DNA from: Thermoanaerobaculaceae bacterium
GTDB lineage: Bacteria > Acidobacteriota > Thermoanaerobaculia > Multivoradales > UBA5704
Direction: 5' to 3'
Assembly (NCBI GenBank): GCA_963778565.1
Contig: CAVZUZ010000012.1
Location: 795,764-859,763 of the forward strand
Length of the DNA stretch: 64,000 nucleotides
Part shown: piece after piece, positions 1 to 64,000 of the stretch
Layout: each line of letters opens with the position of its first letter
Position numbering within the stretch: the first letter of the stretch is position 1
Translations under genes and position numbers: made by a program
The notes under the pieces: model-generated
The model's database searches: none
The model's input: the letters and a program-made list of their open reading frames with translations, nothing else
Told to the model about the DNA's origin: nothing

Positions 1-294
1 GCTCTGCTCGAGGGAGGTGAGGTGACGTGGCATCCCTTTGTGCTCGGCGAGCTGATCCTCGGCAACCTGCGCGCCGATAGCGAGGTGCCCGCACTCCTCA
101 GCGAGTTGCCAGTCGTGGTCGTTGCCGAGCACGAGGAAGCCATCGCTTTCGTCGGCCGCCATGCTCTCGCCGGCAGCGGCATTGGCTGGGTCGATGTCCA
201 CCTGCTGTGCTCGGCCGCGCTTTCGCAGGCCCGCGTGTGGACGCTCGACCGCCGCCTCCATGCCACGGCCTCGCGGCTGGACCTGCACACCTGA
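1..294 (+). CDS. vapC: PIN-domain toxin (VapC family), 5'-truncated by window edge
   Basis: The frame is open from nt 1. HPFVLGELILGNLR...GIGWVDVHLLCSA...WTLDRRL matches the C-terminal half of VapC/PIN toxins. Confidence 0.8.
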   Translation, partial: ALLEGGEVTWHPFVLGELILGNLRADSEVPALLSELPVVVVAEHEEAIAFVGRHALAGSGIGWVDVHLLCSAALSQARVWTLDRRLHATASRLDLHT

Positions 295-337
295 GCCGGC
301 CAGGTACCAACGCAGTAAGCGGTCGAACAGCCGGGTG

Positions 338-508
338 GCCGACGCCGACCTCTCCGGCTTCCTCGCCGCCATCTACAATGCGGAGCCGGACCGGGAGGTG
401 ATCGTGCGCGGGGATCGCCGCCTCGGCTACGAGAGGGTCTCGGAGGTGCTGGCGGTCCTCAGCGAGGCGGGCTTCAAGCGCGTGGGACTGGTGACGGAGA
501 GGCGATAA
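338..508 (+). pseudogene. ExbD/TolR-family C-terminal remnant
   Basis: The tail of ORF 122..508 reads EPDREVIVRGDRRLGYERVSEVLAVLSEAGFKRVGLVTE, a typical ExbD/TolR C-terminus. No N-terminal TM part is present. Confidence 0.45.
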
Positions 509-559
509 CGCACCCCTATACCGCGAAGCGCATTGCGGTTGCCGCGCGTCACATCACTT

Positions 560-1500
560 CGGTCATCCTGAAGCTGACGGCGTGAAGCCGGTTCGTCGTA
601 GGTGGACGGTGGATCGCCGTACGCGGCTGGCCGATAGCCGTCGCGGTACGACGGTCTGTATCCCCCAGACAGCGTGACGCCGTACCGTGGCGGCGAGTTA
701 TATCCCGCGGCGGCGAGCTGTATCCGGCGACGGCGATCTGTCGTACCTCTACAGCGGGCCGCCGTACCGCGACAGCGGCTTGTGTAGGCGTACGGCGAGC
801 CGCCGTACCGGGACGACCTTCTGTATCCGCGTACGACGAAACGCCGTACCAGTATGGCGAGCTGTATCCGCGTGCGATGGTCTGTCCTACCACGATGGCG
901 GGACACCGTCCACCGACGACGTGCTGTATCCGCAGACGACGAAACATCGTACTGCGACGACGAGCTGTATCCCGCTACAACGAGCCGTCGTACACCGGCA
1001 CCGAGCGCCGTCGCGATACGGCGGCGCGTCGTACGCGGATACAGACGGCCGTCGCGGTACGGCGGTTCATCGTAGAGGTACGGCAAGCCGCCGCCGCGGG
1101 ATACAGACCGCCGTCGCGGTACGCCGGATCGGCGTACCCCTATACAAGCCGCTGTCGCGCTACGGCGGCCCGCCGCAGGGGTACGACATTGCGTCGTCGC
1201 CGGATACAGAGCGTCGTACCTGTACGGCGGGTTGGTGTCGGCATGCGGCGATCCATCGTCCGGGGATACAACTCGTCGTCGCGTTACGGCGAAGCGTTGC
1301 CCGCGGATACGGACCATTGTCTCGGTACGAGGGCCCGCTCGTGGTGGACACAGGCCGTCGCAGCCGCACGCCGGCTCGCTGCCGGCTGGCGACGAGTCAT
1401 TTTCTCGGGATGTCCCTCGCCGTCGCGCTACGCCGGTACGCCGTCTGAGGATACAGGCCGGCGCCGCGGTACGACGCGCGCATCAGCGCAGATCACGATC
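560..1500. repeat. Array of degenerate ~30-nt motifs (GGATACAGNCNGCCGTCGCGGTACGGCGG-like) forming a giant imperfect palindrome
   Basis: CTGTATCC...CCGTACC copies lie at about 640-973 and the reverse-complement GGATACAG...GGTACGG copies at about 1035-1480. All six frames are open, which indicates low complexity rather than coding. Confidence 0.7.
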
Positions 1501-2154
1501 CGCCGTCTGCACGCCACCGGCCGTCTGCGTCTCGTTCGCCAGAGAGAGTCCGACTACGCTCTACGCCAAGGGCCGTCCGGGACGCGGGTTCGCGTCGGCG
1601 GCTTATGCTACCGGTCTTCGGCCGCATAAGCGGCTCAGCACCCGAGCCAATGCACCTTCGTAACCGGCTGAAGGAATGGAGGATAGCAGCGCCACTCCGA
1701 GTTTCGGAGAGGAATGCTTCTTGCCTCACGCCGGTCGGATAACGCTCCCGTGGGCGGCATACCGACCTTCGGATAAGGCTCACGAGGGCGGAGGCCCGAG
1801 GCGCAACCTCAGCAGCTTCAATGGGATCGCCCCACAGGACCTCCGTGCAGGAAAGCTGCCGCAATCCTTGGCGGCCCGAGAGGCTTATGCGACCGACCCT
1901 TCTCAGTTTGACCCGGCGCCGAAGGCGGTGTAGAATCTATGACTAATAGAATGAATGACATAGGCCACTTTCCCGAATTCGAAGACCCCATGACGCGAAG
2001 CACGCCACGGGAGGGTCGCACAAGCTCAGTTTACTGTTGAACAAAACCGCTCCGCGGTAGCTTCATCCGAAAACCTTTCTATTGTAAATCATCCCAGGCG
2101 GTAGTTCCAGTCCGGCGTACTCTTTCGGTGAACTTCCCGAAAGGAGACACGGTC

Positions 2155-3012
2155 ATGGGAGAGATGCGCGATCGGATGGAGAAGGAGATGAAGCTGCGTG
2201 GGTACAGCCAAAGAACGATCACAGCCTATGTGCGAGTCGTCCACAATTTCGTTCGGCATCACAGGCGTCCCGCTGAGACCATGGGCAGCACAGAGGCCCG
2301 AGCATACCTGCTGCACATGATCGAGGAAAAGAAGCTGGCGTGGCCGACCGTCAACCAGGCCGTATGTGCTTTGCGTTTCTATTACGGGCAGGTCCTGCGC
2401 CGGCCTTTTGAAGTCGAGATGATCCCCTACCAGAAAAGAAGGAAGCGGTTGCCTTTTGCCCTCGGCGAGCGCGAGGTCGCAGCGTTGCTGGCCGTCGAGA
2501 CGAATCTGAAGCATCGTGCCATTCTCATGACGATGTACTCCGGTGGACTGAGATTGTGCGAAGTCATCCAGTTGCGACCTGCCGACATCGAAAGCACAGC
2601 CATGAGGATTCGAATCCGAGCGGGCAAAGGCGGCAAGGAGCGCTACGTCATGCTCGCGGCGACCCTCCTCGGGACGCTGCGCCGTTATTTCAAGCAGTAT
2701 CGGCCGGAGCAGTGGCTGTTTTACGGTCAAACCAAAGCGCAGCCGATCGATGCGCGCACCGTGCAGAGGATCATCGCGAAGGCCGCCAAGACGGCAGGGA
2801 TCAGCAAGCCGGTTACCACACACACTCTACGTCACAGCTTCGCCACTCATCTGCTCGATCGGGGTACCAACCTGCGGTATATCCAGGGCCTCTTGGGCCA
2901 CCGAAGCATCAAGACGACGATGATCTACACCCATGTCAGCCGACAGACCTTGACCAAGGTGGCCAGTCCGCTCGACTTGCTGGCAGCCGGAGCCACGGAG
3001 CTTTTCGGATAG
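2155..3012 (+). CDS. Tyrosine recombinase (phage integrase/XerC-D family)
   Basis: AAGGAG lies 8 nt upstream of ATG 2155. The C-terminal motifs HTLRHSFATHLLDRGTNLRYIQGLLGHRSIKTTMIYTHV carry the R..HxxR..Y catalytic set. Confidence 0.9.
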   Translation: MGEMRDRMEKEMKLRGYSQRTITAYVRVVHNFVRHHRRPAETMGSTEARAYLLHMIEEKKLAWPTVNQAVCALRFYYGQVLRRPFEVEMIPYQKRRKRLPFALGEREVAALLAVETNLKHRAILMTMYSGGLRLCEVIQLRPADIESTAMRIRIRAGKGGKERYVMLAATLLGTLRRYFKQYRPEQWLFYGQTKAQPIDARTVQRIIAKAAKTAGISKPVTTHTLRHSFATHLLDRGTNLRYIQGLLGHRSIKTTMIYTHVSRQTLTKVASPLDLLAAGATELFG

Positions 3013-3027
3013 CCAGGCTACAGGAGG

Positions 3028-4188
3028 ATGGCCTCCTCCAGTGGTCTGGAGGTGGCTGACATCGTCTGGCGCTTCGGACCGGCTTTTCGAGAGACGTATC
3101 GCGGTCATCTGAACCGGTCCCAGCTTCGGACCCTGGGAGCCATCGAAGCCTGTCGCACCGCCGCTCTGGGCGGGCACGTCTACCAGTGTGCCCATTGCGG
3201 AGCACGGAAGATCGTCTACAACTCCTGCCGCAACCGCCACTGTCCGAAGTGTCAGGGCTTGGACAAGGAACGCTGGCTGGAGCAGCGCTGTGCCGAGCTA
3301 CTGCCGGTGCCGTACTTCCACGTCGTCTTTACGGTGCCCGAGGAGCTCAATCCGCTGGCCTTGAGCCATCCCCGGCTGCTGTATGACCTGCTGTTCCATT
3401 GCGCCGCCGAGAGCCTGCTCGAGATCGCCGCCGATCCCAAGCACCTCGGCGCTCGCATCGGCGTGCTCGCCATTCTCCATACCTGGAGCCAAAAGCTCAC
3501 GCTTCATCCTCACCTCCACTGCTTGGTACCGGCCGGCGGATTGTCCATCGACGGCGACTGGTGGGTGCGGTGCCGGCGCCGCTTCTTCCTGCCGGTGCGG
3601 GTTTTATCCAAGCTCTACCGAGGCAAGCTTCTGGCGGCGCTCCGATCGGCTGCGGACAAAGGCGACCTGCCCCCCGCCCACCTGCCGGCGCTCGACCCGC
3701 TGTACCGTAAGCCGTGGATGGTCTACAGCAAGCCGCCCTTCGGCAGCCCCAAGCAGGTCCTGGCTTACCTGGCCCGCTACACCCACCGGGTGGCGCTGAC
3801 GAATCAGCGGCTGGTCCGGATCACCGACGAGACGGTCACCTTCAGTTGGAAGGACTACGCCGACGCGGAGACGCCACGGGAGATGACCCTTTCTGGGGAA
3901 GAGTTCCTTCGCAGGTTTCTCCTCCACGTCCTCCCGGACCGCTTCGTCCGCATCCGCTACTTCGGGCTCTTCGCCAATCGTCATCGCCAGCAGATGGTCA
4001 CGCTCTGCCGCAGCGTGCTTCCGGGCCCACCGGCGCCAAAGCTGGAGCCGCGAAGTTGGCAGGAGCGGCTCCAGGAGCTCACCGGCATCAATCCGCTCCT
4101 CTGTACCGTCTGCGGCCAGCCCGCGATGCGCTGCATTGAACCGCTCGCGCCACAGCCGACCCGTGGCAGAGACCCGCCGCCAACATGA
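3028..4188 (+). CDS. IS91-family (Y2/HUH rolling-circle) transposase
   Basis: N-terminal Zn-binding CRTAALGGHVYQCAHCG...CRNRHCPKCQ, then HTWSQKLTLHPHLHCLVP and YLARYTHRVALTNQRL, typical of IS91/IS801 transposases. Confidence 0.9.
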   Translation: MASSSGLEVADIVWRFGPAFRETYRGHLNRSQLRTLGAIEACRTAALGGHVYQCAHCGARKIVYNSCRNRHCPKCQGLDKERWLEQRCAELLPVPYFHVVFTVPEELNPLALSHPRLLYDLLFHCAAESLLEIAADPKHLGARIGVLAILHTWSQKLTLHPHLHCLVPAGGLSIDGDWWVRCRRRFFLPVRVLSKLYRGKLLAALRSAADKGDLPPAHLPALDPLYRKPWMVYSKPPFGSPKQVLAYLARYTHRVALTNQRLVRITDETVTFSWKDYADAETPREMTLSGEEFLRRFLLHVLPDRFVRIRYFGLFANRHRQQMVTLCRSVLPGPPAPKLEPRSWQERLQELTGINPLLCTVCGQPAMRCIEPLAPQPTRGRDPPPT

Positions 4189-4461
4189 AGATCTATAGCC
4201 CTATTCCTCTTTCTCTTGCTGCTCCCTCCGCAGCTCAGAAGGCGTGTCGCTTGCGAGGCCTCTGCGGTATAATGGCAGGCGCGAAACCGCTGGCACCGAG
4301 GAATAGCTCGGGGTTTTCCCTGAAGCCGGACGTGACTGCCAATGCCTACCAGCGGCGATCAGGGTGGAAGTGGCAGCGGGAAGGCTATCGCGCGAGGCCC
4401 CTGCGGAGGATTCAATCTCCATAGCGGGCAACTCGGACTCGCCCGCGGCTTCGTTCAACCT

Positions 4462-4536
4462 GCGTCTATCTGAAATCCTCCCGGTCACTCCTGAGGATTT
4501 CGGGGCGACGTGCGCGGGAGGACTTCAGATAGACGC
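4462..4536. repeat. Perfect 13-bp inverted repeat (GCGTCTATCTGAA / TTCAGATAGACGC) with an inner GAAATCCTC/GAGGATTTC stem
   Basis: Read directly from the sequence. It may be an IS91 ori-end hairpin or a terminator. Confidence 0.6.
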
Positions 4537-4571
4537 TTCTAGGTTGGGCGGCAAAGCGGCGAGAGATTGAG

Positions 4572-5516
4572 ATGACAGAATCCAAACTAATATTTGTGAA
4601 CAGGAAGCCTTTCCAGGTGTGGTCTGGCGCTTCGACATATAGGGATCAGGATCTGCTCCATGGCCTCCGTCCGGATCTCCATTTGCGGCTAGCCAAAGAT
4701 CTCGTTGACTCTCTCGACCATGAAGACAAGGATCATGCAGTTCTAGGACTCAGGCTTTTCTACGGGTTGGGTCTTGAGACATTCTTCGCCCTCCTCTTCG
4801 CAACGCTCCAGGCCCCTGAGGCTCCCTCCGCATGGCTGCTGCTGTATCGCGAAGACGATCTCCAAAAGCTTATCGAACGCTTCCAAGCTGGCGAAGACCT
4901 GCCCAGCCGTTTAGTTTGCTCCGAGCCGGGTTCATGGGAGGCTCTCGCCGTAATGCTATTTCCCTCGAGTTTAATGGAGGATGAGACTTGTCGAGGCAGG
5001 GCGGAACGCTTGGGTGCACTGTGGGCTGAATGGGCGTCGGAGTATCTCAACGAAGATATGAAGGCGGAGTTCAACAGCCTCAAGCATGGCTTACGTATCA
5101 GAAGTGCTGAGCCCTACTTGGCCGTAGATGGACACGTGATCGAGAGCGATGAGCACGGCTCTTGGTTCGCCACCTGTCAGAGGTCGAAGTCGGATGTTCT
5201 CTTAAATGCCTGTGCAAGGTCATGGTCTGGTAGGACACTCTACTCCCGGCTCAAACTGATAACCACGTCGAGCAGAAATCTCGTCGAGATTCTCAAACTG
5301 GTCCACAAAGTGGGGGATACCGATAGGTTTACTTGCGAACTTCCTGATGATAGCGAGTTGGACGCAGCAAAGCCTAGCGGAAAACCTCTCGTTGGTCTTC
5401 GGTTCGGTCACTCTTGGGAGGAGAACCGACACTCCTCCCGGCTTAGCTACGAAGACGCGATAGGTGAGTACAGAAAACTTTCGGGGCCGTTTAAGATCGA
5501 GGGGAAACGCGAGTGA
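4572..5516 (+). CDS. Hypothetical protein (orphan, lower GC)
   Basis: 314-aa ORF with no competing ORF and a clear drop in GC. No family was recognised. Confidence 0.6.
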   Translation: MTESKLIFVNRKPFQVWSGASTYRDQDLLHGLRPDLHLRLAKDLVDSLDHEDKDHAVLGLRLFYGLGLETFFALLFATLQAPEAPSAWLLLYREDDLQKLIERFQAGEDLPSRLVCSEPGSWEALAVMLFPSSLMEDETCRGRAERLGALWAEWASEYLNEDMKAEFNSLKHGLRIRSAEPYLAVDGHVIESDEHGSWFATCQRSKSDVLLNACARSWSGRTLYSRLKLITTSSRNLVEILKLVHKVGDTDRFTCELPDDSELDAAKPSGKPLVGLRFGHSWEENRHSSRLSYEDAIGEYRKLSGPFKIEGKRE

Positions 5517-6094
5517 GATATCGCCCAACCAAGCGGCTACAGACGGACGCGAACCTCCGCTTCGCTCCGGTCGCGCCGCTGAGCCGAGATACCGTTCGCC
5601 GTCCTGAGAATTCATTTTTGTTTTCCTCGAGGAGCGGACGGTGCGTTGATCTCCTGGTAGTCGAGGTTGGTGGTTGCTCCGAGGTCTGAGTCTTTTCGAT
5701 CAACGATTCCTTCGAAAACAGTTGGTGGCCTGCGATCATCTCTTCGAGCAGCTTCGTGGCAGCTCAGCGCTCGTCTTTACAGGCGGTTGTTTCCCGCGCC
5801 CGGAGAGTGCGTCCCGCACACGCAGCCGCTTGCCTTGCCAGAAGGGCGCTCTTCCCGAGGGTGCCCGAGAGGATCTTGCCTTCGAGCTCCGGCGATACGG
5901 GGCAACACCGTGTCCTGGCTTCAGACTGTCCGCTTCCCCTGTCCACCGGTTGGACGCCGCACGGAACCAGAATGCCGGTCGAAAGGGTCGTTCTCCCCGA
6001 GGTTGCCGGAGGAGTCCGCGGCTTCGCTCGAAGATGGTCAGCGGCAGGATCGATGCTCACTTCGAGAACCATCTATGGCCTTGTTGGCATCTCG

Positions 6095-6290
6095 GTCCAG
6101 AGGGGCGTTGCACTTTGAAGCAGTGCGGTCCCAAGCGTGGTACAATTCAGCAAACAAGGCAGTCCGGCGAACCCCGCGCCTGCAGCGGACGCTTGAGGCC
6201 TTCTCGCGTGCCGTGGCCTGCGGTCGTTGGTGGCTTCGAGGACAGCTGGCGGCCTGCAACCGGCGCACGCTGAGGCGCCAAACGTTCGGC
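6095..6290. repeat. ~170-190-nt dispersed repeat, copy A (core GCGTGGTACAATTCAGCA...CTGCAGCGG)
   Basis: Aligns by eye with 8005-8184. It lies directly upstream of the 6312 ORF. Confidence 0.65.
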
Positions 6291-6311
6291 GGCCAAGCGA
6301 GGACGCGCGCG

Positions 6312-6815
6312 ATGACAAGCTTCAAGATCATGTCCGATAGGGAGCCAACGAACGACGAGGTACTCGTCCGGCTTGACTACTACGCCGGAGAGCAGCGCGA
6401 GGGCGGCATGCTGTGCGCCGCCCGGGACGCTACAGGGGGCTGGTACGAGGCGGACGGTCCAAAGGAGCTACGACTCCCTTCCGGGACCCAGTACTCGGTA
6501 CCGCGAGGAGAGACGCCAGCACTTTTCTTCTCCTTCCGGCTGCTTCCTACAAGGGAATGGCCCTTCAGCGATGACCCTGACAAGTGGCAGGAAGATTTCA
6601 CCATCGACATATGGGATGCAGCGGGGGCACCGGTCGCTCTTACGGGCGTCGAATCCGCACTGAAGCACATAGCATGCTGGGGTGCCTGGGAGTTAAGGGA
6701 AGACGGGCGCGCCGGCAAGGTATCGAACCACTTTTGGGGCGAGATGTTTGTTGCCAAGGAGCAGGCCTTGGAGGCTCTGCTTCAGCGCTACCGAAAGCCC
6801 TCTCAAGCTGAATGA
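6312..6815 (+). CDS. Hypothetical protein
   Basis: Only the part of ORF 5667..6815 from MTSFKIMSDREPTNDE onward has protein-like composition. The start is uncertain. Confidence 0.5.
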   Translation: MTSFKIMSDREPTNDEVLVRLDYYAGEQREGGMLCAARDATGGWYEADGPKELRLPSGTQYSVPRGETPALFFSFRLLPTREWPFSDDPDKWQEDFTIDIWDAAGAPVALTGVESALKHIACWGAWELREDGRAGKVSNHFWGEMFVAKEQALEALLQRYRKPSQAE

Positions 6816-6854
6816 TGGTACACAGAAACAACGGGATGCCGCCGAACAACAGCA

Positions 6855-6885
<31 letters not shown>

Positions 6886-8004
6886 TGCTGAACGTTGGCC
6901 GGTCGCCAGCTCTACGGCCTTAGCTCGACACAACAGAACCTCCTTGACCCGCGTGTCTGCCAAATGGGTGACGCGCGTCAGCTCGGCAATTCGCGAGAAC
7001 TGCGTTTCTTATCGCGTACTTCCAAAAAGAACGAGGCCGGGCCGACTCTGGCTCCGGCTCGAAGATCACCCTTTCGGTGAAGAGCAACAAGAATCAGACG
7101 GTAGATGAGCGCGATCGCCACTACACACACTCCCGCTGTGGAGGTGTCGAGTCGCACGCTATTCCGCCACGCTTGTACGCGATCGGCCGCCCTGAATTTG
7201 GATTGTTCAGGCCATGTCTTCGGCCTATCAAGGGTCGGCTGACGCCGCCCGCTTCGCGGCTACGCCCTTGACAGGCCGAGACATGGCCAAGATGAGCCGG
7301 GTATTCGGGGCGGCCGGAAGACTGGGCGTCCCGGAATGTGCCGCGGCGGCGCATTCTATGCCGGCGGTCACGAAATACCGTGAGACTCGACAGGAGGCAT
7401 CCATACCGCCTACCTCCTCTCCTTAGCTGCAAAAAGCGCAGAATGGTGTCAGCGAGTTTACGCGCTTTTCCAGTCTTCTTCTGGAGGCTCGCTGGAGCCT
7501 TATTTGCCTGCTTTACTAGTATCCGCGGAATCCGAGGCACTGGCCGAAACGCCTTTCTCGGCCCATGAAGAGTCTCGAGGGAGGGAATAACTTCCGAGGT
7601 GCAGGGGCCGGAACACACCTCGAAGAGCGTTACTCCGCTCCGGGACCCCGACGGGCAGGGATCCAATCGAGTTGTGTCTAGCCAACCCTGGCGCGCCTTT
7701 TCGCGCCCGCAAGCCGGCAGGTACCGGCAACTCAGCCCGTCGCCTACAAATAGAGTACTTCTGGGAGGAAGACTACACCTTCACCGTTCGTAGGTCAAGC
7801 CCGTGTGCTGGGTCAAGACATGTCTCTCCTTTCCGGGCGGGCAGGGGATTAGGGGGATTAGATGCAAGGTGACCAGCGCGGCTCGCCGCGTGGGACCAGC
7901 TTGGCGGTCGGAGCAGTGCTTCTCCGACAGGTTGCCGGCGGGTTCTGTGGCTCCGCTCGGCGCTGGTGAGCGGCGAGGTCGATGATTCATCGAAGACCGT
8001 CAAT

Positions 8005-8184
8005 GGCTTCTCACCAGCGTTGCCCTCTGGCGCGGTGCCGCTCTGAGCGTGGTACAATTCAGCAGACAAAGGCAGGCCGTCCAACTCCGTCGCTGCAGCG
8101 GGCGCCTGAGGCATTCTCATCAGTGGCGGCCTGTCAGGAGATTCGCTTCGAGGGTCGGCGGAAGCCTTTGGCGGGTGCACGCTG
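8005..8184. repeat. ~170-190-nt dispersed repeat, copy B, interrupted at its 3' end by IS256
   Basis: Shares GCGTGGTACAATTCAGCAGACAAAGGCAGG...CTGCAGCGGGCGCCTGAGGC with copy A. Confidence 0.65.
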
Positions 8185-9575
8185 GAGGTATTGTCAAATG
8201 TTGTGTATGGGACCGCGAGTCAGGCGGCCTTTTTCCTGATGCCATCTTCGAACACCACACCTTGGACGACATCAGCGAGGAGCGTGGCGCCGTTGAGGGC
8301 GCGCCAGTGCTTCTGGGCCGACATCGCCAGCTTGTAAACCATCGTCAGGCAGGCGATACGACTGCCGCTGCCCTTGGTCTTGTGAGTACGTAGGCGAACG
8401 GTGGCGAAAGTCGACTCGATCGGGTTGCTCGTTCGCAGGTGGATCCAGTGCTCGGCCGGGAAGTCATAGAAGGCAAGCAGCTCCACGCGATCGTCCTCGA
8501 GGCACGAAACCGCGGCGGCGTACTTGGCGCGGAAGGTCTCGACGAACAGGTGGAACGCCGCCTCAGCGTCGGCGCGCGTGGCCGCCATCCAGATGTCGTG
8601 GAGCATCGACTTGGCCTTCGCCTGCAGGCTCTTGGGCAACTTGTTGAGCACGTTGGCCGTCTTGTGCACCCAGCACCGCTGGCGCCGGGTCTTCGGGAAG
8701 ACCTTGCTCAATGCTTTCCAGAACCCCAAGGCGCCGTCTCCCGTGGCCAGCTCCGGATCGAGCTCCAAGCCCCGCGATCGCAGGTCCAGCAAGAGCTCGA
8801 GCCAGGACTGCTCGCTTTCGCGGTAGCCGTCGGCCACCGCCAGCAGCTCCTTCTTGCCCTCCGCCGTGGCGCCCATGAGCACCAGGATGCACTGGCGGGC
8901 GTTGCCCGGGTCTTCGAGCCGGACGTTGAAGTAGATCCCGTCGGCCCACACGTAAACGTAGCGCTGGCCGGCCAGCGAGCGGTGCTGCCAGTTTGCCAGC
9001 TCTTGCTCCCAGACCGTTTTCAAGCGCGTGATCGTCGTCGGCGACAGACCCGCAGCCTCCGGACCGAGAAGGGCCGCCAGCGCTTCGCTGAAGCCCCCCG
9101 TGCTCACCCCCTTCAGGTACAACCACGGCAACAACTCCTCCAACGACTTCGTTCGGCGCAGGTACGGCGGCAGGATCGAGGAGTGAAACGTCTCGCGCTC
9201 CGCAGCGGGCCGCCGATCCCGCACTCGTGGCTGCTTGACCGGCAACTCTCCCAGGGCAGTCTGGATCGTCCGCGCCGGCAAGTAGCCGTTGCGGACCACC
9301 AAGCGGTGACCTGCGACATCGACCAGGGTCTCCCGCGTCGCCAGGAAACCTTCTACCTCGGCCTCGATGGCCGTCGTCAGCATCCGACGCGCGCCCTCGC
9401 GCAACACCTCGCTCAGAACGTCCCTCGACGAATCCTGTGGGAATGCGACCAGCTTTCCGCTACGCTCTTCCATGGTGGCGTACCTCCTTGCCCCTCGGGG
9501 CGGATTGGGTGCTTCAAGCACACCCAGGGTACGCCGCCTTCTCTCGATCTCAAACACAACTTCTGGTTATACCTC
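8185..9575 (-). mobile_element. IS256-family insertion sequence, apparently intact
   Basis: Terminal inverted repeats GAGGTATTGTCAAATGTTGTGTATG (8185-) and the complement of CAAACACAACTTCTGGTTATACCTC (-9575). A 9-bp direct repeat TGCACGCTG lies at 8176-8184 and 9576-9584. Confidence 0.9.
8220..9473 (-). CDS. IS256-family (Mutator-type) transposase
   Basis: AAGGAGG precedes the ATG at 9473. The sequence is typical IS256: LSEVLREGARRMLTTAIEAEVEGFL...VRNGYLPARTIQT...WADGIYFNVR...RCWVHKTANVLNKLPK. Confidence 0.92.
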   Translation of the reverse strand: MEERSGKLVAFPQDSSRDVLSEVLREGARRMLTTAIEAEVEGFLATRETLVDVAGHRLVVRNGYLPARTIQTALGELPVKQPRVRDRRPAAERETFHSSILPPYLRRTKSLEELLPWLYLKGVSTGGFSEALAALLGPEAAGLSPTTITRLKTVWEQELANWQHRSLAGQRYVYVWADGIYFNVRLEDPGNARQCILVLMGATAEGKKELLAVADGYRESEQSWLELLLDLRSRGLELDPELATGDGALGFWKALSKVFPKTRRQRCWVHKTANVLNKLPKSLQAKAKSMLHDIWMAATRADAEAAFHLFVETFRAKYAAAVSCLEDDRVELLAFYDFPAEHWIHLRTSNPIESTFATVRLRTHKTKGSGSRIACLTMVYKLAMSAQKHWRALNGATLLADVVQGVVFEDGIRKKAA

Positions 9576-9629
9576 TGCACGCTGAACTCCCAAGCGTTCT
9601 ACGCAAGGAAATCTAGGAGCGATCAGAAC

Positions 9630-10598
9630 GTGAAGCCTCAAATCAGTGTGATGGCCCTTATAGCGTCGCTTTACCTTCTTGTTGCACTACTTTATCCTGC
9701 TAGCATAGCGTGGAAGTTAAGGGGTTCGCCCGAGGACCGCTTGCGCTGGTTACAAAACACACCCACTTTCACACTCTATCTCCCCTTTGTCTTTTCCATT
9801 GGCGCGGCCGTACTATTCGGGAGCTTTCCCTGGGACGGACTCGCGTCGTGGGGGTCTTGGGAATTTGGAGTGGGGAGTATGATTCTTGCCGCGCTCCTCT
9901 TTCTAGGAGGCTTGGCGGCACTAGAAGATTTGAAGCGCCCAATGGTTGAGCCCTTCATGTTTCGTTCTCACGAGAAATCCCTCGCTATTGAGAAAGTGAT
10001 CAGGCGTGATTTAAAGAAGGCTGACTTAGGTGGGAATGAGGCAAGAGTACTGGAGATTGCCAGATACAAGGCCATGGCTAGGCCATTTGCGTCGATAAAA
10101 GGTCTGAGGGAGCGTGGTAGTCCTTGTGCTTGGTCATCCTTCCTGCTTAACTTGCTGGCGGCAGAGACCATAGCCTTCACCTTTTGGTATCTTGGGATGA
10201 CTGCCCTTTTTGGTCTGGACTTGAACGAGAGGTTTCTCGCGGCCGCGGTTGGCCTCTTCTGCTTATGGTTCCCTGTTCGTCTTTATGCCGAGTGGTACCT
10301 TTATTTCTATTCCCTGTCCCATCTAAAACAGTATGCCGCCTTTTGGTTCGTGTTGATCGCGGCCGTTTTAGCCTATGCCTTTCTGGTGTTCGGAACTGGG
10401 GGAGTTGGAGAGATTCTGTCTCTTGCTATAGCGGGTATTTTGGCTGTAGTGGGTGCTTTGAGCAAATTCAAGCCCGAATGGCTGGGATATCTGGCACGCT
10501 CCATCGAGGCGATGTCACCTCAATGGTTCGCAGCCAGTAGTGCCCTAGTGGTTATAGCGATAGTATGCATGGTGGGTGGAATGCTAAGAAACCCATAA
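9630..10598 (+). CDS. Polytopic membrane protein, unknown function (low GC)
   Basis: AGGAG lies 10 nt upstream of GTG 9630 (alternative ATG 9651). There are multiple hydrophobic helices. The 5' part of ORF 8439..10598 is antisense to the IS256 transposase and is spurious. Confidence 0.6.
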   Translation: MKPQISVMALIASLYLLVALLYPASIAWKLRGSPEDRLRWLQNTPTFTLYLPFVFSIGAAVLFGSFPWDGLASWGSWEFGVGSMILAALLFLGGLAALEDLKRPMVEPFMFRSHEKSLAIEKVIRRDLKKADLGGNEARVLEIARYKAMARPFASIKGLRERGSPCAWSSFLLNLLAAETIAFTFWYLGMTALFGLDLNERFLAAAVGLFCLWFPVRLYAEWYLYFYSLSHLKQYAAFWFVLIAAVLAYAFLVFGTGGVGEILSLAIAGILAVVGALSKFKPEWLGYLARSIEAMSPQWFAASSALVVIAIVCMVGGMLRNP

Positions 10599-10950
10599 TG
10601 TCGCGGCTACTTAGACAAGCTGATCGATGAGCTGGCAAAAGGAAAAACGATGGAGAAGATTCTGCGGCAATGACTCGTTTCGCCACAAAAACAGGCCGCC
10701 GTCGCTGAGCTTGGGTCGTTGGCCGCGCCTACGTGGGGTGGTTTGCACGAGTGATTCTCGATCGCGACCTTGGAAACTGTTTGGATTCGAGATGACTACT
10801 GAATCCCATTGTCCATCAAGCGCGGAGCGGACTGCCGAAAAGCGCGGCCGCTCAGCCGCAGCTTTCCGCAACTTGGTTTTCGGTTCCAGCTTGACTCTAT
10901 GCCTGGGCTGCTCCCTCTTTACCGACCCCGCAGTCCGCTTGGCGAGGTGC

Positions 10951-11316
10951 ATGGAGCGCGAGGCCCGAGCGCTCGACGGCTCCTCTCACGAGCGGATGGA
11001 GAAGGCTTGCCGACTGGATACGCCCGGCGGGTATCTCGTCGTCCTTCATCCGGAGGGAAACTTGTCGGATGAGGAGCTGCTCCGGGGCGGCATGCCCCAG
11101 CCGGTGGTGACGTTTCTGCGGCAATTCAGGATCGGTACGCACGAGGCGGTGTACGTGTTCCCGTACGAATCTGTGAGGCATGCCAGCCGGACGACCTATC
11201 AGCATCGCTTCGTCCGCATCCCTCAGCTCATGGTCCTGCAGAAGGCGACGCCCGAGCCGGTCGTGGTTCAGCTCGTCAAGGTCCAGGATGCCCTGGAGGT
11301 CGAGAACTTGAAGTGA
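10951..11316 (+). CDS. Hypothetical protein
   Basis: C-terminal part of ORF 10627..11316 starting at MEREARALDG. No family was recognised. Confidence 0.4.
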   Translation: MEREARALDGSSHERMEKACRLDTPGGYLVVLHPEGNLSDEELLRGGMPQPVVTFLRQFRIGTHEAVYVFPYESVRHASRTTYQHRFVRIPQLMVLQKATPEPVVVQLVKVQDALEVENLK

Positions 11317-11348
11317 TTCCCCCCGCCGAGCCGATGCGGGGCTTCGGT

Positions 11349-11448
11349 GAAATCAAGGACGAAAAGGACACCAAGGACGCCAAGGACGCGGAGTGAATGA
11401 CATGTTTTCGTCCTCGAAGTCCTTGCTGTCCTTTTCGTCCTTGATTTC
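11349..11448. repeat. AAGGAC-rich palindromic repeat, full copy (candidate bidirectional terminator)
   Basis: GAAATCAAGGACGAAAAGGACACCAAGGACGCCAAGGACG ... CGTCCTCGAAGTCCTTGCTGTCCTTTTCGTCCTTGATTTC, lying between convergent genes. Confidence 0.75.
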
Positions 11449-11473
11449 CGCCTCAAGGTAGCGCCTATGGGCT

Positions 11474-13213
11474 CTACCCTCGCATCGCCAGCGGCATGAT
11501 TCCCGCCACCTTCGCCATCGCCGGCGCCGCTTCCAACGCGGAGAGCTTCGGGGTCAGCCGGTGCGCGGTCTGGTGGGTGGCGAACCAGACCGGTTTCGGC
11601 CAGACGCGGAAGGGAGCCCGCACGACCGACTTCTGGACGCGGTCGAACATCAGCGTGTTGTGCACCACGCCGACGCCCGACTTGATGTCCTGCGGCGTGT
11701 GACCGGGGAAGGCTCCCCAGGGCGTGACGACCAGGCCGAAGCCGATCGCCGCCCAGTGGTTCACCGACACCGTGCCGTAGCGGAGGTCGGCGATGGCACG
11801 ATCAAAGGCGCTCGCGATCCCGGGATCCTTGAGCGACTCGGGATGAATGATCACCGTCACGTTCAGGGTGCCCCACAAGACGTTGTTGCAGAAGGCCACG
11901 GCGCGATCGAGGAACTCGGGGACGCTCTCCGCCTCGATACCGGTCTCGCCGAAGACGCTGCAGAAAGCCTCGGTGGTAAAGGCGATGTCGTCGCGGTTGG
12001 CCGGATCGAGGCCGGGAATCAGCATCCACGGCAGGTGGTCGCCGGTGCGGCTGCCGAAGACCTCGGCGGTCTGGCGGTGGGCGCTGAGGAACGCCTCGAA
12101 CCGGTCCGGCGCTCCGGGGTAATAGGCGCGGCGGGTCGGGACCTTCGCCAGGATCTCCCGGACTCCGTCGAGCAGGTCCTGCCGCTGCTGCCACGAGGCG
12201 TGCTGAAGGATCACCCGCCCGGCGTTGCAGTTGAAGCCGGCGTTGTTGGTGAGCATCGTCGCCAGGTTCTCGGCGTGGTATCCGATGTCGCCGTCGCCCC
12301 ACGGACCGGGCACGACGATGACCGGGCTGACGTTGCCGAGCTCGGCGGTGAATCGCTTGGTGAGGATCGGCTCGTTCGCCGCCTTGCGGCGCCGGCCCTC
12401 CTCGCCGGGGCCGAAGACGATGGCCTCGTAGGTCCGGTCGGAGCCGGTGATGTGGATCTCGTCCACGCCTTCATGGCGGCAGAGGTAGGCCCCTTCCTCG
12501 GCGCCGCCGTAGACGACGCGGAAGAAGCCGCGCTCGATCAAGGTCCGGAAAGCTTCCTCCATCAGCGGCCCCAGGTAGGCGTTGACCGGGTGGACCTTGA
12601 AGAGCACCACCTGATCCTCGACGAACAGCTTGTAGAGGGCGTCCATGGGCCCGATCGAGGACACGTTGCCGCCGCCGAGCACCAGGGCCACCCGCCCCTG
12701 GCGCACCGGCGCGTGGTAGGCCACGGCCTGGGTTTCGGAGAGCCCCTGGGCGGTCACCCCGGGCTCCATCCACACCTCGGCGGTGAGGCCGGTGTAGAAG
12801 ATCCGGTCGTAGAGGTCGATCGGGAAGATCCGCGCCACCACTTGACCGTCCGGCCGCGTACGCACCCCGCCGGGAATGCGGGGGCGGCCATGCGTCTCGA
12901 TGTCGAGCAGCGATTCGCGCAGCAGCCGCAGGTTGCGCAGGATGAAGTACGGACCCACCAGGGCCTCTTCCCCGGAGCTGGGATGTTCGGGATCGAGCCC
13001 TTCGGCTTCGATGCCCAACGCCGCCCAACGCTCCGCCACGGCGAGGAAGCGCCGTGAGAGATCGGCGAGCAGCTCGATCCGCTCCCGCGGGCTGATGGCG
13101 GTCCAGGCGCCCTTGTTCTCCTGGAGAGCGGCAACGGCAGCGTCCATCTCCGCTTGCGAAGAGGAGCGGGCCGAGCCGGTCAAGACTTGGGGGGTGGCGG
13201 TGGCGGTGGTCAT
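11474..13213 (-). CDS. Aldehyde dehydrogenase family protein
   Basis: GGAGGA RBS before ATG 13213. ALDH-type motifs include ELGNVSPVIV, the FNCNAG catalytic-Cys region, and VLFKVHPVN. Confidence 0.88.
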   Translation of the reverse strand: MTTATATPQVLTGSARSSSQAEMDAAVAALQENKGAWTAISPRERIELLADLSRRFLAVAERWAALGIEAEGLDPEHPSSGEEALVGPYFILRNLRLLRESLLDIETHGRPRIPGGVRTRPDGQVVARIFPIDLYDRIFYTGLTAEVWMEPGVTAQGLSETQAVAYHAPVRQGRVALVLGGGNVSSIGPMDALYKLFVEDQVVLFKVHPVNAYLGPLMEEAFRTLIERGFFRVVYGGAEEGAYLCRHEGVDEIHITGSDRTYEAIVFGPGEEGRRRKAANEPILTKRFTAELGNVSPVIVVPGPWGDGDIGYHAENLATMLTNNAGFNCNAGRVILQHASWQQRQDLLDGVREILAKVPTRRAYYPGAPDRFEAFLSAHRQTAEVFGSRTGDHLPWMLIPGLDPANRDDIAFTTEAFCSVFGETGIEAESVPEFLDRAVAFCNNVLWGTLNVTVIIHPESLKDPGIASAFDRAIADLRYGTVSVNHWAAIGFGLVVTPWGAFPGHTPQDIKSGVGVVHNTLMFDRVQKSVVRAPFRVWPKPVWFATHQTAHRLTPKLSALEAAPAMAKVAGIMPLAMRG

Positions 13214-13315
13214 GGAAATCCTCCGGAGCCGCATCGCGGCGTGCCAACCCTAGCACGGAGCCGGTAACGCCGATTCCGCCGGCCTCGACTTCCCTCGCCG
13301 GGGTCCGCGCCGCCG

Positions 13316-13525
13316 GGCCCCTCACCTCCCCGGCCCTCCTCTCCCGCCTCACACCCGCCCTTCCGGGAGAGGAGGGAGACTGCAAAAACAAGGAAGCCTC
13401 TTCAAGCCCCTCTCTCCCGGTGGGTGGGTGTGGATGGGAGAGAGGGGTTGGGGAGTGAGGGCCAGCCCCGGCGGGGCGAAATCGCGGCAGGTCACCCCTC
13501 CCGGACTCCCTTCCAGAGGAGGGAG
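13316..13525. repeat. GGGAGAGG-type hairpin repeat cluster
   Basis: Stems include CCTCCTCTCCCG...CGGGAGAGGAGG and CCCCTCTCTCCC...GGGAGAGAGGGG. The same family recurs at seven other sites in the window. Confidence 0.8.
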
Positions 13526-13526
13526 A

Positions 13527-13892
13527 TTACTGATGCTTGTTCGGTTCGAGATGCTGCCGGACCGTTGCGAGGAAGGAATCGAGGTCCTCCAGAAGCTCGT
13601 CATTTGTGAAGCGAAGGATCCTGAAGCCGAGGGTCGTCAGGTTGGCATCTCGGTTCTCGTCATGGGCTTTCTGCCGGTCTTCTTCATGAATGCCGCCGTC
13701 CAGCTCCAACACGAGCCTCCTCTCGTGACAGTAGAAATCGACGACGTACGGTCCAATCGGCTCCTGGCGACGGAATTTGAGGCCGAGGAACTGGCGGTCG
13801 CGCAGCCGGTTCCATAGGGCCTCCTCGGCAAGCGTGGACCTCCGGCGAAGACGCTTCGCGCGCACGAGAGTTCCGGGATTCTTCAGAGACAC
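13527..13892 (-). CDS. DUF559 endonuclease-domain protein (Vsr-like fold)
   Basis: STLAEEALWNRLRDRQFLGLKFRRQEPIGPYVVDFYCHERRLVLELDGGIH...LGFRILRFTNDEL is the canonical DUF559 pattern. GTG start. Confidence 0.85.
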   Translation of the reverse strand: MSLKNPGTLVRAKRLRRRSTLAEEALWNRLRDRQFLGLKFRRQEPIGPYVVDFYCHERRLVLELDGGIHEEDRQKAHDENRDANLTTLGFRILRFTNDELLEDLDSFLATVRQHLEPNKHQ

Positions 13893-13904
13893 ACCAGTAT
13901 CTTA

Positions 13905-14230
13905 AATCGCTCCCTCCTGTTCTGAAAATAGCCGCCCTTGCGGCTCATTTTCACCCCATTTTGTGGTGCCGCGAAGCGGCATGAGGATCTCTCCCGGAAG
14001 GGCGGGTGTGAGGCGGGAGAGCATGGCCTCACCTGTTCTGTCGCGCCTCCGGCGCTGGCCCTCACTCCCCCGGCCCCTCTCTCCCACCTCACGCCCACCC
14101 CGCCGGGAGAGAGGGGAGGGGAGCTTGAAGAAGCAGCTTTTTTCTTGTTGCTTTTTCAGTCTCCCTCCTCTCCCGGAAGGGTGGGTGTGAGGCGGGAGAG
14201 GAGGGCCGGGGAGGTGAGGGGCCCGACGGC
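13905..14230. repeat. GGGAGAGG-type hairpin repeat cluster containing a 72-nt module (13918-13989)
   Basis: Same stems as 13316-13525. The module TGTTCTGAAAATAGCCGCCCTTGCGGC...GCCGCGAAGCGGCATGAGGATC recurs inverted at 16321-16392. Confidence 0.8.
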
Positions 14231-14280
14231 GCAGACTCCGCTCTGATCATCGAAACCGGGCGAATCGGGGGTGCATCCCC

Positions 14281-14469
14281 CTACGCCGGCTCCTTAGGCA
14301 TCACGATCCAAAGAATGATGTAGGCGATGGTCCCCGGGAAACCCACCGAGATGATGGACAATATGACGTAGGCGATGCGCACCACCGTCGGGTCCCAACC
14401 CAGCCAGTCGGCGATGCCGCCGCAGACTCCGGCGATGACGTTGTGCCTGCGAGAACGGTAGAGCGGCAT
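14281..14469 (-). CDS. PspC-domain membrane protein
   Basis: LYRSRRHNVIAGVCGGIADWLGWDPTVVRIAYVILSI is the PspC domain signature. Confidence 0.85.
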   Translation of the reverse strand: MPLYRSRRHNVIAGVCGGIADWLGWDPTVVRIAYVILSIISVGFPGTIAYIILWIVMPKEPA

Positions 14470-14577
14470 GTCGTTCTTCCTCCCGGCCGCGGAATCGCGG
14501 CCTTCCCGGGGCCGGCTCCGCGCCGGCCCTCGCGTTCATTCATATTACGCGCCAGGGCCGGTGCGGTTTCTCGCCGC

Positions 14578-16179
14578 TCAGTCAGCCTGAGGGGACAGAT
14601 CCTCCGCCAATCCTTGACCCGCCCCGTGCCGCGCCGCCACCACCGCGGCGGTGAACAGGCCGCAGACCGCCGCGAAGATGAGCAGGCCGACCAGGGTGAT
14701 CCAGGCCCCGCTGTCCGCCGGCCGGACGAGCGAGATCAGCGGCGTCCACAGGTCGAAGGCCGTGCCCGGGTTGTCCTTCATCGCCTTGAGCGCGTCGAGC
14801 AACGCCACGATCAGGGCGGAGAAGGCGAACCCCACGACGCCGCCGGCGAGGCCGCGGATGGCGAGCTGGCCGCCGGTCAGCGGCTCGCGGATCCTCGGCG
14901 GCTCGATCCGGAACTCGACCTCGCGCGCGTTCCAGGGAACGAACCGGGCCAGCATGATCATTCCGGGGATGCCGAGGGGGAGCGTCGACCAGAAGAACGT
15001 AGACCAGCCCACGGAGTAAGCCGCGAACCCGGCGATCGGGCCTGAAAGGATGCGCGGCAGCCCGAAGAGGCTGGAGAATAGCGCGTATTGGGTCGCCGAG
15101 AATCGCTTCTGGGTCATGCGCAGCAGGAGCACGCTGAAGGCGCCGCTGCCCAGGCCCGAGCACAGTTGCTCGAAGCTGAAGGCGAACCACATCAGCGGCC
15201 GGTTGAGCTCCGGCTGCTGGGCGAGCAGGGCATAGCCCGCGTTGGAGAAGATCTGAAAGAAGCCGAAGATCCAGAGCGCGCGTCCCAATCCGAGCGGCGC
15301 GGTCAGCAGCCCGCCGATCAACGTGCCCAGGATGTTGCCCCACAGACCCAGCGTGCCGACCACGAAGCCGCGGTCGAGCTCGTTGTATCCCATGTCGTTC
15401 AGGAACGGCCGCTGCAGCGCCTGGACCAGGTTGTCCGCCAGCTTGTAGAGGAGGACGAAGGCGAGGATCTCCAACGCCCGATGGCGGGTCAGAAAGCCCA
15501 GGAAGGGATTCCAGACCGCCTCTTTGAGCGTCCTCGGGCCGGCACCCACCGCGTCCGGCTCAGGGGCCTTCCACACCACCAGCATGATCGGCACATAGAG
15601 GGCCGCCAACAGGACGTTGACCACCGGCCAGCCCCAGATGCCGGCGAAGGTGATCGACAGGCTGCCGGCGATGAAATAGCCGATGCGCCAGAGGAAGTTG
15701 CGCGCGCCGACCGCGACCGGCTGCTCCTCGGGACGCAGCACGTCCACGGCGTAAGCGTCGATGGCGATGTCCTGCGTGGCGCCGGAGAGGGCGATCGCCA
15801 GGGCGAGGGCTCCCACGACCCAGGGAGCCTCGGGATGGTTGCCGACGCCGGCCATGGCGAGCACCGAGATGAACAGGGCGACCTGGGAGATGATCGCCCA
15901 CCCGCGCCGCCGGCCCAGCTTCGGCGGCACGAACCGGTCCATCAGCGGCGACCAGAGGAACTTGAACGTCCAGGGGATCTGCGCCAGGGTGAACAGGCCC
16001 ACGATGCGGATGTCCACGCCGATGTCGCGCATCCAGTCGGGGATGGCGATCCATACCAGCCCCAGAGGCATGCCCGAGGCGAAGGACATGAGGACGACGG
16101 ACCACGTTCGCCAGGAGGTGAACGCCCAGGCGAGGCTCTGCAGGGTGGTGGGTTTTTTCGTACCGGTTGCGGTGCTCAA
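14578..16179 (-). CDS. ampG: AmpG-family MFS muropeptide permease
   Basis: MPLGLVWIAIPDWMRDIGVDIRIVGLFTLAQIPWTFKFLWSPLMDRF is the AmpG N-terminal signature. About 14 TM segments. Confidence 0.85.
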   Translation of the reverse strand: MSTATGTKKPTTLQSLAWAFTSWRTWSVVLMSFASGMPLGLVWIAIPDWMRDIGVDIRIVGLFTLAQIPWTFKFLWSPLMDRFVPPKLGRRRGWAIISQVALFISVLAMAGVGNHPEAPWVVGALALAIALSGATQDIAIDAYAVDVLRPEEQPVAVGARNFLWRIGYFIAGSLSITFAGIWGWPVVNVLLAALYVPIMLVVWKAPEPDAVGAGPRTLKEAVWNPFLGFLTRHRALEILAFVLLYKLADNLVQALQRPFLNDMGYNELDRGFVVGTLGLWGNILGTLIGGLLTAPLGLGRALWIFGFFQIFSNAGYALLAQQPELNRPLMWFAFSFEQLCSGLGSGAFSVLLLRMTQKRFSATQYALFSSLFGLPRILSGPIAGFAAYSVGWSTFFWSTLPLGIPGMIMLARFVPWNAREVEFRIEPPRIREPLTGGQLAIRGLAGGVVGFAFSALIVALLDALKAMKDNPGTAFDLWTPLISLVRPADSGAWITLVGLLIFAAVCGLFTAAVVAARHGAGQGLAEDLSPQAD

Positions 16180-16254
16180 TCCAGGCTCCCCTTCGCTCTG
16201 CGGACTGCGACGTCAGCGCCCGATCCCGCTGGTTTCGATCGTTGAGGCGACATC

Positions 16255-16512
16255 CGCGCCGCCGGGGCCCCTCACCTCCCCGGCCCTCCTCTCCCACCGC
16301 ACTCCCGCCCTTCCGGGAGAGATCCTCATGCCGCTTCGCGGCACCACAAAATGGGGTGAAAATGAGCCGCAAGGGCGGCTATTTTCAGAACAGGAGGGAG
16401 ACTGAAAAAGCAACAAAAAAGAAGCTGCTTCCTTCAAGCTCCCCTCTCTCCCGGAGGGGTGGGTGTGAGGTGGGAGAGAGGGGCTGGGGGAGTGAGGGCT
16501 CCGGCGGCGCGG
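16255..16512. repeat. GGGAGAGG-type hairpin repeat cluster, inverted relative to 13905-14230, no ORF
   Basis: Contains the inverted 72-nt module at 16321-16392 and the same hairpin stems. Confidence 0.8.
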
Positions 16513-16600
16513 ATCAAGCCTGGTGATCGCGAATGGCGGGATCGGCGTCTTCGGGTGCAGGACGTTGCGATCCCCGGAAGCTCTTCACAATGGCATCCTA

Positions 16601-18334
16601 TTACAGCGATTCCACCTGCGACCGCAGAGGCACCAGGCTTTGGTTGATGCGGGTGAGCTCCTCCTGGGCTGCGGTCAGGCGGTCCCGCTCGGCGCGCACG
16701 AAGCGGGTGTAGGGGCCGATCGCCTCGTCGATGCGGCGCAGGCTGCCTTCGATCTCGCGGTCGAACTGAGCCGTCAGCGAGGACAGGAGCTGCTCGCGCA
16801 TGGCGGCGATCTTCTCGCGCAGGTCGCGTTTGGCGTCGCGGCGGCGGTTGGGGATGATGAAGAGGCCCAGCACGGCGATCGTGCCGGCGGCGAGGATGCC
16901 GGTAAAGTCCGCCGCGGCGGTGACGGCGACGTGGGTGAGGACGGCGCCGAGGCCGATCGCTCCCACCTCCGCCAGCGCCGTTCCCGCCACCGCCGCCTGC
17001 ACCGAATCGGCCAGCCGGCTGGCCTCCCGCTCCCTGTCGTAGCTCTCGACCGAGCGCTGGGCGGCCCGGCCGACGCTGTCGAGCAGCCGCGAGCGGTCGA
17101 AGTCGAAGTTGCGGCCGACCTGGCCCACGATGCGGTCCGCATGCTCGTGCCGCCGCCGGGCGAGGTGCTCCGTCACCGCTTGCCATTGCCGCAGCTCCGA
17201 GCTGACCAGCCAATCGATGATCTCCGATACCCGCCGCTCGGTGAGCTGCGGCAGGTCGGCCACCACGAGCCGCGCGAAATCGGCTTTCATCTTCGACTTG
17301 TTGACGAGATCGAAGACCCTGGCGAGCCGCATGGTGTCGTCGAAGAAGGCCATGCCCCGGTTCTCGAGCTCGTGGAGGATGACGTCCACGTCGGAGAGCC
17401 GGAAGCGGAACTCGCGCTGCACGTCCTCCTTGAAGAGCGCCATCTGGCGCTCGATGTCCTCGATCGCCGCGAAATCCTCCTTGAGCAGTTCGAGCCTGCC
17501 GTGGGTGACCTCCAGGTACCGCTTCGCGAGGTGCTCGGCGACGCCGAGAGGGTTGAGCAGCTTGAGCCGCACCCGCTCCTTTTCGTCCAGGGTGTCGACG
17601 ATGAACCTCTCCAGCGCCTCGAACCGGCTCTCGGCGAGCTGGGCAGCGTCGCCGCTCGTCTTGCCGCGCAGGGCCAGCCGGGCCGACACGGGAAAGATCT
17701 GCGGCGTGAAGCCGAGGAGGGCGCGGGCGTTGTCGGCGATGAACTCGCGGATGCTCTCGACGTCCGCCGGCGACTCCAGGATGTCGATCTTGTTGACCGC
17801 CACGACGATCTTTTTCCCCCAGTCGCGGATTCCCTGGAGGAATTGCCGCTCGCTCTCGGTGAACGGGCGGTCGGCCGAGGTGACGAAGAGCACCAGGTCC
17901 GACCGCGGCACGAAGTCGCGGGTGATCGCCTCGTGCTGCCGGTGGATGGCGTTGGTGCCGGGAGTGTCGACGATGTTGATGTCGCGCAGCAGGTCGACTG
18001 GCGCGGTGACGACGTCGAGCGCCTGCTCCAGGGGAACACGGTCCACGGCTGGACCGTGCCGGAGGAGATGGATGCGCGTGGTGGTGGGAGTGACCCCCTC
18101 CTCGAGGACCTTGCTGCCGAGCAGGGCGTTGATGAAGGCGCTCTTGCCGGCGTTGAACTCGCCGGCGACCACGAGCAGGAAGAGCTCGTCGAGCTGCAGG
18201 GCCGACCGTTTGAGGGTCTCCTGGTCCTCGGCCGAGGCATCGAAGCGTGCCAGGGCTTGCTGCAGGTCGGCGAGCAGCCGCCGGTTTTCGGCCCGCAGCT
18301 CGTCCTGATTCCGGTTGAGAATGCGCCGCAGCAT
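16601..18334 (-). CDS. Bacterial dynamin-like GTPase
   Basis: G1 GEFNAGKSAFINALLG, G3 VDTPGTNAI, G4 AVNKIDIL, followed by a long helical stalk and a C-terminal hydrophobic paddle. Confidence 0.85.
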   Translation of the reverse strand: MLRRILNRNQDELRAENRRLLADLQQALARFDASAEDQETLKRSALQLDELFLLVVAGEFNAGKSAFINALLGSKVLEEGVTPTTTRIHLLRHGPAVDRVPLEQALDVVTAPVDLLRDINIVDTPGTNAIHRQHEAITRDFVPRSDLVLFVTSADRPFTESERQFLQGIRDWGKKIVVAVNKIDILESPADVESIREFIADNARALLGFTPQIFPVSARLALRGKTSGDAAQLAESRFEALERFIVDTLDEKERVRLKLLNPLGVAEHLAKRYLEVTHGRLELLKEDFAAIEDIERQMALFKEDVQREFRFRLSDVDVILHELENRGMAFFDDTMRLARVFDLVNKSKMKADFARLVVADLPQLTERRVSEIIDWLVSSELRQWQAVTEHLARRRHEHADRIVGQVGRNFDFDRSRLLDSVGRAAQRSVESYDREREASRLADSVQAAVAGTALAEVGAIGLGAVLTHVAVTAAADFTGILAAGTIAVLGLFIIPNRRRDAKRDLREKIAAMREQLLSSLTAQFDREIEGSLRRIDEAIGPYTRFVRAERDRLTAAQEELTRINQSLVPLRSQVESL

Positions 18335-18481
18335 GGCTTCCCGCTCCGGCGAACCTTAGCATGGGGCGTCGCATCGACAATCCCAGCGCACCCAACAGGC
18401 GTTCCAAGCTTTCGGATTTTGATAGTATTCGCGGATCAAGGCTGATTTGGATGCACGGCGCAGCTTTTTAAGGAGGATAAG

Positions 18482-19795
18482 ATGGCGACGATCTCCATGC
18501 AGCGAGATGCCACTTCCGAGGCTGAGACCCATCCGGCCCCCTCGCCCGGTGCCCAGCCGCTCCCGTCCCGCCACCGCGGCGAACGTGCCGCCGCCGCGGT
18601 AACGCCGGGAACGGGGAGCAGGGGAGCGAGGGCCCTCGCTCGGTTCCTCGACTCAGCCGGTGTCGCTTGCGAGGTCGTGCTCCCTTCCGGCGAGACGGTC
18701 CGCTGCGGCGACGCCCCACCGAGGTTCCGATTGATCATCCACTCCGACCGTGCGCTGCGCCGGGCTTTCGACGAGCTCGCTCTCGGCAGCGCCTACGTCG
18801 AAGGCGAGATCGATTTCGAAGGCGACCTCTGGAGCGCCATGGAGATCCGCAGCAAGCTTCAGGACCGCGCGCGGACGAGCCAGATCCTGCGCTTCCTGGT
18901 GAACCTTCTCCTGATCGCTCCCACCCGGATCAACCGCCGGGCGATCGACTTCCATTACACCCTCGGCGACGACTTCTACCACTCGTTCACCGACTCTCGG
19001 TACCACTTCTACTCCCACGGCCTCTTCCATTCCGAGACAGAAACCCTGGAGGAGGCCTCCGAGCACAAGCTGGAGACCCTTTTCGCGGCGCTGCGGCTCG
19101 AGCCCGGCATGCGCCTGCTCGACATCGGCGGCGGCTGGGGAGGCGTGACCCGCTACTGCGGCGCCCGGGGCGTTCACGTGACTTCCCTCACTCTGGCCGA
19201 GGATTCGTACCGCTACATCCGCAACATCCTGGACACCACCGGCTTTCCCGGCGAGGTCCATCGCCAGGACTTCCTGGAGCACCGGCCCGAACGGCCCTAC
19301 GACGCCATCGTCATCCTCGGGGTGATCGAGCACATCCCCACCTACCGCCGGTTCTGCGAGCTTGTCTGGGAAGGCCTGGTTCCTGGTGGCCGGATCTACA
19401 TGGACGCCTCCGCCTCCCACCAGAAGTACGAGGTGAGCACGTTCTCCCGCAATTACATCTGGCAAGGCAGCCACTCCTTCCTGTGCGTCCAGGACATCGT
19501 CCAGGAGTTTCTCTACCACGGCTTCAAGGTCGAAGAGGTGAAGCGCGACACCCGCGACTACGAGCTCACCATGCGCCACTGGGCGGAGCGGTTCGACGCC
19601 GCGCGGGACTTCATCGTCAAGGGTTGGGGAGAGAAGGTCTACCGCGCCTTCCGCCTCTATCTCTGGGGCGGCTCGTATGCTCTGCACGCCGACACGCTGC
19701 AGTCCTACCATGTGGTGGCGACCCGGCGGGAGCAGCGGGGTCCTCGCCCGGGAGTCTTCAAGCGGGCGTGGAATTTCCTCAGCGGGTTGAAGTAG
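18482..19795 (+). CDS. Cyclopropane-fatty-acyl-phospholipid synthase family SAM-dependent methyltransferase
   Basis: HYTLGDDFY, the SAM motif LLDIGGGWGGV, and WAERFDAARD. The N-terminal ~60 aa may be over-extended. Confidence 0.8.
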   Translation: MATISMQRDATSEAETHPAPSPGAQPLPSRHRGERAAAAVTPGTGSRGARALARFLDSAGVACEVVLPSGETVRCGDAPPRFRLIIHSDRALRRAFDELALGSAYVEGEIDFEGDLWSAMEIRSKLQDRARTSQILRFLVNLLLIAPTRINRRAIDFHYTLGDDFYHSFTDSRYHFYSHGLFHSETETLEEASEHKLETLFAALRLEPGMRLLDIGGGWGGVTRYCGARGVHVTSLTLAEDSYRYIRNILDTTGFPGEVHRQDFLEHRPERPYDAIVILGVIEHIPTYRRFCELVWEGLVPGGRIYMDASASHQKYEVSTFSRNYIWQGSHSFLCVQDIVQEFLYHGFKVEEVKRDTRDYELTMRHWAERFDAARDFIVKGWGEKVYRAFRLYLWGGSYALHADTLQSYHVVATRREQRGPRPGVFKRAWNFLSGLK

Positions 19796-19874
19796 GGGGC
19801 GGCAAACCGAAGCTTAGGTCGCTGACGGGAAGTCCGTGCGCCTGCACGGTGACGCGGGGGCCAAGCCGATCCTA

Positions 19875-19927
19875 GCCCGGCGATAAATCGCCGGGCTACA
19901 AGGGCAGCGCCGGGTGAACCCGGCTTT
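19875..19927. repeat. REP element (two hairpins), left of RAYT
   Basis: GCCCGGCGATAAATCGCCGGGCTACAAGGGCAGCGCCGGGTGAACCCGGCTT. Confidence 0.85.
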
Positions 19928-19963
19928 AAACGGGACCGTCCGTTAATCGACCCGGGGACGATT

Positions 19964-20377
19964 TTGCCGTATTGGCAGCTCTTCTACCACGCGGTCTGGG
20001 CGACGCGATTTCGCGAGCCTCTGATATCCGCGGAAGTGGAGTCGGTCATTCATGGCCTGCTTCGCGGCAAGGCCGTTGGGTTGGGAGCCGAGGTGTTCGC
20101 ATTGAACGGCATGGAAGACCATGTCCATATGGTCATCTCCATTCCTCCCAAGCTGTCCGTGGCGGGATTCATCGGCAAGGTAAAGGGGGCCACCTCGACG
20201 AGGTTCAACAAGGCGGGCCTTCTGAACCGTCCGTTCTTCTGGCAGGAGGAATACGCGGTCCTTTCCTTCGATAAAAAGCGGCTGCCGCGCTACGTCGCCT
20301 ACGTACGAAACCAGAAGCTCCATCACGCGAACAGCTCGACGATCCCAATCCTGGAACGTACAGAAGAGACCGATTAG
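19964..20377 (+). CDS. IS200/IS605-like Y1 (HUH) transposase, REP-associated (RAYT-like)
   Basis: YHAVWATRFREPL, the HUH motif DHVHMVISIPP, and GKVKGATS...WQEEYAV. It is flanked by inverted REP copies. Confidence 0.85.
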   Translation: MPYWQLFYHAVWATRFREPLISAEVESVIHGLLRGKAVGLGAEVFALNGMEDHVHMVISIPPKLSVAGFIGKVKGATSTRFNKAGLLNRPFFWQEEYAVLSFDKKRLPRYVAYVRNQKLHHANSSTIPILERTEETD

Positions 20378-20382
20378 GTTTG

Positions 20383-20434
20383 AAGCCGGGTTCACCCGGC
20401 GCTGCCCTTGTAGCCCGGGCATTTATGCCCGGGC
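20383..20434. repeat. REP element, inverted copy right of RAYT
   Basis: AAGCCGGGTTCACCCGGCGCTGCCCTTGTAGCCCGGGCATTTATGCCCGGGC is the reverse complement of the left copy, apart from the loop. Confidence 0.85.
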
Positions 20435-20449
20435 GAGGAGCCGACCGAC

Positions 20450-20756
20450 ATGAACCTCCCCGTCGCCTGTACCCTCTCCACCCCCGAGCTGCACGAACGC
20501 GAGCAGACCGTCCTCGCCAAGGTCCGCGCCCGCGTTCAGGAGGTGCGGGACCTCGACTCCGGATACGCCCTCCGCTTCGATCCCGAGGGCGCGATGCTCG
20601 CCGACCTCGCGACGCTCATCGAGCTGGAGCGCCAGTGCTGTCCCTTCCTGCGATTCGAGCTTCGAGGTGCTCCCCGCGAGCGGCCCCATCTGGCTGGAGC
20701 TCACCGGTCCCGAAGGCACCCGAGATTTCCTCCGAACCATCCTGAATCTGCCGTAA
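20450..20756 (+). pseudogene. Small CCPF-motif protein (unknown function), frameshifted
   Basis: The frame changes at 20654-20667. Upstream reads ...IELERQCCPFLRFE and downstream (+1 frame) reads [29 protein letters not shown]. The junction contains CGAGCTT. Confidence 0.7.
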
Positions 20757-20778
20757 GATCACCCCGCAACCAGGCTTG

Positions 20779-20830
20779 AAGCCGGGTTCACCCGGCGCTG
20801 CCCTCGTAGCCCGGACATGGATGTCCGGGC
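20779..20830. repeat. REP element, second inverted copy
   Basis: AAGCCGGGTTCACCCGGCGCTGCCCTCGTAGCCCGGACATGGATGTCCGGGC. Confidence 0.85.
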
Positions 20831-20844
20831 GAAGGAGTGAACCT

Positions 20845-23052
20845 ATGCCTTCTGAAGTTTCTCGACTTCGCCGCGACATCTCCGTTCTGGTCGTCCTCGT
20901 CCTGCTCCTGGCGATCCCCGCCCTCTCCGCCGCCGCGAAACGGCCCATCACCGAGACCGACCTCTTCGAGTTCGTCTGGATCGCAGGCCCGCAGATCTCG
21001 CCGGACGGCAGGCAGGTGGCCTTCGTCCGGGTCACCGTCAACGAGAAAAAGGATGGCTACGATACCGCCATCTGGATCGTGCCGGCGGACGGCGGCGAGC
21101 CGCCGCGGCCGTTCACCAGCGGCCCGCGCGACGGCTCGCCCCGATGGTCTCCGGACGGCACGCGGATCGTCTTCACCCGCGCCGCCGAGAAAGAGGGCAA
21201 GCCCGAGCCGCCGCAGCTCTACCTCATCTCGACCCAAGGTGGCGAGGCCGTGAGCCTCACCGACCTGCCGCGCGGCGCGGGCTCGCCGGCGTGGTCTCCG
21301 GACGGCAAGACCATCGCCTTCGTCAGCTCGGCGAACGACGAGGATCTGAAGAAGTGGCAGGAGAAGAAGAGCAAGAAGGATGAAAAGGCCAAGGAGGAGA
21401 AGAAAGGCGAGGAAAAGAAGGAAGGAGAAGAGGAGCGGGAGAGCGATGTCCGCGTGATCACCCGGGCGATCTACCGCTTCAACGGCCCCGGTTATCTCGA
21501 TCCCAAGCGCCCCAGCCATCTCTGGACCATCGAGGTGCCGGCGGCAGGAGCCAAGGCCCCCGAGCCGAAACAGATCACCACCGGCGAGCTCGCCGAGGCC
21601 GAGCCCGCCTGGTCGCCGGACGGCTCGCTCCTCTACTTTCTCTCGAACCGCCTCGAGGAACCCTATTACGAGGCGCAGGACGCCGACCTCTACGCCGTGG
21701 CCGCCAAGGGCGGCGAGATCCGCCGCATCATCAGCATCGACGGCCCGATCGGCGACTTCACGCTGTCTCCCGACGGCAACCAGGTGGCCTTCGCGGGCTA
21801 CCGGAATTCCAAGCCGGACCGCTCGCACAATCAGACCGATCTGTTCGTTGCGGCCGCGGCGCCGGAAGCCGAGGCGCGGAACCTGACGACCACCTTGGAC
21901 GACGACGTCCTCGAGGGGCTCGCGGCCGACCAGCATCCGCCGCGCGGCGGCCGGTCGCAGCCGATCGTCTGGAGCCGGGACGGCCGCTCGATCTTCGTCG
22001 TCGCCGGCGATCGCGGCCGGGTGAACATGAAGCGATTCGACGCGGCGACCGGCGCCGCCGAGGCCCTCACCCGGGGCGACCAGGAGATCGTCTCCTACAC
22101 CGCGACGGCGGACGGCTCGCGCATGGCGGTCGTCGTTTCAACGCCGACGGCAATCAACGACCTTTTCGCGCTCGACACCGCTACCGGAAAGATGACGCCG
22201 CTGGCGCAGCCGAACCAGGAGCTCTTCTCGCAGCTCGAGCTGACCCCGCCCGAGGAGATCACCTACAGGAGCTTCGACGGCAAGGAGATCCACGCCTTCG
22301 TCCAGAAGCCCCCGGACTTCGACCCCAAGAAGAAATACCCGCTCATCCTCAACATCCACGGCGGGCCCCACGCGGCGTACGGCTTCGCCTTCTTCCACGA
22401 GATGCAGTGGATGGCCGCCAAGGGTTACGTGGTGATCTATCCGAACCCGCGAGGCAGCTCCACCTACGGCCAGGAGTTCGGCAACGTCATCCAGTACGAG
22501 TTTCCCGGCGACGACGCCAAGGACCTGCTGGCCGGCGTGGACGAGATGGTCAAGCAAGGCATCGCGGACCCCGCGCGCCTGGGCGTCACCGGCGGCAGCG
22601 GCGGCGGCATCCTCACCAACTGGATCATCACCCAGACGGACCGCTTCGCCGCCGCGGCTTCGCAGCGCTCGATCGCCGACTGGACGAGCTTCTGGTACAC
22701 GGCGGATTTCACGCTGTTCCGACCGACCTGGTTCCGCGGCGCGCCGTGGGAAGATCCTCAGGATTTCGCGCGCCGCTCGCCGATCACCCACGCCGCCAGG
22801 ATCACGACGCCGCTCATGCTCATCGAGGGCGACACGGATTGGCGCACGCCGCCCGCGGCCGGCGGCGAGATGATGTTCCGGGCCTTGAAATACATGAAGA
22901 AGCCGGTCGTCATGGTGCGCTTCCCGGGCGAGAGCCACGACCTTTCGCGCAGCGGCCAGCCCTGGCATCGCGTCGAGCGGCTGCAACACATCGTGGCCTG
23001 GTTCGACAAGTACCTGCAGGGGAAGAAGATCGACGACTACGACGTGCCTTGA
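20845..23052 (+). CDS. S9 family serine peptidase (acylaminoacyl/prolyl oligopeptidase type) with N-terminal beta-propeller
   Basis: GAAGGAG RBS 7 nt before ATG 20845, and a signal-like [22 protein letters not shown] propeller repeats, nucleophile elbow GVTGGSGGG, and C-terminal GESHDL. Confidence 0.9.
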
Positions 23053-23065
23053 GGCGGGCCAGATG

Positions 23066-23162
23066 GAAATCAAGGACAAGAAGGACAGCAAGGACGTCAA
23101 GGACGCGAGGTGAACGGGATGCTCCTCGTCCTAGAAGTCCTTGCCGTCCTTTTCGTCCTTGG
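23066..23162. repeat. AAGGAC-rich palindromic repeat, second copy
   Basis: GAAATCAAGGACAAGAAGGACAGCAAGGACGTCAAGGACG...CGTCCTAGAAGTCCTTGCCGTCCTTTTCGTCCTTGG. Confidence 0.75.
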
Positions 23163-24135
23163 TCTCCGCGGCAAAGTCAGCGGCTCTCGGGAGAGATTCC
23201 CCCTTCTTTGTCTCTGCCTGATCCTGGTGGGTTGCGCCGGCAGGCTGCCGCCTCAGGGCGCTCCTGTACCGTTCTCTGCCGAGGCTGTCTCGCTCTTCGG
23301 CGAGCCCCTCGTGGCGCCGGCGCTCCCAGCCGAAACGCGGGCTGACCGCGAGGCCAAGCTCGCCGAGGCCCGCGCCGCCGTGGAGCGCTCGCCGGACGAC
23401 GCCGGCGCCCTGATCTGGCTCGGCCGGCGCACGGCGTACCTGGGACGCTACCGGGAGGCGATCGAGATCTTCTTCCGCGGCATCGCAAAGCATCCGGACG
23501 ATGCCCGTTTCTATCGCCACCGCGGCCACCGCTACATCACCGTGCGTGAATTCGACCGGGCCGTCGCGGACCTGGAGCGCGCGGCGCAACTGATCGCCGG
23601 CAAGGCGGACGAGATCGAGCCGGACGGTCTGCCCAACGCGCGCAACGTCCACACCAGCACGCTGCAGTCGAACGTCTGGTATCACCTCGGACTGGCCCAT
23701 TACCTCAAGGGCGACTTCGAGGCCGCGCTCGCCGCCTACCAGGAGTGCCTGAAGGTGTCGGGCAATCCGGACATGCTGGCGGCCACCAGCCACTGGCTCT
23801 ACATGACCCTCCGGCGCCTGGGACGGGAGGAGGCCGCGCGCCAGGTCCTCGGGCCCATCCACGCCGGCATGGACATCATCGAGAACCAGGCCTACCACCG
23901 GCTCCTGCTGCTGTACAAGGGCGAGCTTTCGCCAGCGGCTCTCCGCGCCGGCGCCGCCGGCGACCTCGATCCGCCGACGATCGGCTATGGCTTGGGCAAC
24001 TGGCACCTCTACAACGGACGTAGGGAAGAGGCGTTACGGACCTTCCGTGAGGTCCTCGCCGGCGGCAATTGGCCCGCCTTCGGCTTCATCGCCGCCGAGG
24101 CGGATCTGCAGCGGCTGGGGGAAAGGCCGCGGTAA
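23110..24135 (+). CDS. TPR-like repeat (lipo)protein
   Basis: Lipobox-like LILVGCAG and TPR-like helices (YRHRGHRYITVREFDRAVADLERA, WYHLGLAHYLKGDFEAALAAYQE). The first ~17 codons are encoded by the palindromic repeat, so the start is uncertain. Confidence 0.65.
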   Translation: MNGMLLVLEVLAVLFVLGLRGKVSGSRERFPLLCLCLILVGCAGRLPPQGAPVPFSAEAVSLFGEPLVAPALPAETRADREAKLAEARAAVERSPDDAGALIWLGRRTAYLGRYREAIEIFFRGIAKHPDDARFYRHRGHRYITVREFDRAVADLERAAQLIAGKADEIEPDGLPNARNVHTSTLQSNVWYHLGLAHYLKGDFEAALAAYQECLKVSGNPDMLAATSHWLYMTLRRLGREEAARQVLGPIHAGMDIIENQAYHRLLLLYKGELSPAALRAGAAGDLDPPTIGYGLGNWHLYNGRREEALRTFREVLAGGNWPAFGFIAAEADLQRLGERPR

Positions 24136-24142
24136 GGGACCT

Positions 24143-24733
24143 TCACGCGGACTCGGCCAGGAGCCGCTCCAGGCCGGCGACCAGTCGGCGGAAAGAGAGG
24201 CAGCGCTGATGGGCGAGATCGAGATCCATCCTTGCTGCGAAGATGGGTTGATGCACCGTGACTACATAGTGCCGATTCTCTTCCATGTTGCGGCTCAACC
24301 TTTCTTTGGCGCCCCGGATCGTCTCAGGTTCCTCGGGCGCTTTCGCGTCGGCGCGGATCCCTTGGACGCCGCGTAGAGATTCCTTACTGCCGAGGAACCA
24401 GGACTCGAGCTCCCGAGTGGCCGCGACGACAACGGTGGGCAACGGCCTTGCCTCGCGGCACCGCTGCAGAAGAGAGCGCTCAAGGGGGAGAGGCTCATCG
24501 TCATCCGCATCCAGGATCACCAGCACGGAGTCGACACCCTCTCGATACCGAATGCCACGAGAGAGGGCGCGTTCGATCTCGCCCGGCTGGCTCATCTTGA
24601 GCCGCGGAATGCGGAATGGCCGCGCTACTCGGACCTCGGGATGCTCGAGCTTCACCAGCAGGCGGCGGCGGAGGATCGGCACGGCCTCCTCCTCGGAATG
24701 CCCCTCGACAATTGGAAGGAGGCAGCTAATCAC
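24143..24733 (-). CDS. DUF4276-like protein (putative Toprim-like partner of the ATPase)
   Basis: The N-terminal LLPIVEGHSEEEAVPILRRRLL and the acidic LVILDADDD resemble DUF4276. The start lies 3 nt after the ATPase stop. Confidence 0.65.
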   Translation of the reverse strand: MISCLLPIVEGHSEEEAVPILRRRLLVKLEHPEVRVARPFRIPRLKMSQPGEIERALSRGIRYREGVDSVLVILDADDDEPLPLERSLLQRCREARPLPTVVVAATRELESWFLGSKESLRGVQGIRADAKAPEEPETIRGAKERLSRNMEENRHYVVTVHQPIFAARMDLDLAHQRCLSFRRLVAGLERLLAESA

Positions 24734-24736
24734 AGA

Positions 24737-25921
24737 TCAGAGCGAGATTTCTTTGAACAGGTCCAGGCGCTTGGCGACGGTCTGAGCGGCTTCAACATCC
24801 TGGCTCAGCTCATTGATCCTCAAAAGATCGCCGGCCGTGTAGAGTCGCTCACGGATCGCTTGCCTGCTGGCTTGGGAAACCGGCGCAATGATCGTGCGCC
24901 CGTTCTCCTTGGTGACAACCCGAAGCTGATCGTCGGACACTTCCTTTTCGTCCAGGATGTCCGCGCTGTGGGTCGTAATCACAACTTGGCAGTCATATAC
25001 GGCATGCAACAGGACTTGCAGGATCAGCCCCGCGCTGGCTGGATAAACTGTCGTTTCAGGCTCCTCGATGACTAGAACGGAAGGCTGCTGGGCTTGGAGG
25101 ACGGCGAGGAGCAGACCGAGTATGCGGAGAGTCCCGTCCGACATCTCGGTCGCGGCCAGATGCCCCGGTTGCTCCGTTCCCACGTCCACTTCAAATTCCA
25201 GGATGGCTCTTCCCTCCACGCCAGTTACGCTGATTCCCTGGACTCCCGGCACAACCCTGGAGAGGAGAGCGCAAAGGAGCTTATAACGTTCCTTGTCCCC
25301 TGCCCCATTTCGCAGATGGGCCAAGACCGACGCCGCATTCCTCCCATCGGGCTCTAATAGAACACCCGCGTCGAGCTCCTGCCACTGGCGCAACCGGCGA
25401 GGATCGATCGAATAGGACCGCACCGAGGTGAGGAACTCGTAAAGCGGGCTGAACTCCTCTGTGGCCGACGCCGCGAAAAGGGCAAGCCGATTAGCGGAGA
25501 GTTTCGGCCGAATTCCCGGGATCTCCCTTATGAAGCGCCCATCCGTCAGCTCGAAATCTGCAGCACCTTGGGGACCCCAGACGGCGCCTTTCTCATGGAC
25601 GACCCGGTACTGGTCGTTCTCGCTGGCGATCTCGAAAGCGTATTCAGCGGACTGGTTTTCGGCGAGGTCGACAACCAGCTTGATGCCGAAGGAGACGGGC
25701 TCCTCCATCCAAATCGGCAGAAGACCAGATCTGTGTCGGCGGTTCCACGCCTGTTGGATCGATTCCGACAAACACTCCTGCACGAACGCCAGCGCATCCA
25801 CGAAGTTGCTCTTCCCGGCGCCGTTCGGACCCACGAAGACCGTGAACGGCTCGAGGTCGACCACCGCCCGCTCGATGCTCTTGTAGTTCTGGATCTGGAC
25901 TTGGCGGATTCTGGGTACCAT
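24737..25921 (-). CDS. ABC/SMC-like AAA ATPase (AAA_15/AAA_21 type)
   Basis: Walker A GPNGAGKSNF, signature-like MSDGTLR, Walker B VLVIEEPE, H-loop ITTHS. Confidence 0.85.
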   Translation of the reverse strand: MVPRIRQVQIQNYKSIERAVVDLEPFTVFVGPNGAGKSNFVDALAFVQECLSESIQQAWNRRHRSGLLPIWMEEPVSFGIKLVVDLAENQSAEYAFEIASENDQYRVVHEKGAVWGPQGAADFELTDGRFIREIPGIRPKLSANRLALFAASATEEFSPLYEFLTSVRSYSIDPRRLRQWQELDAGVLLEPDGRNAASVLAHLRNGAGDKERYKLLCALLSRVVPGVQGISVTGVEGRAILEFEVDVGTEQPGHLAATEMSDGTLRILGLLLAVLQAQQPSVLVIEEPETTVYPASAGLILQVLLHAVYDCQVVITTHSADILDEKEVSDDQLRVVTKENGRTIIAPVSQASRQAIRERLYTAGDLLRINELSQDVEAAQTVAKRLDLFKEISL

Positions 25922-26109
25922 GGAACGCTCGCCGTCGGGGGTTTGATCCTACCATGGTCTTGGCAGTGTCAGAGGGGGGCGAAACGTCCCGTGGCCTCTG
26001 GACATCTTCTTTAGAGCTTGCTGTGCCGTGGCGGGTCCGGCCCGTTCGGCCGTAAAATACCGGAAGGAAGGCCCCTTCTCTGGAAACTCAGCACTTTGTG
26101 GAGACGTCA

Positions 26110-28616
26110 ATGAGCAGCCAATTCCGATCCCCTGCCGCCCACGCTTGGACTGCTTTCGCGGTCGCCCTGGCCCTAATCCCGGCGGTCGCTCTCGCCGCGC
26201 CTTCGGCGGACCCCACCTACGCCGCCTTGCGCGCCGCCCGGCCGGACGGCCGCACGGTGCCGGTCAACGGGCTGGTGCTGGAGCGGGACGTCTTCCGCTT
26301 CCAGTTCGACTCCGGGGCGTTCCATTTTCTGGCGCCGGTCGCCGGCCGCACGGTGGGGGCGGTGTTCGTCGGCCGCGGCAGCTACCGGCTGAGCCCGGCC
26401 ACCGAGAACGAGCGGCGGCAACTCGCACTGTCCTCGGGCGCCGGCAGCGGCTTCGAGACCCTGACGGACGATTTCGACGATCTGGTCCTGCTGTTCGCGG
26501 ATGACACGGCCCAGGAAATCGAGCTCCACGCATCCGCTCGCGCGGGGACGCCCGACCCGCGCGCCGCCGAGGTCCAAGAGCGCTATCTCAAGCGGCAGCG
26601 GAAGGATTTCCGGACCAATTTCCAGGCGCGGCTGCTGCGCGACCTGCTGAACAGTCCCGGCCTCATGAGCGGCGTCTTCCTTTCGCTGATCGACGGCAAG
26701 CAATATCCCCCAGCTCTCGCGGCGGTGGACCCTGACGGCTCCGAAGCACTGGGAATCAGCATCCGTCTGGGCAGCGAGGATACGGTCTTCGTCGTGGCGG
26801 ATCCCAACCGCGGCGGCCTCTGGTATCACTGCGACCGCCAGGCGGAGGTGGAGCGCAAACGCAAGAGCCCGGAGAAACGCCTGACGGACGCGCTCGACTA
26901 CACCGTCGACACTCGCGTCGAGAAGAATGAGGATCTGGCCGGCACGACCACGATTCGATTCAAGACGCTGGTGCCCAATCTGCGGGTCCTGCCGCTGTTC
27001 CTGGAGCCCTCCCTCCGCATCAAGGAGGCTGCATTCGCTGTCGACGCCGGGGATGCGGAGGCGTCCTGGAAACCGGTCGCCTTCGTCCAGGAAGCTCGAG
27101 AAGGAGGACGCCGACGCCGCGGTCGTTTTCCCCGAGGCGCTGGCCAAAGGCGCGACGGCCCTGTTGCGGCTCGCCTACAAAGGCGAGAAGGTGCTCGTGG
27201 ATGGTGGCGACAAGAACTACTACGTTGGCGCCCGGGCAAGCTGGTACCCGAACGTGGGAGTCTTCTCCGATCCCGCCGTCTTCGACCTGACCTATCACGT
27301 TCCCGCCGGCAACGAAATCATTTCGGTGGGAAAGCTCGTGGAAGAGAAAACCGGGAACGAGCAGAGCGTTTCGCGATGGCGAACGGAGCATCCCGTTCAA
27401 GTCGCGGGCTTCAACTACGGCAAGTTCAAGAAGCTGGCCAAGCAGGACGAGTTCAGTAAGATCGACGTCGAGGTCTATACCAACCCAGGCACCCCCAACA
27501 TCATCAAAGAGATCAACGCGGCGATGAGCGGTGACTCGATGGATCAGATCGACCAAGGGTTCGAAACCGGCGCCCCGGGAGAAAGCCTGGGCAAGATCAA
27601 CACGGGCCGGTTGGCGGAGGCTTCCCTCGCAGACGGGCTCAACTCCGCACGCCTCTTCACCACCTATTTCGGGCCGCTGCCGCAGACCCACGTCGCCATC
27701 ACGCAGCAGTCCAACTTTACCTTTGGCCAGTCCTGGCCGTCGCTCATTTTCATGCCCTATCTTTCCTTCATGAACGGCACGCAGCGCCAGATTCTCGGCA
27801 TGGTGCAGGCCAAGGACTTCGTCGACCAGGTGGGATATCACGAGTTCGCGCACCAATGGTGGGGCCATCTGGTGGGAGCCGAAACCTACCGGGACCAATG
27901 GCTGGAGGAGGGATTCTCCGAGTTCTCGGCGGCTTTGGCCGTTCACCACACCAAGGGCTGGACCGATTATGACCGGTTCTGGAAAGAGCGGCGGAAGGAA
28001 ATCCTGGAGAAGACTCCCGGCAACGTCATGGCACCTTACGAGGCCGGCCCGATCAGCCAGGGTTGGCGCCTCTCCACGGCGCGGACGCCCTCCGCCGGCG
28101 GCATGATGTATCCCAAGGGCGGCTACGTGCTCCACATGCTGCGCATGTTGATGTACGACTGGAAGCTCGAAGGATCCGGACGCCCGGTTCATCGTCATGA
28201 TGAAGGACTACACCGCCGCCTACGGCGGCAAGTTCGCGTCTACGGCGGACTTTCAGAAGGTGGTGGAGCGCCACATGGTGCCCGCCATGAACGCCACCAA
28301 CGACGGCAAGATGGACTGGTTCTTCAACCAGTGGGTGTACGGCACCGAGATGCCGCGCTACGTGAGCGACCTCAAAGCGGAGCCGGCGGGGGAGGAGACC
28401 CGCATCCACGGCACCATCCGCCAGGAAGGGGTGTCGAAGGATTTCCGTGCCGTCGTGCCGATCTACGTCGAGCTCGGCAAGAACGAGACGGCGCGGGTGG
28501 GCATGCTGCCGCTGATCGGCGAGGCGAGCGTGCCGGTCGACGTCAAGCTGAAGCTGCCGAAAAAGGTCCGCAAGGTCTACCTCAACGCCCACGGCGAGGT
28601 GCTGGCGCGCGACTGA
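26110..28616 (+). pseudogene. M1-family zinc aminopeptidase, two frame breaks
   Basis: Signal peptide, then HEFAHQWWGHLVG...WLEEGFSEF (HExxH-18-E). The protein is spread over three frames, switching near 27092 and 28163. Confidence 0.85.
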
Positions 28617-28646
28617 TGGAAGAGCTTCCCAGGGGTAGGCCCACGC

Positions 28647-29219
28647 GTGGATTCCAGCTCGGTCGGAGATCCGGCGCGATATCCCGCGCTGGATCACCTG
28701 GAGACGAGCCTGGCGGCTCTGCCGGACGCGCCCCGGGATCTGGGCCGGATAGCCCTGCTCGTGAGACGCGGTGAGGGCGGTCTGCGGGAGCAGCCGGATC
28801 GGGTACGCCTGGCGCCGGATACCGGCCTTCCAGGAGACGCATGGGGACGCCGCAGCGAGCCCAACCCCGAGGCGCAGCTCACGGTCATGCAGATCGCCGT
28901 GGCGGAGCTGATCGCGCATGGTCAGCCGTTGTCGCTGTTCGGGGACAACCTGTTGCTGGATCTCGATCTCTCAGCCGCGAACCTGCCCATCGGCAGCCGC
29001 GTGCGCGTGGGCGAGGCCATTTTGGAGGTGACTCCGAAGCCCCATAACGGCTGCCAGAAGTTCCGAGCGCGATTCGGCCCTGACGCGCTGCGTTTCGTAT
29101 CGAAGCCCGATCTGCGGCACCGCAACCTCCGCGGCATCTACATGCGAGTGGTGCAGCCGGGCGAAACGGCGCCGGGCGATCCGGCGGAGGTCATTTCGCG
29201 AGGACCCAGCCATGGATGA
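28647..29219 (+). CDS. MOSC domain-containing protein
   Basis: GDNLLLDLDLSAANLPIGSRVRVGEAILEVTPKPHNGCQKF is the MOSC beta-barrel region with the conserved Cys. GTG start. Confidence 0.8.
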   Translation: MDSSSVGDPARYPALDHLETSLAALPDAPRDLGRIALLVRRGEGGLREQPDRVRLAPDTGLPGDAWGRRSEPNPEAQLTVMQIAVAELIAHGQPLSLFGDNLLLDLDLSAANLPIGSRVRVGEAILEVTPKPHNGCQKFRARFGPDALRFVSKPDLRHRNLRGIYMRVVQPGETAPGDPAEVISRGPSHG

Positions 29220-29460
29220 CAAGCAGTCCAACAGCGAGCAGTTCGTCGCCGATGGTTACCAACGGCTGGTATCCAGCGACGAATACCAGGCGGCCGCCGC
29301 GGCGGCGAAAAAGCGGGTTCATGCGCAGTTCGACCCGCAGATTGCCGCCGCCGGGCCGCTGCGCCGCCTGCGGTTGTACTACCTTCGCCATCGCGAGCTG
29401 TCGCGAGAGCTCGAACGTCTCGCGCCTCCCGGGGCGTTCTATGTCAGGTCCAACGGTTGA
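29212..29460 (+). CDS. Small hypothetical protein
   Basis: 82-aa ORF overlapping the MOSC stop by 8 nt. No family was recognised. Confidence 0.35.
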   Translation: MDDKQSNSEQFVADGYQRLVSSDEYQAAAAAAKKRVHAQFDPQIAAAGPLRRLRLYYLRHRELSRELERLAPPGAFYVRSNG

Positions 29461-29985
29461 TCATGCGAGCGTAGCGTCGAGATACCGCTCGTGCAGGATC
29501 GCCGTGTGGTGAGCGAGGTGACCGGCCACGATGTAGGCGATGGCGCGCACGGTAAAGGGGTTGCCGCTGGCGATGCCGCTGCGCTCCCAGGCCTCGGCCG
29601 GCAGGTTGCGGAAGAAGGACAGGGTCGCGAGGCGTACGCTGCGAAATTCTTCGACGTGGCGGGCCCAGGACACCTCGTCGGCCTTCGCTCCGGCGGCGCT
29701 GATGCCTTCGTCGAAGCTCGGTAAGGGAGTGTCGAAGCCGCGGGCGAACCAGAGAGCACGGCACACGAAGACCCGCTCGGTGTCACTGACGTGGTTGAGG
29801 ACCTGGCGGATGCTCCACTTCTCCGGCGCATAGCGGTGGAGGGATCCCTCCTCCGAGAGGCCGGACAGGAAATCCGTCGCCTCGTCGAGCTGCGTCGCGA
29901 GGAAGCCGACGATGTCGTCGCTCGTCACCCGGTCGATGTAGCGGTGGTAGTAGGCAGCGGCCTCGTCGGTTCCTGGACGTCCCAT
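29461..29985 (-). CDS. DinB-family protein
   Basis: From MGRPGTDEAAAYYHRYIDRV the sequence is DinB-like: WSIRQVLNHVSDTERVF...AYIVAGHLAHHTAIL, a His-triad four-helix bundle pattern. Confidence 0.8.
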   Translation of the reverse strand: MGRPGTDEAAAYYHRYIDRVTSDDIVGFLATQLDEATDFLSGLSEEGSLHRYAPEKWSIRQVLNHVSDTERVFVCRALWFARGFDTPLPSFDEGISAAGAKADEVSWARHVEEFRSVRLATLSFFRNLPAEAWERSGIASGNPFTVRAIAYIVAGHLAHHTAILHERYLDATLA

Positions 29986-30346
29986 CCCTGAATCCCCTTT
30001 CGTTCTGTAGACGCGCGTGCGGGTCTGTTCCGAAGCCGCACCCGCGGCGGAGAGGAGTTTGCAGTACGGGGGTGGTCGCAGGCAAGATCCACTTCCGGCC
30101 CGCCGGATGGGGCCACTCCCTGGGAGCGCCGGCGTCGCTCCGATATACAAGTGAAGAGTCACGGAGAGACCGAAGGTGTGCGGAGACTTCGTGGCGCCTT
30201 TCGATCGCGATCCCGTAGAGGTTTTCGCCGTCGAAACGGCTCGGCCGGTCCCGGATGCCGGGCACGTTTTCGCCGCCTGCCGTGTCTAAGGAGGAGAGCG
30301 GCCCCAAAACCGGGACCGCCCAGACCGATGCAAGAGGACGAAATCC

Positions 30347-33300
30347 ATGTCCCGATCCCTCATGATGCTTGGTTCGACCGTTCTCGCCGCCCTCGGGCTC
30401 GCCGGCGGTCTCTCGGTTGATGCTTCGAAACCCGGCGAGTCTCGGCCCGCCGCCGGCTTCGCTTCCGCCTCGTTCAGGTTCCCGAAGGTATCCGTCGACG
30501 AGCCGGCGGCTGAATCGGCCGCGCCGATCAGCCTCACCGCGTCCGACGGTACGGGTCTCACCCTGGTGGGCCTGGAGGCGAACGGGGTTCTCGAGCCGCC
30601 TCTGGCCTTCACCGAGCTGCATCTGACGTTCGAAAACCCCCGCAACGAGATCATCGAGGGCCGTTTTCGCATCGGCCTGCCGCCGGGCGCGGCGCTCTCC
30701 CGCTTCGCCATGAAGATCGGCGACGCCTGGCAGGAGGGCGAGGTGGTGGAGCGCCAGCGCGCCCGACGGGTTTACGAGGACTTCCTCCATCGCCGGCAGG
30801 ACCCGGCGCTGCTCGAGCAGGAAGCGGGCAACGAGTTCTCGGCCCGCGTCTTCCCCATCCCGGCGCGCGGCCGCAAGGAGCTGATCGTCTCCTACTCGCA
30901 CGCCATGGCGCGCTCGGACGAGGCGTACGTCCTTCCTCTCCAGGGTCTCTCGGAGATCGGCCGGCTCGACATCCGCGTGCTTCTCGGCGAGCGCCCCGTC
31001 GCGCCCGCCGAGGAGGCCGGGGCGAGCAATCTCGGCGGCGAGGTGAGCGACCGCCGCCTCGTCGAGCTGCACAAGCGGGACTGGACCCCGGACCGCGACT
31101 TCGAGATCGCTCAGAGCCGCGTCGCCGGACGCGCGGGGCTGCGTCACGCCAATCTCGCGGTAGTGCGCGTCTCGCCGCCCGTCGAGGCCGCGCCGCAGGA
31201 GATCTCCGGCCTCTACGTGCTGGTCGATTCGAGCGCCTCGCGCGCCCTCGGCTACGCCACCCAGGTGCGCCGGCTCGGCGAGCTGATCACCGGCTTGCGC
31301 GACGGCGCGGGAGGCGCGACGCCGGTGGGCGTCGCCGCCTTCGATCAGGAGGTGATATCGATCTTCGAAGGTACGGCGAGCGGCTTCGGCCAGGCGGAGC
31401 TGGAGCGTCTCGGCGCGCGCCGGCCGCTCGGCGCTTCCGATCTCCACCGCGCGCTCGGCTGGCTCGGCAACCGGTTGGCCAACAATATGGCCAACAATAT
31501 GGCCAACAATACTGGCAAGCATCCGCGCGTGCTGCTGATCACCGACGGCGTCGCCACGGCCGGCGACACCGAGACCCGCGCCCTCAAGGCGGCGGTGCGG
31601 GCGCTCGGCGCCAAGGGCGTCGACCGTCTCGACGTTCTGGCCGTGGGCGGCCTGCGCGACGAGGCCGTGCTGCGCGAGCTGACGACCGGCAACCTGGCGC
31701 ACGACGGCCAGCGCATCGACGGTGGCGCTCCCCTCGCCGACATCGCCCGCCGGCTCACGCTCGCCTGCCGCTCCGGAATCAAAGTCGAAGTCGAAGGAGC
31801 CGGCTGGGTGTGGCCCGAGACGCTCGACGGCGTGCAGCCCGGCGACGAGACGCTGGTCTACGCCGATCTGCCGGCGGGCCGGCCGTTCCGCCTCACGCTC
31901 GGCGGCAAGACCGTGGCGCTCGCGGACAAGCTGGCGACCGCCGAGCGGCCGCTGCTCGAGCGGGCCTGGGTGCAGGCGCGCATCGAGCGGATGCTGCATC
32001 TGCGCGAGGCCGCGCTCGGCGCCGACGACGACCTGCGCCGCGCCCTGGGGCTGCAGATCACCGAGCTGAGCGTGAAGCACCGCGTGCTGAGCCCGTTCAC
32101 CGCCATGCTGGTGCTGGAGACCGAGTGGGATTACGCGCGCTTCGGCCTCGAGCGGCGCGCCCTCGCCAACATCCTCACCGTGGGACCCGGCGGGCTGGAC
32201 GTGCTCGCTCGCTCGCGCGCCGCGGTGTCCCAAGACACCCGGGTCGCGGCGAAGCTCGGGGAAGCTCGACCGACGTCGGATCCGAGTCGCTGGAAGGCGA
32301 GCCGGGCTCCGAAGGTCCCGGGGCTCAGGACTTCGAGGGTGTCCCGGGTGGTATCGAAGGCGGGGTCGCAGGCGGGATAGTCGGCGGCGTCCCCGGTGGC
32401 GTGCCGAGCGCTGCGTTGGCGGCGCCGCCGCCCGAGCCGTCGCAGGTCATCCCACGGGTCGAAACCGAGGAAGCCCTTCGCGTCGGGCAGCCTGTCGAAG
32501 CACCTAATGAGCTGCCTGCCGTGGCACCCGAGGCGCGGCCCGACAGCGACCGGATTCAGCTCGACGAGCAACGGAAGGAGAAGCGCATCGAGCCCTACAG
32601 CGGCCGTTTCGCCGAGGTGATGGCTCACCTCGCCGCTCGCCGCATCGCGCAGGCGCGCACCGTCGCCGAGGCCTGGATCAAGGAGTCGCCGGGTGACGTG
32701 CTGGCCCTGCTGGCGCTCGGCGAGGTGTGGGAAGCCGCGGGTGAGACGACCGCGGCGGCGCGGGCTTACGGCTCGCTGATCGATCTCTTCCCGAGCCGCG
32801 CCGACCTGCGGCGGTTGGCGGGCGAGCGCCTCGAGCGGCTCGGCAAGGCGGGGCTCGAGCTGGCGATCGATACCTATCAGAAGGCCGTCCTCGACCGGCC
32901 GGACCACGCCACCGGCCATCGGCTCCTCGCCTGGGCGCTGCTGCGCGCCGGCCGCTCTGCCGAGGCCTTCGAAGCGCTCGAAAAGGGCATCGAGCAGGAA
33001 TATCCGCAAGGCCGCTTCGCCGGCCTCGACCAGGTCATGAAGGAGGACCTGGGCCTCCTCGCGTCTGCCTGGCTGTTCGCCGAGCCGGCCAGGCGCCAGG
33101 AGGTGCTCGACCGCCTTCAGGCGCAAGGCGCGCAGCTCGCCGGCGAGCCCTCCCTGCGTTTCGTCCTCTCCTGGGAGACGGACGCCAACGACGTCGACCT
33201 CCACGTCTACGACCGTCGCGGCAATCATGCCTATTACGGAGCCAAGGCGCTGTCCTCCGGCGGCGAGCTGTACGCCGACGTCACCACGGGCTACGGTCCC

Positions 33301-33537
33301 GAGTGCTTCGCGGTGAAAGAGCCGCCGGACCGCGGCGCCGCGCCGTACAAGCTGGCGGTCCACTACTACCGGCGCGGACCGATGGGCTACGGCATGGGGA
33401 TCATCCACGTCGTCGGCCACGACGGCAAAGGCGGCCTCTCCGTGGAGCCGCGGCCGTTCGTGGTCATGGCCGACAACGCCATGGTGGACGTGGGCTCGGT
33501 GGCGACGGGCGAGGCGGTTCGGGGCGGCGGGAAGTAG
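30347..33537 (+). pseudogene. VIT + von Willebrand A + TPR + DUF2135(YfaP-like) multidomain protein, one frame break
   Basis: VIT (LHLTFENPRNEIIEGRFRIGLPPGAALSRFAM), vWA (LYVLVDSSASR...VLLITDGVATAG), and in the other frame TPR helices plus SWETDANDVDLHVYD...DVTTGYGPECF. The frame switches at about 32250-32270. Confidence 0.8.
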
Positions 33538-33564
33538 AGCCGCTGGACAGGTCTCCAAAAATTG

Positions 33565-33608
33565 GACAAGGACGGAAAGGACAGCAAGGACTTCAAGGAC
33601 GAAAGACA
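33565..33608. repeat. AAGGAC-rich repeat, half copy
   Basis: GGACAAGGACGGAAAGGACAGCAAGGACTTCAAGGACGAAAGAC. No complementary arm follows. Confidence 0.6.
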
Positions 33609-33644
33609 GATCATTCCGCGCCGGGCGGGCTCGTGGCAACGCTA

Positions 33645-33658
33645 TTGACAACTGTCAA
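33645..33658 (+). promoter_or_regulatory. Perfect palindrome TTGACA-AC-TGTCAA (-35-like box / operator candidate) 24 nt upstream of ATG 33682
   Basis: Read directly from the sequence. A function is not demonstrated. Confidence 0.3.
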
Positions 33659-33681
33659 TCGCCTGCCGTACCCTGTTTGGC

Positions 33682-34551
33682 ATGCCGGAGCTGACGCCCT
33701 CGTTCCTGCTCGGAAACCCGAATCTGGTCCTCGCCGAGGCGCCGTGGTGCGCGACTCTCGACAACCTGGAGCTGACCATCCTGCTGCTCGCTCAGCCGTG
33801 GGCCACCGCCGGCACCGGCCTGCGGCGAGCCGCGCTGGAGCGGCAACTGGCGAGTCTCGACCTACCTCTCGGACCTATCTACTTCCAGCGCATCAAGCGG
33901 GCGGTGACGCGGTTGGAGGAGATCGGCGTCCTGGATGGCTGGGGCGAGGGCCGTTCCCGCAGGTTCGTCGTGACTCCGGAAGGCTTCGCCGCCCTGCTGC
34001 TGAACCTCTGCGTACTGCGCGCCGATCCGACGCTCGACGGTAGCGAGTTTGAGCTCAAACGGTCGCTGGTGGCCACGTTGAACCGCTTCTTCGAGAAGCT
34101 TTCAGAACGGCCAGAAGAACCGCCGCTATCTCCCAAGACCGAAGGGTTCCTTTCCGACGTGGAGCAGCTCGTCGTCGGCGGCGAGCCGGTGATCACCGAG
34201 GAGATCGAAAGGGAGGCCTTGAACGTCCTGCACCTGATCGACAAGCAGCGCCAACAAGTAGAGCGGCTGCTGAATTCGGCGAAAGAGCGCCAAGCGTGCA
34301 AGGAGAGCCGGACCGGGTCTCTGTCGGAGGCCGACCTGGAGCGGATCGCCGAGGCGGGGTTCGGCGACGTCCTTGCTCTGCTCGGCAATGAGCTGGACGT
34401 ATCCGAGCCGGTAGATTCTCCATGGCTCGGCTACGCCGCCACCGTGCTGCGTTACGAGCAGTATCTGCGCTACCTGGAAGAGCTGGCCTCGCTGTACGCC
34501 GGCGAGCTCAAGACGGTCGGGATTCGCGGTTTTCCGAGGAGGAGGGCGTAA
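33682..34551 (+). CDS. Hypothetical protein, translationally coupled to the SecA paralog
   Basis: 289-aa ORF whose stop TAA overlaps the next ATG (TAATG at 34549-34553). No family was recognised. Confidence 0.65.
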   Translation: MPELTPSFLLGNPNLVLAEAPWCATLDNLELTILLLAQPWATAGTGLRRAALERQLASLDLPLGPIYFQRIKRAVTRLEEIGVLDGWGEGRSRRFVVTPEGFAALLLNLCVLRADPTLDGSEFELKRSLVATLNRFFEKLSERPEEPPLSPKTEGFLSDVEQLVVGGEPVITEEIEREALNVLHLIDKQRQQVERLLNSAKERQACKESRTGSLSEADLERIAEAGFGDVLALLGNELDVSEPVDSPWLGYAATVLRYEQYLRYLEELASLYAGELKTVGIRGFPRRRA

Positions 34552-37142
34552 TGAGCAGTCCCCGCTGGTGGCTCCAATCCGGCGCGAAGTCCTCGCGGAA
34601 GGAGCTCGCGCCGTACCTGCCGCGGCTCGACGCCATCAACGCCCGCGAGGCGGAGATGGCGGGGCTGGCGGATGCCGAGCTGAGCGAGCGGACGCGGGCC
34701 CTTCGCGAGCGAGCCCGGAGCGGCGAGGCGCTCGACGCGCTGCTCCCGGAGTGGTTCGCCCTGGTGCGCGAGACGGCCCGGCGGACGCTCGGCGAACGGC
34801 CTTACGAGGTGCAGCTCCTGGCCGGCATCGCCATGCACGAAGGCAAGCTGGTGGAGATGCAGACCGGCGAAGGCAAGACCCTGGCGGCCGTCGCGCCGGT
34901 GGCGCTCCATGCCTTGGCCGGCCGCGGCGTGCACGTGCTCACCTACAACGACTACCTGGCCCGCCGCGACGCCGATTGGATGGGTCCCATCTTTCAGCGG
35001 CTCGGGCTCACCGTCGGCTGCGTGCAGGAGGGACTGACGCCGGAGGCGCGGCGGCGGGCCTATGGCTGCGACGTCACCTACGTCACGGTCAAGGAGGCCG
35101 GGTTCGATTACCTGCGCGACGGCCTCTGCCTCGAACCGTCCGGCCAGGTCCACCGGCCGTTCCATTTCGCCCTGGTCGACGAGGCCGACTCGCTGCTCAT
35201 CGACGAGGCGCGGATTCCGCTGGTGATCGCCGGCAACGTCGACGAGGCGGCGATCGATCTCCTGCGTCTGACCGAGGTGGCCCGCAAGCTCGAGCGGGGC
35301 GTCGACTTCGATCTCGACGAGTACGCCCGCAACATTTTTCTCACCGACCGGGGAGCGGAGCGGGCCGAGGCGCTGCTGCGCTGCGAGGACCTCTTCGCCG
35401 CCGAGAACGTGCGGCTCCTCGCCGAGCTGCGCAACGCCCTGCATGCCGAGGCGCTGCTGCGTCGCGACGTGGACTACATCGTGCGCGAAGGCCGTCTGGA
35501 GCTGGTGGACGAGCTGACCGGCCGGGTGGCCGAGAACCGTCTCTGGCCCGACGGCTTGCAGGCGGCCCTGGAGGCCAAGGAGGGGCTGCTTTTGCGGCCG
35601 GAAGGCAGGATTCTCGACTCACTCACCATCCAGCTCTTCCTGCAGAAATACCCGCGCCTGTGCGGCATGACCGGCACGGCGCGGCCCGCGGCCGCCGAGC
35701 TGGCCGAGGTCTACGGTGTCCAGGTGCTGGCGGTGCCGACTCACCGGCCGTCGATCCGCATCGATCATCCCGACGTGTTCTTCGGTACGCGCGAGGCGAA
35801 GCGGCAGGCCCTGCTGGAGGAGATCGGCCGCGTCCATGCGGCCGGGCGGCCGATCCTGGTCGGCACGGTCAGCGTCGAGGAGTCGGAGCGCCTGGCCGGC
35901 GATCTCCGGCTGGCCGGGATCGACTGCCGGGTGCTCAACGCCAGGAACGACGCCGAGGAGGCCGAGATCGTCGCGGAAGCCGGAGCGCCGGGGGCAGTAA
36001 CCATCTCCACCAACATGGCGGGCCGCGGCACCGACATCCGGCTCGGCGGCTCGGGCGAACGGCATCGCGATCCCGTGGTGGCCCTCGGCGGGCTTTACGT
36101 CATCGGCACCAACCGCCACGAGAGCCGGCGGATCGACGATCAGCTCCGGGGCCGCGCCGGCCGGCAGGGAGATCCCGGGACATCCCGCTTCTTCATCAGC
36201 CTCGAGGACGACCTCATGCAGCGCTACGGGATCGAGAAGCTGCTGCCGGCGAGGTTCTTCCGCGAGCCCGCCGCCGATCATCCCCATCGCGTCATCGAGC
36301 GCGAGGTGGCGCGGGTCCAGCGCATCGTCGAAGGGCAGCACGGCGATCTGCGCAAGCGGCTGCTCGCCGCCTCGCGCGTGCTCGAGCGCCAGCGCGCCAG
36401 GCTCCAGGAGTGGCGCCAAGAGGTGCTGGAGGAACGGGACGAGGAGAGCCTGCTGGCCGAGCGGAGCCCGCGATGGCAAGGGTTGGGCGCCGCCTTCGGC
36501 GAGAATCTTTTGCGGAGCATCGAGAGGCGCATCACCCTGATCACCCTCGACCGCAACTGGAGCCATCACCTGGCCGACATGCAGGCGTTCCGCGACGAGG
36601 TCTACCTCGTGCAGCTCGACGGGCGGGACCCCTTCGCCGAGTTCTACCGCACGGCGGACAAGGCGTTCGACGAGCTTCTCGAGCGGATCGACGACGACAT
36701 CGTCGAGATCTTCGAGCGGGTGGAGATCACGGCGGCCGGCGTCGACTGGGAGCGCGAGGGATTGCTCGGTCCCTCCTCCACCTGGACCTACCTGGTCAAC
36801 GACAACGTCTTCAGCGGCAACACGTTCCTGACGATGGCGACCCGCGCCTCCTTCGGCCTGTGGGCGGTCCTCATCTGTTGGCCGCTGCTGTTGCTGTGGG
36901 GGCTCGGCCAGCATTGGCGGCGGTGGCGTGCCCTCAGAAGCCCTCACCTCCCCGGCCCTCCTCTCCCTGAGGGAGAGGAGGGGGAAAGAAAAAGCTACGG
37001 TTTTTCTTCCTTCTCCCCTCTCTCCCCTCGGGAGAGAGGGGCCGGGGGAGTGAGGGCTTCGAAGGGCATAACCCTGAAAATTCACAACCCTCTGGGAAAG
37101 GCGGATTACAATAATAAGATCTCCCAAAGGAGAATCCCATGA
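34551..37142 (+). CDS. Divergent SecA-family ATPase paralog with C-terminal hydrophobic segment
   Basis: SecA motifs: PYEVQLLAGIAMHEGKLVEMQTGEGKTL, VHVLTYNDYLARRDADWMGP, FALVDEADSLLIDEARIPLVI, TISTNMAGRGTDIRLGG, RIDDQLRGRAGRQGDPG. The C-terminus has FGLWAVLICWPLLLLWGL, and the last ~65 codons run through a hairpin repeat. Confidence 0.85.
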   Translation: MSSPRWWLQSGAKSSRKELAPYLPRLDAINAREAEMAGLADAELSERTRALRERARSGEALDALLPEWFALVRETARRTLGERPYEVQLLAGIAMHEGKLVEMQTGEGKTLAAVAPVALHALAGRGVHVLTYNDYLARRDADWMGPIFQRLGLTVGCVQEGLTPEARRRAYGCDVTYVTVKEAGFDYLRDGLCLEPSGQVHRPFHFALVDEADSLLIDEARIPLVIAGNVDEAAIDLLRLTEVARKLERGVDFDLDEYARNIFLTDRGAERAEALLRCEDLFAAENVRLLAELRNALHAEALLRRDVDYIVREGRLELVDELTGRVAENRLWPDGLQAALEAKEGLLLRPEGRILDSLTIQLFLQKYPRLCGMTGTARPAAAELAEVYGVQVLAVPTHRPSIRIDHPDVFFGTREAKRQALLEEIGRVHAAGRPILVGTVSVEESERLAGDLRLAGIDCRVLNARNDAEEAEIVAEAGAPGAVTISTNMAGRGTDIRLGGSGERHRDPVVALGGLYVIGTNRHESRRIDDQLRGRAGRQGDPGTSRFFISLEDDLMQRYGIEKLLPARFFREPAADHPHRVIEREVARVQRIVEGQHGDLRKRLLAASRVLERQRARLQEWRQEVLEERDEESLLAERSPRWQGLGAAFGENLLRSIERRITLITLDRNWSHHLADMQAFRDEVYLVQLDGRDPFAEFYRTADKAFDELLERIDDDIVEIFERVEITAAGVDWEREGLLGPSSTWTYLVNDNVFSGNTFLTMATRASFGLWAVLICWPLLLLWGLGQHWRRWRALRSPHLPGPPLPEGEEGERKSYGFSSFSPLSPRERGAGGVRASKGITLKIHNPLGKADYNNKISQRRIP
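36941..37060. repeat. GGGAGAGG-type hairpin repeat inside the 3' end of the SecA-like ORF
   Basis: CCCTCACCTCCCCGGCCCTCCTCTCCCTGAGGGAGAGGAGG...CCCCTCTCTCCCCTCGGGAGAGAGGGGCCGGGGGAGTGAGGG. Confidence 0.8.
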
Positions 37143-37786
37143 CCGAACCGACGTCTGCGAGCCCGGCGCAGACCCAAGGCCTCGACGTGAGCCACTTCCA
37201 GGGTACGGTGGACTGGCAGCAGGTGGCCCAGGCCGGCTATGCGTTCGCGTTCATCAAGGCGACCGACGGCATCACCTACACCGATCCGATGTTCGCGGCG
37301 AACTGGAGCGGCGCCAAGGCGGCAGGGCTGCTGCGGGGTGCGTACCACTTCTTCGAGGCGAACGACGATCCGCAGCAACAGGCGGAGAATTTCCTCAACG
37401 CCGTCACCCTCGAACCCGGGGACCTGCCGCCGGTGCTCGACGTCGAGTCCTCGGCGACGAGCGGCCAGGTTGCCACCGCCACCATCATCCAGAACATCGC
37501 GGCCTGGCTGCAGGCCGTCGAGCAGGCGACCGGCCTCACGCCCATCCTCTATACCAATTCCGGATACTGGAACAGCCTCGCGACGACGGCGCTCAGCAGC
37601 TATCCGCTGTGGGTGGCGGAGTATGGCGTGACCAGCCCCACCCTTCCCTTGGGATGGACGAGCTGGACCTTCTGGCAGCTCTCGCAAAGCGGACAGATTG
37701 CGGGCATCTCCACCGCGGTGGATCTCGACCTCTTTCAGGGAAGCCTGCAGGACTTCCAAGGGCTGTCGACCGTGGAGAAGTCCTGA
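37139..37786 (+). CDS. GH25-family muramidase (lysozyme), no signal peptide
   Basis: AAGGAG RBS. GLDVSHFQGTVDWQQVAQAGYAFAFIKATDGITYTDPMF...GAYHFF is the GH25 signature. The ATG overlaps the upstream stop (ATGA). Confidence 0.85.
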   Translation: MTEPTSASPAQTQGLDVSHFQGTVDWQQVAQAGYAFAFIKATDGITYTDPMFAANWSGAKAAGLLRGAYHFFEANDDPQQQAENFLNAVTLEPGDLPPVLDVESSATSGQVATATIIQNIAAWLQAVEQATGLTPILYTNSGYWNSLATTALSSYPLWVAEYGVTSPTLPLGWTSWTFWQLSQSGQIAGISTAVDLDLFQGSLQDFQGLSTVEKS

Positions 37787-37798
37787 GGACGTTTCCTC

Positions 37799-40426
37799 CT
37801 ACCCTTCCCGTAGCGTCAGAGAAGGACTGATCCGCGTCGCCCGCCGCGCCGGCAGCCAGCAGGCGAGGATCGCGGCCGCCAACAGCGCCAGGGTCGTCCC
37901 GAGGAAGGTCAGCGGATCGTGGGCGGTCACGCCGTACAGCACGCTCGACAGCGCGCGGCCGAGGGCCAGGGCGGCGCCGATGCCGCCGACGATGCCGACG
38001 GCGCACATGACGAGGTTGCCGCGCATGACGTGCCCCACGGCCTGCCGCGGCAAGGCGCCGAGCGCCAGGCGGACGGCGAGCTCCCGCGTGCGCTGGCCGA
38101 CGGTGTAGCCAACCACGCCGGCCACGCCGACGACGGCGAGAATCAAGGCAAGGCCGGCGAACGAGGCCACGAGGACGGTGTTGAACCGGGGCACGGCCGC
38201 GTTCGCGGCGATGGCGCTGCGCATCGTCTGAAAGCCCGAGACGGGCTGGTGCGGGTCCACCCGGGCGACCGCTCGGCGAATGGCCGGAATGAGCGCGGTC
38301 GGCTCGGTCCGCGTCCGCACCGCCAGCTTCATGGTCGGCCAGAGATACCAGGACGTCGACATGTACATCGTCGGCGTCAGCTCCTGCGCCAGCCCCAACT
38401 GCCGCACGTCGCCCACGGTGCCGACGACGGTGAAGGTCTGGCCGTTGCCCAGCTCGACCTCACGGCCGACCGGGTTCTCGCCGCCCGGCCACAGGCGCCG
38501 CGCCAGCCCTTCGCTCAGCAGCATGCTGTTTCGCGGCTCGCCGCGCGCCGCGAAGAGCCTCCCCTGGCGAAGCGGGACCTGGAGCGTGCGGAAGTAGTCG
38601 CCGGTGGCGATCCGCCAGGAGGCCTGGATACCCTCTTGCGGCATGCCTTCGGGACGCGGAATCGGAGACACCGCCATCGACGTGTCGCCCTGGCCGAGAG
38701 GAACGTCGCTGCTCACTCCCGCGGCGACGACGCCGGGCAATCCGCGGATCTCCTCCATGGCCGCATCGAAAAACTCGCGGTTGCGGTCCAGCATCTCGTC
38801 GGCGCTCTGCGAGCGGGTGATGCGCATCGTCAGCAGATGGTCCGGATCGGCGAAACCCAGCGCGACCTCCTGCAGGCGAAGGAGGCTCTGCGTCAGCAAA
38901 GCCGCGCCGACGACGAGCAGGGTCGCCAGAGCGAGCTGCATGGCGACGAGAGCATGGCGCGCGGGGCTCCGGCCTCCGGTCGTGGAGCGTCCGGCCTGCT
39001 GCAGCGCGTCCTGCACGTTGGAACGCAGAGCCATCCTGGCGGGAAGCAATCCGGTCAGGAGAGCCGTCACTCCAATGCAGAGAACGGCCACCAGCAGCAC
39101 CGGCAGATCGAGCGACAGCGCGCCGCGGCGGGGAATCGAATCCGGCAGGACGACGGCGGCGCCGCGGACGCCGGCCCAGGCGAGCGCGAGACCCGCGGCG
39201 CCACCGGCCGTGGCCAGCAGCAGGTTCTCGGTCAGCATCTGCCGCACCAGGCGCGCGCGGCTCGCTCCCAACGCCAGGCGGACGCCGATCTCCCGCAGGC
39301 GCCCCCCAGCCCGCGCCACCTGCAGATTGGCGACGTTGCTGGCAGCCACCAGGAGAAGCAACGCGACCGCCGCGAGCAGGATGCGCATCCGCTGGCTCAC
39401 CTCGTCGGCGACGATCCAGTCCCGGATCGGAGCGACCCGGACGCTCCAGCCCTTGTTGGTGTCGGTAAACTCGCGCTCGAGCCGGGAAGCGACGTTCTTC
39501 AGCTCCTCCTGCGCCTGCTCCAGGGTGACGCCCGGCGCCAGCCGGCCGAGAACGGTGAACCGATGGTCGCCGCGGCGCTGCTCGAGCTCCGGGTCATGCC
39601 CCAGCGGCAGCCAGAGGTCGACGTCCGTCGCGAAACCGACGTCCTGCGGCACGATGCCGACGATGACGTGAGGCACCAGGTTCACGTCGAGGGTGCGGCC
39701 GACGGCGCTTCTCTCTCCACCATAGCGGCGCCTCCACAGGCCCTCGCTGATCATGACCACCGGCGCGTTCGCCGGCCCGTCTTCCTCGGGAGTGAACGCG
39801 CGTCCGGCGATCGGCCGGATACCCAGCAGGTCCCACAAGTTGTAGGAGGCTCTGATGCCGTTCACGTGCTCCGGCTCGCCGCCGCCGGTCAGGTTCGAGT
39901 CGCTGCCGCGCAAGGCGGCCAGTTGTGAATAGCTGCGCGCCATCTCCCGCCAGGAGCGGAAGTTCGGCGCCGACGCCGAGAAACTCTCGATGTCGCGCTC
40001 CAGGTTCGTCTCCCAGATGCGGACGACGCGCTGCGGCTCGCGATACGGCAGCGGCGCCAGCAGCACCGCGTGCACGATGGTAAAAACCGCGGTCGTGGCC
40101 CCGATGCCGAGCGCCAGCGTCAGCAGGGCAGCCGTGGTGAACGACCAGTTCGGGCGCCCGGTGAGCGACCGCCAAGCGTAACGGAGGTCCCGGCTGAGGA
40201 TCTCTCCCTGGGTCCGGGCAGCCGTCGTCAAGGTGTCCAGCAGCACGGAGAGCCAGAGCGCCGTCACGCCCGGCAGGCCCCTCGCCTGTCGCTCCTCGCG
40301 CCAGCGGCTGCGGAACGCCGCGCGCATCTCGCCGGCGTACTCTTCCCGAAACGACGCCGGGTAGGCGCGCAGAAGAGCCGTGTAGAGACGATCGGCCCAG
40401 ACGGGAAAGCGGGAAGGAGAGCGCAT
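37799..40426 (-). CDS. Duplicated FtsX/MacB-type ABC permease (ADOP family)
   Basis: 875 aa containing two MacB_PCD + FtsX modules. The N-terminal YPASFREEYAGEMRAAF is typical of acidobacterial duplicated orphan permeases. Confidence 0.85.
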   Translation of the reverse strand: MRSPSRFPVWADRLYTALLRAYPASFREEYAGEMRAAFRSRWREERQARGLPGVTALWLSVLLDTLTTAARTQGEILSRDLRYAWRSLTGRPNWSFTTAALLTLALGIGATTAVFTIVHAVLLAPLPYREPQRVVRIWETNLERDIESFSASAPNFRSWREMARSYSQLAALRGSDSNLTGGGEPEHVNGIRASYNLWDLLGIRPIAGRAFTPEEDGPANAPVVMISEGLWRRRYGGERSAVGRTLDVNLVPHVIVGIVPQDVGFATDVDLWLPLGHDPELEQRRGDHRFTVLGRLAPGVTLEQAQEELKNVASRLEREFTDTNKGWSVRVAPIRDWIVADEVSQRMRILLAAVALLLLVAASNVANLQVARAGGRLREIGVRLALGASRARLVRQMLTENLLLATAGGAAGLALAWAGVRGAAVVLPDSIPRRGALSLDLPVLLVAVLCIGVTALLTGLLPARMALRSNVQDALQQAGRSTTGGRSPARHALVAMQLALATLLVVGAALLTQSLLRLQEVALGFADPDHLLTMRITRSQSADEMLDRNREFFDAAMEEIRGLPGVVAAGVSSDVPLGQGDTSMAVSPIPRPEGMPQEGIQASWRIATGDYFRTLQVPLRQGRLFAARGEPRNSMLLSEGLARRLWPGGENPVGREVELGNGQTFTVVGTVGDVRQLGLAQELTPTMYMSTSWYLWPTMKLAVRTRTEPTALIPAIRRAVARVDPHQPVSGFQTMRSAIAANAAVPRFNTVLVASFAGLALILAVVGVAGVVGYTVGQRTRELAVRLALGALPRQAVGHVMRGNLVMCAVGIVGGIGAALALGRALSSVLYGVTAHDPLTFLGTTLALLAAAILACWLPARRATRISPSLTLREG

Positions 40427-40429
40427 GCT

Positions 40430-40789
40430 TCAGCCCTCCTCCGCCGCCAGCCCGGCGCGCCGGCCGAGGGACACCAGCTCGGTGAGCCGTGCCAGCTCCA
40501 GTTGTGCCGCGCGCCGTCCGGAAGGCGTCAGCCGGTAGTACCGCCGGCGCTCGTCGTCCTCGTCCGGATCCCGCCGCTCGTTGAGCTCGACGATGAGACC
40601 CTTCTCCAGCAGCCGCTGAATCGTCGTGTAGAGGGTGCCTGGATTGAGCTTCGTCCGGCCGCCCGTCCGCTGCGCCACCTCCTGCATGATGCCGTACCCA
40701 TGGCGGTCGGCGTCGGATAGAGCGACGAGGATGTGGAAGGTGGCCGGGGGGAGGGGGAGCAGGCTTTCGAGGTCGTCATGGGCTCTCAT
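40430..40789 (-). CDS. PadR-family transcriptional regulator
   Basis: FHILVALSDADRHGYGIMQEV...LNPGTLYTTIQRLLEKGLI...RRYYRLTPSGR. Confidence 0.9.
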   Translation of the reverse strand: MRAHDDLESLLPLPPATFHILVALSDADRHGYGIMQEVAQRTGGRTKLNPGTLYTTIQRLLEKGLIVELNERRDPDEDDERRRYYRLTPSGRRAAQLELARLTELVSLGRRAGLAAEEG

Positions 40790-40851
40790 GAGCCCGACTA
40801 TATTGGATGCAGATATATTAGGTCAAGAGCTAGTCGGGGACGGTAGCGCCG

Positions 40852-41226
40852 TCATGAATTTCCCTCGAAGGGGTTCAAGATTCTCAGGCCATCGATGCCA
40901 GTGAAGTCGTCAACATTCCGAGTGACCAAGGTCAGGTTGTACAGAAGGGCTGTACCCGCTACCAGAGAATCACCGAGCTTGATCTTCCTCGCCTGACGGA
41001 GCCGAACCGCCGCGTCGAGGACAGGCCGAGAGAGAGGCAGGATGCGGGTCTCCGCGAAGAACGCCTCGAAATGCTCACGCTCCGTCTCACTCAGCCGGTG
41101 ATATCCGAGAACCTCGACATAGCTGGCGGCGGACACCGCCGGCACCCTCTCGACGATGAGCTGCCGAAGGAACTCATTTTCGGGCTGAGCGGAGTAGATG
41201 ATGATATTGCTGTCGAGGAGCATCAA
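40852..41226 (-). CDS. vapC: Type II toxin VapC (PIN domain)
   Basis: MLLDSNIIIY...LGDSLVAGTALLYNLTLVTRNVDDF. Confidence 0.9.
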   Translation of the reverse strand: MMLLDSNIIIYSAQPENEFLRQLIVERVPAVSAASYVEVLGYHRLSETEREHFEAFFAETRILPLSRPVLDAAVRLRQARKIKLGDSLVAGTALLYNLTLVTRNVDDFTGIDGLRILNPFEGNS

Positions 41227-41495
41227 GGATCACGATACGGAAGGGCTCTCTCCTGCCGCGTATCCCGCTCCCACTCGGCAGCGTCCCCGAAGCTCTTGGG
41301 GCCCCCGGCCGCAGCAAGCTGCTCCAAGGGAGCGGCCATGGCAATCCCCCGTGCTCTGGAGGTTGCGAGGGAATCCGGATGGTCCAGAATCGTCACGACA
41401 ACCTCGACTTCGCGGTCGGATGGGAGCGCTGCCGGCTCTTCATCGCGCCATTCCAGGCGATTCCCGTGCAGGACGGCTCTATAGGTGTCGCGCAT
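41223..41495 (-). CDS. Putative VapB-type antitoxin
   Basis: 4-nt overlap with vapC. AAGGGAG lies before ATG 41495. Small and acidic, with an N-terminal AVLHGNRLEW beta-strand motif. Confidence 0.55.
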   Translation of the reverse strand: MRDTYRAVLHGNRLEWRDEEPAALPSDREVEVVVTILDHPDSLATSRARGIAMAAPLEQLAAAGGPKSFGDAAEWERDTRQERALPYRDP

Positions 41496-41569
41496 CGCTG
41501 CTCCCTTCGGCCTCATAGTACTCCCGATAGCGCCACAGGTCGAGCGCGCACCCTTGATGAAGCTGGGCT

Positions 41570-41959
41570 TTAAGGCACACGCACCATCTGCTCGAACAGC
41601 TCGTCCAGCGCGCGCTCCGGCGAATCGCAGAGCCCCGTATGGACGGGCGAGACCTGGATGATCGTGCTGCGCGGGGCGACGAGCCAGTGGAAGCGCTCGC
41701 GGAGGGAGAGCCGCGCGATGGGTCCGCCTTCCGGGCTGCCGGCGCAGATTTTGGGAATCGCCTCCAGGTGCTGGCGGACCAGCTCGACATCGGTCTCGGG
41801 CCAGAGCGCGCGAAGCCGTGGCTCGTCGACCTCGACGCGGGCCTGCAGGAAGTCCCGCTCGAGACAGAAGAGGATCACGCCGGCGTTGACGAGCTCCTCG
41901 CGCTCCACGCGCGGGACCACCCGGATGACGGCGTAGTCAAACGAGCTGAGCGCGGGCAC
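41570..41959 (-). CDS. DUF3037 domain protein
   Basis: FDYAVIRVVPRVEREELVNAGVILFC...RFHWLVAPRSTIIQ resembles DUF3037. It overlaps the upstream kinase-like gene by 23 nt. Confidence 0.65.
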   Translation of the reverse strand: MPALSSFDYAVIRVVPRVEREELVNAGVILFCLERDFLQARVEVDEPRLRALWPETDVELVRQHLEAIPKICAGSPEGGPIARLSLRERFHWLVAPRSTIIQVSPVHTGLCDSPERALDELFEQMVRVP

Positions 41960-42716
41960 GCACCGCCTCCTCGACGAATCCCGAAGTCGCTTCGAGCCTC
42001 CGGGTCAGGAACGTCAGATACCCGGCGCGCCGGTCGGCGGGAGAGATCTCGGCATCGGCCGGCAGCCAGGAATCCGGGATCTGCTCGATCACCCGCGCAA
42101 ACAGCGTCTCATCGAGCCGCGGGCGCAACCGCTGATCGGCCTCCTCGATACGGCTCGCCCAGGGCAGTAGGATGTGATCGCGAACGGGGGAGAACCGGCT
42201 GCGGGCCATTTCCTCCACATTCTGCCAGTTGTGGTGGAAGTAGAACCCGGCACCATGGTCGATCAGGTAGAGCACCTTGTGCCACCACAACAGATTGGAG
42301 TTCCGCGGCGTCCGGTCGACGTTGGTGATGAAGGCGTCGAACCACACGATGGCCGAGGCGAGATCCGCCTCGACAGCATCGCCGGCGGCAGGATCGAAGG
42401 CCACGGAACCCGGCAGGTAGTCGACGCCCAGGTTCAGCCCCACGCTCGCCTTCAGCAGATCACGGATCTCCGGGTCCGGCTCGTTGCGTCCGAGCGCGGC
42501 GTCCACCTCCATCAGCACCAGGTCCGGCACCTTGAGACCGAGGGCGCGGCCGATCTCGCCGGCGATCAGCTCGGCCACCAGCGCCAGCGGACCCTGTCCG
42601 GCGCCCCGGAACTTGAGCACGTAGAACCCCAGATCGCTGGCCTCCACGATGGCCGGAAGCGAGCCGCCTTCGCGCAGGGGGGTTACATAGCGGGTGGCGT
42701 AGACCGTTGGGGGCAT
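41937..42716 (-). CDS. HipA-like (PI3/4-kinase fold) family kinase
   Basis: GGSLPAIVEASD..YVLKFRGAGQG...FDAFITNVDRTPRNSNLLWW...LIDHGAGF has catalytic-loop and DxG-like motifs of HipA-family kinases. Confidence 0.65.
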   Translation of the reverse strand: MPPTVYATRYVTPLREGGSLPAIVEASDLGFYVLKFRGAGQGPLALVAELIAGEIGRALGLKVPDLVLMEVDAALGRNEPDPEIRDLLKASVGLNLGVDYLPGSVAFDPAAGDAVEADLASAIVWFDAFITNVDRTPRNSNLLWWHKVLYLIDHGAGFYFHHNWQNVEEMARSRFSPVRDHILLPWASRIEEADQRLRPRLDETLFARVIEQIPDSWLPADAEISPADRRAGYLTFLTRRLEATSGFVEEAVRARAQLV

Positions 42717-42726
42717 GGACTCGTGC

Positions 42727-43020
42727 TCAACTACGGCCAGTCCAATAGGCTGGCCTGCGCCGATGGTGAGCGAGGGCGATCACCCGAAGCTCGTCACCTT
42801 TGACGTAGTAGATGATGCTGTAAGGGAACCGGCGTAGCGGAAAGCGCCGTCTGCCTCTCTTCCAAGAGGGACCGAGCTGGGGATGGGCGCAAAGAACGTT
42901 GAGAGTACGCTCGAACTCGTCAACGAAAGCCCGGCCGAGCTCGGCATTCCCTTCCCGGGCGTAGCGCAGAGCTCCCTCGCGGAGCTCCTCATCGGCCTCG
43001 GGACTGATCGAAGGAATCAC
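42727..43020 (-). CDS. RelE/ParE-family toxin
   Basis: GTG 43020 overlaps the antitoxin stop (GTGA). RRFPLRRFPYSIIYYVKGDELRVIALAHHRRRPAYW is ParE/RelE-like. Confidence 0.8.
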   Translation of the reverse strand: MIPSISPEADEELREGALRYAREGNAELGRAFVDEFERTLNVLCAHPQLGPSWKRGRRRFPLRRFPYSIIYYVKGDELRVIALAHHRRRPAYWTGRS

Positions 43021-43241
43021 CCGATGCCGGCGCGAGCGCGCGCTATCGCCTCGGCCGCGGGAATGAGCTTGGCGCGACCGCTCTCGATCTCCTCGACACG
43101 CCGCTCGACCTCGACTGCCCAAGCCTCCTCGACTTCACTATCCTCAGAGAGGCTGGCGATCAGGCGATCTGCAAGCCGCGCCCGCTCCTCCACGGTGAGC
43201 TTGAGCGCCTGCGCTTCCACGATTTCGAGTTGGTCCGGCAT
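43017..43241 (-). CDS. Addiction-module antitoxin component
   Basis: LTVEERARLADRLIASL...EVEEAWAVEVERRVEEIESG matches the 'putative addiction module component' family. Confidence 0.75.
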   Translation of the reverse strand: MPDQLEIVEAQALKLTVEERARLADRLIASLSEDSEVEEAWAVEVERRVEEIESGRAKLIPAAEAIARARAGIG

Positions 43242-43290
43242 ACGTTCCTCATTCTGCAGATTGATGGCGAGCCACTAGTCGCTACGCCGA

Positions 43291-43452
43291 TCAAGGCTGA
43301 TGTTTATCGTGCGTGGCCGCTACGTCCACTTCGCCGGACTCAAACCTAGCTTCAAGGATGGCATAGAGAGCGTCCAAGCGCTGTTCATCAGTCCCAGGCG
43401 ACACGCTGCGCAGCTCGACTCCGTTCTCATAGACAGCACGGATCAGGGCCAT
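43291..43452 (-). CDS. Small antitoxin-like protein
   Basis: MALIRAVYENGV (DUF104-like N-terminus) and a C-terminal ...SGEVDVAATHDKHQP. Start chosen at the second ATG. Confidence 0.4.
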   Translation of the reverse strand: MALIRAVYENGVELRSVSPGTDEQRLDALYAILEARFESGEVDVAATHDKHQP

Positions 43453-43584
43453 TCGGCACTCCTTGCCAGCTCCGGGTCGAGCCAGTTTCGTCACAGTTAG
43501 CTTACTACGAGAGGGGACGCACGTCACCTCTGCCCGGCTGGCAAGGTCTAAACGGGTCAGCGACGACTGAAGTAAGATAGAGCC

Positions 43585-44022
43585 ATGGAAGATCCTGTTC
43601 GGGAGCAGAAGCTTTTCGAGAAGATCCGCGCGCTGCCGGAGGAGAAGGTCGCCGAGGTCGAGGCTTTCGTCGACTCACTCCAAGATCGCAAGGACGCACG
43701 CCTCATTCGCAGTCGCGAGGACGAGGCGACTAGCGAGGCGCAGGGCTTCCCGCGCTTGGCTGTAGCGGTTGGCGGGCCGGAAGACCTGTCCAGCCGCCGC
43801 AAGGCGGTGCAAGAGCTGTCCAGCTTTCACCTTCCCGTGGGCGATCCTGAGGATTTGGAGCGTGAATCCGTACCCGAGAGCAGTGAAGTAGCGAAGCGGG
43901 CTCGGCAGCTCGTGGAGTCGGGTATTGCGAGCTGGAAGGGTGGCAAGCCCAAGGGATCGCACCCGAGGCCACGGATAAAGGGCAAGAGCGCTTCGGCCAT
44001 CGTTCTGGAAGGTCGTCGTTGA
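43585..44022 (+). CDS. Hypothetical protein with DUF2281-like N-terminus
   Basis: LFEKIRALPEEKVAEVEAFVDSLQ resembles antitoxin-like DUF2281. The remainder is low complexity. Confidence 0.4.
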   Translation: MEDPVREQKLFEKIRALPEEKVAEVEAFVDSLQDRKDARLIRSREDEATSEAQGFPRLAVAVGGPEDLSSRRKAVQELSSFHLPVGDPEDLERESVPESSEVAKRARQLVESGIASWKGGKPKGSHPRPRIKGKSASAIVLEGRR

Positions 44023-44052
44023 TTCGGGCTAAGCCTTCACGCGCGTAAGGTC

Positions 44053-47000
44053 ATGGGTACCCCTTTTCTGATCGACGGGGTGCGGATCCGCCAACTTGCC
44101 TCAACCCGGCAAGGGCGCGTGAGTTTAGGGGGGTTCGCATACCAGATGGGCTATGCCATCGCCCGGCTGGCTAGCCTATACACTCGCCGCCCAATCTTGG
44201 ACATTGATAGTTTTCCGACCCTACTCCGATTTGATTGGGCTGAGGACCTTGACGAAGTGGATGTCAGAGGCCGCGCCGTCTTCACTCAATGCAAGCGGAT
44301 TTCTGACATCGGCCAGCCCGGGACCTTGGCCGATGTCCTGCTGGGATTCGCCCCCAAATGGCTGTGGGCCCCTGAAGACCAGCGACCGGACCTGCGCTTT
44401 CGGCTCGTCTGCACCGATTCCCGCTTCGCCGGTCTGGGTCCGACCACCCTCAGTTCATATCGGCTAAAACCCGGAGAGTCCGATGAAACCACCGTTCTAG
44501 CCGCTGCTGTGGCGCGACTGGAGGACTCTCCTGGTCCGAAATCGGACCGGGCACTCTGGCAACCCGAAGCGGGCGGGATCGGATTCTCCCAGTTGTGTAA
44601 CGCGCTTTGGAATCAGACGGAGGTGCTATATCTGTCCGGGGAGCCCCACGGAGACGATCCCGCCGGACCGCTGCTTCGGGCCGAGCAGGAAGTGCTGGCC
44701 CGCCTCGTTCGGATGCAAATTGTGGTGCCCTCACGACAGAGGCCAGCCCTAGCTGCCCTGCGTACTCTCCTCCACGGAAACTTGATCGAGTTCGATCCCA
44801 ACGGAACCCGGCTGATTCCGACAATTGATCGCGAGCCACAGGTCATCGGCTACGACGATGTTCACTACGCGCTCTTCGAGTTTCAGAGACCGGCCGAAGA
44901 GCGGTCCCCGTTCCAGCTCGTGACGCGACAGATTCTCGAAGAGGCGGCTAAGGAGCCGAAGCATTCCTTCGTGGCGCGGCCCCCGCGCTGGGCGGACGTG
45001 GTGCACGGCCAGGACGAGGAGATTCGGTTCCTCGAGCGGGAGATGACCAGTCAATTCATCGATCGGATCAGAGACGAGTTGCTGGGGCGCCTCGGAGAAG
45101 GGGAGGTGCTGCCAATGCTTTTCGTGCTCGGAGCCCCGGGGGCAGGAAAGAGTACTCTGGTTCGGCGGGTGGCAGCACGTCTGGTCCTGCAGGGGCTCGC
45201 GGTCGTAGCTGCTCCCAAGCTTAACCTGGACAGCATCGAACCGGATGAGTTCGAGCCATTCTTTCAATCCCTCGCCCGTTTGGAGGAGGGCTCTCTGCCG
45301 GTGCTCCTGGTGTTGGACGATCCATTCTTCGCCGATTCTGGCTGGGTCGACCTCCTCCGGCGCTTAGCCAAGAAAAGCCAGCGGATCGCGGTTCTAGGTG
45401 CCAGCCCAGAATACCTGTTCCGGGAATTTGGATACCCGCTGACGACCGGGCGCCAGATTGATTGCCGGACCTTAACGCTTCCTCGTCCCCAGCGAATGGA
45501 GCGACGGTCACTGGCTGAGCTCCATGGGCGAGATCCCGATCGTTTCGAAGAGCGTGAGGAGGACTTTCTAGTTCTGGCGATGGAAGCCTCGGCGGGGGTC
45601 TCGTTCGAGAAAATTATTGATCGAGTCTGGATGACACTCAATAGTGGCCGCCCGATCGAACCCCGGCTACGTCCAGAGGATCTCCCATGGACGGTGCGGG
45701 CCTATTTGGTTGCCTGCTACTTCCATCGATTCTATGTGGCGTGTCCCGAAGTATTGATGCAGGCGGCTCTAAGCCAGCCCGGGCGGGACCAGCCGCCGGG
45801 CGAGTTTGCGTATGAGTTGCGGCGCTTGGTCGACGAACAAGGATGGTCAATTTTCCGCATTGCAGAACCGAGGTCCGGGGAACGTTTCTTGGGGGTGCGG
45901 ATAGGAGCTGCGCATGCACGAGTCGCAGCCGAGGCATGGCGCCGCAGACCCGTTCCTGCCTTCGATGTCGGCGAATGGGTGCTCCAATCATCGCTTGACG
46001 CCCGAGCAGCCGCAGTGGAGATAGGAACCCTTGCTGTAAAACTCGAAGAGAATCGAGGACAAGATGAGACTGCCTTTATCGAAAGACTTATCACACTCTG
46101 GAACCAAGCCGCCGAAGCGGGAACCCTCGAGGCTAATAGCCTCTCTCTTTTGCGCAGTGCGCTTTCGAAGTCAGCATCATCTTCAGCGCGTAAGTTGCGC
46201 GCCGGCCTGCAAAAATGCATTGCTCGCGCAGATGAACAGAGCTGGCTTGCAGCCCTTGAGCTGATTCGAGACTCGCGTTCGCACACCGATATAGTGACAC
46301 AGGTTGGACCCTTTGCCAATCTAATAGAACTGATTCGAGTAGCCGATTTCCATCTTGCCCCATCACGTGCTGGTCAGCTCCTGAACAGGCTGAGAGACGA
46401 TCCGGTCAGCTACGAAGCTTTCGTTGTCAGAGTTAAGGAGACCGCTGATCATCCGCGTGCCTATCAGCTCTTGGCATCGCTAATTGCCGAGAATCCAGAT
46501 GATGAGGGAACCCGAGAACGAGCCACAGACTGGATCGAAGCCAACTTGAATCATCCCCAGGTATATGTGGCTCCTCGCCCCGTTGGTGGCATCGAAACCC
46601 GAGGACGGAGTAGTCCGACTGCTTGCCACAGACTGGATCGAAGCCAACTTGAATAATCCCCAGGTATATGTGCTCCTTGCTCCGTTGGTGGCCGCGCAGC
46701 CTGAGGATGGAGTGGTCCGACAGCTCGCCACAGATTGGATCGAAGCCAATTTGAATAATCCCCAGGTATATTGCCTCCTCACGCCATTGGTGGCAGCGAA
46801 CCCCGAGGACAAATTGGTACGCCAAAGAGCCGATGAATTGATTGGAACCGGCCCCAATTTCCCCCAGGCGTTTCAACTGCTTGCAGCCCTGGTAGCGGCA
46901 AACCCTGAAGATGAAGTAATACGCGAGAGAGTGAGCCAGTGGATCGAGAGGAATATGGAACATCCCCAAGTAGAACAACTCCTTACACCTTTGGTGGCTG

Positions 47001-47663
47001 CCAACCCACAAGATGAAGTAATCCTCGAGCGGGCGATCGACTGGATCAAAGCTAACTTGGAGAATCCCAAGGTTGCAAATTTGCTATCCACGCAGACGAC
47101 ATGCTTCGCTTGGGGGAAACCTACCTGAAAAACCAAGAACGGCGTGGCCGGGGAAGCATTCTGGGCGTATTATTAACAGGCGGCAAGCGAGTCCCCGATA
47201 TATTGAACTTGCACTTGATTACCTGGAAGGAGAGAGCAGTTCGGCGCAAAGAAAGTACATTCTAAGGCAGCTCGCAAAAGCGGCATCCAATAATCTTTCT
47301 GCTGCTCTGGCCTATGTAGCGGCCTGTTCTGACGCCAAGCGAAAGCGGACGGTATTAAAAAGTATTGCCCTTGGCATCCTGCGCCGTCCTAAGTCTCTCG
47401 AGGCTCTCTTGGACGGCCGAATCGAAACTGTGGACCCTGAAGACGCTAATAAGCTCGTTGTCAGTCTCCTCGACCTTGGAATCCATGCTGAGGAGTTGAA
47501 TCGGTTCATCGGAAGGCGTTTGGCAGATAACTTTCGGCAACGAGGATACGGATTTCTCCTCCGGGCAGCCCAGCGTAATCCAATTGTCCGGACCGACATT
47601 CTTCGGTTTCCGGACCTTGACCCTAGGGTGCGCGCAGATCTTATTGGTAACGCTCAGAGCTGA
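44053..47663 (+). pseudogene. Avs-like antiviral STAND NTPase (Cap4/DUF4297-type nuclease N-terminus + P-loop NTPase + helical repeats), at least 3 frame breaks
   Basis: N-terminus GGFAYQMGYAIARL...DWAEDLDEV...FTQCKR (DUF4297-like), Walker A LGAPGAGKSTLV, Walker B LLVLDDPF. The C-terminus has ~38-aa tandem repeats ATDWIEANLNxPQVYxLLAPLVAAxPEDxVVR. Frame switches at about 46569, 47090 and 47205. Confidence 0.72.
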
Positions 47664-47706
47664 ACAGCTTGGAGCAGCTGAGGACAGCGCCAGCCAGGAT
47701 TAACAT

Positions 47707-48573
47707 TCATGATACATCCAATGCCACGTCAAGCGACGGTGCGCTGTGAGTAAGCCAGCCGATCGAGAGGAGATCGACACCTGCCGCGGCGATATCGGCC
47801 GCGGTCTGCGGGTTGATGCCGCCTGAAGCTTCTGTGATCGCCCGACCTTTCGCCAACGCGACCGCCTCGCGAAGCGTATCGAGGGACATGTTGTCGAGTA
47901 GCACCACGTCCGCTCCGAGGTCCAGAGCTTCGCGGAGCTGATCCAGCGAGTCCACCTCGACTTCGATTTTCACCAGATGGCCCACGGCGCGCCGGGCGCG
48001 CTCGACCGCCGTCCTCAGACCACCGGCCAGCGCGATGTGGTTGTCCTTGATCAGCACGGCGTCGTCGAGCCCGAAACGATGGTTGTGGCCACCGCCGCAG
48101 CGCACGGCGTACTTCTCCAGGGCCCGCAGACCGGGGGTGGTCTTGCGCGTACAGACGATGCGGGCGCCGTGCGGTTCGACCAGGCGCACCATCTCGCGCG
48201 TGGCGGTGGCGATGCCGCACAGCCGTCCGAGCAGGTTCAGCGCCGTGCGCTCGGCGGAGAGGATCGACCGCGCTTGGCCTTGGACTGTGGCGAGAACTTC
48301 GCCAGCCTCCACGTCTTCGCCGTCGGCGGCGAGCGTCTCGATGGTCACGGACGGATCGAGCTTTTGGAAAGCGGAGAGGGCCACCTGAAGCCCCGCCAAG
48401 CGGCCGGCGGCGCGGGCGACGACGCTCGCCGCGGCCGTCTGGTGCGGCAGCAGGGTGGCATCGCTGGTCAGGTCTCCGGCGCCGCCCAGATCCTCTTCGA
48501 GAGCCCGCCGCACCAGCGGCTCGTAAAGGAGGGGATAGAGGGGCGGGAGATCGACGGCCGGCCCGCCGCTCAC
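47707..48573 (-). CDS. nadC: Nicotinate-nucleotide diphosphorylase (quinolinate phosphoribosyltransferase)
   Basis: ERTALNLLGRLCGIATAT...TRKTTPGLR..EKYAVRCGGGHNHRFGLDDAVLIKDNH. Confidence 0.92.
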   Translation of the reverse strand: MSGGPAVDLPPLYPLLYEPLVRRALEEDLGGAGDLTSDATLLPHQTAAASVVARAAGRLAGLQVALSAFQKLDPSVTIETLAADGEDVEAGEVLATVQGQARSILSAERTALNLLGRLCGIATATREMVRLVEPHGARIVCTRKTTPGLRALEKYAVRCGGGHNHRFGLDDAVLIKDNHIALAGGLRTAVERARRAVGHLVKIEVEVDSLDQLREALDLGADVVLLDNMSLDTLREAVALAKGRAITEASGGINPQTAADIAAAGVDLLSIGWLTHSAPSLDVALDVS

Positions 48574-50186
48574 GAGCCGCAGCCTCCGGCGATGGCCAGC
48601 GCCGGCGCTTCGTTCGCGGCCTCGAAGCAGGCCGAGCCGTCCGGCGCAGCGGTGAGGAACAGCCGGCGCTGCCAGGCGGGATCAGGATTCGGGTGGTCCG
48701 CGCGGTAATGGCCGCCGCGGCTCTCCCGGCGCTCCAGAGCCGCCGCCGCTACGAGACGGCCGATGCCGAGGAGATTGCGCGCCTCCCCGGCCGCCTTTGG
48801 GTGGCGCGCCGCGAGGCGATGCAGCTCCTCGACGGCGAAGGCGAGACCTGCCTCGTCACGCACGACGCCCACCTTCTCCCACATCAGCCGGCGGACGGCG
48901 GCCGTCAGCTCGGCGTCGCCCGGTCCGCCAAGCGCGGGGTTGTCGCCGCCGGCGAGGCGCGGCCCGCGCGGGACCTTCCCCACCGGCACGCGGGCACGCA
49001 GGTCCTCCGCCACGCGGGCGCCGAAAACCAGGGCCTCCAGGAGCGAGTTGCTCGCCAGCCGGTTGGCGCCGTGCGCGCCCGTCGCCGCCACCTCGCCGCA
49101 GGCCCAGAGGCCGGGCAGCGAGGTGCGGCCGCGCTCGTCCACCGCGATGCCGCCCATGTGGTAATGGGCGGCCGGCGCAACCGGGATCGGCTCCGTCCGC
49201 GGATCCAGACCGTGCGCCCGGCAGAGCTTGAAGACGGTCGGGAAGCGCTCGGGGAATTCGGCTCCCACCGCCTCGCGGGCATCGAGAAAGACGCGTTGGC
49301 CAGACATCAACCGACTCCAGATCGCCCGTGCCACCACGTCGCGCGGCGCCAGCTCGCGGTCCGGGTGCTCGTCCGTCATGAAGCGGCGGCCCTCGTCATC
49401 GATGAGGATCGCGCCCTCGCCGCGCAACGCCTCGGTCAGCAGCGGCATGGGATCGGCGCCTGCCGCCAGCGCCGTGGGATGGAACTGGACGAACTCCAAG
49501 TCCGCAAGTCTGGCTCCGGCCCGCGCCGCCATGGCGAGACCGTCGCCGGTCGCCTCGCGCGGGTTGGTGGTGTGGAGATAGAGCTGGCCCAGGCCGCCGG
49601 TCGCCAGCACCACGGCGGGAGCGAGATGGAGAACGCGCCGGCCGTCGACGTGAACCGCCAGCAGCCCCACCACCTCGCCGGCCTCCAGGGCCAGGTCGAC
49701 GGCGAAGGCCTCGTCCACCACCCGGATCTGCGGCGAGCAGCGCACCGCCTCGACGAGCGTGCGCACGACCTCGGCGCCGGTGGCGTCGCGGGCGTGCAGG
49801 ATGCGGCGGCGGCTGTGGGCGGCCTCGCGGCCGAGCGCCAGGGAGCCGGCGCCGTCGAGATCGAAATGCGCGCCCAGGGCGAGGAGGGCCTGGATGCGCT
49901 CCGGGCCTTCGGTGGTAAGGATCTCCACCGCCCGCGGATCGTTCAGACCGGCACCCGCGGCCATCGTATCGGCCGCGTGCAGAGAAGGCGCGTCGTCCTT
50001 CCCCACCGCCGCGGCGATGCCGCCTTGCGCCCACGGGCTGGAGCCGCCGGAGCCGAGGCGCGCCTTGGTCAGCACGGTCACCCGCTGCGGCGCGCAGCCG
50101 AGCGCCGCCGTGAGACCGGCCGCGCCGGTCCCCACCACCAACACCTCGGAGCGCGAGACGCCGTCGATTCCTCGCAACGCGTTCAT
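48570..50186 (-). CDS. nadB: L-aspartate oxidase
   Basis: Starts at MNALRG, with ATGA overlap to the nadA stop. [14 protein letters not shown] motif, [27 protein letters not shown]. Confidence 0.92.
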
Positions 50187-51220
50187 TTGCCTTCCTTCCG
50201 GCCCACCGCCAGCATCCGCTCGAGCGCCGTCCGGGCACGGTCGATCACCTGCGGATCGATCTCCACCTTGTGCTCCATGGTCTGCAGCGAGCGCAGGATC
50301 TTGGGGAGGGTGATCCGCTTCATGTGCGGGCAGAGATTGCAGGGGCGGATGAACTCGACGTCGGGATACTCGACCGCCACGTTGTCGCTCATCGAGCACT
50401 CGGTGATCATCACCACCCGCCGCGGGCGTGCCTCGCCGACGTGACGGATCATGGCCGCCGTGGAGCCCACGAAATCGGCCTCCGCCAGCACGTCCGGCGG
50501 GCACTCGGGGTGGGCCAGGATCTGCAGCTTGCCGCCCTGGGCCTCGCGGTAGGCGCGGATCTCCTTGCCGGTGAAGCGCTCGTGCACCTCGCAATGACCC
50601 TTCCAGAGGATGAGCTCGACGTCGGTCTGCGTGGCCACGTACCTGCCCAGGAACTCGTCGGGCAGGAAGATCACGCGGTCGACCCCCAGCGACTCCACCA
50701 CCGCCACGGCGTTGGCCGAGGTGCAGCAGACGTCGGACTCGGCCTTCACCGCCGCCGAGGTATTGACGTAGGTCACCACCGGCACGCCGGGATAGCGCTG
50801 CCGCAGCAGGCGGATGTCCGCCGCCGTGATCGACGCGGCGAGCGAGCAGCCTGCCTCGAGGTCCGGGATGAGCACCGTCTTTTCCGGCGACAGGATCTTC
50901 GCCGTCTCGGCCATGAAGTGGACGCCCGCCAGCACGATCACCTCGGCGCCGGTCTTCGCCCCCTGCTGCGCCAGGGCCAGCGAATCGCCGACGAAGTCCG
51001 CGACGCCGTGGAAGATCTCCGGCGTCTGGTAGTTGTGCGCCAGGACGACGGCGTTCCGCTGCCGCTTGAGCTCGTTGATGGCGGCGATGTAAGGCGCATG
51101 GACCGGCCACTCCAGGTACGGGATCACCGAGCGCACCTTGTCGTGGATGGTGGCGGTCGCGCGCGCCACCTCCGGCGTGTAGTCGAGCGCGGCGGTTCTC
51201 CGAGGAGCTTCCAGGTTCAT
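50183..51220 (-). CDS. nadA: Quinolinate synthase
   Basis: [31 protein letters not shown] and MITECSM are canonical NadA blocks. Confidence 0.92.
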
Positions 51221-51414
51221 CTGATCCCCTTTGGTCCCCTTGGCCCACTATGCTCATAATGAGCATATCAAGGTCATAAAGAAGGGCCGGCGTTGCCGGC
51301 CACGGCTTATACTAGAAGTGAGTATTTCCCTTTGTCAAGTCCGGGACGGCGAGGCTTCTGCCCTGCCGTCTCGGAAGGTATAACAAGGAGGGAGGAGGAA
51401 TTCTGCCCGCCGCC

Positions 51415-52008
51415 CCCAAACCCTCACCCCTGGCCCCTCTCCCGCCCCCTCCCTTCCCACCTCACCGGGAGAGGGGAAAAAGGCGAAACAAGAACAGAAT
51501 CTTCTCCCGAGGTGGTGCAGGGAGGAGGCCCCCTCTCCCGCCCCTCCCTTCCCACCTCACCGGGAGAGGGGAAAAAGGCGAAACAAGAACAGAATCTTCT
51601 CCCGAGGTGGTGCAGGGAGGAGGCCCCCTCTCCCGCCCCTCCCTTCCCACCTCACCGGGAGAGGGGAAAAAGGCGAAACAAGAACAGAATCTTCTCCCGA
51701 GGTGGTGCAGGGAGGAGGCCCCCTCTCCCGCCCCCTCCCTTCCCACCTCACCGGGAGAGGGGAAAAAGGTGAAACAAGAAAAGAATCTTCTCCCGAGGTG
51801 GTGCAGGGAGGAGGCCCCCTCTCCCGCCCCCCTCCCTTCCCCCCTCACCGGGAGAGAGGAAAAAGGCGAAACAAGAACAGAATCTTCTCCCGAGGTGGTG
51901 CAGGGAGGAGGCGGGAGAAGAATTTCTTCTTTTGTTTTTCTCCCTCCTCTCCCGGTGAGGTGGGAAGGGAGGGGGCGGGAGAGGAGGGCCGGGGAGGTGA
52001 GGGCTTAC
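51415..52008. repeat. Tandem array of ~5 copies of a 95/96-nt unit built from GGGAGAGG-type hairpins, closed by an inverted copy
   Basis: Unit starts at 51531, 51626, 51721 and 51817 (periods 95, 95, 96). An inverted arm lies at about 51912-52005. Confidence 0.9.
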
Positions 52009-53914
52009 AGCCGCACCTGCATTCCGAGCTCCACCACCCGGTTGACCGGGATGCGGAAGAAGTCGGTCGGACGCTGGGCGTTGCGGGTCATCAGGGCGAA
52101 CATCTTCTCCCGCCACAGCGCCATTCCCGGCGTCTTGCTCGGGATCAGCGTCTCGCGGCTGAGGAAGAAGGATGTCGCCATCGGCTCGAGATCGAGCTCC
52201 TTCTTCTTCAACAGGGCCATCACCTCCGGCACTTCCGGAGTCTCGATGAAGCCGTAGTGGGCGATCACCCGATAGAACTCCTTGCCCAGCGGCTGCACCT
52301 CGATGCGATCGTCGGCCGGCACCGTCGGCACCTCCTCGGTCAGCATCGACAGGAGGATCACCTTCGAGTGCAGCACCTTGTTGTGCTTGAGGTTATGGAG
52401 CAGCGCGGGGGGGGTACCCTGCGGGTCGCGGGACATGAACACCGCCGTGCCGGGAACGCGCGGCGGCATGTCCGGCTTGACGTTGGCGACGAACTCCTCG
52501 ATCGGCAGGGCTTCGTGCCGCAGCCGGTCGGCGAGGATCTCGCGCCCCTTCTTCCAGGTGGACAACAGCGTATAGACCAGGATCCCGATCAGCAGCGGGA
52601 ACCAGCCGCCGTCCGCCACCTTGATGATGTTGGCGCCGAAGAAGGAGCCGTCGATGAGCAGGAAGAAGGCCGTGAAGGGTGCCACCAACGCCATTTTCCA
52701 GCCCCACAGACGCAGGGCCACTATATAGGCGAGGAGGGTGGTGATGACCATCGTCGCCGTGACTGCCACGCCGTAGGCCGCCGCCAGATTGGTGGACTTC
52801 TGGAAGCCCAGCACCAGGCCGAACGTCGAGAACATGAGCAGCCAGTTGATGGACGGGATGTAGATCTGCCCGATCTCCCGGCCCGAGGTGTGGACGATCT
52901 CGATGCGCGGGATGTAGCCGAGCTGAACCGCCTGCCGCGTCAGCGAGAAGGCCCCGGAGATCACCGCCTGCGAGGCGATGATGGTGGCCGCGGTGGCGAG
53001 GATCACCATCGGATAGAGGACCCACTCGGGAGCGAGCCGCCGTGACAGCTCATAGAAAGGGCTTTCGGCGGCGTCGGGGTGGGTCAGCAGCAGCGCGCCC
53101 TGACCGAAGTAGTTGAGCATCAGCGCGGGAAGCACCAGACTGAACCAGGCGATCCGGATCGGTCCGCGCCCGAAGTGCCCCATGTCCGCGTAGAGCGCCT
53201 CGCCGCCGGTCACCACCAGGAAGACCGAGCCGAGCACGAGGAAGCCGTGCCAGCCATTGTCCAGGAAGAATCGCACCGCGTGCCCCGGGTTGATGGCGGC
53301 GAGGACCGAGGGGACTCGCACGATCCAAAAGGTGCCGAGAACCGCCAGCGTCACGAACCAGAGGATCATCACGGGACCGAACAACGCCCCGATTCCCGCC
53401 GTTCCGCGCCTCTGAATCACGAACAGGACCGAGCAGGATGAACGAGGGTGATCGGCACCACGTAAGGCTTGAAAAACGGCGTCGCCACTTCGAGCCCCTC
53501 GACCGCGGAGAGCACCGAGATGGCAGGGGTGATCATGCCGTCGCCGTAGAGCAGGGCGGCGCCGAAGAGGCCGAGCGCCACCAGCACCCAGTGTCCCCCT
53601 TTTGCCTCTCGAAACCGCGGCGGCACCAGTGCCATGAGCGCCAGGATGCCGCCTTCGCCGCGGTTGTCGGCCCGCATCACGAAGACCAGGTACTTGATGG
53701 AGATGATGATGATGAGGGCCCAGAAGACCAGCGACAGCACGCCGAGGACGTTGTCGTGGCTGGGTGGCACGGCGTGCGAGCCGTGAAAGCACTCGCGCAG
53801 CGCGTAGAGGGGACTGGTGCCGATGTCGCCGTAGACCACGCCGAGCGCTCCCAGCGCGAGGCCGAGGAGGCGGGAGGTGCCTGATTCCTGGGGGTCGGGC
53901 TGCGTCATGAGCAC
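52005..53914 (-). pseudogene. kup: Kup/HAK/KT potassium transporter, frame break near codon ~160
   Basis: The N-terminal ORF ([18 protein letters not shown]...VVPITLV) and the main ORF (..[25 protein letters not shown]...) are in different frames. The junction is at about 53425-53450. Confidence 0.85.
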
Positions 53915-53962
53915 AGGGGGGCAGACGCTATCACAACGGCGGCCGAGCCCCTCACCTTCCGG

Positions 53963-54347
53963 TCACGGCTGCTCATACCCGGCCACCCGTGCGGTCAGGC
54001 GGCCGGACGCGGGGGAATGCAGGAAGTGGATCCATCCCTGGCGCTGCGAGCCGCGGGGCACGAAGGCGACGTCGAGCTCCGCCTCCTCCCGCGCGCCCCC
54101 CGGCAGCTCCAGCGTCACCTTCACCCGCACTCCCTGTGCCGTCTCGCCGCCACGGTTGCGCACCGTCACCGGCACGGCCCAGTCCTCACCGCGGCGCTGC
54201 GGCGGGCCGAATTCGACCAGCAGGTGCGGCGGATCGTCGCCGCTCCGGACGGCGTCCCACAACGAGAGCTCCTACCGTGCCGAGCACGAGCACCAGCCCG
54301 ATGCCGAACACCGCCCACTCCAGGCGATTTTTCTCGACCCGGCTCAT
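53963..54347 (-). pseudogene. TIGR02588-like small membrane protein, frame break after TM helix
   Basis: ATG 54347 (ATGA overlap with the upstream gene) gives MSRVEKNRLEWAVFGIGLVLVLGTVGAL. The rest (LWDAVRSGDDPPHLLVEF...VTVRNRGGETA) is in the +1 frame. The junction is at about 54262-54272. Confidence 0.55.
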
Positions 54348-55231
54348 GAGGGGTGGAGCAGGAGTTTGCCGGCGGAGGCGCCGAGCGAGCCGGCCACTCC
54401 CAGCACCACGACCTGGGCGGCGCAGGTGGCCACCGAGGCGCCCGAGAAGCGACCGAAGAACCAGAGGCTGAAGGCCGAGACCGCGAGCGCCACCGCATAG
54501 TCGATCACCGTCCGTGAAAGCACCGTTGCCGGAACCCGTTCGCCCAGCCGGTGCGAGCCCCGGAAGTCGCTGTAGAAGAGGATGAGGGCGATCAGCGCCA
54601 GCGACAGGAGGACCAGCCCCAAGAGCCTCCAGCCCGAAGCCTGGACGGCGATCATCACGATCTCCTCGGTGGGGGCCACGTTGCCGGCGATGAGGACGGC
54701 GCCACAGGCGGCGAGAGTGATCTGCCCGGCGAGACCGACGCCCTCTCGTTGGCCGGCCATCCCTTGATCCTCGCCGCCTCCCTTGCCCTGCCCGCCGAGC
54801 TGAGCCGCGCCCACCGAGACGCCGATCGCCATCGTCACCCCTTCCACCACCACCTTGCCCAGCAGCTCGCTGAACGGCGTCGCGGCGCCGACCTGCCCGA
54901 CCAGCCAGAGGACGAGGGCGGCGAGAAGCAGCCCGAGGCCCATCTCCTCGAACGCCTCGAAACCCACTTCGAGCCAGGAGGCGTCCTCGCGCAGCCCACC
55001 GTAGCGGTTATAGGCGAAGAGGAGCAGGAAGCCGGCGAGAAAATAGGCGAGCAGGCGGGGAGGGCGGGCCAGGAAACCGGTCCACCACACCTCCATGGTG
55101 TAGAGGAGCGGCAGGCTGAAGAGGATGCCGCCGGCGACGCCGCGGCCGTACTCCTCCAGGGAGCGTGCGATCGGCCGGTTTCGTCCTCCCGTCTCCTTTC
55201 GCTTCATGGGCACCGGAATTTCTCTCCCCAC
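54344..55231 (-). CDS. TIGR02587-like integral membrane protein
   Basis: GGILFSLPLLYTMEVWW and multiple TM helices. It is paired with a TIGR02588-like gene, as usual for this family. Confidence 0.55.
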   Translation of the reverse strand: MGREIPVPMKRKETGGRNRPIARSLEEYGRGVAGGILFSLPLLYTMEVWWTGFLARPPRLLAYFLAGFLLLFAYNRYGGLREDASWLEVGFEAFEEMGLGLLLAALVLWLVGQVGAATPFSELLGKVVVEGVTMAIGVSVGAAQLGGQGKGGGEDQGMAGQREGVGLAGQITLAACGAVLIAGNVAPTEEIVMIAVQASGWRLLGLVLLSLALIALILFYSDFRGSHRLGERVPATVLSRTVIDYAVALAVSAFSLWFFGRFSGASVATCAAQVVVLGVAGSLGASAGKLLLHPS

Positions 55232-55259
55232 GCGCCGGAGGCGGTGGGGAGACCTGGGC

Positions 55260-55757
55260 TCAAGCCTCTACGGCCGCTTCGACGTTGACCGAGCTCTCGG
55301 CGATCTTCGTCAGCGTCTTGTCCGCCTCGCCCTCCTCGTCGAGCGTCTGTTGCAGGAGCCTGGCGTGCTCCGCCTCGCCGAGCAGCTGGGCGTAGGTACG
55401 GAGGGTGCCGTAGGCCGCCATCTCGTAGTGCTCGACCTTCTGGGCGGCGCCGATGAGGGCGGCGTCAAGGACCTCCGGCGCCATCTCCTCCTGCATCATC
55501 TCCTTGCCTTCTTCGAGCAGCCCCTCCATCCCCTTGCACTTCTTGCCCCGGGGAGTCTTGCCGAGCATCCCGAAGATGCTCTCCAGCCGTTCCACGTGCG
55601 TCTCCGTGACCTGGCGGTGCTCCTCGAAGGCTTCCTTGAGCTGCTGATTGCTGGCCTTTCTCACCATACCGGGCAGGGCCTCCAGAATCTGTCTCTCCGC
55701 GTTGAGCACGTCTTTCAGATCCTCTTCATAGAGCTTTCTGAGGGATTCGATCTCCAT
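55260..55757 (-). CDS. Ferritin-like DUF892 (YciE/YciF) protein
   Basis: LYEEDLKDVLNAERQILEALPGMVRKASNQQLKEAFEEHRQVTETHVERLE...KVEHYEMAAYGTL. Confidence 0.85.
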   Translation of the reverse strand: MEIESLRKLYEEDLKDVLNAERQILEALPGMVRKASNQQLKEAFEEHRQVTETHVERLESIFGMLGKTPRGKKCKGMEGLLEEGKEMMQEEMAPEVLDAALIGAAQKVEHYEMAAYGTLRTYAQLLGEAEHARLLQQTLDEEGEADKTLTKIAESSVNVEAAVEA

Positions 55758-55831
55758 GGTGCACTCCCTTTGTTGAGAACCGGCGTCATTGCCTTACGCG
55801 CGGAGTCTTGAGCAAGAGCGGTGCCATGGCG

Positions 55832-55965
55832 GGCCCCTCACCTCCCCGGCCCTCCTCTCCCCGAGGGAGAGGAGGGAGACTGTTTTTGGAGTTTGTTTTT
55901 TCCAGCCCCTCTCTCCCGGCGGTCGGAGGGGAGGCCGGGAGAGAGGGGAAGGGGAGTGAGGGCAA
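55832..55965. repeat. GGGAGAGG-type hairpin repeat
   Basis: CCCCTCACCTCCCCGGCCCTCCTCTCCCCGAGGGAGAGGAGG...CCCCTCTCTCCCGGCGG...GGGAGAGAGGGG. Confidence 0.8.
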
Positions 55966-56012
55966 GCCCCGAAGGCGGCGACGCGGCGGCAGGGGCAGAG
56001 ACGTGAGGCCCC

Positions 56013-56555
56013 CTACAGCACCGCCAGAACCTCCTCCTGCCGGTCCTCGTCGAGCTTGCCCACCCAGACGTCGAGCACCTTGCCGCTGTTGTCGACGAGC
56101 AGCACGGTCGGCGTGCCGGAAACCTTGACGGCCCTGAAATCGAGCTGCACCATGCCGTCCGGATTGGCGCCGGCGCCGGCGAACTTCTGCGATTCCTCCG
56201 CCTTCATCGTCTCCAGGGGCACGGCGGCGATGATCTTCACCAGCGAGCTCTTCTGGTTGCGCTGGTCCACGAGCTGCTTGTAGAAAGGCATGCTCTCGTC
56301 GCAGAAGTGACAGGTCGGCGACACGGCGACCAACAGCGCGCGCTCCGTTCCCGCGGGTACGACCGCCTTCAACTGGTCGAACCGCTCGCCCTTCTCGACC
56401 ATCGCCGGCGGTTCCGGTGGGCGCCGGGAGGAGAAAATCGATTCTCCCGTCATGAGTTGGCGGACCAGTACGACCGCCGCGAGCGCGCAGACCACGAGGA
56501 TGGCGATGTTGGCGGCGGTATCGAGCTTGCTCTTGTTCGGAGTCTCTGAGGCCAT
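56013..56555 (-). CDS. Membrane-anchored thioredoxin-fold (TlpA/redoxin-like) protein
   Basis: N-terminal TM, CHFC redox motif (VSPTCHFCDESMPFY), and SGTPTVLLVD cis-Pro loop region. Confidence 0.72.
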   Translation of the reverse strand: MASETPNKSKLDTAANIAILVVCALAAVVLVRQLMTGESIFSSRRPPEPPAMVEKGERFDQLKAVVPAGTERALLVAVSPTCHFCDESMPFYKQLVDQRNQKSSLVKIIAAVPLETMKAEESQKFAGAGANPDGMVQLDFRAVKVSGTPTVLLVDNSGKVLDVWVGKLDEDRQEEVLAVL

Positions 56556-56621
56556 GCTGGTTCTCCTGGCGCCGATTCAGATTTTTCGCGAAGGCGCCTG
56601 ATTCGCGTGACGCTAACACAG

Positions 56622-56831
56622 GCCCTCACCCCTGGCCCCTCTCCCGCCCCCTCCCTTCCCACCTCACCGGGAGAGGGGAACGAGGCACAACCTGCGAAGC
56701 CTGTAGGGTGCGCTGTGCGCACCTCAAGGCTGCATGGCGCGCACAGCGCGCCCTACTCCTGCTTTTCTCCCTCCTCTCCCGGTGAGGTGGGAAGGGAGGG
56801 GGCGGGAGAGGAGGGCCGGGGAGGTGAGGGG
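56622..56831. repeat. GGGAGAGG-type hairpin repeat with a nested GC-rich palindrome (TAGGGTGCGCTGTGCGCACC...GGCGCGCACAGCGCGCCCTA)
   Basis: Read directly from the sequence. Confidence 0.8.
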
Positions 56832-56936
56832 CATTTGACACCACCGCCGACTTGTTGCAGCGTACCCCGGCAATCTCCACCCTGGACTGCGCGCTGCCTC
56901 CACAGGGAAAAGTGCGCGAGGAGCGGAAAAACGACC

Positions 56937-58238
56937 ATGGCAGCCGAGCCGTCCGTCCGCGAGCCCGCCTCCCGGCGCGAGATCTGGGGTTGGGCGATGT
57001 TCGACTTCGCCAACAGCAGCTACACGACGGTCATCGTCACCGTCGCGTTCGGCGTTTACTTCACGCGGCTGGTGGCGCCGCCCGGGCGCGGTGACGCCCT
57101 CTGGGGCTGGGCCATCGCGGCCGGCAACCTGGTCGTCCTGCTGTTCTCGCCCATCCTCGGCGCCGTGGCCGACGATTCCGGCCGCAAGAAGCTCTTCGTT
57201 TTCTTCACCTACGCCACCTGCGTGACGGGGACGGCGCTCCTGTACTTCGCCACTCCGGGTCGGGTGGGTCTCGCCCTCGCCATGTTCATCCTCTCCTTCA
57301 TCGGCTTCTCCTTCGGCGAGAACCTGGCGGGCGCCTTCCTGCCGGAGATCTCGACGCCGGAGAACATCGGCCGCATTTCGGGCCTCGGCTGGGGTCTCGG
57401 CTACTTCGGCGGACTGACCTCGCTCGCCCTCGTCTTTCCCTTGCTGCCGAGCGGCGATCTCACGGCAGCGGACGTGCCGAGCCTGCGCCTCGCTTGGCTG
57501 GTGACCGCCGGTTTTTTCCTGGTGGCGGCGCTGCCCACCTTTCTCTTCTTGAAGGAGCGCGCGCCGCGCGGCACCCAGACGGCCTTCGAATACGTGCGGG
57601 ACGGTTTCCTGCGGCTCGCCGAGACCGCCCGCTCGGTCCGCCACTTCTCCCAGATCGTGCGCTTCCTCGGCGTCTTCTTCCTCTACTACGCGGGGCTCAC
57701 CTCCGTGGTGGCCTTCGCGGGGATCTTCGCCGCCAACACCCTGGGCTTCACCTTCAAGGAGCTGGTCTACCTCTTCATCCTCCTGCAGGTCACTTCGGCG
57801 GCGGGCGCGTTCCTCTTCGGCGGGATCCAGGACCGCATCGGCGCCACGCGGACGGTTCAGATCGCTCTCGTGCTCTGGATCGTGGTCTGCGCCGGGGCCT
57901 ACTTCGTCCAGACCAAGGGGGGCTTCTGGGGCGTGGCCCTCTTCGCCGGGCTGGGCATCGGTTCGCTGCAGTCGGCCTCGCGGGCCCTCGTGGGCCTCTT
58001 CGCGCCGGTGGAGAAGAGCGCCGAGCTCTTCGGCTTCTGGGGATTGGCCGGCAAGGCGGCCTACATGATCGGGCCCCTGGTGTTCGGACAGATCGCCTCG
58101 CGCACCGGCTCGCAGCGCACCGCCATGCTCTCGACGGCGCTCTTTTTCGTCGCCGGCTTGATCGGCATGGCCTTCGTCGACGAACGGCGGGGGCACGCCG
58201 AGGCGGTGGCTTGGGGGTCGGCAGATCCTTCACTATGA
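56937..58238 (+). CDS. MFS transporter (UMF1/Atg22-like family)
   Basis: Starts at MAAEPSVREPASRREIWGWAMFDFANSSYTTVI. About 12 TM helices. The upstream part of ORF 56607.. is repeat-encoded. Confidence 0.8.
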   Translation: MAAEPSVREPASRREIWGWAMFDFANSSYTTVIVTVAFGVYFTRLVAPPGRGDALWGWAIAAGNLVVLLFSPILGAVADDSGRKKLFVFFTYATCVTGTALLYFATPGRVGLALAMFILSFIGFSFGENLAGAFLPEISTPENIGRISGLGWGLGYFGGLTSLALVFPLLPSGDLTAADVPSLRLAWLVTAGFFLVAALPTFLFLKERAPRGTQTAFEYVRDGFLRLAETARSVRHFSQIVRFLGVFFLYYAGLTSVVAFAGIFAANTLGFTFKELVYLFILLQVTSAAGAFLFGGIQDRIGATRTVQIALVLWIVVCAGAYFVQTKGGFWGVALFAGLGIGSLQSASRALVGLFAPVEKSAELFGFWGLAGKAAYMIGPLVFGQIASRTGSQRTAMLSTALFFVAGLIGMAFVDERRGHAEAVAWGSADPSL

Positions 58239-58265
58239 ATTCATCGGGCGATCTGCCCTCCGAAG

Positions 58266-58415
58266 CCCTCACCACCCCGGCCCTCCTCTCCCCGAGGGAG
58301 AGGAGGGAGGAAGAAAAAGCGAGTTCGGGATTCAGGGAGTCGACGAATCCGGCTATTTTCTTCTGTTTCTCCCTCCTCTCCCTCTGGGAGAGGAGGGCCG
58401 GGGTGGTGAGGGCCC
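58266..58415. repeat. GGGAGAGG-type hairpin repeat
   Basis: CCCTCACCACCCCGGCCCTCCTCTCCCCGAGGGAGAGGAGG ... CCCTCCTCTCCCTCTGGGAGAGGAGGGCCGGGGTGGTGAGGG. Confidence 0.8.
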
Positions 58416-58476
58416 CGACGGCGCGGCCCTCCGCCGGATCTAAGGATCCCTTTGGATCGGGAAAGCGGGTCCGGCC

Positions 58477-59814
58477 ATGAGAACCCTCCTCCGCCTCGTC
58501 CTCAAGGCCTTCTTCCGCGAGGTCGAGGTCGTCGGCGCCGAACGGATTCCCCTCGACCGGCCGCTCGTCCTGGTGGCCAACCACGTCAACGGCCTCATCG
58601 ATCCCATCCTGCTGATGGCGGCGCTGCCGGTCCGTCCGCGTCTCCTCGCCAAGAGCACCCTGTGGAAGAACCCGATCGTCCGCCCGTTCCTCGGCATCGC
58701 CGGGGCGATCCCCGTCTACCGGCGGCAGGACGAGGGCGAGGACCCGTCGCGCAACCTCGAGACCTTCGCCCGCTGCCACGAGGTGCTGGCCGCCGGCGGC
58801 GCCATCGCCCTGTTCCCGGAAGGCAAGAGCCACAGCGAGCCGGCCCTCCAGCCGCTGCGGACGGGCGCGGCCCGCATCGTGCTGGAGGCCGAGCGGAGGT
58901 TCCCCGGCTTGGGCGCCCGCATCGTGCCCGTCGGCCTGCTCTTCGACGCCAAGGAGACCTTCCGTTCGCGCGCCCTGGTGCAGGTGGGAGAGCCGATCGA
59001 TCCGGCGCCGGCGATCGCGGAGATTGCGATGCAGGAGCGCGATCCCGCCGGCGCGGTCAGCGCCGCGCGCTCGCTGACCGCCCGCGTCGACGAAGGCTTG
59101 AAGGACGTCACCCTCAACTACGAGACCTGGGAAGAGGCGCGGCTGATCGCTCGCGCCGCCGACCTCTACCGCCGCCGGGCGCCCGAGCTGCCGGGGCGGG
59201 GGAGCCTCTCCGAAGGCTTCGCCTACCGGCGGGCCTTCCTGGAAGGCTACCGGCGCCTCCGCGAGCGCTACCCCGAAAAGGTCGCCGCCGTGGCGGAATG
59301 CGTCCGCGAGTACGACCGTCTCCTCCGCGCCTTCGGCCTGCGCGACGACCAGGTGGCCGCCGCCTATCCGCCCTCGCCGGTCCTACGCTTCCTCGGCCGC
59401 GCCCTGCTGCGCCTTCTCGTCCACCTGCCCGTCGCCGCGGTCGGCACCGTGCTGAGCTGGCCCGTCTACCGGATCGTCGGGCCGCTCGTCCGCCGCCTCA
59501 CCCGCAATCCCGACCAGGTCGCCACCTACAAGGTCTTCGGCGCCTTCATCCTCTTTCCCCTGGCCTGGATCGCCGAGGGATGGTTGGCAGGCCGCTATCT
59601 GGGAGGCTGGATCGGCGCGGCCGTCGCGCTCTCCGCGCCGTTCACGGCCTACGGCGCCCTCCTGTTCCACGACCAGCGTGAGGTGTTCTGGCGGGAGGCT
59701 CGGGCCTACCTCCTGCTGCGGACGCGGAAGCGCCTCGCCGCGGAGCTGAAAGAGCGTAGGGAGGAGGTGCTGCGGCGGGTGGAGGAGCTGGAGGCTCTGG
59801 TTGCCGTCGGCTGA
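58477..59814 (+). CDS. Lysophospholipid (PlsC-type) acyltransferase with C-terminal membrane extension
   Basis: Acyltransferase blocks NHVNGLIDP (HX4D), AIPVYRRQD, FPEGKSH and TGAARI. Confidence 0.85.
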   Translation: MRTLLRLVLKAFFREVEVVGAERIPLDRPLVLVANHVNGLIDPILLMAALPVRPRLLAKSTLWKNPIVRPFLGIAGAIPVYRRQDEGEDPSRNLETFARCHEVLAAGGAIALFPEGKSHSEPALQPLRTGAARIVLEAERRFPGLGARIVPVGLLFDAKETFRSRALVQVGEPIDPAPAIAEIAMQERDPAGAVSAARSLTARVDEGLKDVTLNYETWEEARLIARAADLYRRRAPELPGRGSLSEGFAYRRAFLEGYRRLRERYPEKVAAVAECVREYDRLLRAFGLRDDQVAAAYPPSPVLRFLGRALLRLLVHLPVAAVGTVLSWPVYRIVGPLVRRLTRNPDQVATYKVFGAFILFPLAWIAEGWLAGRYLGGWIGAAVALSAPFTAYGALLFHDQREVFWREARAYLLLRTRKRLAAELKERREEVLRRVEELEALVAVG

Positions 59815-59817
59815 GCT

Positions 59818-60315
59818 GCCAACGGCTCGTTGAAAACTTTCAACGGCCCGTTTCAAGGTTGCAACGTCGCATTCCGACCTTTGAACGACCCGTTGAAGCC
59901 TTGAAACGGCCCGTTCAAAGTCGGCAACGCCTCTTGAAGGCTTTGAATGACCCGTTCAAGGCTTTCAACGGCTCATTCCAAGCCTTGAACGAGCCGTCAC
60001 GAACCTGGAACGGGGCGGTCAAGGTCTTAATGAGCCGTTCGAACCCTTCAACGAGCCGTTGAAGGTCTGCAACGGCTGATTTCCAAGTTGGAACGGGCCG
60101 TTCAAGGGTTCCAATGAGCCATACAATTCTTGAATGAGCCGTTACAACCTTGAACGGCTCGTTGCAACCTTTGAACGAGCTATTGAAGCCTTTCAACGGC
60201 CCGTTCAAAGTCCTGAACGGGCTGTTGCAGACTTTGAACGCTCCGTTGAGACTCGAAACAGCCCGTTGAAGGTCTTGAACGAGCCGTTGAAACCTTTGAA
60301 CGAGCCGTTTTTCGA
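59818..60315. repeat. Tandem array of ~23-24 copies of a 21-nt unit with palindromic core (TTGAACGG/CCGTTCAA)
   Basis: Units include CCTTTGAACGACCCGTTGAAG, CTTTGAATGACCCGTTCAAGG and TTGAACGAGCCGTTGAAACC. There are no unique spacers. Confidence 0.9.
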
Positions 60316-60325
60316 AGGTGTTCTG

Positions 60326-61318
60326 CTACGACTCCGGATAGTAGATTCTGAGAATCGTCTCCAGCTCCTGGTTCAGTTTTCCGTAATCAGGACGGCTCAA
60401 GCTGCTCTTTTCGAGCACCTGGGAGATCTCGATGAGGCTCTGGCGCGCGGCCGGCTCGAGCTCCATCTCGCCGAGCCCCAGCTTCTGGCGCCAGACGAGC
60501 CTGCGGAGGAACGAGCGGGTGTCGCCGCGCCGGAAAAAAGAGGGCTCCCGTGCGGTCGCCGCGAGCCGGCCGGCCTCGATCCACTGGCCGAAATCGAGGT
60601 GGGGAGCATCGAACGCCTCCCTGGCCTGCCGTGCCAATTCCGAGGCCTGCCCGGCGAGCTGCTCCGGCGGGGTACCGTTCGCGATCGCCGCGGTGATGCC
60701 CGTATAGCCCTTCTTCAGCTCCTCGACGAACATCTGGTCCAGCAGGATCTGGAGGATTCGCGCCACGATGTCCTGGGCCTGCTCGCCCTGTTTCGTCTCC
60801 AGGGCCACCTGAAGATTGACGAGCTGGACGCCGATCCGGAACGACGCCGGATCGAGAGGAGTCTCGTATCCTTCGCCCGATCCGCGGAAGGTCGGTCCGA
60901 GCCAGAAGCTCCCGCTCAATGCCGGCTTGTTCTGGATCGGCTCGGTCACGGCGGTTGTCGTGAGAGCCGGTAAGGGACCCAGGAGGTAGTAACCGCCGCC
61001 ACCCCCGATCGCCACGAGAGCGGCCGCCGCCGCGGCGGCGAACCGCCCGAGGCTCCAGGCTCCTGCGCGCGAAGGGAAGGGCACGACGTTCCGCGCCACG
61101 CTCATCCCCGCCGGCTCCGGCTCGGTATCCAACTGGAACCGCACGGCCCCGACGTAGACGGCGTAGCAATCCTCGCAGGAGGCCAGGTGCTCGGTGATCC
61201 GCTGGCTTTCCGCCTTCCCGAGGGCGCCGTCGATATACGCTGCCAGCTCTTCATCCGTGGGCCAGTGCTCCTTGGGAGTTGCTGGCGGCGATGCGTTTCT
61301 TGATGCAAATTTCTGCAT
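60326..61318 (-). CDS. Putative anti-sigma factor (zf-HC2 N-terminus, TM, periplasmic domain)
   Basis: LAAYIDGALGKAESQRITEHLASCEDCYAVY is the HC2 zinc-finger motif. A TM segment AAAAAALVAIGGGGGYYLL follows. It lies downstream of the sigma gene. Confidence 0.65.
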   Translation of the reverse strand: MQKFASRNASPPATPKEHWPTDEELAAYIDGALGKAESQRITEHLASCEDCYAVYVGAVRFQLDTEPEPAGMSVARNVVPFPSRAGAWSLGRFAAAAAAALVAIGGGGGYYLLGPLPALTTTAVTEPIQNKPALSGSFWLGPTFRGSGEGYETPLDPASFRIGVQLVNLQVALETKQGEQAQDIVARILQILLDQMFVEELKKGYTGITAAIANGTPPEQLAGQASELARQAREAFDAPHLDFGQWIEAGRLAATAREPSFFRRGDTRSFLRRLVWRQKLGLGEMELEPAARQSLIEISQVLEKSSLSRPDYGKLNQELETILRIYYPES

Positions 61319-61398
61319 TTTAGCTAACCCGCCCGATCTCCGCCTGTTACTTAGACGGACATCGATGAAAGATTACCCCGGTTTCGCATGGACTTGGT

Positions 61399-62199
61399 CT
61401 AAAAATCCAGCTCCGGGACGCCCAGCGAACCGAGGACCTTCTCCACGTCCTGACGGCGCAGCCCTTGGCGCTCCAGCGCCTTCCTGAGTGTCTTGAGGAT
61501 CTTCTCGATGCGCCGGTAGAGGGGTTTCTGCTCCACGCCGCGGATCCTGGCGATGTCGGCGACTTTGAGCTCCGTCCACATCAGGATCAGGAAACGGTCC
61601 TCCTTGGGCAGCTCGGCGAGGGCGCGCTGCAGCGCTGCGTAGATCCTACGCCTCGTTACGCCCCTCTCCTGCGCCTCGATCCGTTCGTCCGGTCGGGGAT
61701 CGCAGGAGGGCTCGGTCTGCAGCGACTCCTCGCCGACGAAGCGCCGCAGGTTCCTGGGAGGGAGCTTCGCCGCGAGGTCGGCGAGCCCGGCCACGGACAT
61801 CTCCACCCGCCGGTTGAGACGGAGGATCTGGCATGCCTCGTCGAATGACCGTCCCTCCCGGACGATCTCCCTCTCCAGCCACATCGCCACCTCGCCCAGC
61901 CGCTCCGCCTCCGCCGAAGGCCGCCATTTGCCCCAGACAGAATTCTGGTAGTCTTGTAGTAGCCTTTGGATGACAGTAGTCAGATAGGTCTTGAAGCTGC
62001 TCCGCCCCTGGAACTGGCGGACGCGGGCGTAGTTGTCCTCGACGAGCTTCAAGCGGACGGTCCCGGCGAAGTCCTCCGCCTCCTGCCGGGAGAAGGGGCA
62101 CCGCCGGCAGGCATGGGCGATGACCTTCTCGATGTCCTTCAGGTGTCCGAGGAAGAGCTGCTCGGGGGTGAGGTCGTCCGGGGGGGCGGGGAGGGCCAT
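61399..62199 (-). CDS. Sigma-70 family (ECF-like, extended) RNA polymerase sigma factor
   Basis: Region 2-like FKTYLTTVIQRLLQDY and region 4 HTH LKVADIARIRGVEQKPLYRRIEKILKTLRKAL. Confidence 0.78.
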   Translation of the reverse strand: MALPAPPDDLTPEQLFLGHLKDIEKVIAHACRRCPFSRQEAEDFAGTVRLKLVEDNYARVRQFQGRSSFKTYLTTVIQRLLQDYQNSVWGKWRPSAEAERLGEVAMWLEREIVREGRSFDEACQILRLNRRVEMSVAGLADLAAKLPPRNLRRFVGEESLQTEPSCDPRPDERIEAQERGVTRRRIYAALQRALAELPKEDRFLILMWTELKVADIARIRGVEQKPLYRRIEKILKTLRKALERQGLRRQDVEKVLGSLGVPELDF

Positions 62200-62373
62200 G
62201 GGCTTTGTACGAGGGAAAGTCCTATTGGGATTTGCTGATAGAGGAGATTCTATAGGAGTTGAGGATAGGCGGGGGCCGGACCACCTGTAGGAGGCGAAAA
62301 TGAAACCGAGGAGGCGCAGAAGGCGCGCCCCTGGAAGGTAACCGGGAACAGACGCTGGGTTTTAGGCTTGCAT

Positions 62374-63978
62374 TCAGCCCGGGGGGACTGCGGGGTCGCA
62401 TTCCCAATCATCAATCCGCTCGCCCTCGTCAAGCTGATGCGCAGGAATCTCGATCGTGATGGGCAACCTACCTCTTTTCCGAGGCAGGAAATCGAATAAG
62501 TAAACGACATACATTCGGCTTTGGGTACAGTGCACCGGTGCTGCCTTGTAACCCCAACGGTAGGAGGGCCTTCGATACCACCACCACCAAAGCGGGCCCA
62601 GCCTCCTCCGGGCCTCCTTCCGAGCCTCCTTCAGGTCCCGCAGAGAACCTTCTTCTGCCCCGACAATTTGGCGGCCGACCCAGCTCAGATTCAGTAGGGC
62701 AGGCCTCCTGCTCTCACAGACCCTGTCGACTGGTGGCATCCCTCCCAATCCGCTCCGCGGTCCGGGACATCCTCCAAGAAGCCACTCGCCGCCTTCCCCG
62801 AAGACACGCACCGGGGTTTCTCCGACCCGAAGCCAGGGTTGCAGACGGATGTAGAGGCATTTCTTGTGTCGATCGATATCCTTGGCCGAGAAAGTCGAGA
62901 CGATGGCTTTCGCAGTTTCTGCGCCGTCGACATTCATCCTCAAGATTTCGATGTCCGGCCGGAGGCGTTTCACATTTTGGAGCCCTGGAGCGGGGCCGAT
63001 CCACTGGCTCTGCTCGAGGCCAATACTGGTCAACAGTGAAGAGAGGTCCTGAACGGAGAGGAGATGCTCGTCCAGAGGAGGCGTGAGATTCGAGGGCACC
63101 CAGGTGACGGTGGTAGCGCCGCTCCGGGGTTGGACCTTCAGGCAAGTGTCTTCCGCGCGAAAAATATCCTTCAACCAAGGTGGAAAGGAGTCGGAGAAAA
63201 GACTCACAGGCGGGAAGAGGACGTCGGCACCTCCACCTTTATAGCCATAGGGCAGCGCGGGTAGGTTAGACCATGGTAGGCCATTCAGCCAACTTGGCAA
63301 TGGAGTCCGTTCGACTTCCAGTATCGGCAAAGACGCAGGAGGAGGCACTTGGGGGGCGCCGGAAAGAGGGTGAGGCCCGGCAAATTCAAAGCGTTGTTGG
63401 AGGGCGGCTTCGAGGGCGGGGAAGGGAGGCTTCAGGTGAACAGGATATTGGATAAAAAGATGATCGCCATCGGGTGCCGGGTTCGGATCTCGAGTGAACT
63501 CCTGGTCATAGAGTGGCGTCTTCTCCCGATCCGATCGACCCCGCGTGATGCAAAGAGGGATGTGGTAGCCACGCCCCAATCCTAGCAGGAAGGAATCGGC
63601 GACCGGAAGGCGCGTCATCAGCTTGTAGTGCCAAATGGATGCCGTGGGGAAGGAGGAATAACCTCCAATCAACGTTGATCCCCCGCAGGCCATACGAAGA
63701 TTGGGGTTCAAGGGCATGCGACGGACGTCCGCGCTTCCAACCGTCGCACCCCACCGGGCGAAGACGTTGAAGTCGCGCAAGTCGAACTTTTCCGGAGCAA
63801 GGAAATCGGAATCTGGTCCAAGAGGTACGTCGCACTTCGGAATTGGCTCCTCGGCAGTCGGGATCGTGCAGTTGGGGCCATGGGCCATGACGTTGCAGCT
63901 CAGCATCCACCAGTAGCGCGTCCGCCAGTCACCCAGCGACATCGTCTTTAGTTTGACCACCTTGCTGTGCCAGGCCAT
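62374..63978 (-). CDS. Hypothetical 534-aa protein (orphan, lower GC)
   Basis: Long ORF with no competing frame and no recognised family. It has an unusual Trp/Arg/Tyr cluster, LGPLWWWWYRRPSYRWGY, near the C-terminus. Confidence 0.55.
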   Translation of the reverse strand: MAWHSKVVKLKTMSLGDWRTRYWWMLSCNVMAHGPNCTIPTAEEPIPKCDVPLGPDSDFLAPEKFDLRDFNVFARWGATVGSADVRRMPLNPNLRMACGGSTLIGGYSSFPTASIWHYKLMTRLPVADSFLLGLGRGYHIPLCITRGRSDREKTPLYDQEFTRDPNPAPDGDHLFIQYPVHLKPPFPALEAALQQRFEFAGPHPLSGAPQVPPPASLPILEVERTPLPSWLNGLPWSNLPALPYGYKGGGADVLFPPVSLFSDSFPPWLKDIFRAEDTCLKVQPRSGATTVTWVPSNLTPPLDEHLLSVQDLSSLLTSIGLEQSQWIGPAPGLQNVKRLRPDIEILRMNVDGAETAKAIVSTFSAKDIDRHKKCLYIRLQPWLRVGETPVRVFGEGGEWLLGGCPGPRSGLGGMPPVDRVCESRRPALLNLSWVGRQIVGAEEGSLRDLKEARKEARRRLGPLWWWWYRRPSYRWGYKAAPVHCTQSRMYVVYLFDFLPRKRGRLPITIEIPAHQLDEGERIDDWECDPAVPPG

Positions 63979-64000
63979 GATGAAAGTGGGTGTTCCATGG

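What the first reader, a model, noticed from the sequence alone, without database searches (positions are those of the whole stretch)
20650..32270. The same heptamer AAGCTCG sits at every frame break of four disrupted genes, and deleting it restores all ORFs
There are five copies. They are at 20656-20662 (as the reverse complement CGAGCTT, in the small CCPF gene), 27092-27098 and 28163-28169 (M1 peptidase), and 32252-32258 plus 32262-32268, separated only by GGG (VIT-vWA protein). All share the octamer GAAGCTCG. Removing exactly these 7 nt gives continuous ORFs with sensible junctions: CCPFLRFE|VLPASGPIWLELTGPEG, AFVQ|EKEDADAAVVFPEA, MLMYDW|KDPDARFIVMMKDY and DTRVAA|G|TDVGSESLEGEPG. The required frame corrections (+1, +1, +1, +2) equal the copy numbers (1, 1, 1, 2). 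By my manual scan the heptamer occurs about 16 more times on either strand, always in-frame inside intact ORFs, or about 1 per 3 kb. Five copies falling within four ~20-nt junction windows is therefore far from the chance expectation. The codon phase differs between sites and one copy is inverted. This argues against a ribosomal frameshift or RNA-level signal and for a DNA-level insertion of a fixed 7-mer. Candidates include a transposon or nuclease repair footprint, an unknown micro-insertion mechanism, or an engineered or assembly artefact. I know of no described system that does this.
Basis: seen in the sequence. Interest (0 to 1): 0.85.

Follow-up and report, generated by a model that had tools for sequence, protein, structure and literature searches.

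The report
Single-base assembly errors, not heptamer insertions
The "inserted heptamer" is mostly native coding sequence with one surplus base in a recurring context (GAAGCTCGA), and the evidence points to a context-specific consensus error in a long-read-only metagenome assembly rather than a new insertion mechanism.

Summary
In about 90 M1-peptidase orthologs and 54 CCPF homologs, the two codons removed by a 7-nt deletion are present. Deleting a single base gives gap-free alignments (MYDW-SS-KDPD, FE-LE-VLP). All four certain breaks share the 9-mer GAAGCTCGA, most simply GAGCTCGA with A read as AA. The first VIT copy (AAG CTC = Lys-Leu) is probably native, because the closest homolog reads VAAKL there. 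A sixth hidden 1-nt surplus sits at the 5' end of the adjacent MOSC gene.

The same extra A occurs at the orthologous M1 site in an unrelated Nanopore-only MAG (MFD09730, about 80% nt identity), which also carries dozens of other 1-nt insertions. Short-read contigs with the same local sequence lack the extra A. A separate assembly of a near-identical strain (run ERR12036784) has uninterrupted M1 and MOSC ORFs at two of the sites. In the other long-read loci I fetched, GAAGCTC lies at 4 of 63 frame breaks (background 0.5%), against 0 of 42 in short-read loci. The window's source is a 1.5-Mb contig.

Verdict: context-specific consensus error. Low interest. Read mapping is still needed to confirm it.

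The parts
20655..20663 (-). GAAGCTCGA at the frame break of the small CCPF-motif gene (corrected gene 20450-20756, + strand). One surplus base. The native sequence is most simply TTC GAG CTC GAG GTG.
   Evidence: Viterbi switch at 20659/60. The L002 ortholog reads TTT GAG CTC CAG GTG CTC and L082 reads TTC GAC CTC AGG. All 54 homologs have two residues where the 7-nt deletion leaves a gap, and the 1-nt deletion gives FELEVLPASGPIW with no gap.
27091..27099 (+). GAAGCTCGA at the first frame break of the M1 aminopeptidase (corrected gene 26110-28616). One surplus base. Which base is ambiguous: deleting A gives QELEKED, deleting T or C gives QEAEKED.
   Evidence: GC3 and Viterbi switch. All orthologs have FxQE-xx-KED. 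A Logan contig of a near-identical strain has one uninterrupted 574-aa ORF from the ATG at 26110 through this site.
28162..28170 (+). GAAGCTCGA at the second frame break of the M1 aminopeptidase. One surplus base, best read as the A: the native sequence is TGG AGC TCG AAG GAT.
   Evidence: Orthologs read MYDW-SS-KDPD. L003 has AGC TCG AAG GAT CCG GAC GCC CGG TTC. L087, a short-read contig, has TAC GAC TGG AGC TCG AAG GAC CCG. L017, a Nanopore-only MAG, has the same extra A at the orthologous site.
32261..32269 (+). GAAGCTCGA at the frame break of the VIT/vWA/TPR protein (corrected gene 30347-33537). The net frame change is +2, meaning two surplus bases or one missing base within about 32259-32275 (GGGGAAGCTCGACC).
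   Evidence: Frames 30347..32380 and 31810..33537. Viterbi switch at 32271. Alignment with 40 homologs and with L161 DNA.
32251..32258 (+). First VIT copy of GAAGCTCG. It is probably native, in-frame AAG CTC = Lys-Leu, and not a break.
   Evidence: The closest homolog, P0126/L161 (84% identity), reads GTG GCG GCG AAG CTG = VAAKL at this position. The motif AK-LxxLGYVG is conserved in the family.
28619..28645 (+). Hidden sixth 1-nt surplus at the 5' end of the MOSC-domain gene (corrected 28616-29219, 200 aa). The stretch contains GAGCTTC (28622-28628), but also CCC and GGGG runs, so the surplus base cannot be assigned.
   Evidence: The Logan contig calls a 200-aa MOSC gene that overlaps the M1 stop codon by 1 nt. 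The window as it stands gives only 190 aa from GTG 28647. Cluster member P0123 starts MEDLRETGPRVDSSS.
26110..28616 (+). M1-family aminopeptidase gene, broken into three frames by the two surplus bases.
   Evidence: Homologs carry PF01433. Corrected length is 834 aa, 60-83% identical to more than 100 intact orthologs.
30347..33537 (+). VIT domain / TPR protein gene, broken once.
   Evidence: Homologs carry PF08487, PF13768 and TPR families and are 1040-1090 aa long and intact.

Best explanation
The frame breaks are consensus errors in a long-read-only (most likely Nanopore, Flye plus Medaka type) metagenome assembly. They are not insertions in the organism's DNA.

At each break the genome most likely reads ...GAGCTCGA..., and the assembly reports one surplus base (A read as AA, giving GAAGCTCGA). 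In the VIT gene two adjacent bases are surplus, and another single surplus base lies at the start of the MOSC gene. The 'heptamer' is simply six native bases (two real codons) plus that surplus base.

Shown:
- The surplus is 1 nt, not 7.
- The breaks share a context.
- The same error occurs at the orthologous site in an independent Nanopore-only MAG.
- It is absent from short-read contigs and from another assembly of a near-identical strain.

Inferred:
- The window's own contig is Nanopore-only.
- The cause is a k-mer-specific, possibly methylation-linked (GAGCTC, TCGA or AGCT), basecalling or polishing error, with partial penetrance in a locally weak stretch of consensus.
For: 1. Every ortholog keeps the two codons that a 7-nt deletion removes.
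   - About 30 genome loci and about 35 JGI loci for both M1 sites.
   - 54 of 54 CCPF homologs.
   - One-base deletions give MYDWSSKDPD and FELEVLP, matching ortholog DNA (AGC TCG AAG GAT CCG in L003, GAG CTC in L002).
2. L017 (MFD09730.bin.2.32) is about 80% nt identical to the window and is not its closest relative. It has tgg-A-agc tcg aag at the orthologous M1 site.
   - L087, a short-read contig, is identical to L017 over that 30-mer except for the A.
   - L017 also carries about 25 other 1-nt insertions relative to the window.
3. MFD MAGs are Nanopore-only, assembled with Flye and polished with one round of Medaka, without short-read polishing (PMC12313526).
4. My crude frame-break rate is 16.6 per 100 kb in the 16 MFD loci and 2.6 per 100 kb in the 102 short-read loci.
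5. In long-read loci other than the window, GAAGCTC/GAGCTTC lies within about 12 nt of 4 of 63 breaks. Background is 0.5% (p = 3e-4). The count is 0 of 42 in short-read loci.
6. Logan contigs from run ERR12036784 carry neighbouring proteins 100% identical to the window's. They show an uninterrupted 574-aa M1 ORF across site 2 and a 200-aa MOSC gene.
7. The source contig is 1,511,397 bp and is held in NCBI/ENA, which is typical of a long-read metagenome assembly.
8. Downstream of each break the codon bias stays fully coding (GC3 0.8-0.98) and there are no other lesions.
Against: - No reads were available, so the error is inferred and not observed.
- The sequencing platform of the window's source and of run ERR12036784 is not known.
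- Sixteen GAGCTCGA sites in the window are intact. The affected sites cluster in 12 kb: 4 of 9 inside the region against 0 of 11 outside, Fisher p about 0.03 by my arithmetic. Context alone therefore does not determine the error.
- At site 2, orthologs favour a surplus T or C (QEAEKED) over a surplus A (QELEKED). At the VIT site a single A cannot account for the +2 shift. 'A read as AA in GAGCTCGA' may therefore not be the exact event at every site.
- Published methylation-linked R10.4.1 errors found in my searches are mainly substitutions (abstracts listed), and I found no report of this particular motif.
Confidence: 0.85

Rival explanations
1. The surplus bases are real. GAGCTCGA would be a mutational hot spot for +1 insertions, for example linked to a site-specific modification, nicking or restriction activity. 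The four or five genes would then be very young pseudogenes, and the event would have arisen independently in two species.
For: - The context is strictly shared.
- The event recurs at the orthologous site in L017.
- The breaks cluster regionally within 12 kb.
- Nothing in the sequence alone can separate a very recent mutation from a consensus error.
Against: - Both carriers are Mb-scale contigs of the long-read type, and L017 is demonstrably full of indel errors.
- Closer relatives of each carrier that were assembled from short reads lack the extra base at an identical local sequence.
- A near-identical strain has intact ORFs.
- Two independent hits in one conserved peptidase, plus hits in three neighbouring genes, show no other decay.
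- No known mechanism adds a single A inside GAGCTC. SacI-type cleavage followed by repair would give 4-nt changes; this last point rests on my own knowledge.
Confidence: 0.07
2. The consensus is a chimera of co-assembled strains. Two alleles that differ at these codons (for example AGC TCG against AAG TCG at M1 site 3) are merged column by column into a 7-nt hybrid, AAGCTCG. This is a sub-type of the artefact explanation.
For: - Both AGC TCG and AAG TCG occur among orthologs at site 3. GAA GCC GAG and GAG GAG GAG both occur at site 2.
- The Logan contigs from ERR12036784 belong to a close but not identical strain: the 82-aa and MOSC products differ.
Against: - It does not explain why four sites converge on the same 9-mer.
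- It does not explain why L017 shows the same result.
- No allele data are available.
Confidence: 0.05
3. A fixed heptamer AAGCTCG was inserted at each site, as a transposon or nuclease footprint, an unknown micro-insertion mechanism, or an engineered change.
For: Deleting the 7-mers restores open reading frames with plausible junctions.
Against: - Every ortholog has two residues exactly where the deletion leaves a gap.
- Six of the seven bases match ortholog DNA.
- The first VIT copy is native.
- 17 other copies are ordinary in-frame sequence.
Confidence: 0.01
4. The breaks are programmed recoding: +1 ribosomal frameshifting or transcriptional slippage at GAAGCUCGA.
For: - Frames downstream of the breaks stay fully coding.
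- The same break is present in L017.
Against: - The motif sits in different codon phases. It is on the non-coding strand in the CCPF gene, so that mRNA carries UCGAGCUUC.
- More than 100 orthologs are unshifted, including the closest relatives of both carriers.
- One in-frame GAAGCTCGA, at 24645, is read straight through.
Confidence: 0.01

Closest known systems
Systematic, context-specific consensus errors in Nanopore-only bacterial and metagenome assemblies (homopolymer-length and methylation-motif-associated errors that survive Medaka polishing)
   Same: - Single-base surplus of the one-to-two homopolymer type.
- The same k-mer is affected in independent assemblies made with the same technology.
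- Genes are split into adjacent frames with intact codon bias.
- The error is absent from short-read assemblies.
- Errors cluster regionally, as in L017:2900-5720 (PMC12313526; PMC9262707 and PMC8011154, listed).
   Different: - I found no published description of this particular context (GAGCTCGA read as GAAGCTCGA).
- The papers found describe methylation-linked R10.4.1 errors mostly as substitutions.
- Penetrance here is partial: 4 of 20 GAGCTCGA-type sites.
- The platform of the window's source is inferred, not documented.
Transposon excision footprints and linker-type short insertions
   Same: A short identical string appears at several gene disruptions.
   Different: Only 1 of the 7 bases is extra. 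The rest is orthologous coding sequence. There are no target-site duplications and no element ends.
Programmed +1 ribosomal frameshifting (prfB type)
   Same: A +1 frame change with coding sequence on both sides.
   Different: There is no fixed codon phase. One site is on the opposite strand. The frameshift is not conserved among orthologs, and there is no slippery or stop-codon context.

Membership tests
Long-read (Nanopore-only) assembly consensus error | The lesion is a single-base (or very short) indel relative to the true sequence | tested here: met
   A 1-nt deletion gives gap-free alignments to all orthologs at the CCPF site and both M1 sites. The VIT site has a net +2 surplus. The MOSC site has +1.
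Long-read (Nanopore-only) assembly consensus error | The same sequence context is hit in independent assemblies made with the same technology, and not in short-read assemblies | tested here: met
   L017 has the identical error at the orthologous site. GAAGCTC lies at 4 of 63 breaks in long-read loci against a 0.5% background, and at 0 of 42 in short-read loci. L087, L082 and L002 are intact.
Long-read (Nanopore-only) assembly consensus error | Another read set or assembly of the same strain lacks the lesion | tested here: met
   This was tested at two sites only. Logan contigs of ERR12036784 have 100% identical AAA-ATPase and DinB proteins. They show an uninterrupted 574-aa M1 ORF across site 2 and a 200-aa MOSC gene. 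No DNA was available, and sites 1, 3 and 4 are not covered.
Long-read (Nanopore-only) assembly consensus error | The source assembly is long-read only and was not polished with short reads | tested here: inconclusive
   The source is a 1,511,397-bp contig held in NCBI/ENA. Its name and platform are hidden. The closest comparable records (MFD MAGs) are Nanopore-only.
Long-read (Nanopore-only) assembly consensus error | Raw reads or signal disagree with the consensus at the sites; a modification motif overlaps the sites | not testable with these tools
   No reads and no methylation calls were available. No methyltransferase was seen among the window ORFs scanned.
Fixed-oligomer insertion / excision footprint | Exactly the oligomer is extra relative to orthologs | tested here: not met
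   All orthologs carry two residues at the supposed insertion point, and six of the seven bases match ortholog DNA.
Programmed ribosomal frameshift | The signal is on the mRNA in a fixed codon phase, and the frameshift is conserved among orthologs | tested here: not met
   Codon phases differ, the CCPF site is on the opposite strand, and orthologs are unshifted.
Genuine pseudogenes | Further lesions and relaxed codon bias downstream of the break | tested here: not met
   GC3 is 0.8-0.98 and there are no stop codons in the corrected frames. Very young pseudogenes cannot be excluded.

The most novel reading that the evidence does not exclude
GAGCTCGA is a genuine DNA-level hot spot for single-A insertion in Thermoanaerobaculia, for example a by-product of a site-specific modification or nicking system acting on GAGCTC or TCGA. 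It would have struck independently in two species and several neighbouring genes, creating a cluster of very recent frameshifts.
Probability: 0.05. Interest if true: 0.6.

Novelty: not a real feature. Interest (0 to 1): 0.1.

Why it matters
As biology it matters little. The four genes (M1 aminopeptidase, VIT/TPR protein, CCPF-motif protein, MOSC protein) are almost certainly intact in the organism.

As quality control it is useful. The case shows a reproducible, context-specific single-base error (GAGCTCGA reported as GAAGCTCGA) that splits conserved genes in long-read-only soil MAGs and recurs at orthologous sites in different assemblies. Errors of this kind inflate pseudogene and hypothetical-protein counts, and they can look like exotic insertion or recoding mechanisms. 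A motif-aware frameshift check against orthologs would catch them. If the context coincides with a methylation motif, it also hints at that organism's methylome.

Tried and rejected
1. An ORF-extension test after deleting the A at every GAAGCTC in all loci was too noisy in high-GC DNA: 59 of 462 sites were flagged, mostly spuriously. I replaced it with a codon-usage Viterbi.
2. I checked other same-strand frame switches in the window (34518, 41960, 42771, 43049, 48582, 50186, 53438). All are gene junctions or toxin-antitoxin gene overlaps.
3. I checked other GAAGCTC copies near gene ends (11543, 13592, 16577, 20314, 41289, 42786, 51205). The sequence as it stands gives family-typical protein at these sites (IS200-like NQxxHH, DUF559-like, ParE, antitoxin) or is intergenic. 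Site 51205, the N-terminus of a NadA-like gene, is undecided.
4. Exact look-ups of my corrected proteins (CCPF, M1 at 574 and 834 aa, VIT, MOSC) all failed. The near-identical strain differs by a few residues, and truncated products seem not to be stored.
5. I tried to identify the source record or platform with five further exact look-ups and through the supplements of PMC12313526. None succeeded.
6. I looked for a methyltransferase in the low-GC islands of the window and found none among the 20 ORFs scanned.
7. I looked for orthologs of the other motif-linked breaks (L017:515, L072:1755, L058:22160). None was among the fetched loci.
8. The L031:13948 break turned out to lie at GGCAAGCTGG, not in the nearby AAGCTCGA.
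9. A literature search for this motif as a known Nanopore error context found nothing specific.
Full report
**Observation**

The heptamer AAGCTCG occurs 22 times in the window, against 15.0 +/- 3.8 expected, so it is not enriched overall. Five copies lie at the stated coordinates, each inside GAAGCTCG.

The frame changes are real. The GC3 frame plot across the M1 peptidase switches phase at about 27090 and about 28165, with GC3 of 0.8-0.98 on both sides. A codon-usage Viterbi over the whole 64 kb places same-strand switches at 20659/60, 27091/92, 28168/69 and 32271. The remaining switches are ordinary gene junctions or overlapping toxin-antitoxin genes.

**What is actually extra**

The organism is a member of the Thermoanaerobaculia (Acidobacteriota). 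A scan of one genome per species returned 80 loci with M1 orthologs, about 30 of them 60-80% identical. A scan of JGI metagenomes returned 80 more.

The 7-nt-deleted M1 protein has a two-residue gap exactly at both junctions when aligned to every one of these orthologs: FVQE--KED against FIQEAEKED/FIQEEEKED, and MYDW--KDPD against MYDWSSKDPD.

- **M1 site 3.** At the codon level, L003 reads AGC TCG AAG GAT CCG GAC GCC CGG TTC, and L087 reads TAC GAC TGG AGC TCG AAG GAC CCG. The window reads TGG A AGC TCG AAG GAT CCG. One A is surplus.
- **CCPF gene.** L002 reads TTT GAG CTC CAG GTG CTC. The window reads TTC GAG CTT C GAG GTG CTC. All 54 homologs retrieved have two residues (LQ, LK, LE and others) where the 7-nt deletion leaves a gap. 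The 1-nt deletion gives FELEVLPASGPIW without a gap.
- **M1 site 2.** One base is surplus, but which one is ambiguous. Deleting A gives QELEKED. Deleting T or C gives QEAEKED, which equals L002, L004 and L118.

**The VIT gene**

No ortholog lay in the syntenic loci, so I searched the protein database. In the 40 best homologs the junction falls in a conserved AK-LxxLGYVG motif. The closest homolog, P0126 (84% identity, locus L161), reads GTG GCG GCG AAG CTG CGG AAC CTG AGC TAT GTC GGC TCC = VAAKLRNLSYVGS. The window reads GTC GCG GCG AAG CTC GGG GAA GCT CGA CCG ACG TCG GAT CC.

The first copy therefore encodes the conserved Lys-Leu in frame and is most likely native. The net +2 shift (two surplus bases, or one missing base) lies in GGGGAAGCTCGACC, around the second copy. 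The exact native sequence cannot be fixed without reads. Candidates are KLGELTDVGS and KLGSSTDVGS.

**A sixth lesion**

A look-up of the DinB-like protein (29461-29985) found a 2,329-nt contig in the Logan assembly of run ERR12036784. There the MOSC gene is 200 aa long and overlaps the M1 stop codon by one base. In the window the ATG at 28616 (cTGATGg) is out of frame with the MOSC body, which is only callable as 190 aa from GTG 28647.

Removing one base in 28619-28645 gives MEELPGVGPRVDSSS.... A 93%-identical Logan protein, P0123, starts MEDLRETGPRVDSSS. The stretch contains GAGCTTC (28622-28628) but also CCC and GGGG runs, so the surplus base is not assignable.

**Shared context**

All four certain breaks carry the 9-mer GAAGCTCGA. 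There are five copies in the window against 1.4 expected. The fifth, at 24645, is in frame, and its gene length agrees with the Logan contig. The simplest common event is GAGCTCGA becoming GAAGCTCGA (A read as AA).

Sixteen GAGCTCGA sites are intact. Affected sites number 4 of 9 inside 20.6-32.3 kb and 0 of 11 outside (Fisher p about 0.03, my arithmetic). Context is therefore necessary but not sufficient.

**Why I think it is technical**

1. L017 (CAWAUI010000004.1, MAG MFD09730.bin.2.32, a 5.9-Mb contig) is only about 80% nt identical to the window. Yet it reads tac gac tgg A agc tcg aag gac ccg at the orthologous site.
   - It is not the window's closest relative. L082 and L002 are closer and unshifted. 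L017's own closer relative, L087, has the identical 30-mer without the A.
   - The event therefore arose twice.
2. L017 has about 25 other single-base insertions relative to the window, about 22 of them packed into 2.9 kb. This shows that consensus errors in such assemblies cluster regionally.
3. MFD MAGs are Nanopore-only, assembled with Flye (--meta, --nano-hq) and polished with one round of Medaka, without short-read polishing (PMC12313526).
4. With a crude detector, frame breaks occur at 16.6 per 100 kb in the 16 MFD loci and at 2.6 per 100 kb in the 102 short-read loci.
5. In long-read loci other than the window, GAAGCTC/GAGCTTC lies at 4 of 63 breaks (L017 twice, L072, L058) against a background of 0.5% (p = 3e-4). 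The count is 0 of 42 in short-read loci.
6. A 4,920-nt Logan contig from ERR12036784 carries a 394-aa neighbour 100% identical to the window's. It calls the M1 gene as one uninterrupted 574-aa ORF from the ATG at 26110 to the contig end, straight through site 2. That is impossible with the window's sequence.
7. The window's source is a 1,511,397-bp contig in NCBI/ENA, which is typical of a long-read metagenome assembly.

**What remains inferred**

I could not see reads, the name or platform of the source record, or the DNA of the Logan contigs. I found no paper describing this motif as an error context. A link to methylation of GAGCTC, TCGA or AGCT is a hypothesis. No methyltransferase was among the ORFs I scanned. 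A chimeric consensus of co-assembled strains is a possible sub-mechanism.

**Rivals**

- **Fixed heptamer insertion.** Excluded by the ortholog alignments.
- **Programmed frameshifting.** Excluded by variable codon phase, the opposite-strand copy, unshifted orthologs, and an in-frame copy of the same 9-mer.
- **Real recurrent +1 insertions at a hot spot.** Cannot be excluded from sequence alone. This would need independent hits in two species that both happen to be long-read assemblies, with short-read relatives and a near-identical strain unaffected. I give it about 5-7%.

**Verdict**

The coordinates and frame breaks are confirmed. The heptamer as a unit is not. The best explanation is a context-specific single-base consensus error in a long-read-only assembly (confidence 0.85). 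Biological interest is low. The practical value is as a recognisable error signature.

Noticed in passing
window 19891-19908 (-), 20401-20418 (+), 20797-20814 (+); gene 19964-20377 (+): Three copies of a REP-like hairpin element (GCTGCCCT[T/C]GTAGCCCGG followed by a CCCGG...CCGGG palindrome) flank an IS200-like Y1 transposase gene (PF01797) and the CCPF gene. This looks like a RAYT-plus-REP arrangement.
   Followed up: partly
The corrected gene is 28616-29219 and 200 aa long.
   Followed up: yes
window 24143-25921 (-): An AAA_21/AAA_15 ATPase (394 aa) is followed by a DUF4276 protein (179 aa). This is a two-gene pair of the kind often found in defence islands.
   Followed up: no
window 40852-46656: A cluster of toxin-antitoxin and defence-type genes: PIN toxin with an upstream antitoxin-like ORF, DUF3037 with a HipA_2 kinase, ParE with an antitoxin, and a STAND NTPase of 867 aa.
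   Followed up: no
window 2128-4188: A phage-integrase-family recombinase sits directly upstream of an IS91-type Y2 transposase, inside a lower-GC stretch that my codon model scored as non-coding.
   Followed up: no
window, 16 sites: Intact GAGCTCGA is itself over-represented: 16 copies against 7.3 expected, and 0 of 100 shuffles reach 16. This is probably a codon-usage effect (GAG CTC GAx).
   Followed up: no
L017:2900-5720: About 22 single-base insertions (mostly C or G, of the one-to-two type) relative to the window fall within 2.9 kb of a public Nanopore-only MAG (MFD09730.bin.2.32), breaking two conserved genes many times.
   Followed up: partly
L031:13930-13960: Another MFD MAG (MFD03066) has a frame break at GGCAAGCTGG, where a 94%-identical short-read MAG (L009) reads GGCAA-CTGG. 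This could be a related surplus-base error next to AGCT.
   Followed up: partly
window 51205-51266: GAGCTTC lies 15 nt inside the start of a NadA-like gene (50183-51220). Removing one T would extend the N-terminus to the ATG at 51266. The form as it stands is the one on record, and the question is undecided.
   Followed up: partly

Follow-up and report, generated by a model that had tools for sequence, protein, structure and literature searches.

A mycobacterial-type SecA2 with a predicted membrane anchor, paired with an orphan winged-helix protein beside a GH25 muramidase gene in Thermoanaerobaculia

The SecA2 of Listeria exports the autolysins p60 and NamA, and a muramidase is among the autolysins that leave the cell by this system. 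The same Firmicute group of accessory SecA paralogues includes the proteins of C. difficile (6SXH/6T4H) and B. anthracis, and the SecA2-SecY2 (‘aSec’) systems. Mycobacterial SecA2 (M. tuberculosis and M. smegmatis; TIGR04221; PDB 4UAQ; ‘SecA2-only’) is reported to have neither a helical wing domain (HWD) nor the C-terminal domain and to reside mostly in the cytosol (PMC4457860); its pathway uses SatS, described as a dedicated chaperone (PMC6333443). Secondary SecA_DEAD proteins have been reported from Planctomycetes, Verrucomicrobia, Proteobacteria, Nitrospirae and Chlorobi; they are phylogenetically related to actinobacterial SecA2, retain little or none of SecA_SW, and belong to a conserved, type I secretion-like module with HlyD, OEP and peptidase M50 (PMC4452313, 2015). 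SecA2-type paralogues in Gram-negative phyla are thus already known, and NCBI annotation already names proteins homologous to the one described below ‘SecA2’.

The window analysed here, a 64-kb stretch of Thermoanaerobaculaceae DNA, carries three co-oriented open reading frames on its forward strand: p289 (33682-34551), which encodes an orphan protein of 289 aa; the secA2 reading frame (34551-37142), which opens with the ATG at 34551 and encodes 863 aa; and a leaderless, single-domain GH25 muramidase (37139-37786). A sequence-only reading of the window had joined these genes into a single operon, in which a SecA-like ATPase and an adaptor (p289) would export a lysozyme. What it had described at the level of sequence (the reading frames, their junctions, an upstream palindrome, the SecA domains, a hydrophobic helix, the leaderless GH25 and a hairpin) was borne out throughout. 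The arrangement is nevertheless better interpreted, with reasonable though not high confidence, as a p289-secA2 module, consisting of an autoregulator and a tethered accessory motor, that lies beside an unrelated GH25 gene of the chromosomal backbone.

The native part of secA2 (34551..36928, + strand), beyond which homology to its relatives stops, encodes NBD1, PPXD, NBD2, scaffold and IRA1, followed by a P-S-S-T-W-T-Y motif and a C-terminal anchor; Pfam recognizes in it the domains SecA_DEAD, PP_bind, P-loop_SecA and SecA_SW. The protein scores 810 bits against the NCBIfam model for mycobacterial-type SecA2 (TIGR04221, cutoff 725) and stays under both curated housekeeping SecA cutoffs, in agreement with its earlier description as a SecA paralogue of accessory type. 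Its residues 4-763 are collinear, end to end and at 41% identity, with residues 13-771 of the M. tuberculosis protein (4uaq), and the two share the HWD deletion (56-65 aa relative to four canonical SecAs), the loss of the zinc-finger tail (PMC4457860), the absence of a SecY2 gene nearby and the C-terminal motif P-[ST]-S-T-W-T-Y-x-V-N-D-N. Comparison with canonical SecAs and with homologues found neither a helical wing domain nor a zinc finger, an AlphaFold2 (AF2) model (pLDDT 82) returned SecA folds as its top structural matches, and phylogenetic placement put the protein in a clade separate from the zinc-finger SecAs. In contrast, it scores far under the cutoffs of the Firmicute-type families (469 versus 1100 for NF012136, 680 versus 1085 for TIGR04397 and 565 versus 930 for TIGR03714), no SecY2, substrate or chaperone gene is identifiable near it, and the Asp and glycosyltransferase genes of the Firmicute systems are not present at its locus. 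Like the secondary SecA_DEAD proteins it is a SecA paralogue of a Gram-negative phylum, but it retains SecA_SW, has a C-terminal anchor and lacks their type I secretion-like neighbours. It differs from the mycobacterial protein in an additional hydrophobic helix (about 20 aa) with a basic tail, in its pairing with an orphan winged-helix gene, and in the distribution of its type, which is found in Acidobacteriota (a diderm phylum), Bacillota, Bacteroidota and others. Judged by sequence, the ATPase is an accessory SecA2 export motor of mycobacterial type to which a predicted C-terminal membrane anchor has been added. The genes downstream of secA2 differ from locus to locus.

The presence of every motor motif and domain needed for translocation, and the lack of a second secA within the 64-kb window, could instead suggest that this is the organism’s only, housekeeping SecA. 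That is very improbable given the family scores, the missing HWD and zinc finger (as in M. tuberculosis SecA2) and the separate clade, to which may be added the surroundings of the gene in the window, where it lies among toxin-antitoxin and defence genes. Its accessory status is supported by the fact that some syntenic backbones carry the module and others do not, with the corresponding region of close relatives lacking it, and receives weaker support from a frameshift in the secA2 genes of three related MAG contigs.

The GH25 gene encodes a clear muramidase domain (residues 16-190, E 3e-52 in Pfam) and, as previously noted, no signal peptide: the reading frame admits no start further upstream, and the N-terminus is not signal-peptide-like. 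The same is true of the family, since none of its 120 homologues (199-250 aa) displays such an N-terminus, and if its target is the cell wall, the enzyme would therefore have to reach it by some non-classical route. This property, the Listeria precedent (from which the idea was taken), the adjacency and common orientation of secA2 and GH25 in the window and in its closest relative (L133), and the presence of GH25 some 3.5 kb or less downstream in three further close lineages are the points in favor of a holin-independent cassette in which p289 and SecA2 are dedicated to the export of this muramidase as an autolysin or effector. Set against these points, such an exporter is unlikely. The two genes adjoin one another in the window and L133 alone, and their adjacency does not extend beyond a shallow clade; in the other relatives of 84-85% identity, GH25 lies behind genes of the opposite strand or is missing. 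Four relatives (L134-L137) carry the same backbone with GH25 but without p289-secA2, L089/L090 and L002 carry the module without GH25, and neither the 84 other SecA2 loci nor the 42 further p289 loci that were compared have a GH25 gene nearby. Unlike the Listeria system, this type of SecA2 thus has no conserved association with a muramidase. Of the proposed three-gene neighborhood, what is conserved is the p289-secA2 pair.

The overlap of secA2 with GH25 (ATGA at 37139-42), which had been read as a second operon-like junction, is indeed present, but is secondary. A window-specific insertion (36929..37113) that carries a MITE/REP-like hairpin (arms at 36929-36993 and 37004-37068; folding energy -117 kcal/mol, z -9) covers the 3' end of the secA2 reading frame, as the sequence-only reading had recognized. 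The hairpin is one of a dispersed family, of which the window contains two further related copies (at about 13340-13470 and 55840-55970), and a search of Rfam returned only sub-threshold matches to miRNA hairpins. The insertion is absent from L133, where secA2 and GH25 are 98 nt apart; relative to that genome it stands in place of the final 27 nt of secA2 (8 codons plus the stop codon) and a further 74 nt of spacer. The native end, as read from L133, is ...HWRRWRKRGRSEES followed by a stop codon, with the L133 protein itself terminating in KRGRSEES; loss of the stop codon has led to a read-through of about 70 aa, to 37142. Because the insertion deleted the native stop, the ATGA overlap is an artefact.

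GH25 also matches endolysin families in PHROG (phrog_291, 2e-49), but that it should be the endolysin of a prophage that has a holin as well is the least probable of the alternatives: no phage genes occur in the surroundings, there is no space for a holin between secA2 with its hairpin upstream and a permease gene that ends 12 nt downstream, and the best phage match is just 42% identical. The gene is instead a conserved component of the chromosomal backbone in many Thermoanaerobaculia. The conserved local order runs VIT-TPR ... GH25 ... MacB-like permease/PadR ... DUF3037/HipA_2, and the slot just upstream of GH25 is variable, holding p289-secA2 in the window. By these gene orders GH25 is a backbone gene of a shallow Thermoanaerobaculia clade and a chance neighbor that lies outside the conserved module. 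Within that clade it lies 3.5 kb or less from secA2 in five of about seven lineages despite rearrangements, a persistence that might reflect some weak functional connection.

The conserved unit, by the same comparison, is a two-gene p289-secA2 module in Acidobacteria. In about 27 of the 38 p289 loci with room, the next gene downstream encodes SecA2, and the gene calls are adjacent or overlapping in L002, L088, L089, L090 and L133. In the window the two genes overlap by 1 nt (TAATG at 34549-53), immediately 3' of a Shine-Dalgarno sequence, GGAGGAGG, and p289 thus stands as a conserved, translationally coupled partner of secA2, the part of the operon proposal that survives. At roughly one locus in four, the gene after p289 encodes a YdjM-type membrane protein in place of SecA2, and within the anchored clade the majority of SecA2 genes have no p289 at all.

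The protein p289 had no match in Pfam (PadR, PF03551, included), NCBIfam, PHROG or PADLOC; its 173 homologues are without exception annotated ‘hypothetical’, and its family has 73 representatives among 1.84 billion proteins. An AF2 model (pLDDT 87, pTM 0.83) displays a winged helix at the N-terminus (approximately residues 28-97), behind which lies a long C-terminal domain of helices. The top Foldseek matches are PadR-family regulators, an operator-bound PadR among them, with probability up to 1.0 and target TM-scores of 0.55-0.59, although the E-values are weak (9e-3 or worse). The same two-domain plan is found in B. subtilis PadR with its operator (5X11), M. tuberculosis Rv0047c (8JXK) and Rv1176c (8IOI), and VanR (5Z7B), in comparison with which the C-terminal domain of p289 is about 100 aa longer. 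Five invariant residues (Y67, F68, Q69, R70 and R73) form a Y-F-Q-R-x-x-R signature on helix 68-80, the predicted recognition helix. The model thus presents p289 as a previously undescribed orphan family that resembles PadR in its winged-helix fold, rather than as the secretion adaptor that had been anticipated.

As in PadR systems, a dyad-symmetric site lies at the gene’s own promoter. The sequence of this putative operator appears to differ from known PadR boxes. The perfect palindrome already noticed upstream of p289, TTGACAACTGTCAA (33645-58, + strand; ATTGACAACTGTCAAT when extended to 33644..33659), is the sole perfect copy in the window, where 0.13 matches with two or fewer mismatches would be expected, and belongs to a family with the 20-bp consensus GTATTGACA-NN-TGTCAATAC. 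It is identical in five relatives while the flanking DNA is unconserved, and it occurs once per p289 locus, whether SecA2 or YdjM lies downstream; away from p289 it is essentially absent in 137 loci, the single exception (L073) being a chance match. The left half of the palindrome reads TTGACA, a perfect -35 box; its right half, which lies within the promoter spacer, carries about 1.8 bits per position across 30 distinct upstream sequences. A -10-like hexamer, TACCCT (33669..33674, + strand), follows 18 nt past the -35 box, and TAnnnT recurs at matching spacing in relatives, with the start codon about 7 nt further on; a promoter scan did not call this promoter, and the hexamer is for that reason treated as a candidate -10 element. 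Because it ends 7 nt before the ATG of p289, the mRNA would be leaderless or nearly so.

A conserved dyad in a gene’s own promoter spacer is a classic signature of autoregulation by a dimer, and the PadR-like model, the palindrome at its own -35 box and the alternative YdjM partner make p289 most likely the putative autoregulator of its module. Winged helices can also mediate protein-protein contacts, and MukE-MukF and ScpB are among the fold matches. A more serious alternative than those above, if still a minority view, is accordingly that p289 is a protein partner specific to SecA2 and YdjM, whether as a chaperone or with a role in assembly or targeting, and that the palindrome serves another factor as a promoter element; the translational coupling and tight linkage to secA2, the membrane association of both alternative downstream products, and the mycobacterial precedent of SatS would all fit. 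Such a role accounts less readily for the closer match to DNA-binding PadR regulators, the invariant residues on the recognition helix, the conserved dyad, and the many anchored-clade SecA2 genes without p289. Autoregulation through DNA binding by p289 thus continues to be favored.

A feature that separates this SecA2 from its mycobacterial counterpart is the C-terminal hydrophobic helix, FGLWAVLICWPLLLLWGL (36852..36905, + strand), followed by the basic tail GQHWRRWR; M. tuberculosis SecA2 terminates about 7 aa past the STWTY motif and has no such helix. The helix is both real and conserved, being found in 99 of the 119 closest homologues, none of which has a zinc finger, and throughout the clade, in members from Acidobacteriota, Bacillota, Bacteroidota and a ‘Proteobacteria’ MAG. 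The AF2 model contains an unbroken helix (767-796) after a low-confidence linker (743-765). A large cytoplasmic N-terminal part and a single hydrophobic helix right at the C-terminal end, with only a very short stretch after it, recall the bacterial tail-anchored proteins of the E. coli ElaB/YqjD type (PMC6794478, PMC3087755), a literature in which no SecA-family member is described. The SecA2 helix differs from these in its central proline and strongly basic tail (7-40 aa, median 17); because such a tail is unusual after an N-in/C-out anchor, a monotopic arrangement is equally possible.

Taken together, these features suggest how the module may operate. A conserved sigma70-type promoter would drive p289 as a leaderless or near-leaderless mRNA, and a p289 dimer, binding the 20-bp palindrome over the -35 box and spacer, would most likely autoregulate the operon, with translation of secA2 coupled to that of p289 through TAATG and the strong Shine-Dalgarno sequence. 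The module occupies the variable slot upstream of the backbone GH25 gene, and in the window the hairpin insertion created the ATGA overlap. SecA2 itself, with a complete ATPase, preprotein-binding domain and scaffold, ends in this clade in a flexibly linked hydrophobic helix and basic tail, which may take the place of the C-terminal tail by which housekeeping SecA binds lipid, SecB and ribosomes. That helix may permanently tether the motor to the cytoplasmic membrane, from where it would export a subset of proteins through the housekeeping SecYEG channel.

Three co-oriented genes on the plus strand make up the locus: an orphan gene encoding a 289-aa protein (p289; 33682-34551), a gene for a SecA-like ATPase (34551-37142, with its ATG at 34551) and a gene for a GH25 muramidase (37139-37786). 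The first two meet in a TAATG (34549-53), with GGAGGAGG preceding the secA2 ATG, and the second and third in an ATGA (37139-42). A perfect palindrome, TTGACAACTGTCAA, lies upstream at 33645-58 as its sole perfect copy within the window, and an inverted repeat of 65+65 nt (36929-37068; folding energy -117 kcal/mol, z = -9) sits at the 3' end of the SecA ORF. By Pfam, all four SecA domains are found in the ATPase, and the GH25 domain spans residues 16-190 of the muramidase. Since these sequence-level checks hold, everything that an earlier sequence-only reading of this DNA had seen (the co-oriented genes with overlapping stop and start codons, the palindrome and the hairpin repeat) is present; its interpretation is only partly supported.

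The ATPase is a mycobacterial-type accessory SecA2 that carries an added C-terminal hydrophobic helix. Its earlier description as a divergent SecA paralog is borne out by NCBIfam, where it passes the model for mycobacterial-type SecA2 (TIGR04221; 809.8 bits, cutoff 725) and misses both housekeeping SecA equivalog cutoffs (NF009538, 780 versus 814; TIGR00963, 770 versus 800), as well as every cutoff of the Firmicute SecA2 models. Identity as the SecA2 of a SecA2-SecY2 (aSec) system was rejected on the score for TIGR03714 (565 bits, cutoff 930), and identity as a Listeria-type SecA2 on that for NF012136 (469 bits, cutoff 1100); an aSec locus, which would bring a second SecY along with Asp and glycosyltransferase genes, was likewise rejected, the neighbours being VIT-TPR, GH25, MacB-like permease and PadR genes, with no neighbour conserved clade-wide. 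The motor is complete (NBD1, PPXD, NBD2 and scaffold/IRA1, recognised by Pfam SecA_DEAD, SecA_PP_bind, P-loop_SecA and SecA_SW), and the SecA2 family alignment shows its ATPase motifs (TGEGKT, DEAD-type, GRAGRQGDPG) without variation. The helical wing domain (HWD) has been deleted: compared with four canonical SecAs, 56-65 aa are missing behind residue 638. A Cys-rich or Zn-finger tail is absent both from the window protein and from all 119 of its closest homologues. Close homologues measure 780-810 aa, under the NCBI name 'accessory Sec system translocase SecA2 [Thermoanaerobaculia bacterium]'. Among solved structures, only Mycobacterium tuberculosis (Mtb) SecA2 (PDB 4UAQ) aligns from end to end (4uaq 13-771 with query 4-763); it has undergone the same loss of the HWD and of the C-terminal tail, and shares the C-terminal motif P-(T/S)-S-T-W-T-Y-(M/L)-V-N-D-N. 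An AF2 model (pLDDT 82) is SecA-like throughout, and a fold search with that model did not distinguish SecA1 from SecA2. Mycobacterial SecA2, in which the HWD and C-terminal domain are absent, has been described as predominantly cytosolic (PMC4457860).

The two proteins part company beyond the STWTY motif. Whereas the Mtb SecA2 chain ends about 7 residues past it, with no anchor helix, the model of the window SecA2 continues through a low-confidence linker of ~20 residues into a confident helix (767-796), with a hydrophobic core (FGLWAVLICWPLLLLWGL) and a basic tail after it. The C-terminal hydrophobic segment that the initial reading took for transmembrane is a genuine feature of the family: 99 of its 119 closest homologues keep this architecture, and it recurs in SecA2-like proteins of Vicinamibacterales, Bacillota, Bacteroidota and one 'Proteobacteria' MAG. 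In a neighbour-joining tree these anchored proteins form a clade apart from both the Zn-finger SecAs and a group of short (700-750 aa) acidobacterial SecA-like proteins. With a Pro at its centre, three Trp and a strongly basic tail, the predicted helix would fit a tail anchor and a monotopic anchor alike.

A SecA-like accessory motor in a Gram-negative-type phylum is not in itself new, SecA2-related paralogues having been reported from Gram-negative phyla in 2015 (PMC4452313). Those paralogues lack most or all of SecA_SW and lie beside type I secretion-like genes, unlike the window SecA2, to which neither applies. No account of an anchored SecA2, and none of any SecA from Thermoanaerobaculia, came up in the literature searched, and this clade of putatively membrane-anchored SecA2 proteins, which spans several phyla, is apparently undescribed so far. 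Sister to the anchored clade is a second one, made up of short SecA-like proteins (~690-750 aa) that lack both the Zn finger and the C-terminal anchor and are found in Terriglobia, Bryobacterales, Vicinamibacterales, Acidimicrobiia and Verrucomicrobiia (comparison loci L023, L025, L028, L030-L038, L041, L043, L045-L048, L054, L056, L060, L061 and L065); these may be the 'secondary SecA_DEAD proteins' of PMC4452313. Separately, SecA2 (34551-37142) matches the PHROG phrog_32805 ('unknown function') over 605 residues (E = 7.5e-183), so that SecA-like proteins are evidently encoded by some phage genomes.

The native end of secA2 can be read from the closest relative, L133, whose SecA2 (89% identical, 799 aa) ends in ...HWRRWRKRGRSEES followed by the stop codon, with GH25 98 nt further on. 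In the window, 185 nt containing the hairpin (36929-37113) have taken the place of the final 27 nt of secA2 and of 74 nt of spacer; because the gene's end is lost to the hairpin, translation would read through some 70 codons to a chance stop at the GH25 start. The anchor helix and its first basic residues are left intact. The insertion is specific to the window and absent from L133, and the secA2/GH25 ATGA 'overlap' is an artefact of it. The sequence-only reading had thus correctly described the 3' end of the SecA-like gene as overwritten by a hairpin; the true C-terminus, which it had called uncertain, is the one seen in L133. Three G+C-rich copies of the hairpin occur in the window (36929-37068, ~13340-13470 and ~55840-55970), with the common cores CCCTCCTCTCCC/GGGAGAGGAGGG and CCCCTCTCTCCC/GGGAGAGAGGGG...GGGGAGTGAGGGC. 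They look like a dispersed, MITE/REP-like family of which one copy truncated secA2. Rfam matched the hairpin only below threshold, to look-alikes among miRNA precursors that carry no meaning in this setting.

The muramidase scores 178 bits against Pfam PF01183 (cutoff 27), and its translation contains GLDVSHFQG and PPVLDVESS, which carry the N-terminal D-x-S-x-x-Q and the internal D-x-E catalytic motifs of GH25. The lack of a leader, remarked on from the start, extends to the whole family: the Thermoanaerobaculia hold at least 120 chromosomal, single-domain, leaderless homologues of ~200-220 aa, and a signal-peptide-like N-terminus was found in 0 of 120 of them (P0310-P0428 plus the window protein). 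Origin in a prophage with its own holin, which the initial reading had named as a refutation of its proposal, is contradicted by the absence of phage surroundings and by an identity to phage endolysins of no more than 42%. A phage lysis cassette was rejected as well: secA2 and the hairpin border GH25 on one side and a convergent permease gene borders it, at a distance of 12 nt, on the other, with no holin or spanin, and the wider surroundings of cellular, toxin-antitoxin and defence genes argue against a prophage.

The proposal that the three genes form a lysozyme-export operon failed on comparison with other genomes. GH25 was found near none of the SecA-like genes in 84 other loci from reference genomes (tblastn), and near p289 in none of 42 further p289 loci from metagenomes; a conserved p289-SecA2-GH25 operon was rejected on these counts. 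Gene order was compared within the shallow clade of relatives whose SecA2 is at least 84% identical. In the window and L133 it is p289-secA2-GH25-(permease and PadR on the opposite strand); in L085/L086 it is p289-secA2-(permease, PadR)-GH25; two JGI contigs have secA2-(opposite-strand EF-hand gene, with or without a toxin-antitoxin pair)-GH25-PLD-SpoIIE; and L089/L090 and L002 carry the p289-secA2 module without GH25. Conversely, the syntenic loci L134/L135 and L136/L137 (DNA 78-88% identical to the window, GH25 protein 79-80% identical) preserve the VIT-TPR ... GH25 ... permease/PadR ... DUF3037/HipA_2 backbone with no p289-secA2, toxin-antitoxin genes occupying the slot. Adjacency of secA2 and GH25 is common to the two closest genomes, the window and L133. 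A dedicated autolysin-export locus of the Listeria type was rejected in the same way, there being no conserved SecA2-muramidase linkage, and L134-L137 carrying GH25 but not the module. The muramidase gene is thus independent of p289-secA2; SecA2 might still export the enzyme, but no specific evidence points to it.

The variable presence of that module in syntenic relatives, the family assignment and the architecture together suggest that the window SecA2 is accessory, with frameshifted copies as weaker support. No second secA lies within the 64-kb window of the 1.5-Mb contig. The frameshift splits the secA2 of an 85%-identical relative near residue 546/547 in three MAG contigs from NCBI (L085, 5526-7890; L086, 4237-6601; L087, 1296-3660), and may be a real pseudogene or a shared assembly or sequencing error; a Logan contig (L088) stops just short of the site.

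The first gene of the module belongs to a family of 173 matches, all annotated 'hypothetical'; among 1.84 billion proteins, searched exhaustively, 73 representatives turned up, all of them family members. Remote homologues were found neither in Pfam, NCBIfam, PHROGs nor PADLOC; Pfam and NCBIfam gave no hit, PF03551/PadR included, at E up to 0.01, and the best hit of a PDB sequence profile search had an E of 0.21. A confident AF2 model (pLDDT 87, pTM 0.83, from a 115-sequence alignment) places residues 28-97 in a winged helix (helix-strand-helix-helix-hairpin), beyond which a long helical domain extends. Its best Foldseek matches are two-domain PadR-family proteins (Rv0047c, Rv1176c, Bacillus subtilis PadR on operator DNA, and VanR), ahead of MarR and ArsR proteins; these matches are weak by E value (only ~1e-2), with probabilities of up to 1.0 and TMq of 0.37-0.40. 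Five invariant residues (Y67, F68, Q69, R70 and R73) fall on the predicted recognition helix. From this model we infer that p289 is an orphan PadR-like winged-helix protein and a predicted regulator.

The palindrome offers a candidate binding site. A 16-nt sequence, ATTGACAACTGTCAAT, is identical in five relatives amid unconserved flanking DNA, and 30 distinct p289 upstream regions yield a 20-bp consensus dyad, GTATTGACA-NN-TGTCAATAC, with GTATTGACAACTGTCAATAC as the putative p289 operator. The right half of the dyad (~1.8 bits/position) falls within the spacer of a TTGACA-N17/18-TAnnnT promoter, so that sigma factor contacts cannot explain its conservation. A promoter scan tool did not call the window's TTGACA-N18-TACCCT promoter, and the promoter call therefore rests on cross-species conservation. 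With the start codon only ~7 nt past the -10 element and no Shine-Dalgarno ahead of p289, the p289 mRNA is probably leaderless. There is one palindrome per p289 locus, and some 100 other loci are essentially without it (one chance match). A conserved dyad at p289's own promoter is consistent with a PadR-type operator, and p289-secA2 is a translationally coupled module behind a conserved promoter and dyad.

Directly 3' of p289, secA2 follows in ~27 of the 38 loci with room downstream; in ~10 of the 38, a gene for a 150-aa YdjM-family inner-membrane protein stands there instead (for example L105, 1764-2216; L117, 7904-8356; L118, 3094-3546), and the palindrome is kept. Most anchored SecA2 genes beyond Thermoanaerobaculia and Vicinamibacterales are without p289; it is in Acidobacteriota that the anchored clade is coupled to this predicted PadR-like regulator and its well-defined putative operator. 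Such linkage is easier to reconcile with a regulator that has alternative targets than with an adaptor specific to SecA2. The role of exporter 'adaptor' first proposed for p289 is not supported, given the palindrome at its own promoter and the replacement of SecA2 by YdjM.

Across the anchored clade as a whole, no gene proved conserved when the flanking ORFs were compared all against all, a profile search found no distant p289 relatives beside other SecA2 genes, and the small upstream ORFs of p289-less loci contain no Pfam domains. Downstream genes are heterogeneous (cytochrome, FHA and FtsW, DUF4386, TPR, transposase), and no conserved candidate substrate gene was found near secA2. Vicinamibacterales loci that lack p289 do have a small conserved ORF of 83-116 aa, without a Pfam domain, that ends ~70 nt 5' of the anchored secA2 (L010, 6230-6580; L015, 9534-9785; L024, 9572-9856; L026, 9537-9788).

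Several other genes of the window deserve mention. A PIN-domain toxin gene (40852-41226, minus strand) and a probable antitoxin ORF (41223-41516) form an insert (40833-41576) between PadR and DUF3037/HipA_2 that is absent from that position in L133, L134 and L086. The DUF3037 and HipA_2 kinase pair itself (41570-42716, minus strand) matches the PADLOC candidate system PDC-M66 (B, 4e-12; A, 2.5e-26) and is conserved in relatives as local backbone. An AAA_21/AbiEii-like ATPase (24737-25921, minus strand) matches the PADLOC candidate defence protein HEC-01A (E = 8e-111). An 867-aa protein (44053-46656, plus strand), encoded in a lower-GC stretch (~55-61%) downstream of the toxin-antitoxin genes, gives weak, sub-cutoff matches to novel STAND NTPase 5 and AAA_16.

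Work on SecA2 has been almost wholly confined to Gram-positive pathogens and mycobacteria, and how a SecA2 with neither HWD nor C-terminal tail reaches the membrane and SecYEG is debated, because the Mtb protein is mostly cytosolic. A mechanism can be proposed in which p289 dimers would bind the dyad and autoregulate the p289-secA2 operon, while the C-terminal helix would tether SecA2 to the cytoplasmic membrane in place of the lost tail that binds lipid, SecB and the ribosome; the motor would act on the housekeeping SecYEG to export a subset of proteins. It is conceivable, if rather doubtful, that the anchored SecA2 clade represents a distinct accessory route for export, possibly for membrane-protein insertion, outside Actinobacteria and including diderm phyla, with a motor permanently tethered to the membrane and, in Acidobacteriota, under the control of an unrecognised PadR-like family that also governs a YdjM-type protein; the leaderless GH25 could be a signal-less substrate of this route.

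Two cautions follow from the locus: an 'exporter plus leaderless lysozyme' operon dissolved on comparison with close relatives, and an overlap that hinted at translational coupling, between secA2 and GH25, was made by a mobile hairpin insertion. The anchored clade, spread over several phyla including the diderm Acidobacteriota, provides a comparative handle on the membrane targeting of SecA2, and the orphan winged-helix protein with its 20-bp putative operator is a simple, testable regulatory unit. If the proposed route is real, SecA2 and YdjM under p289 control would constitute a regulon responsive to the state of the cell envelope.
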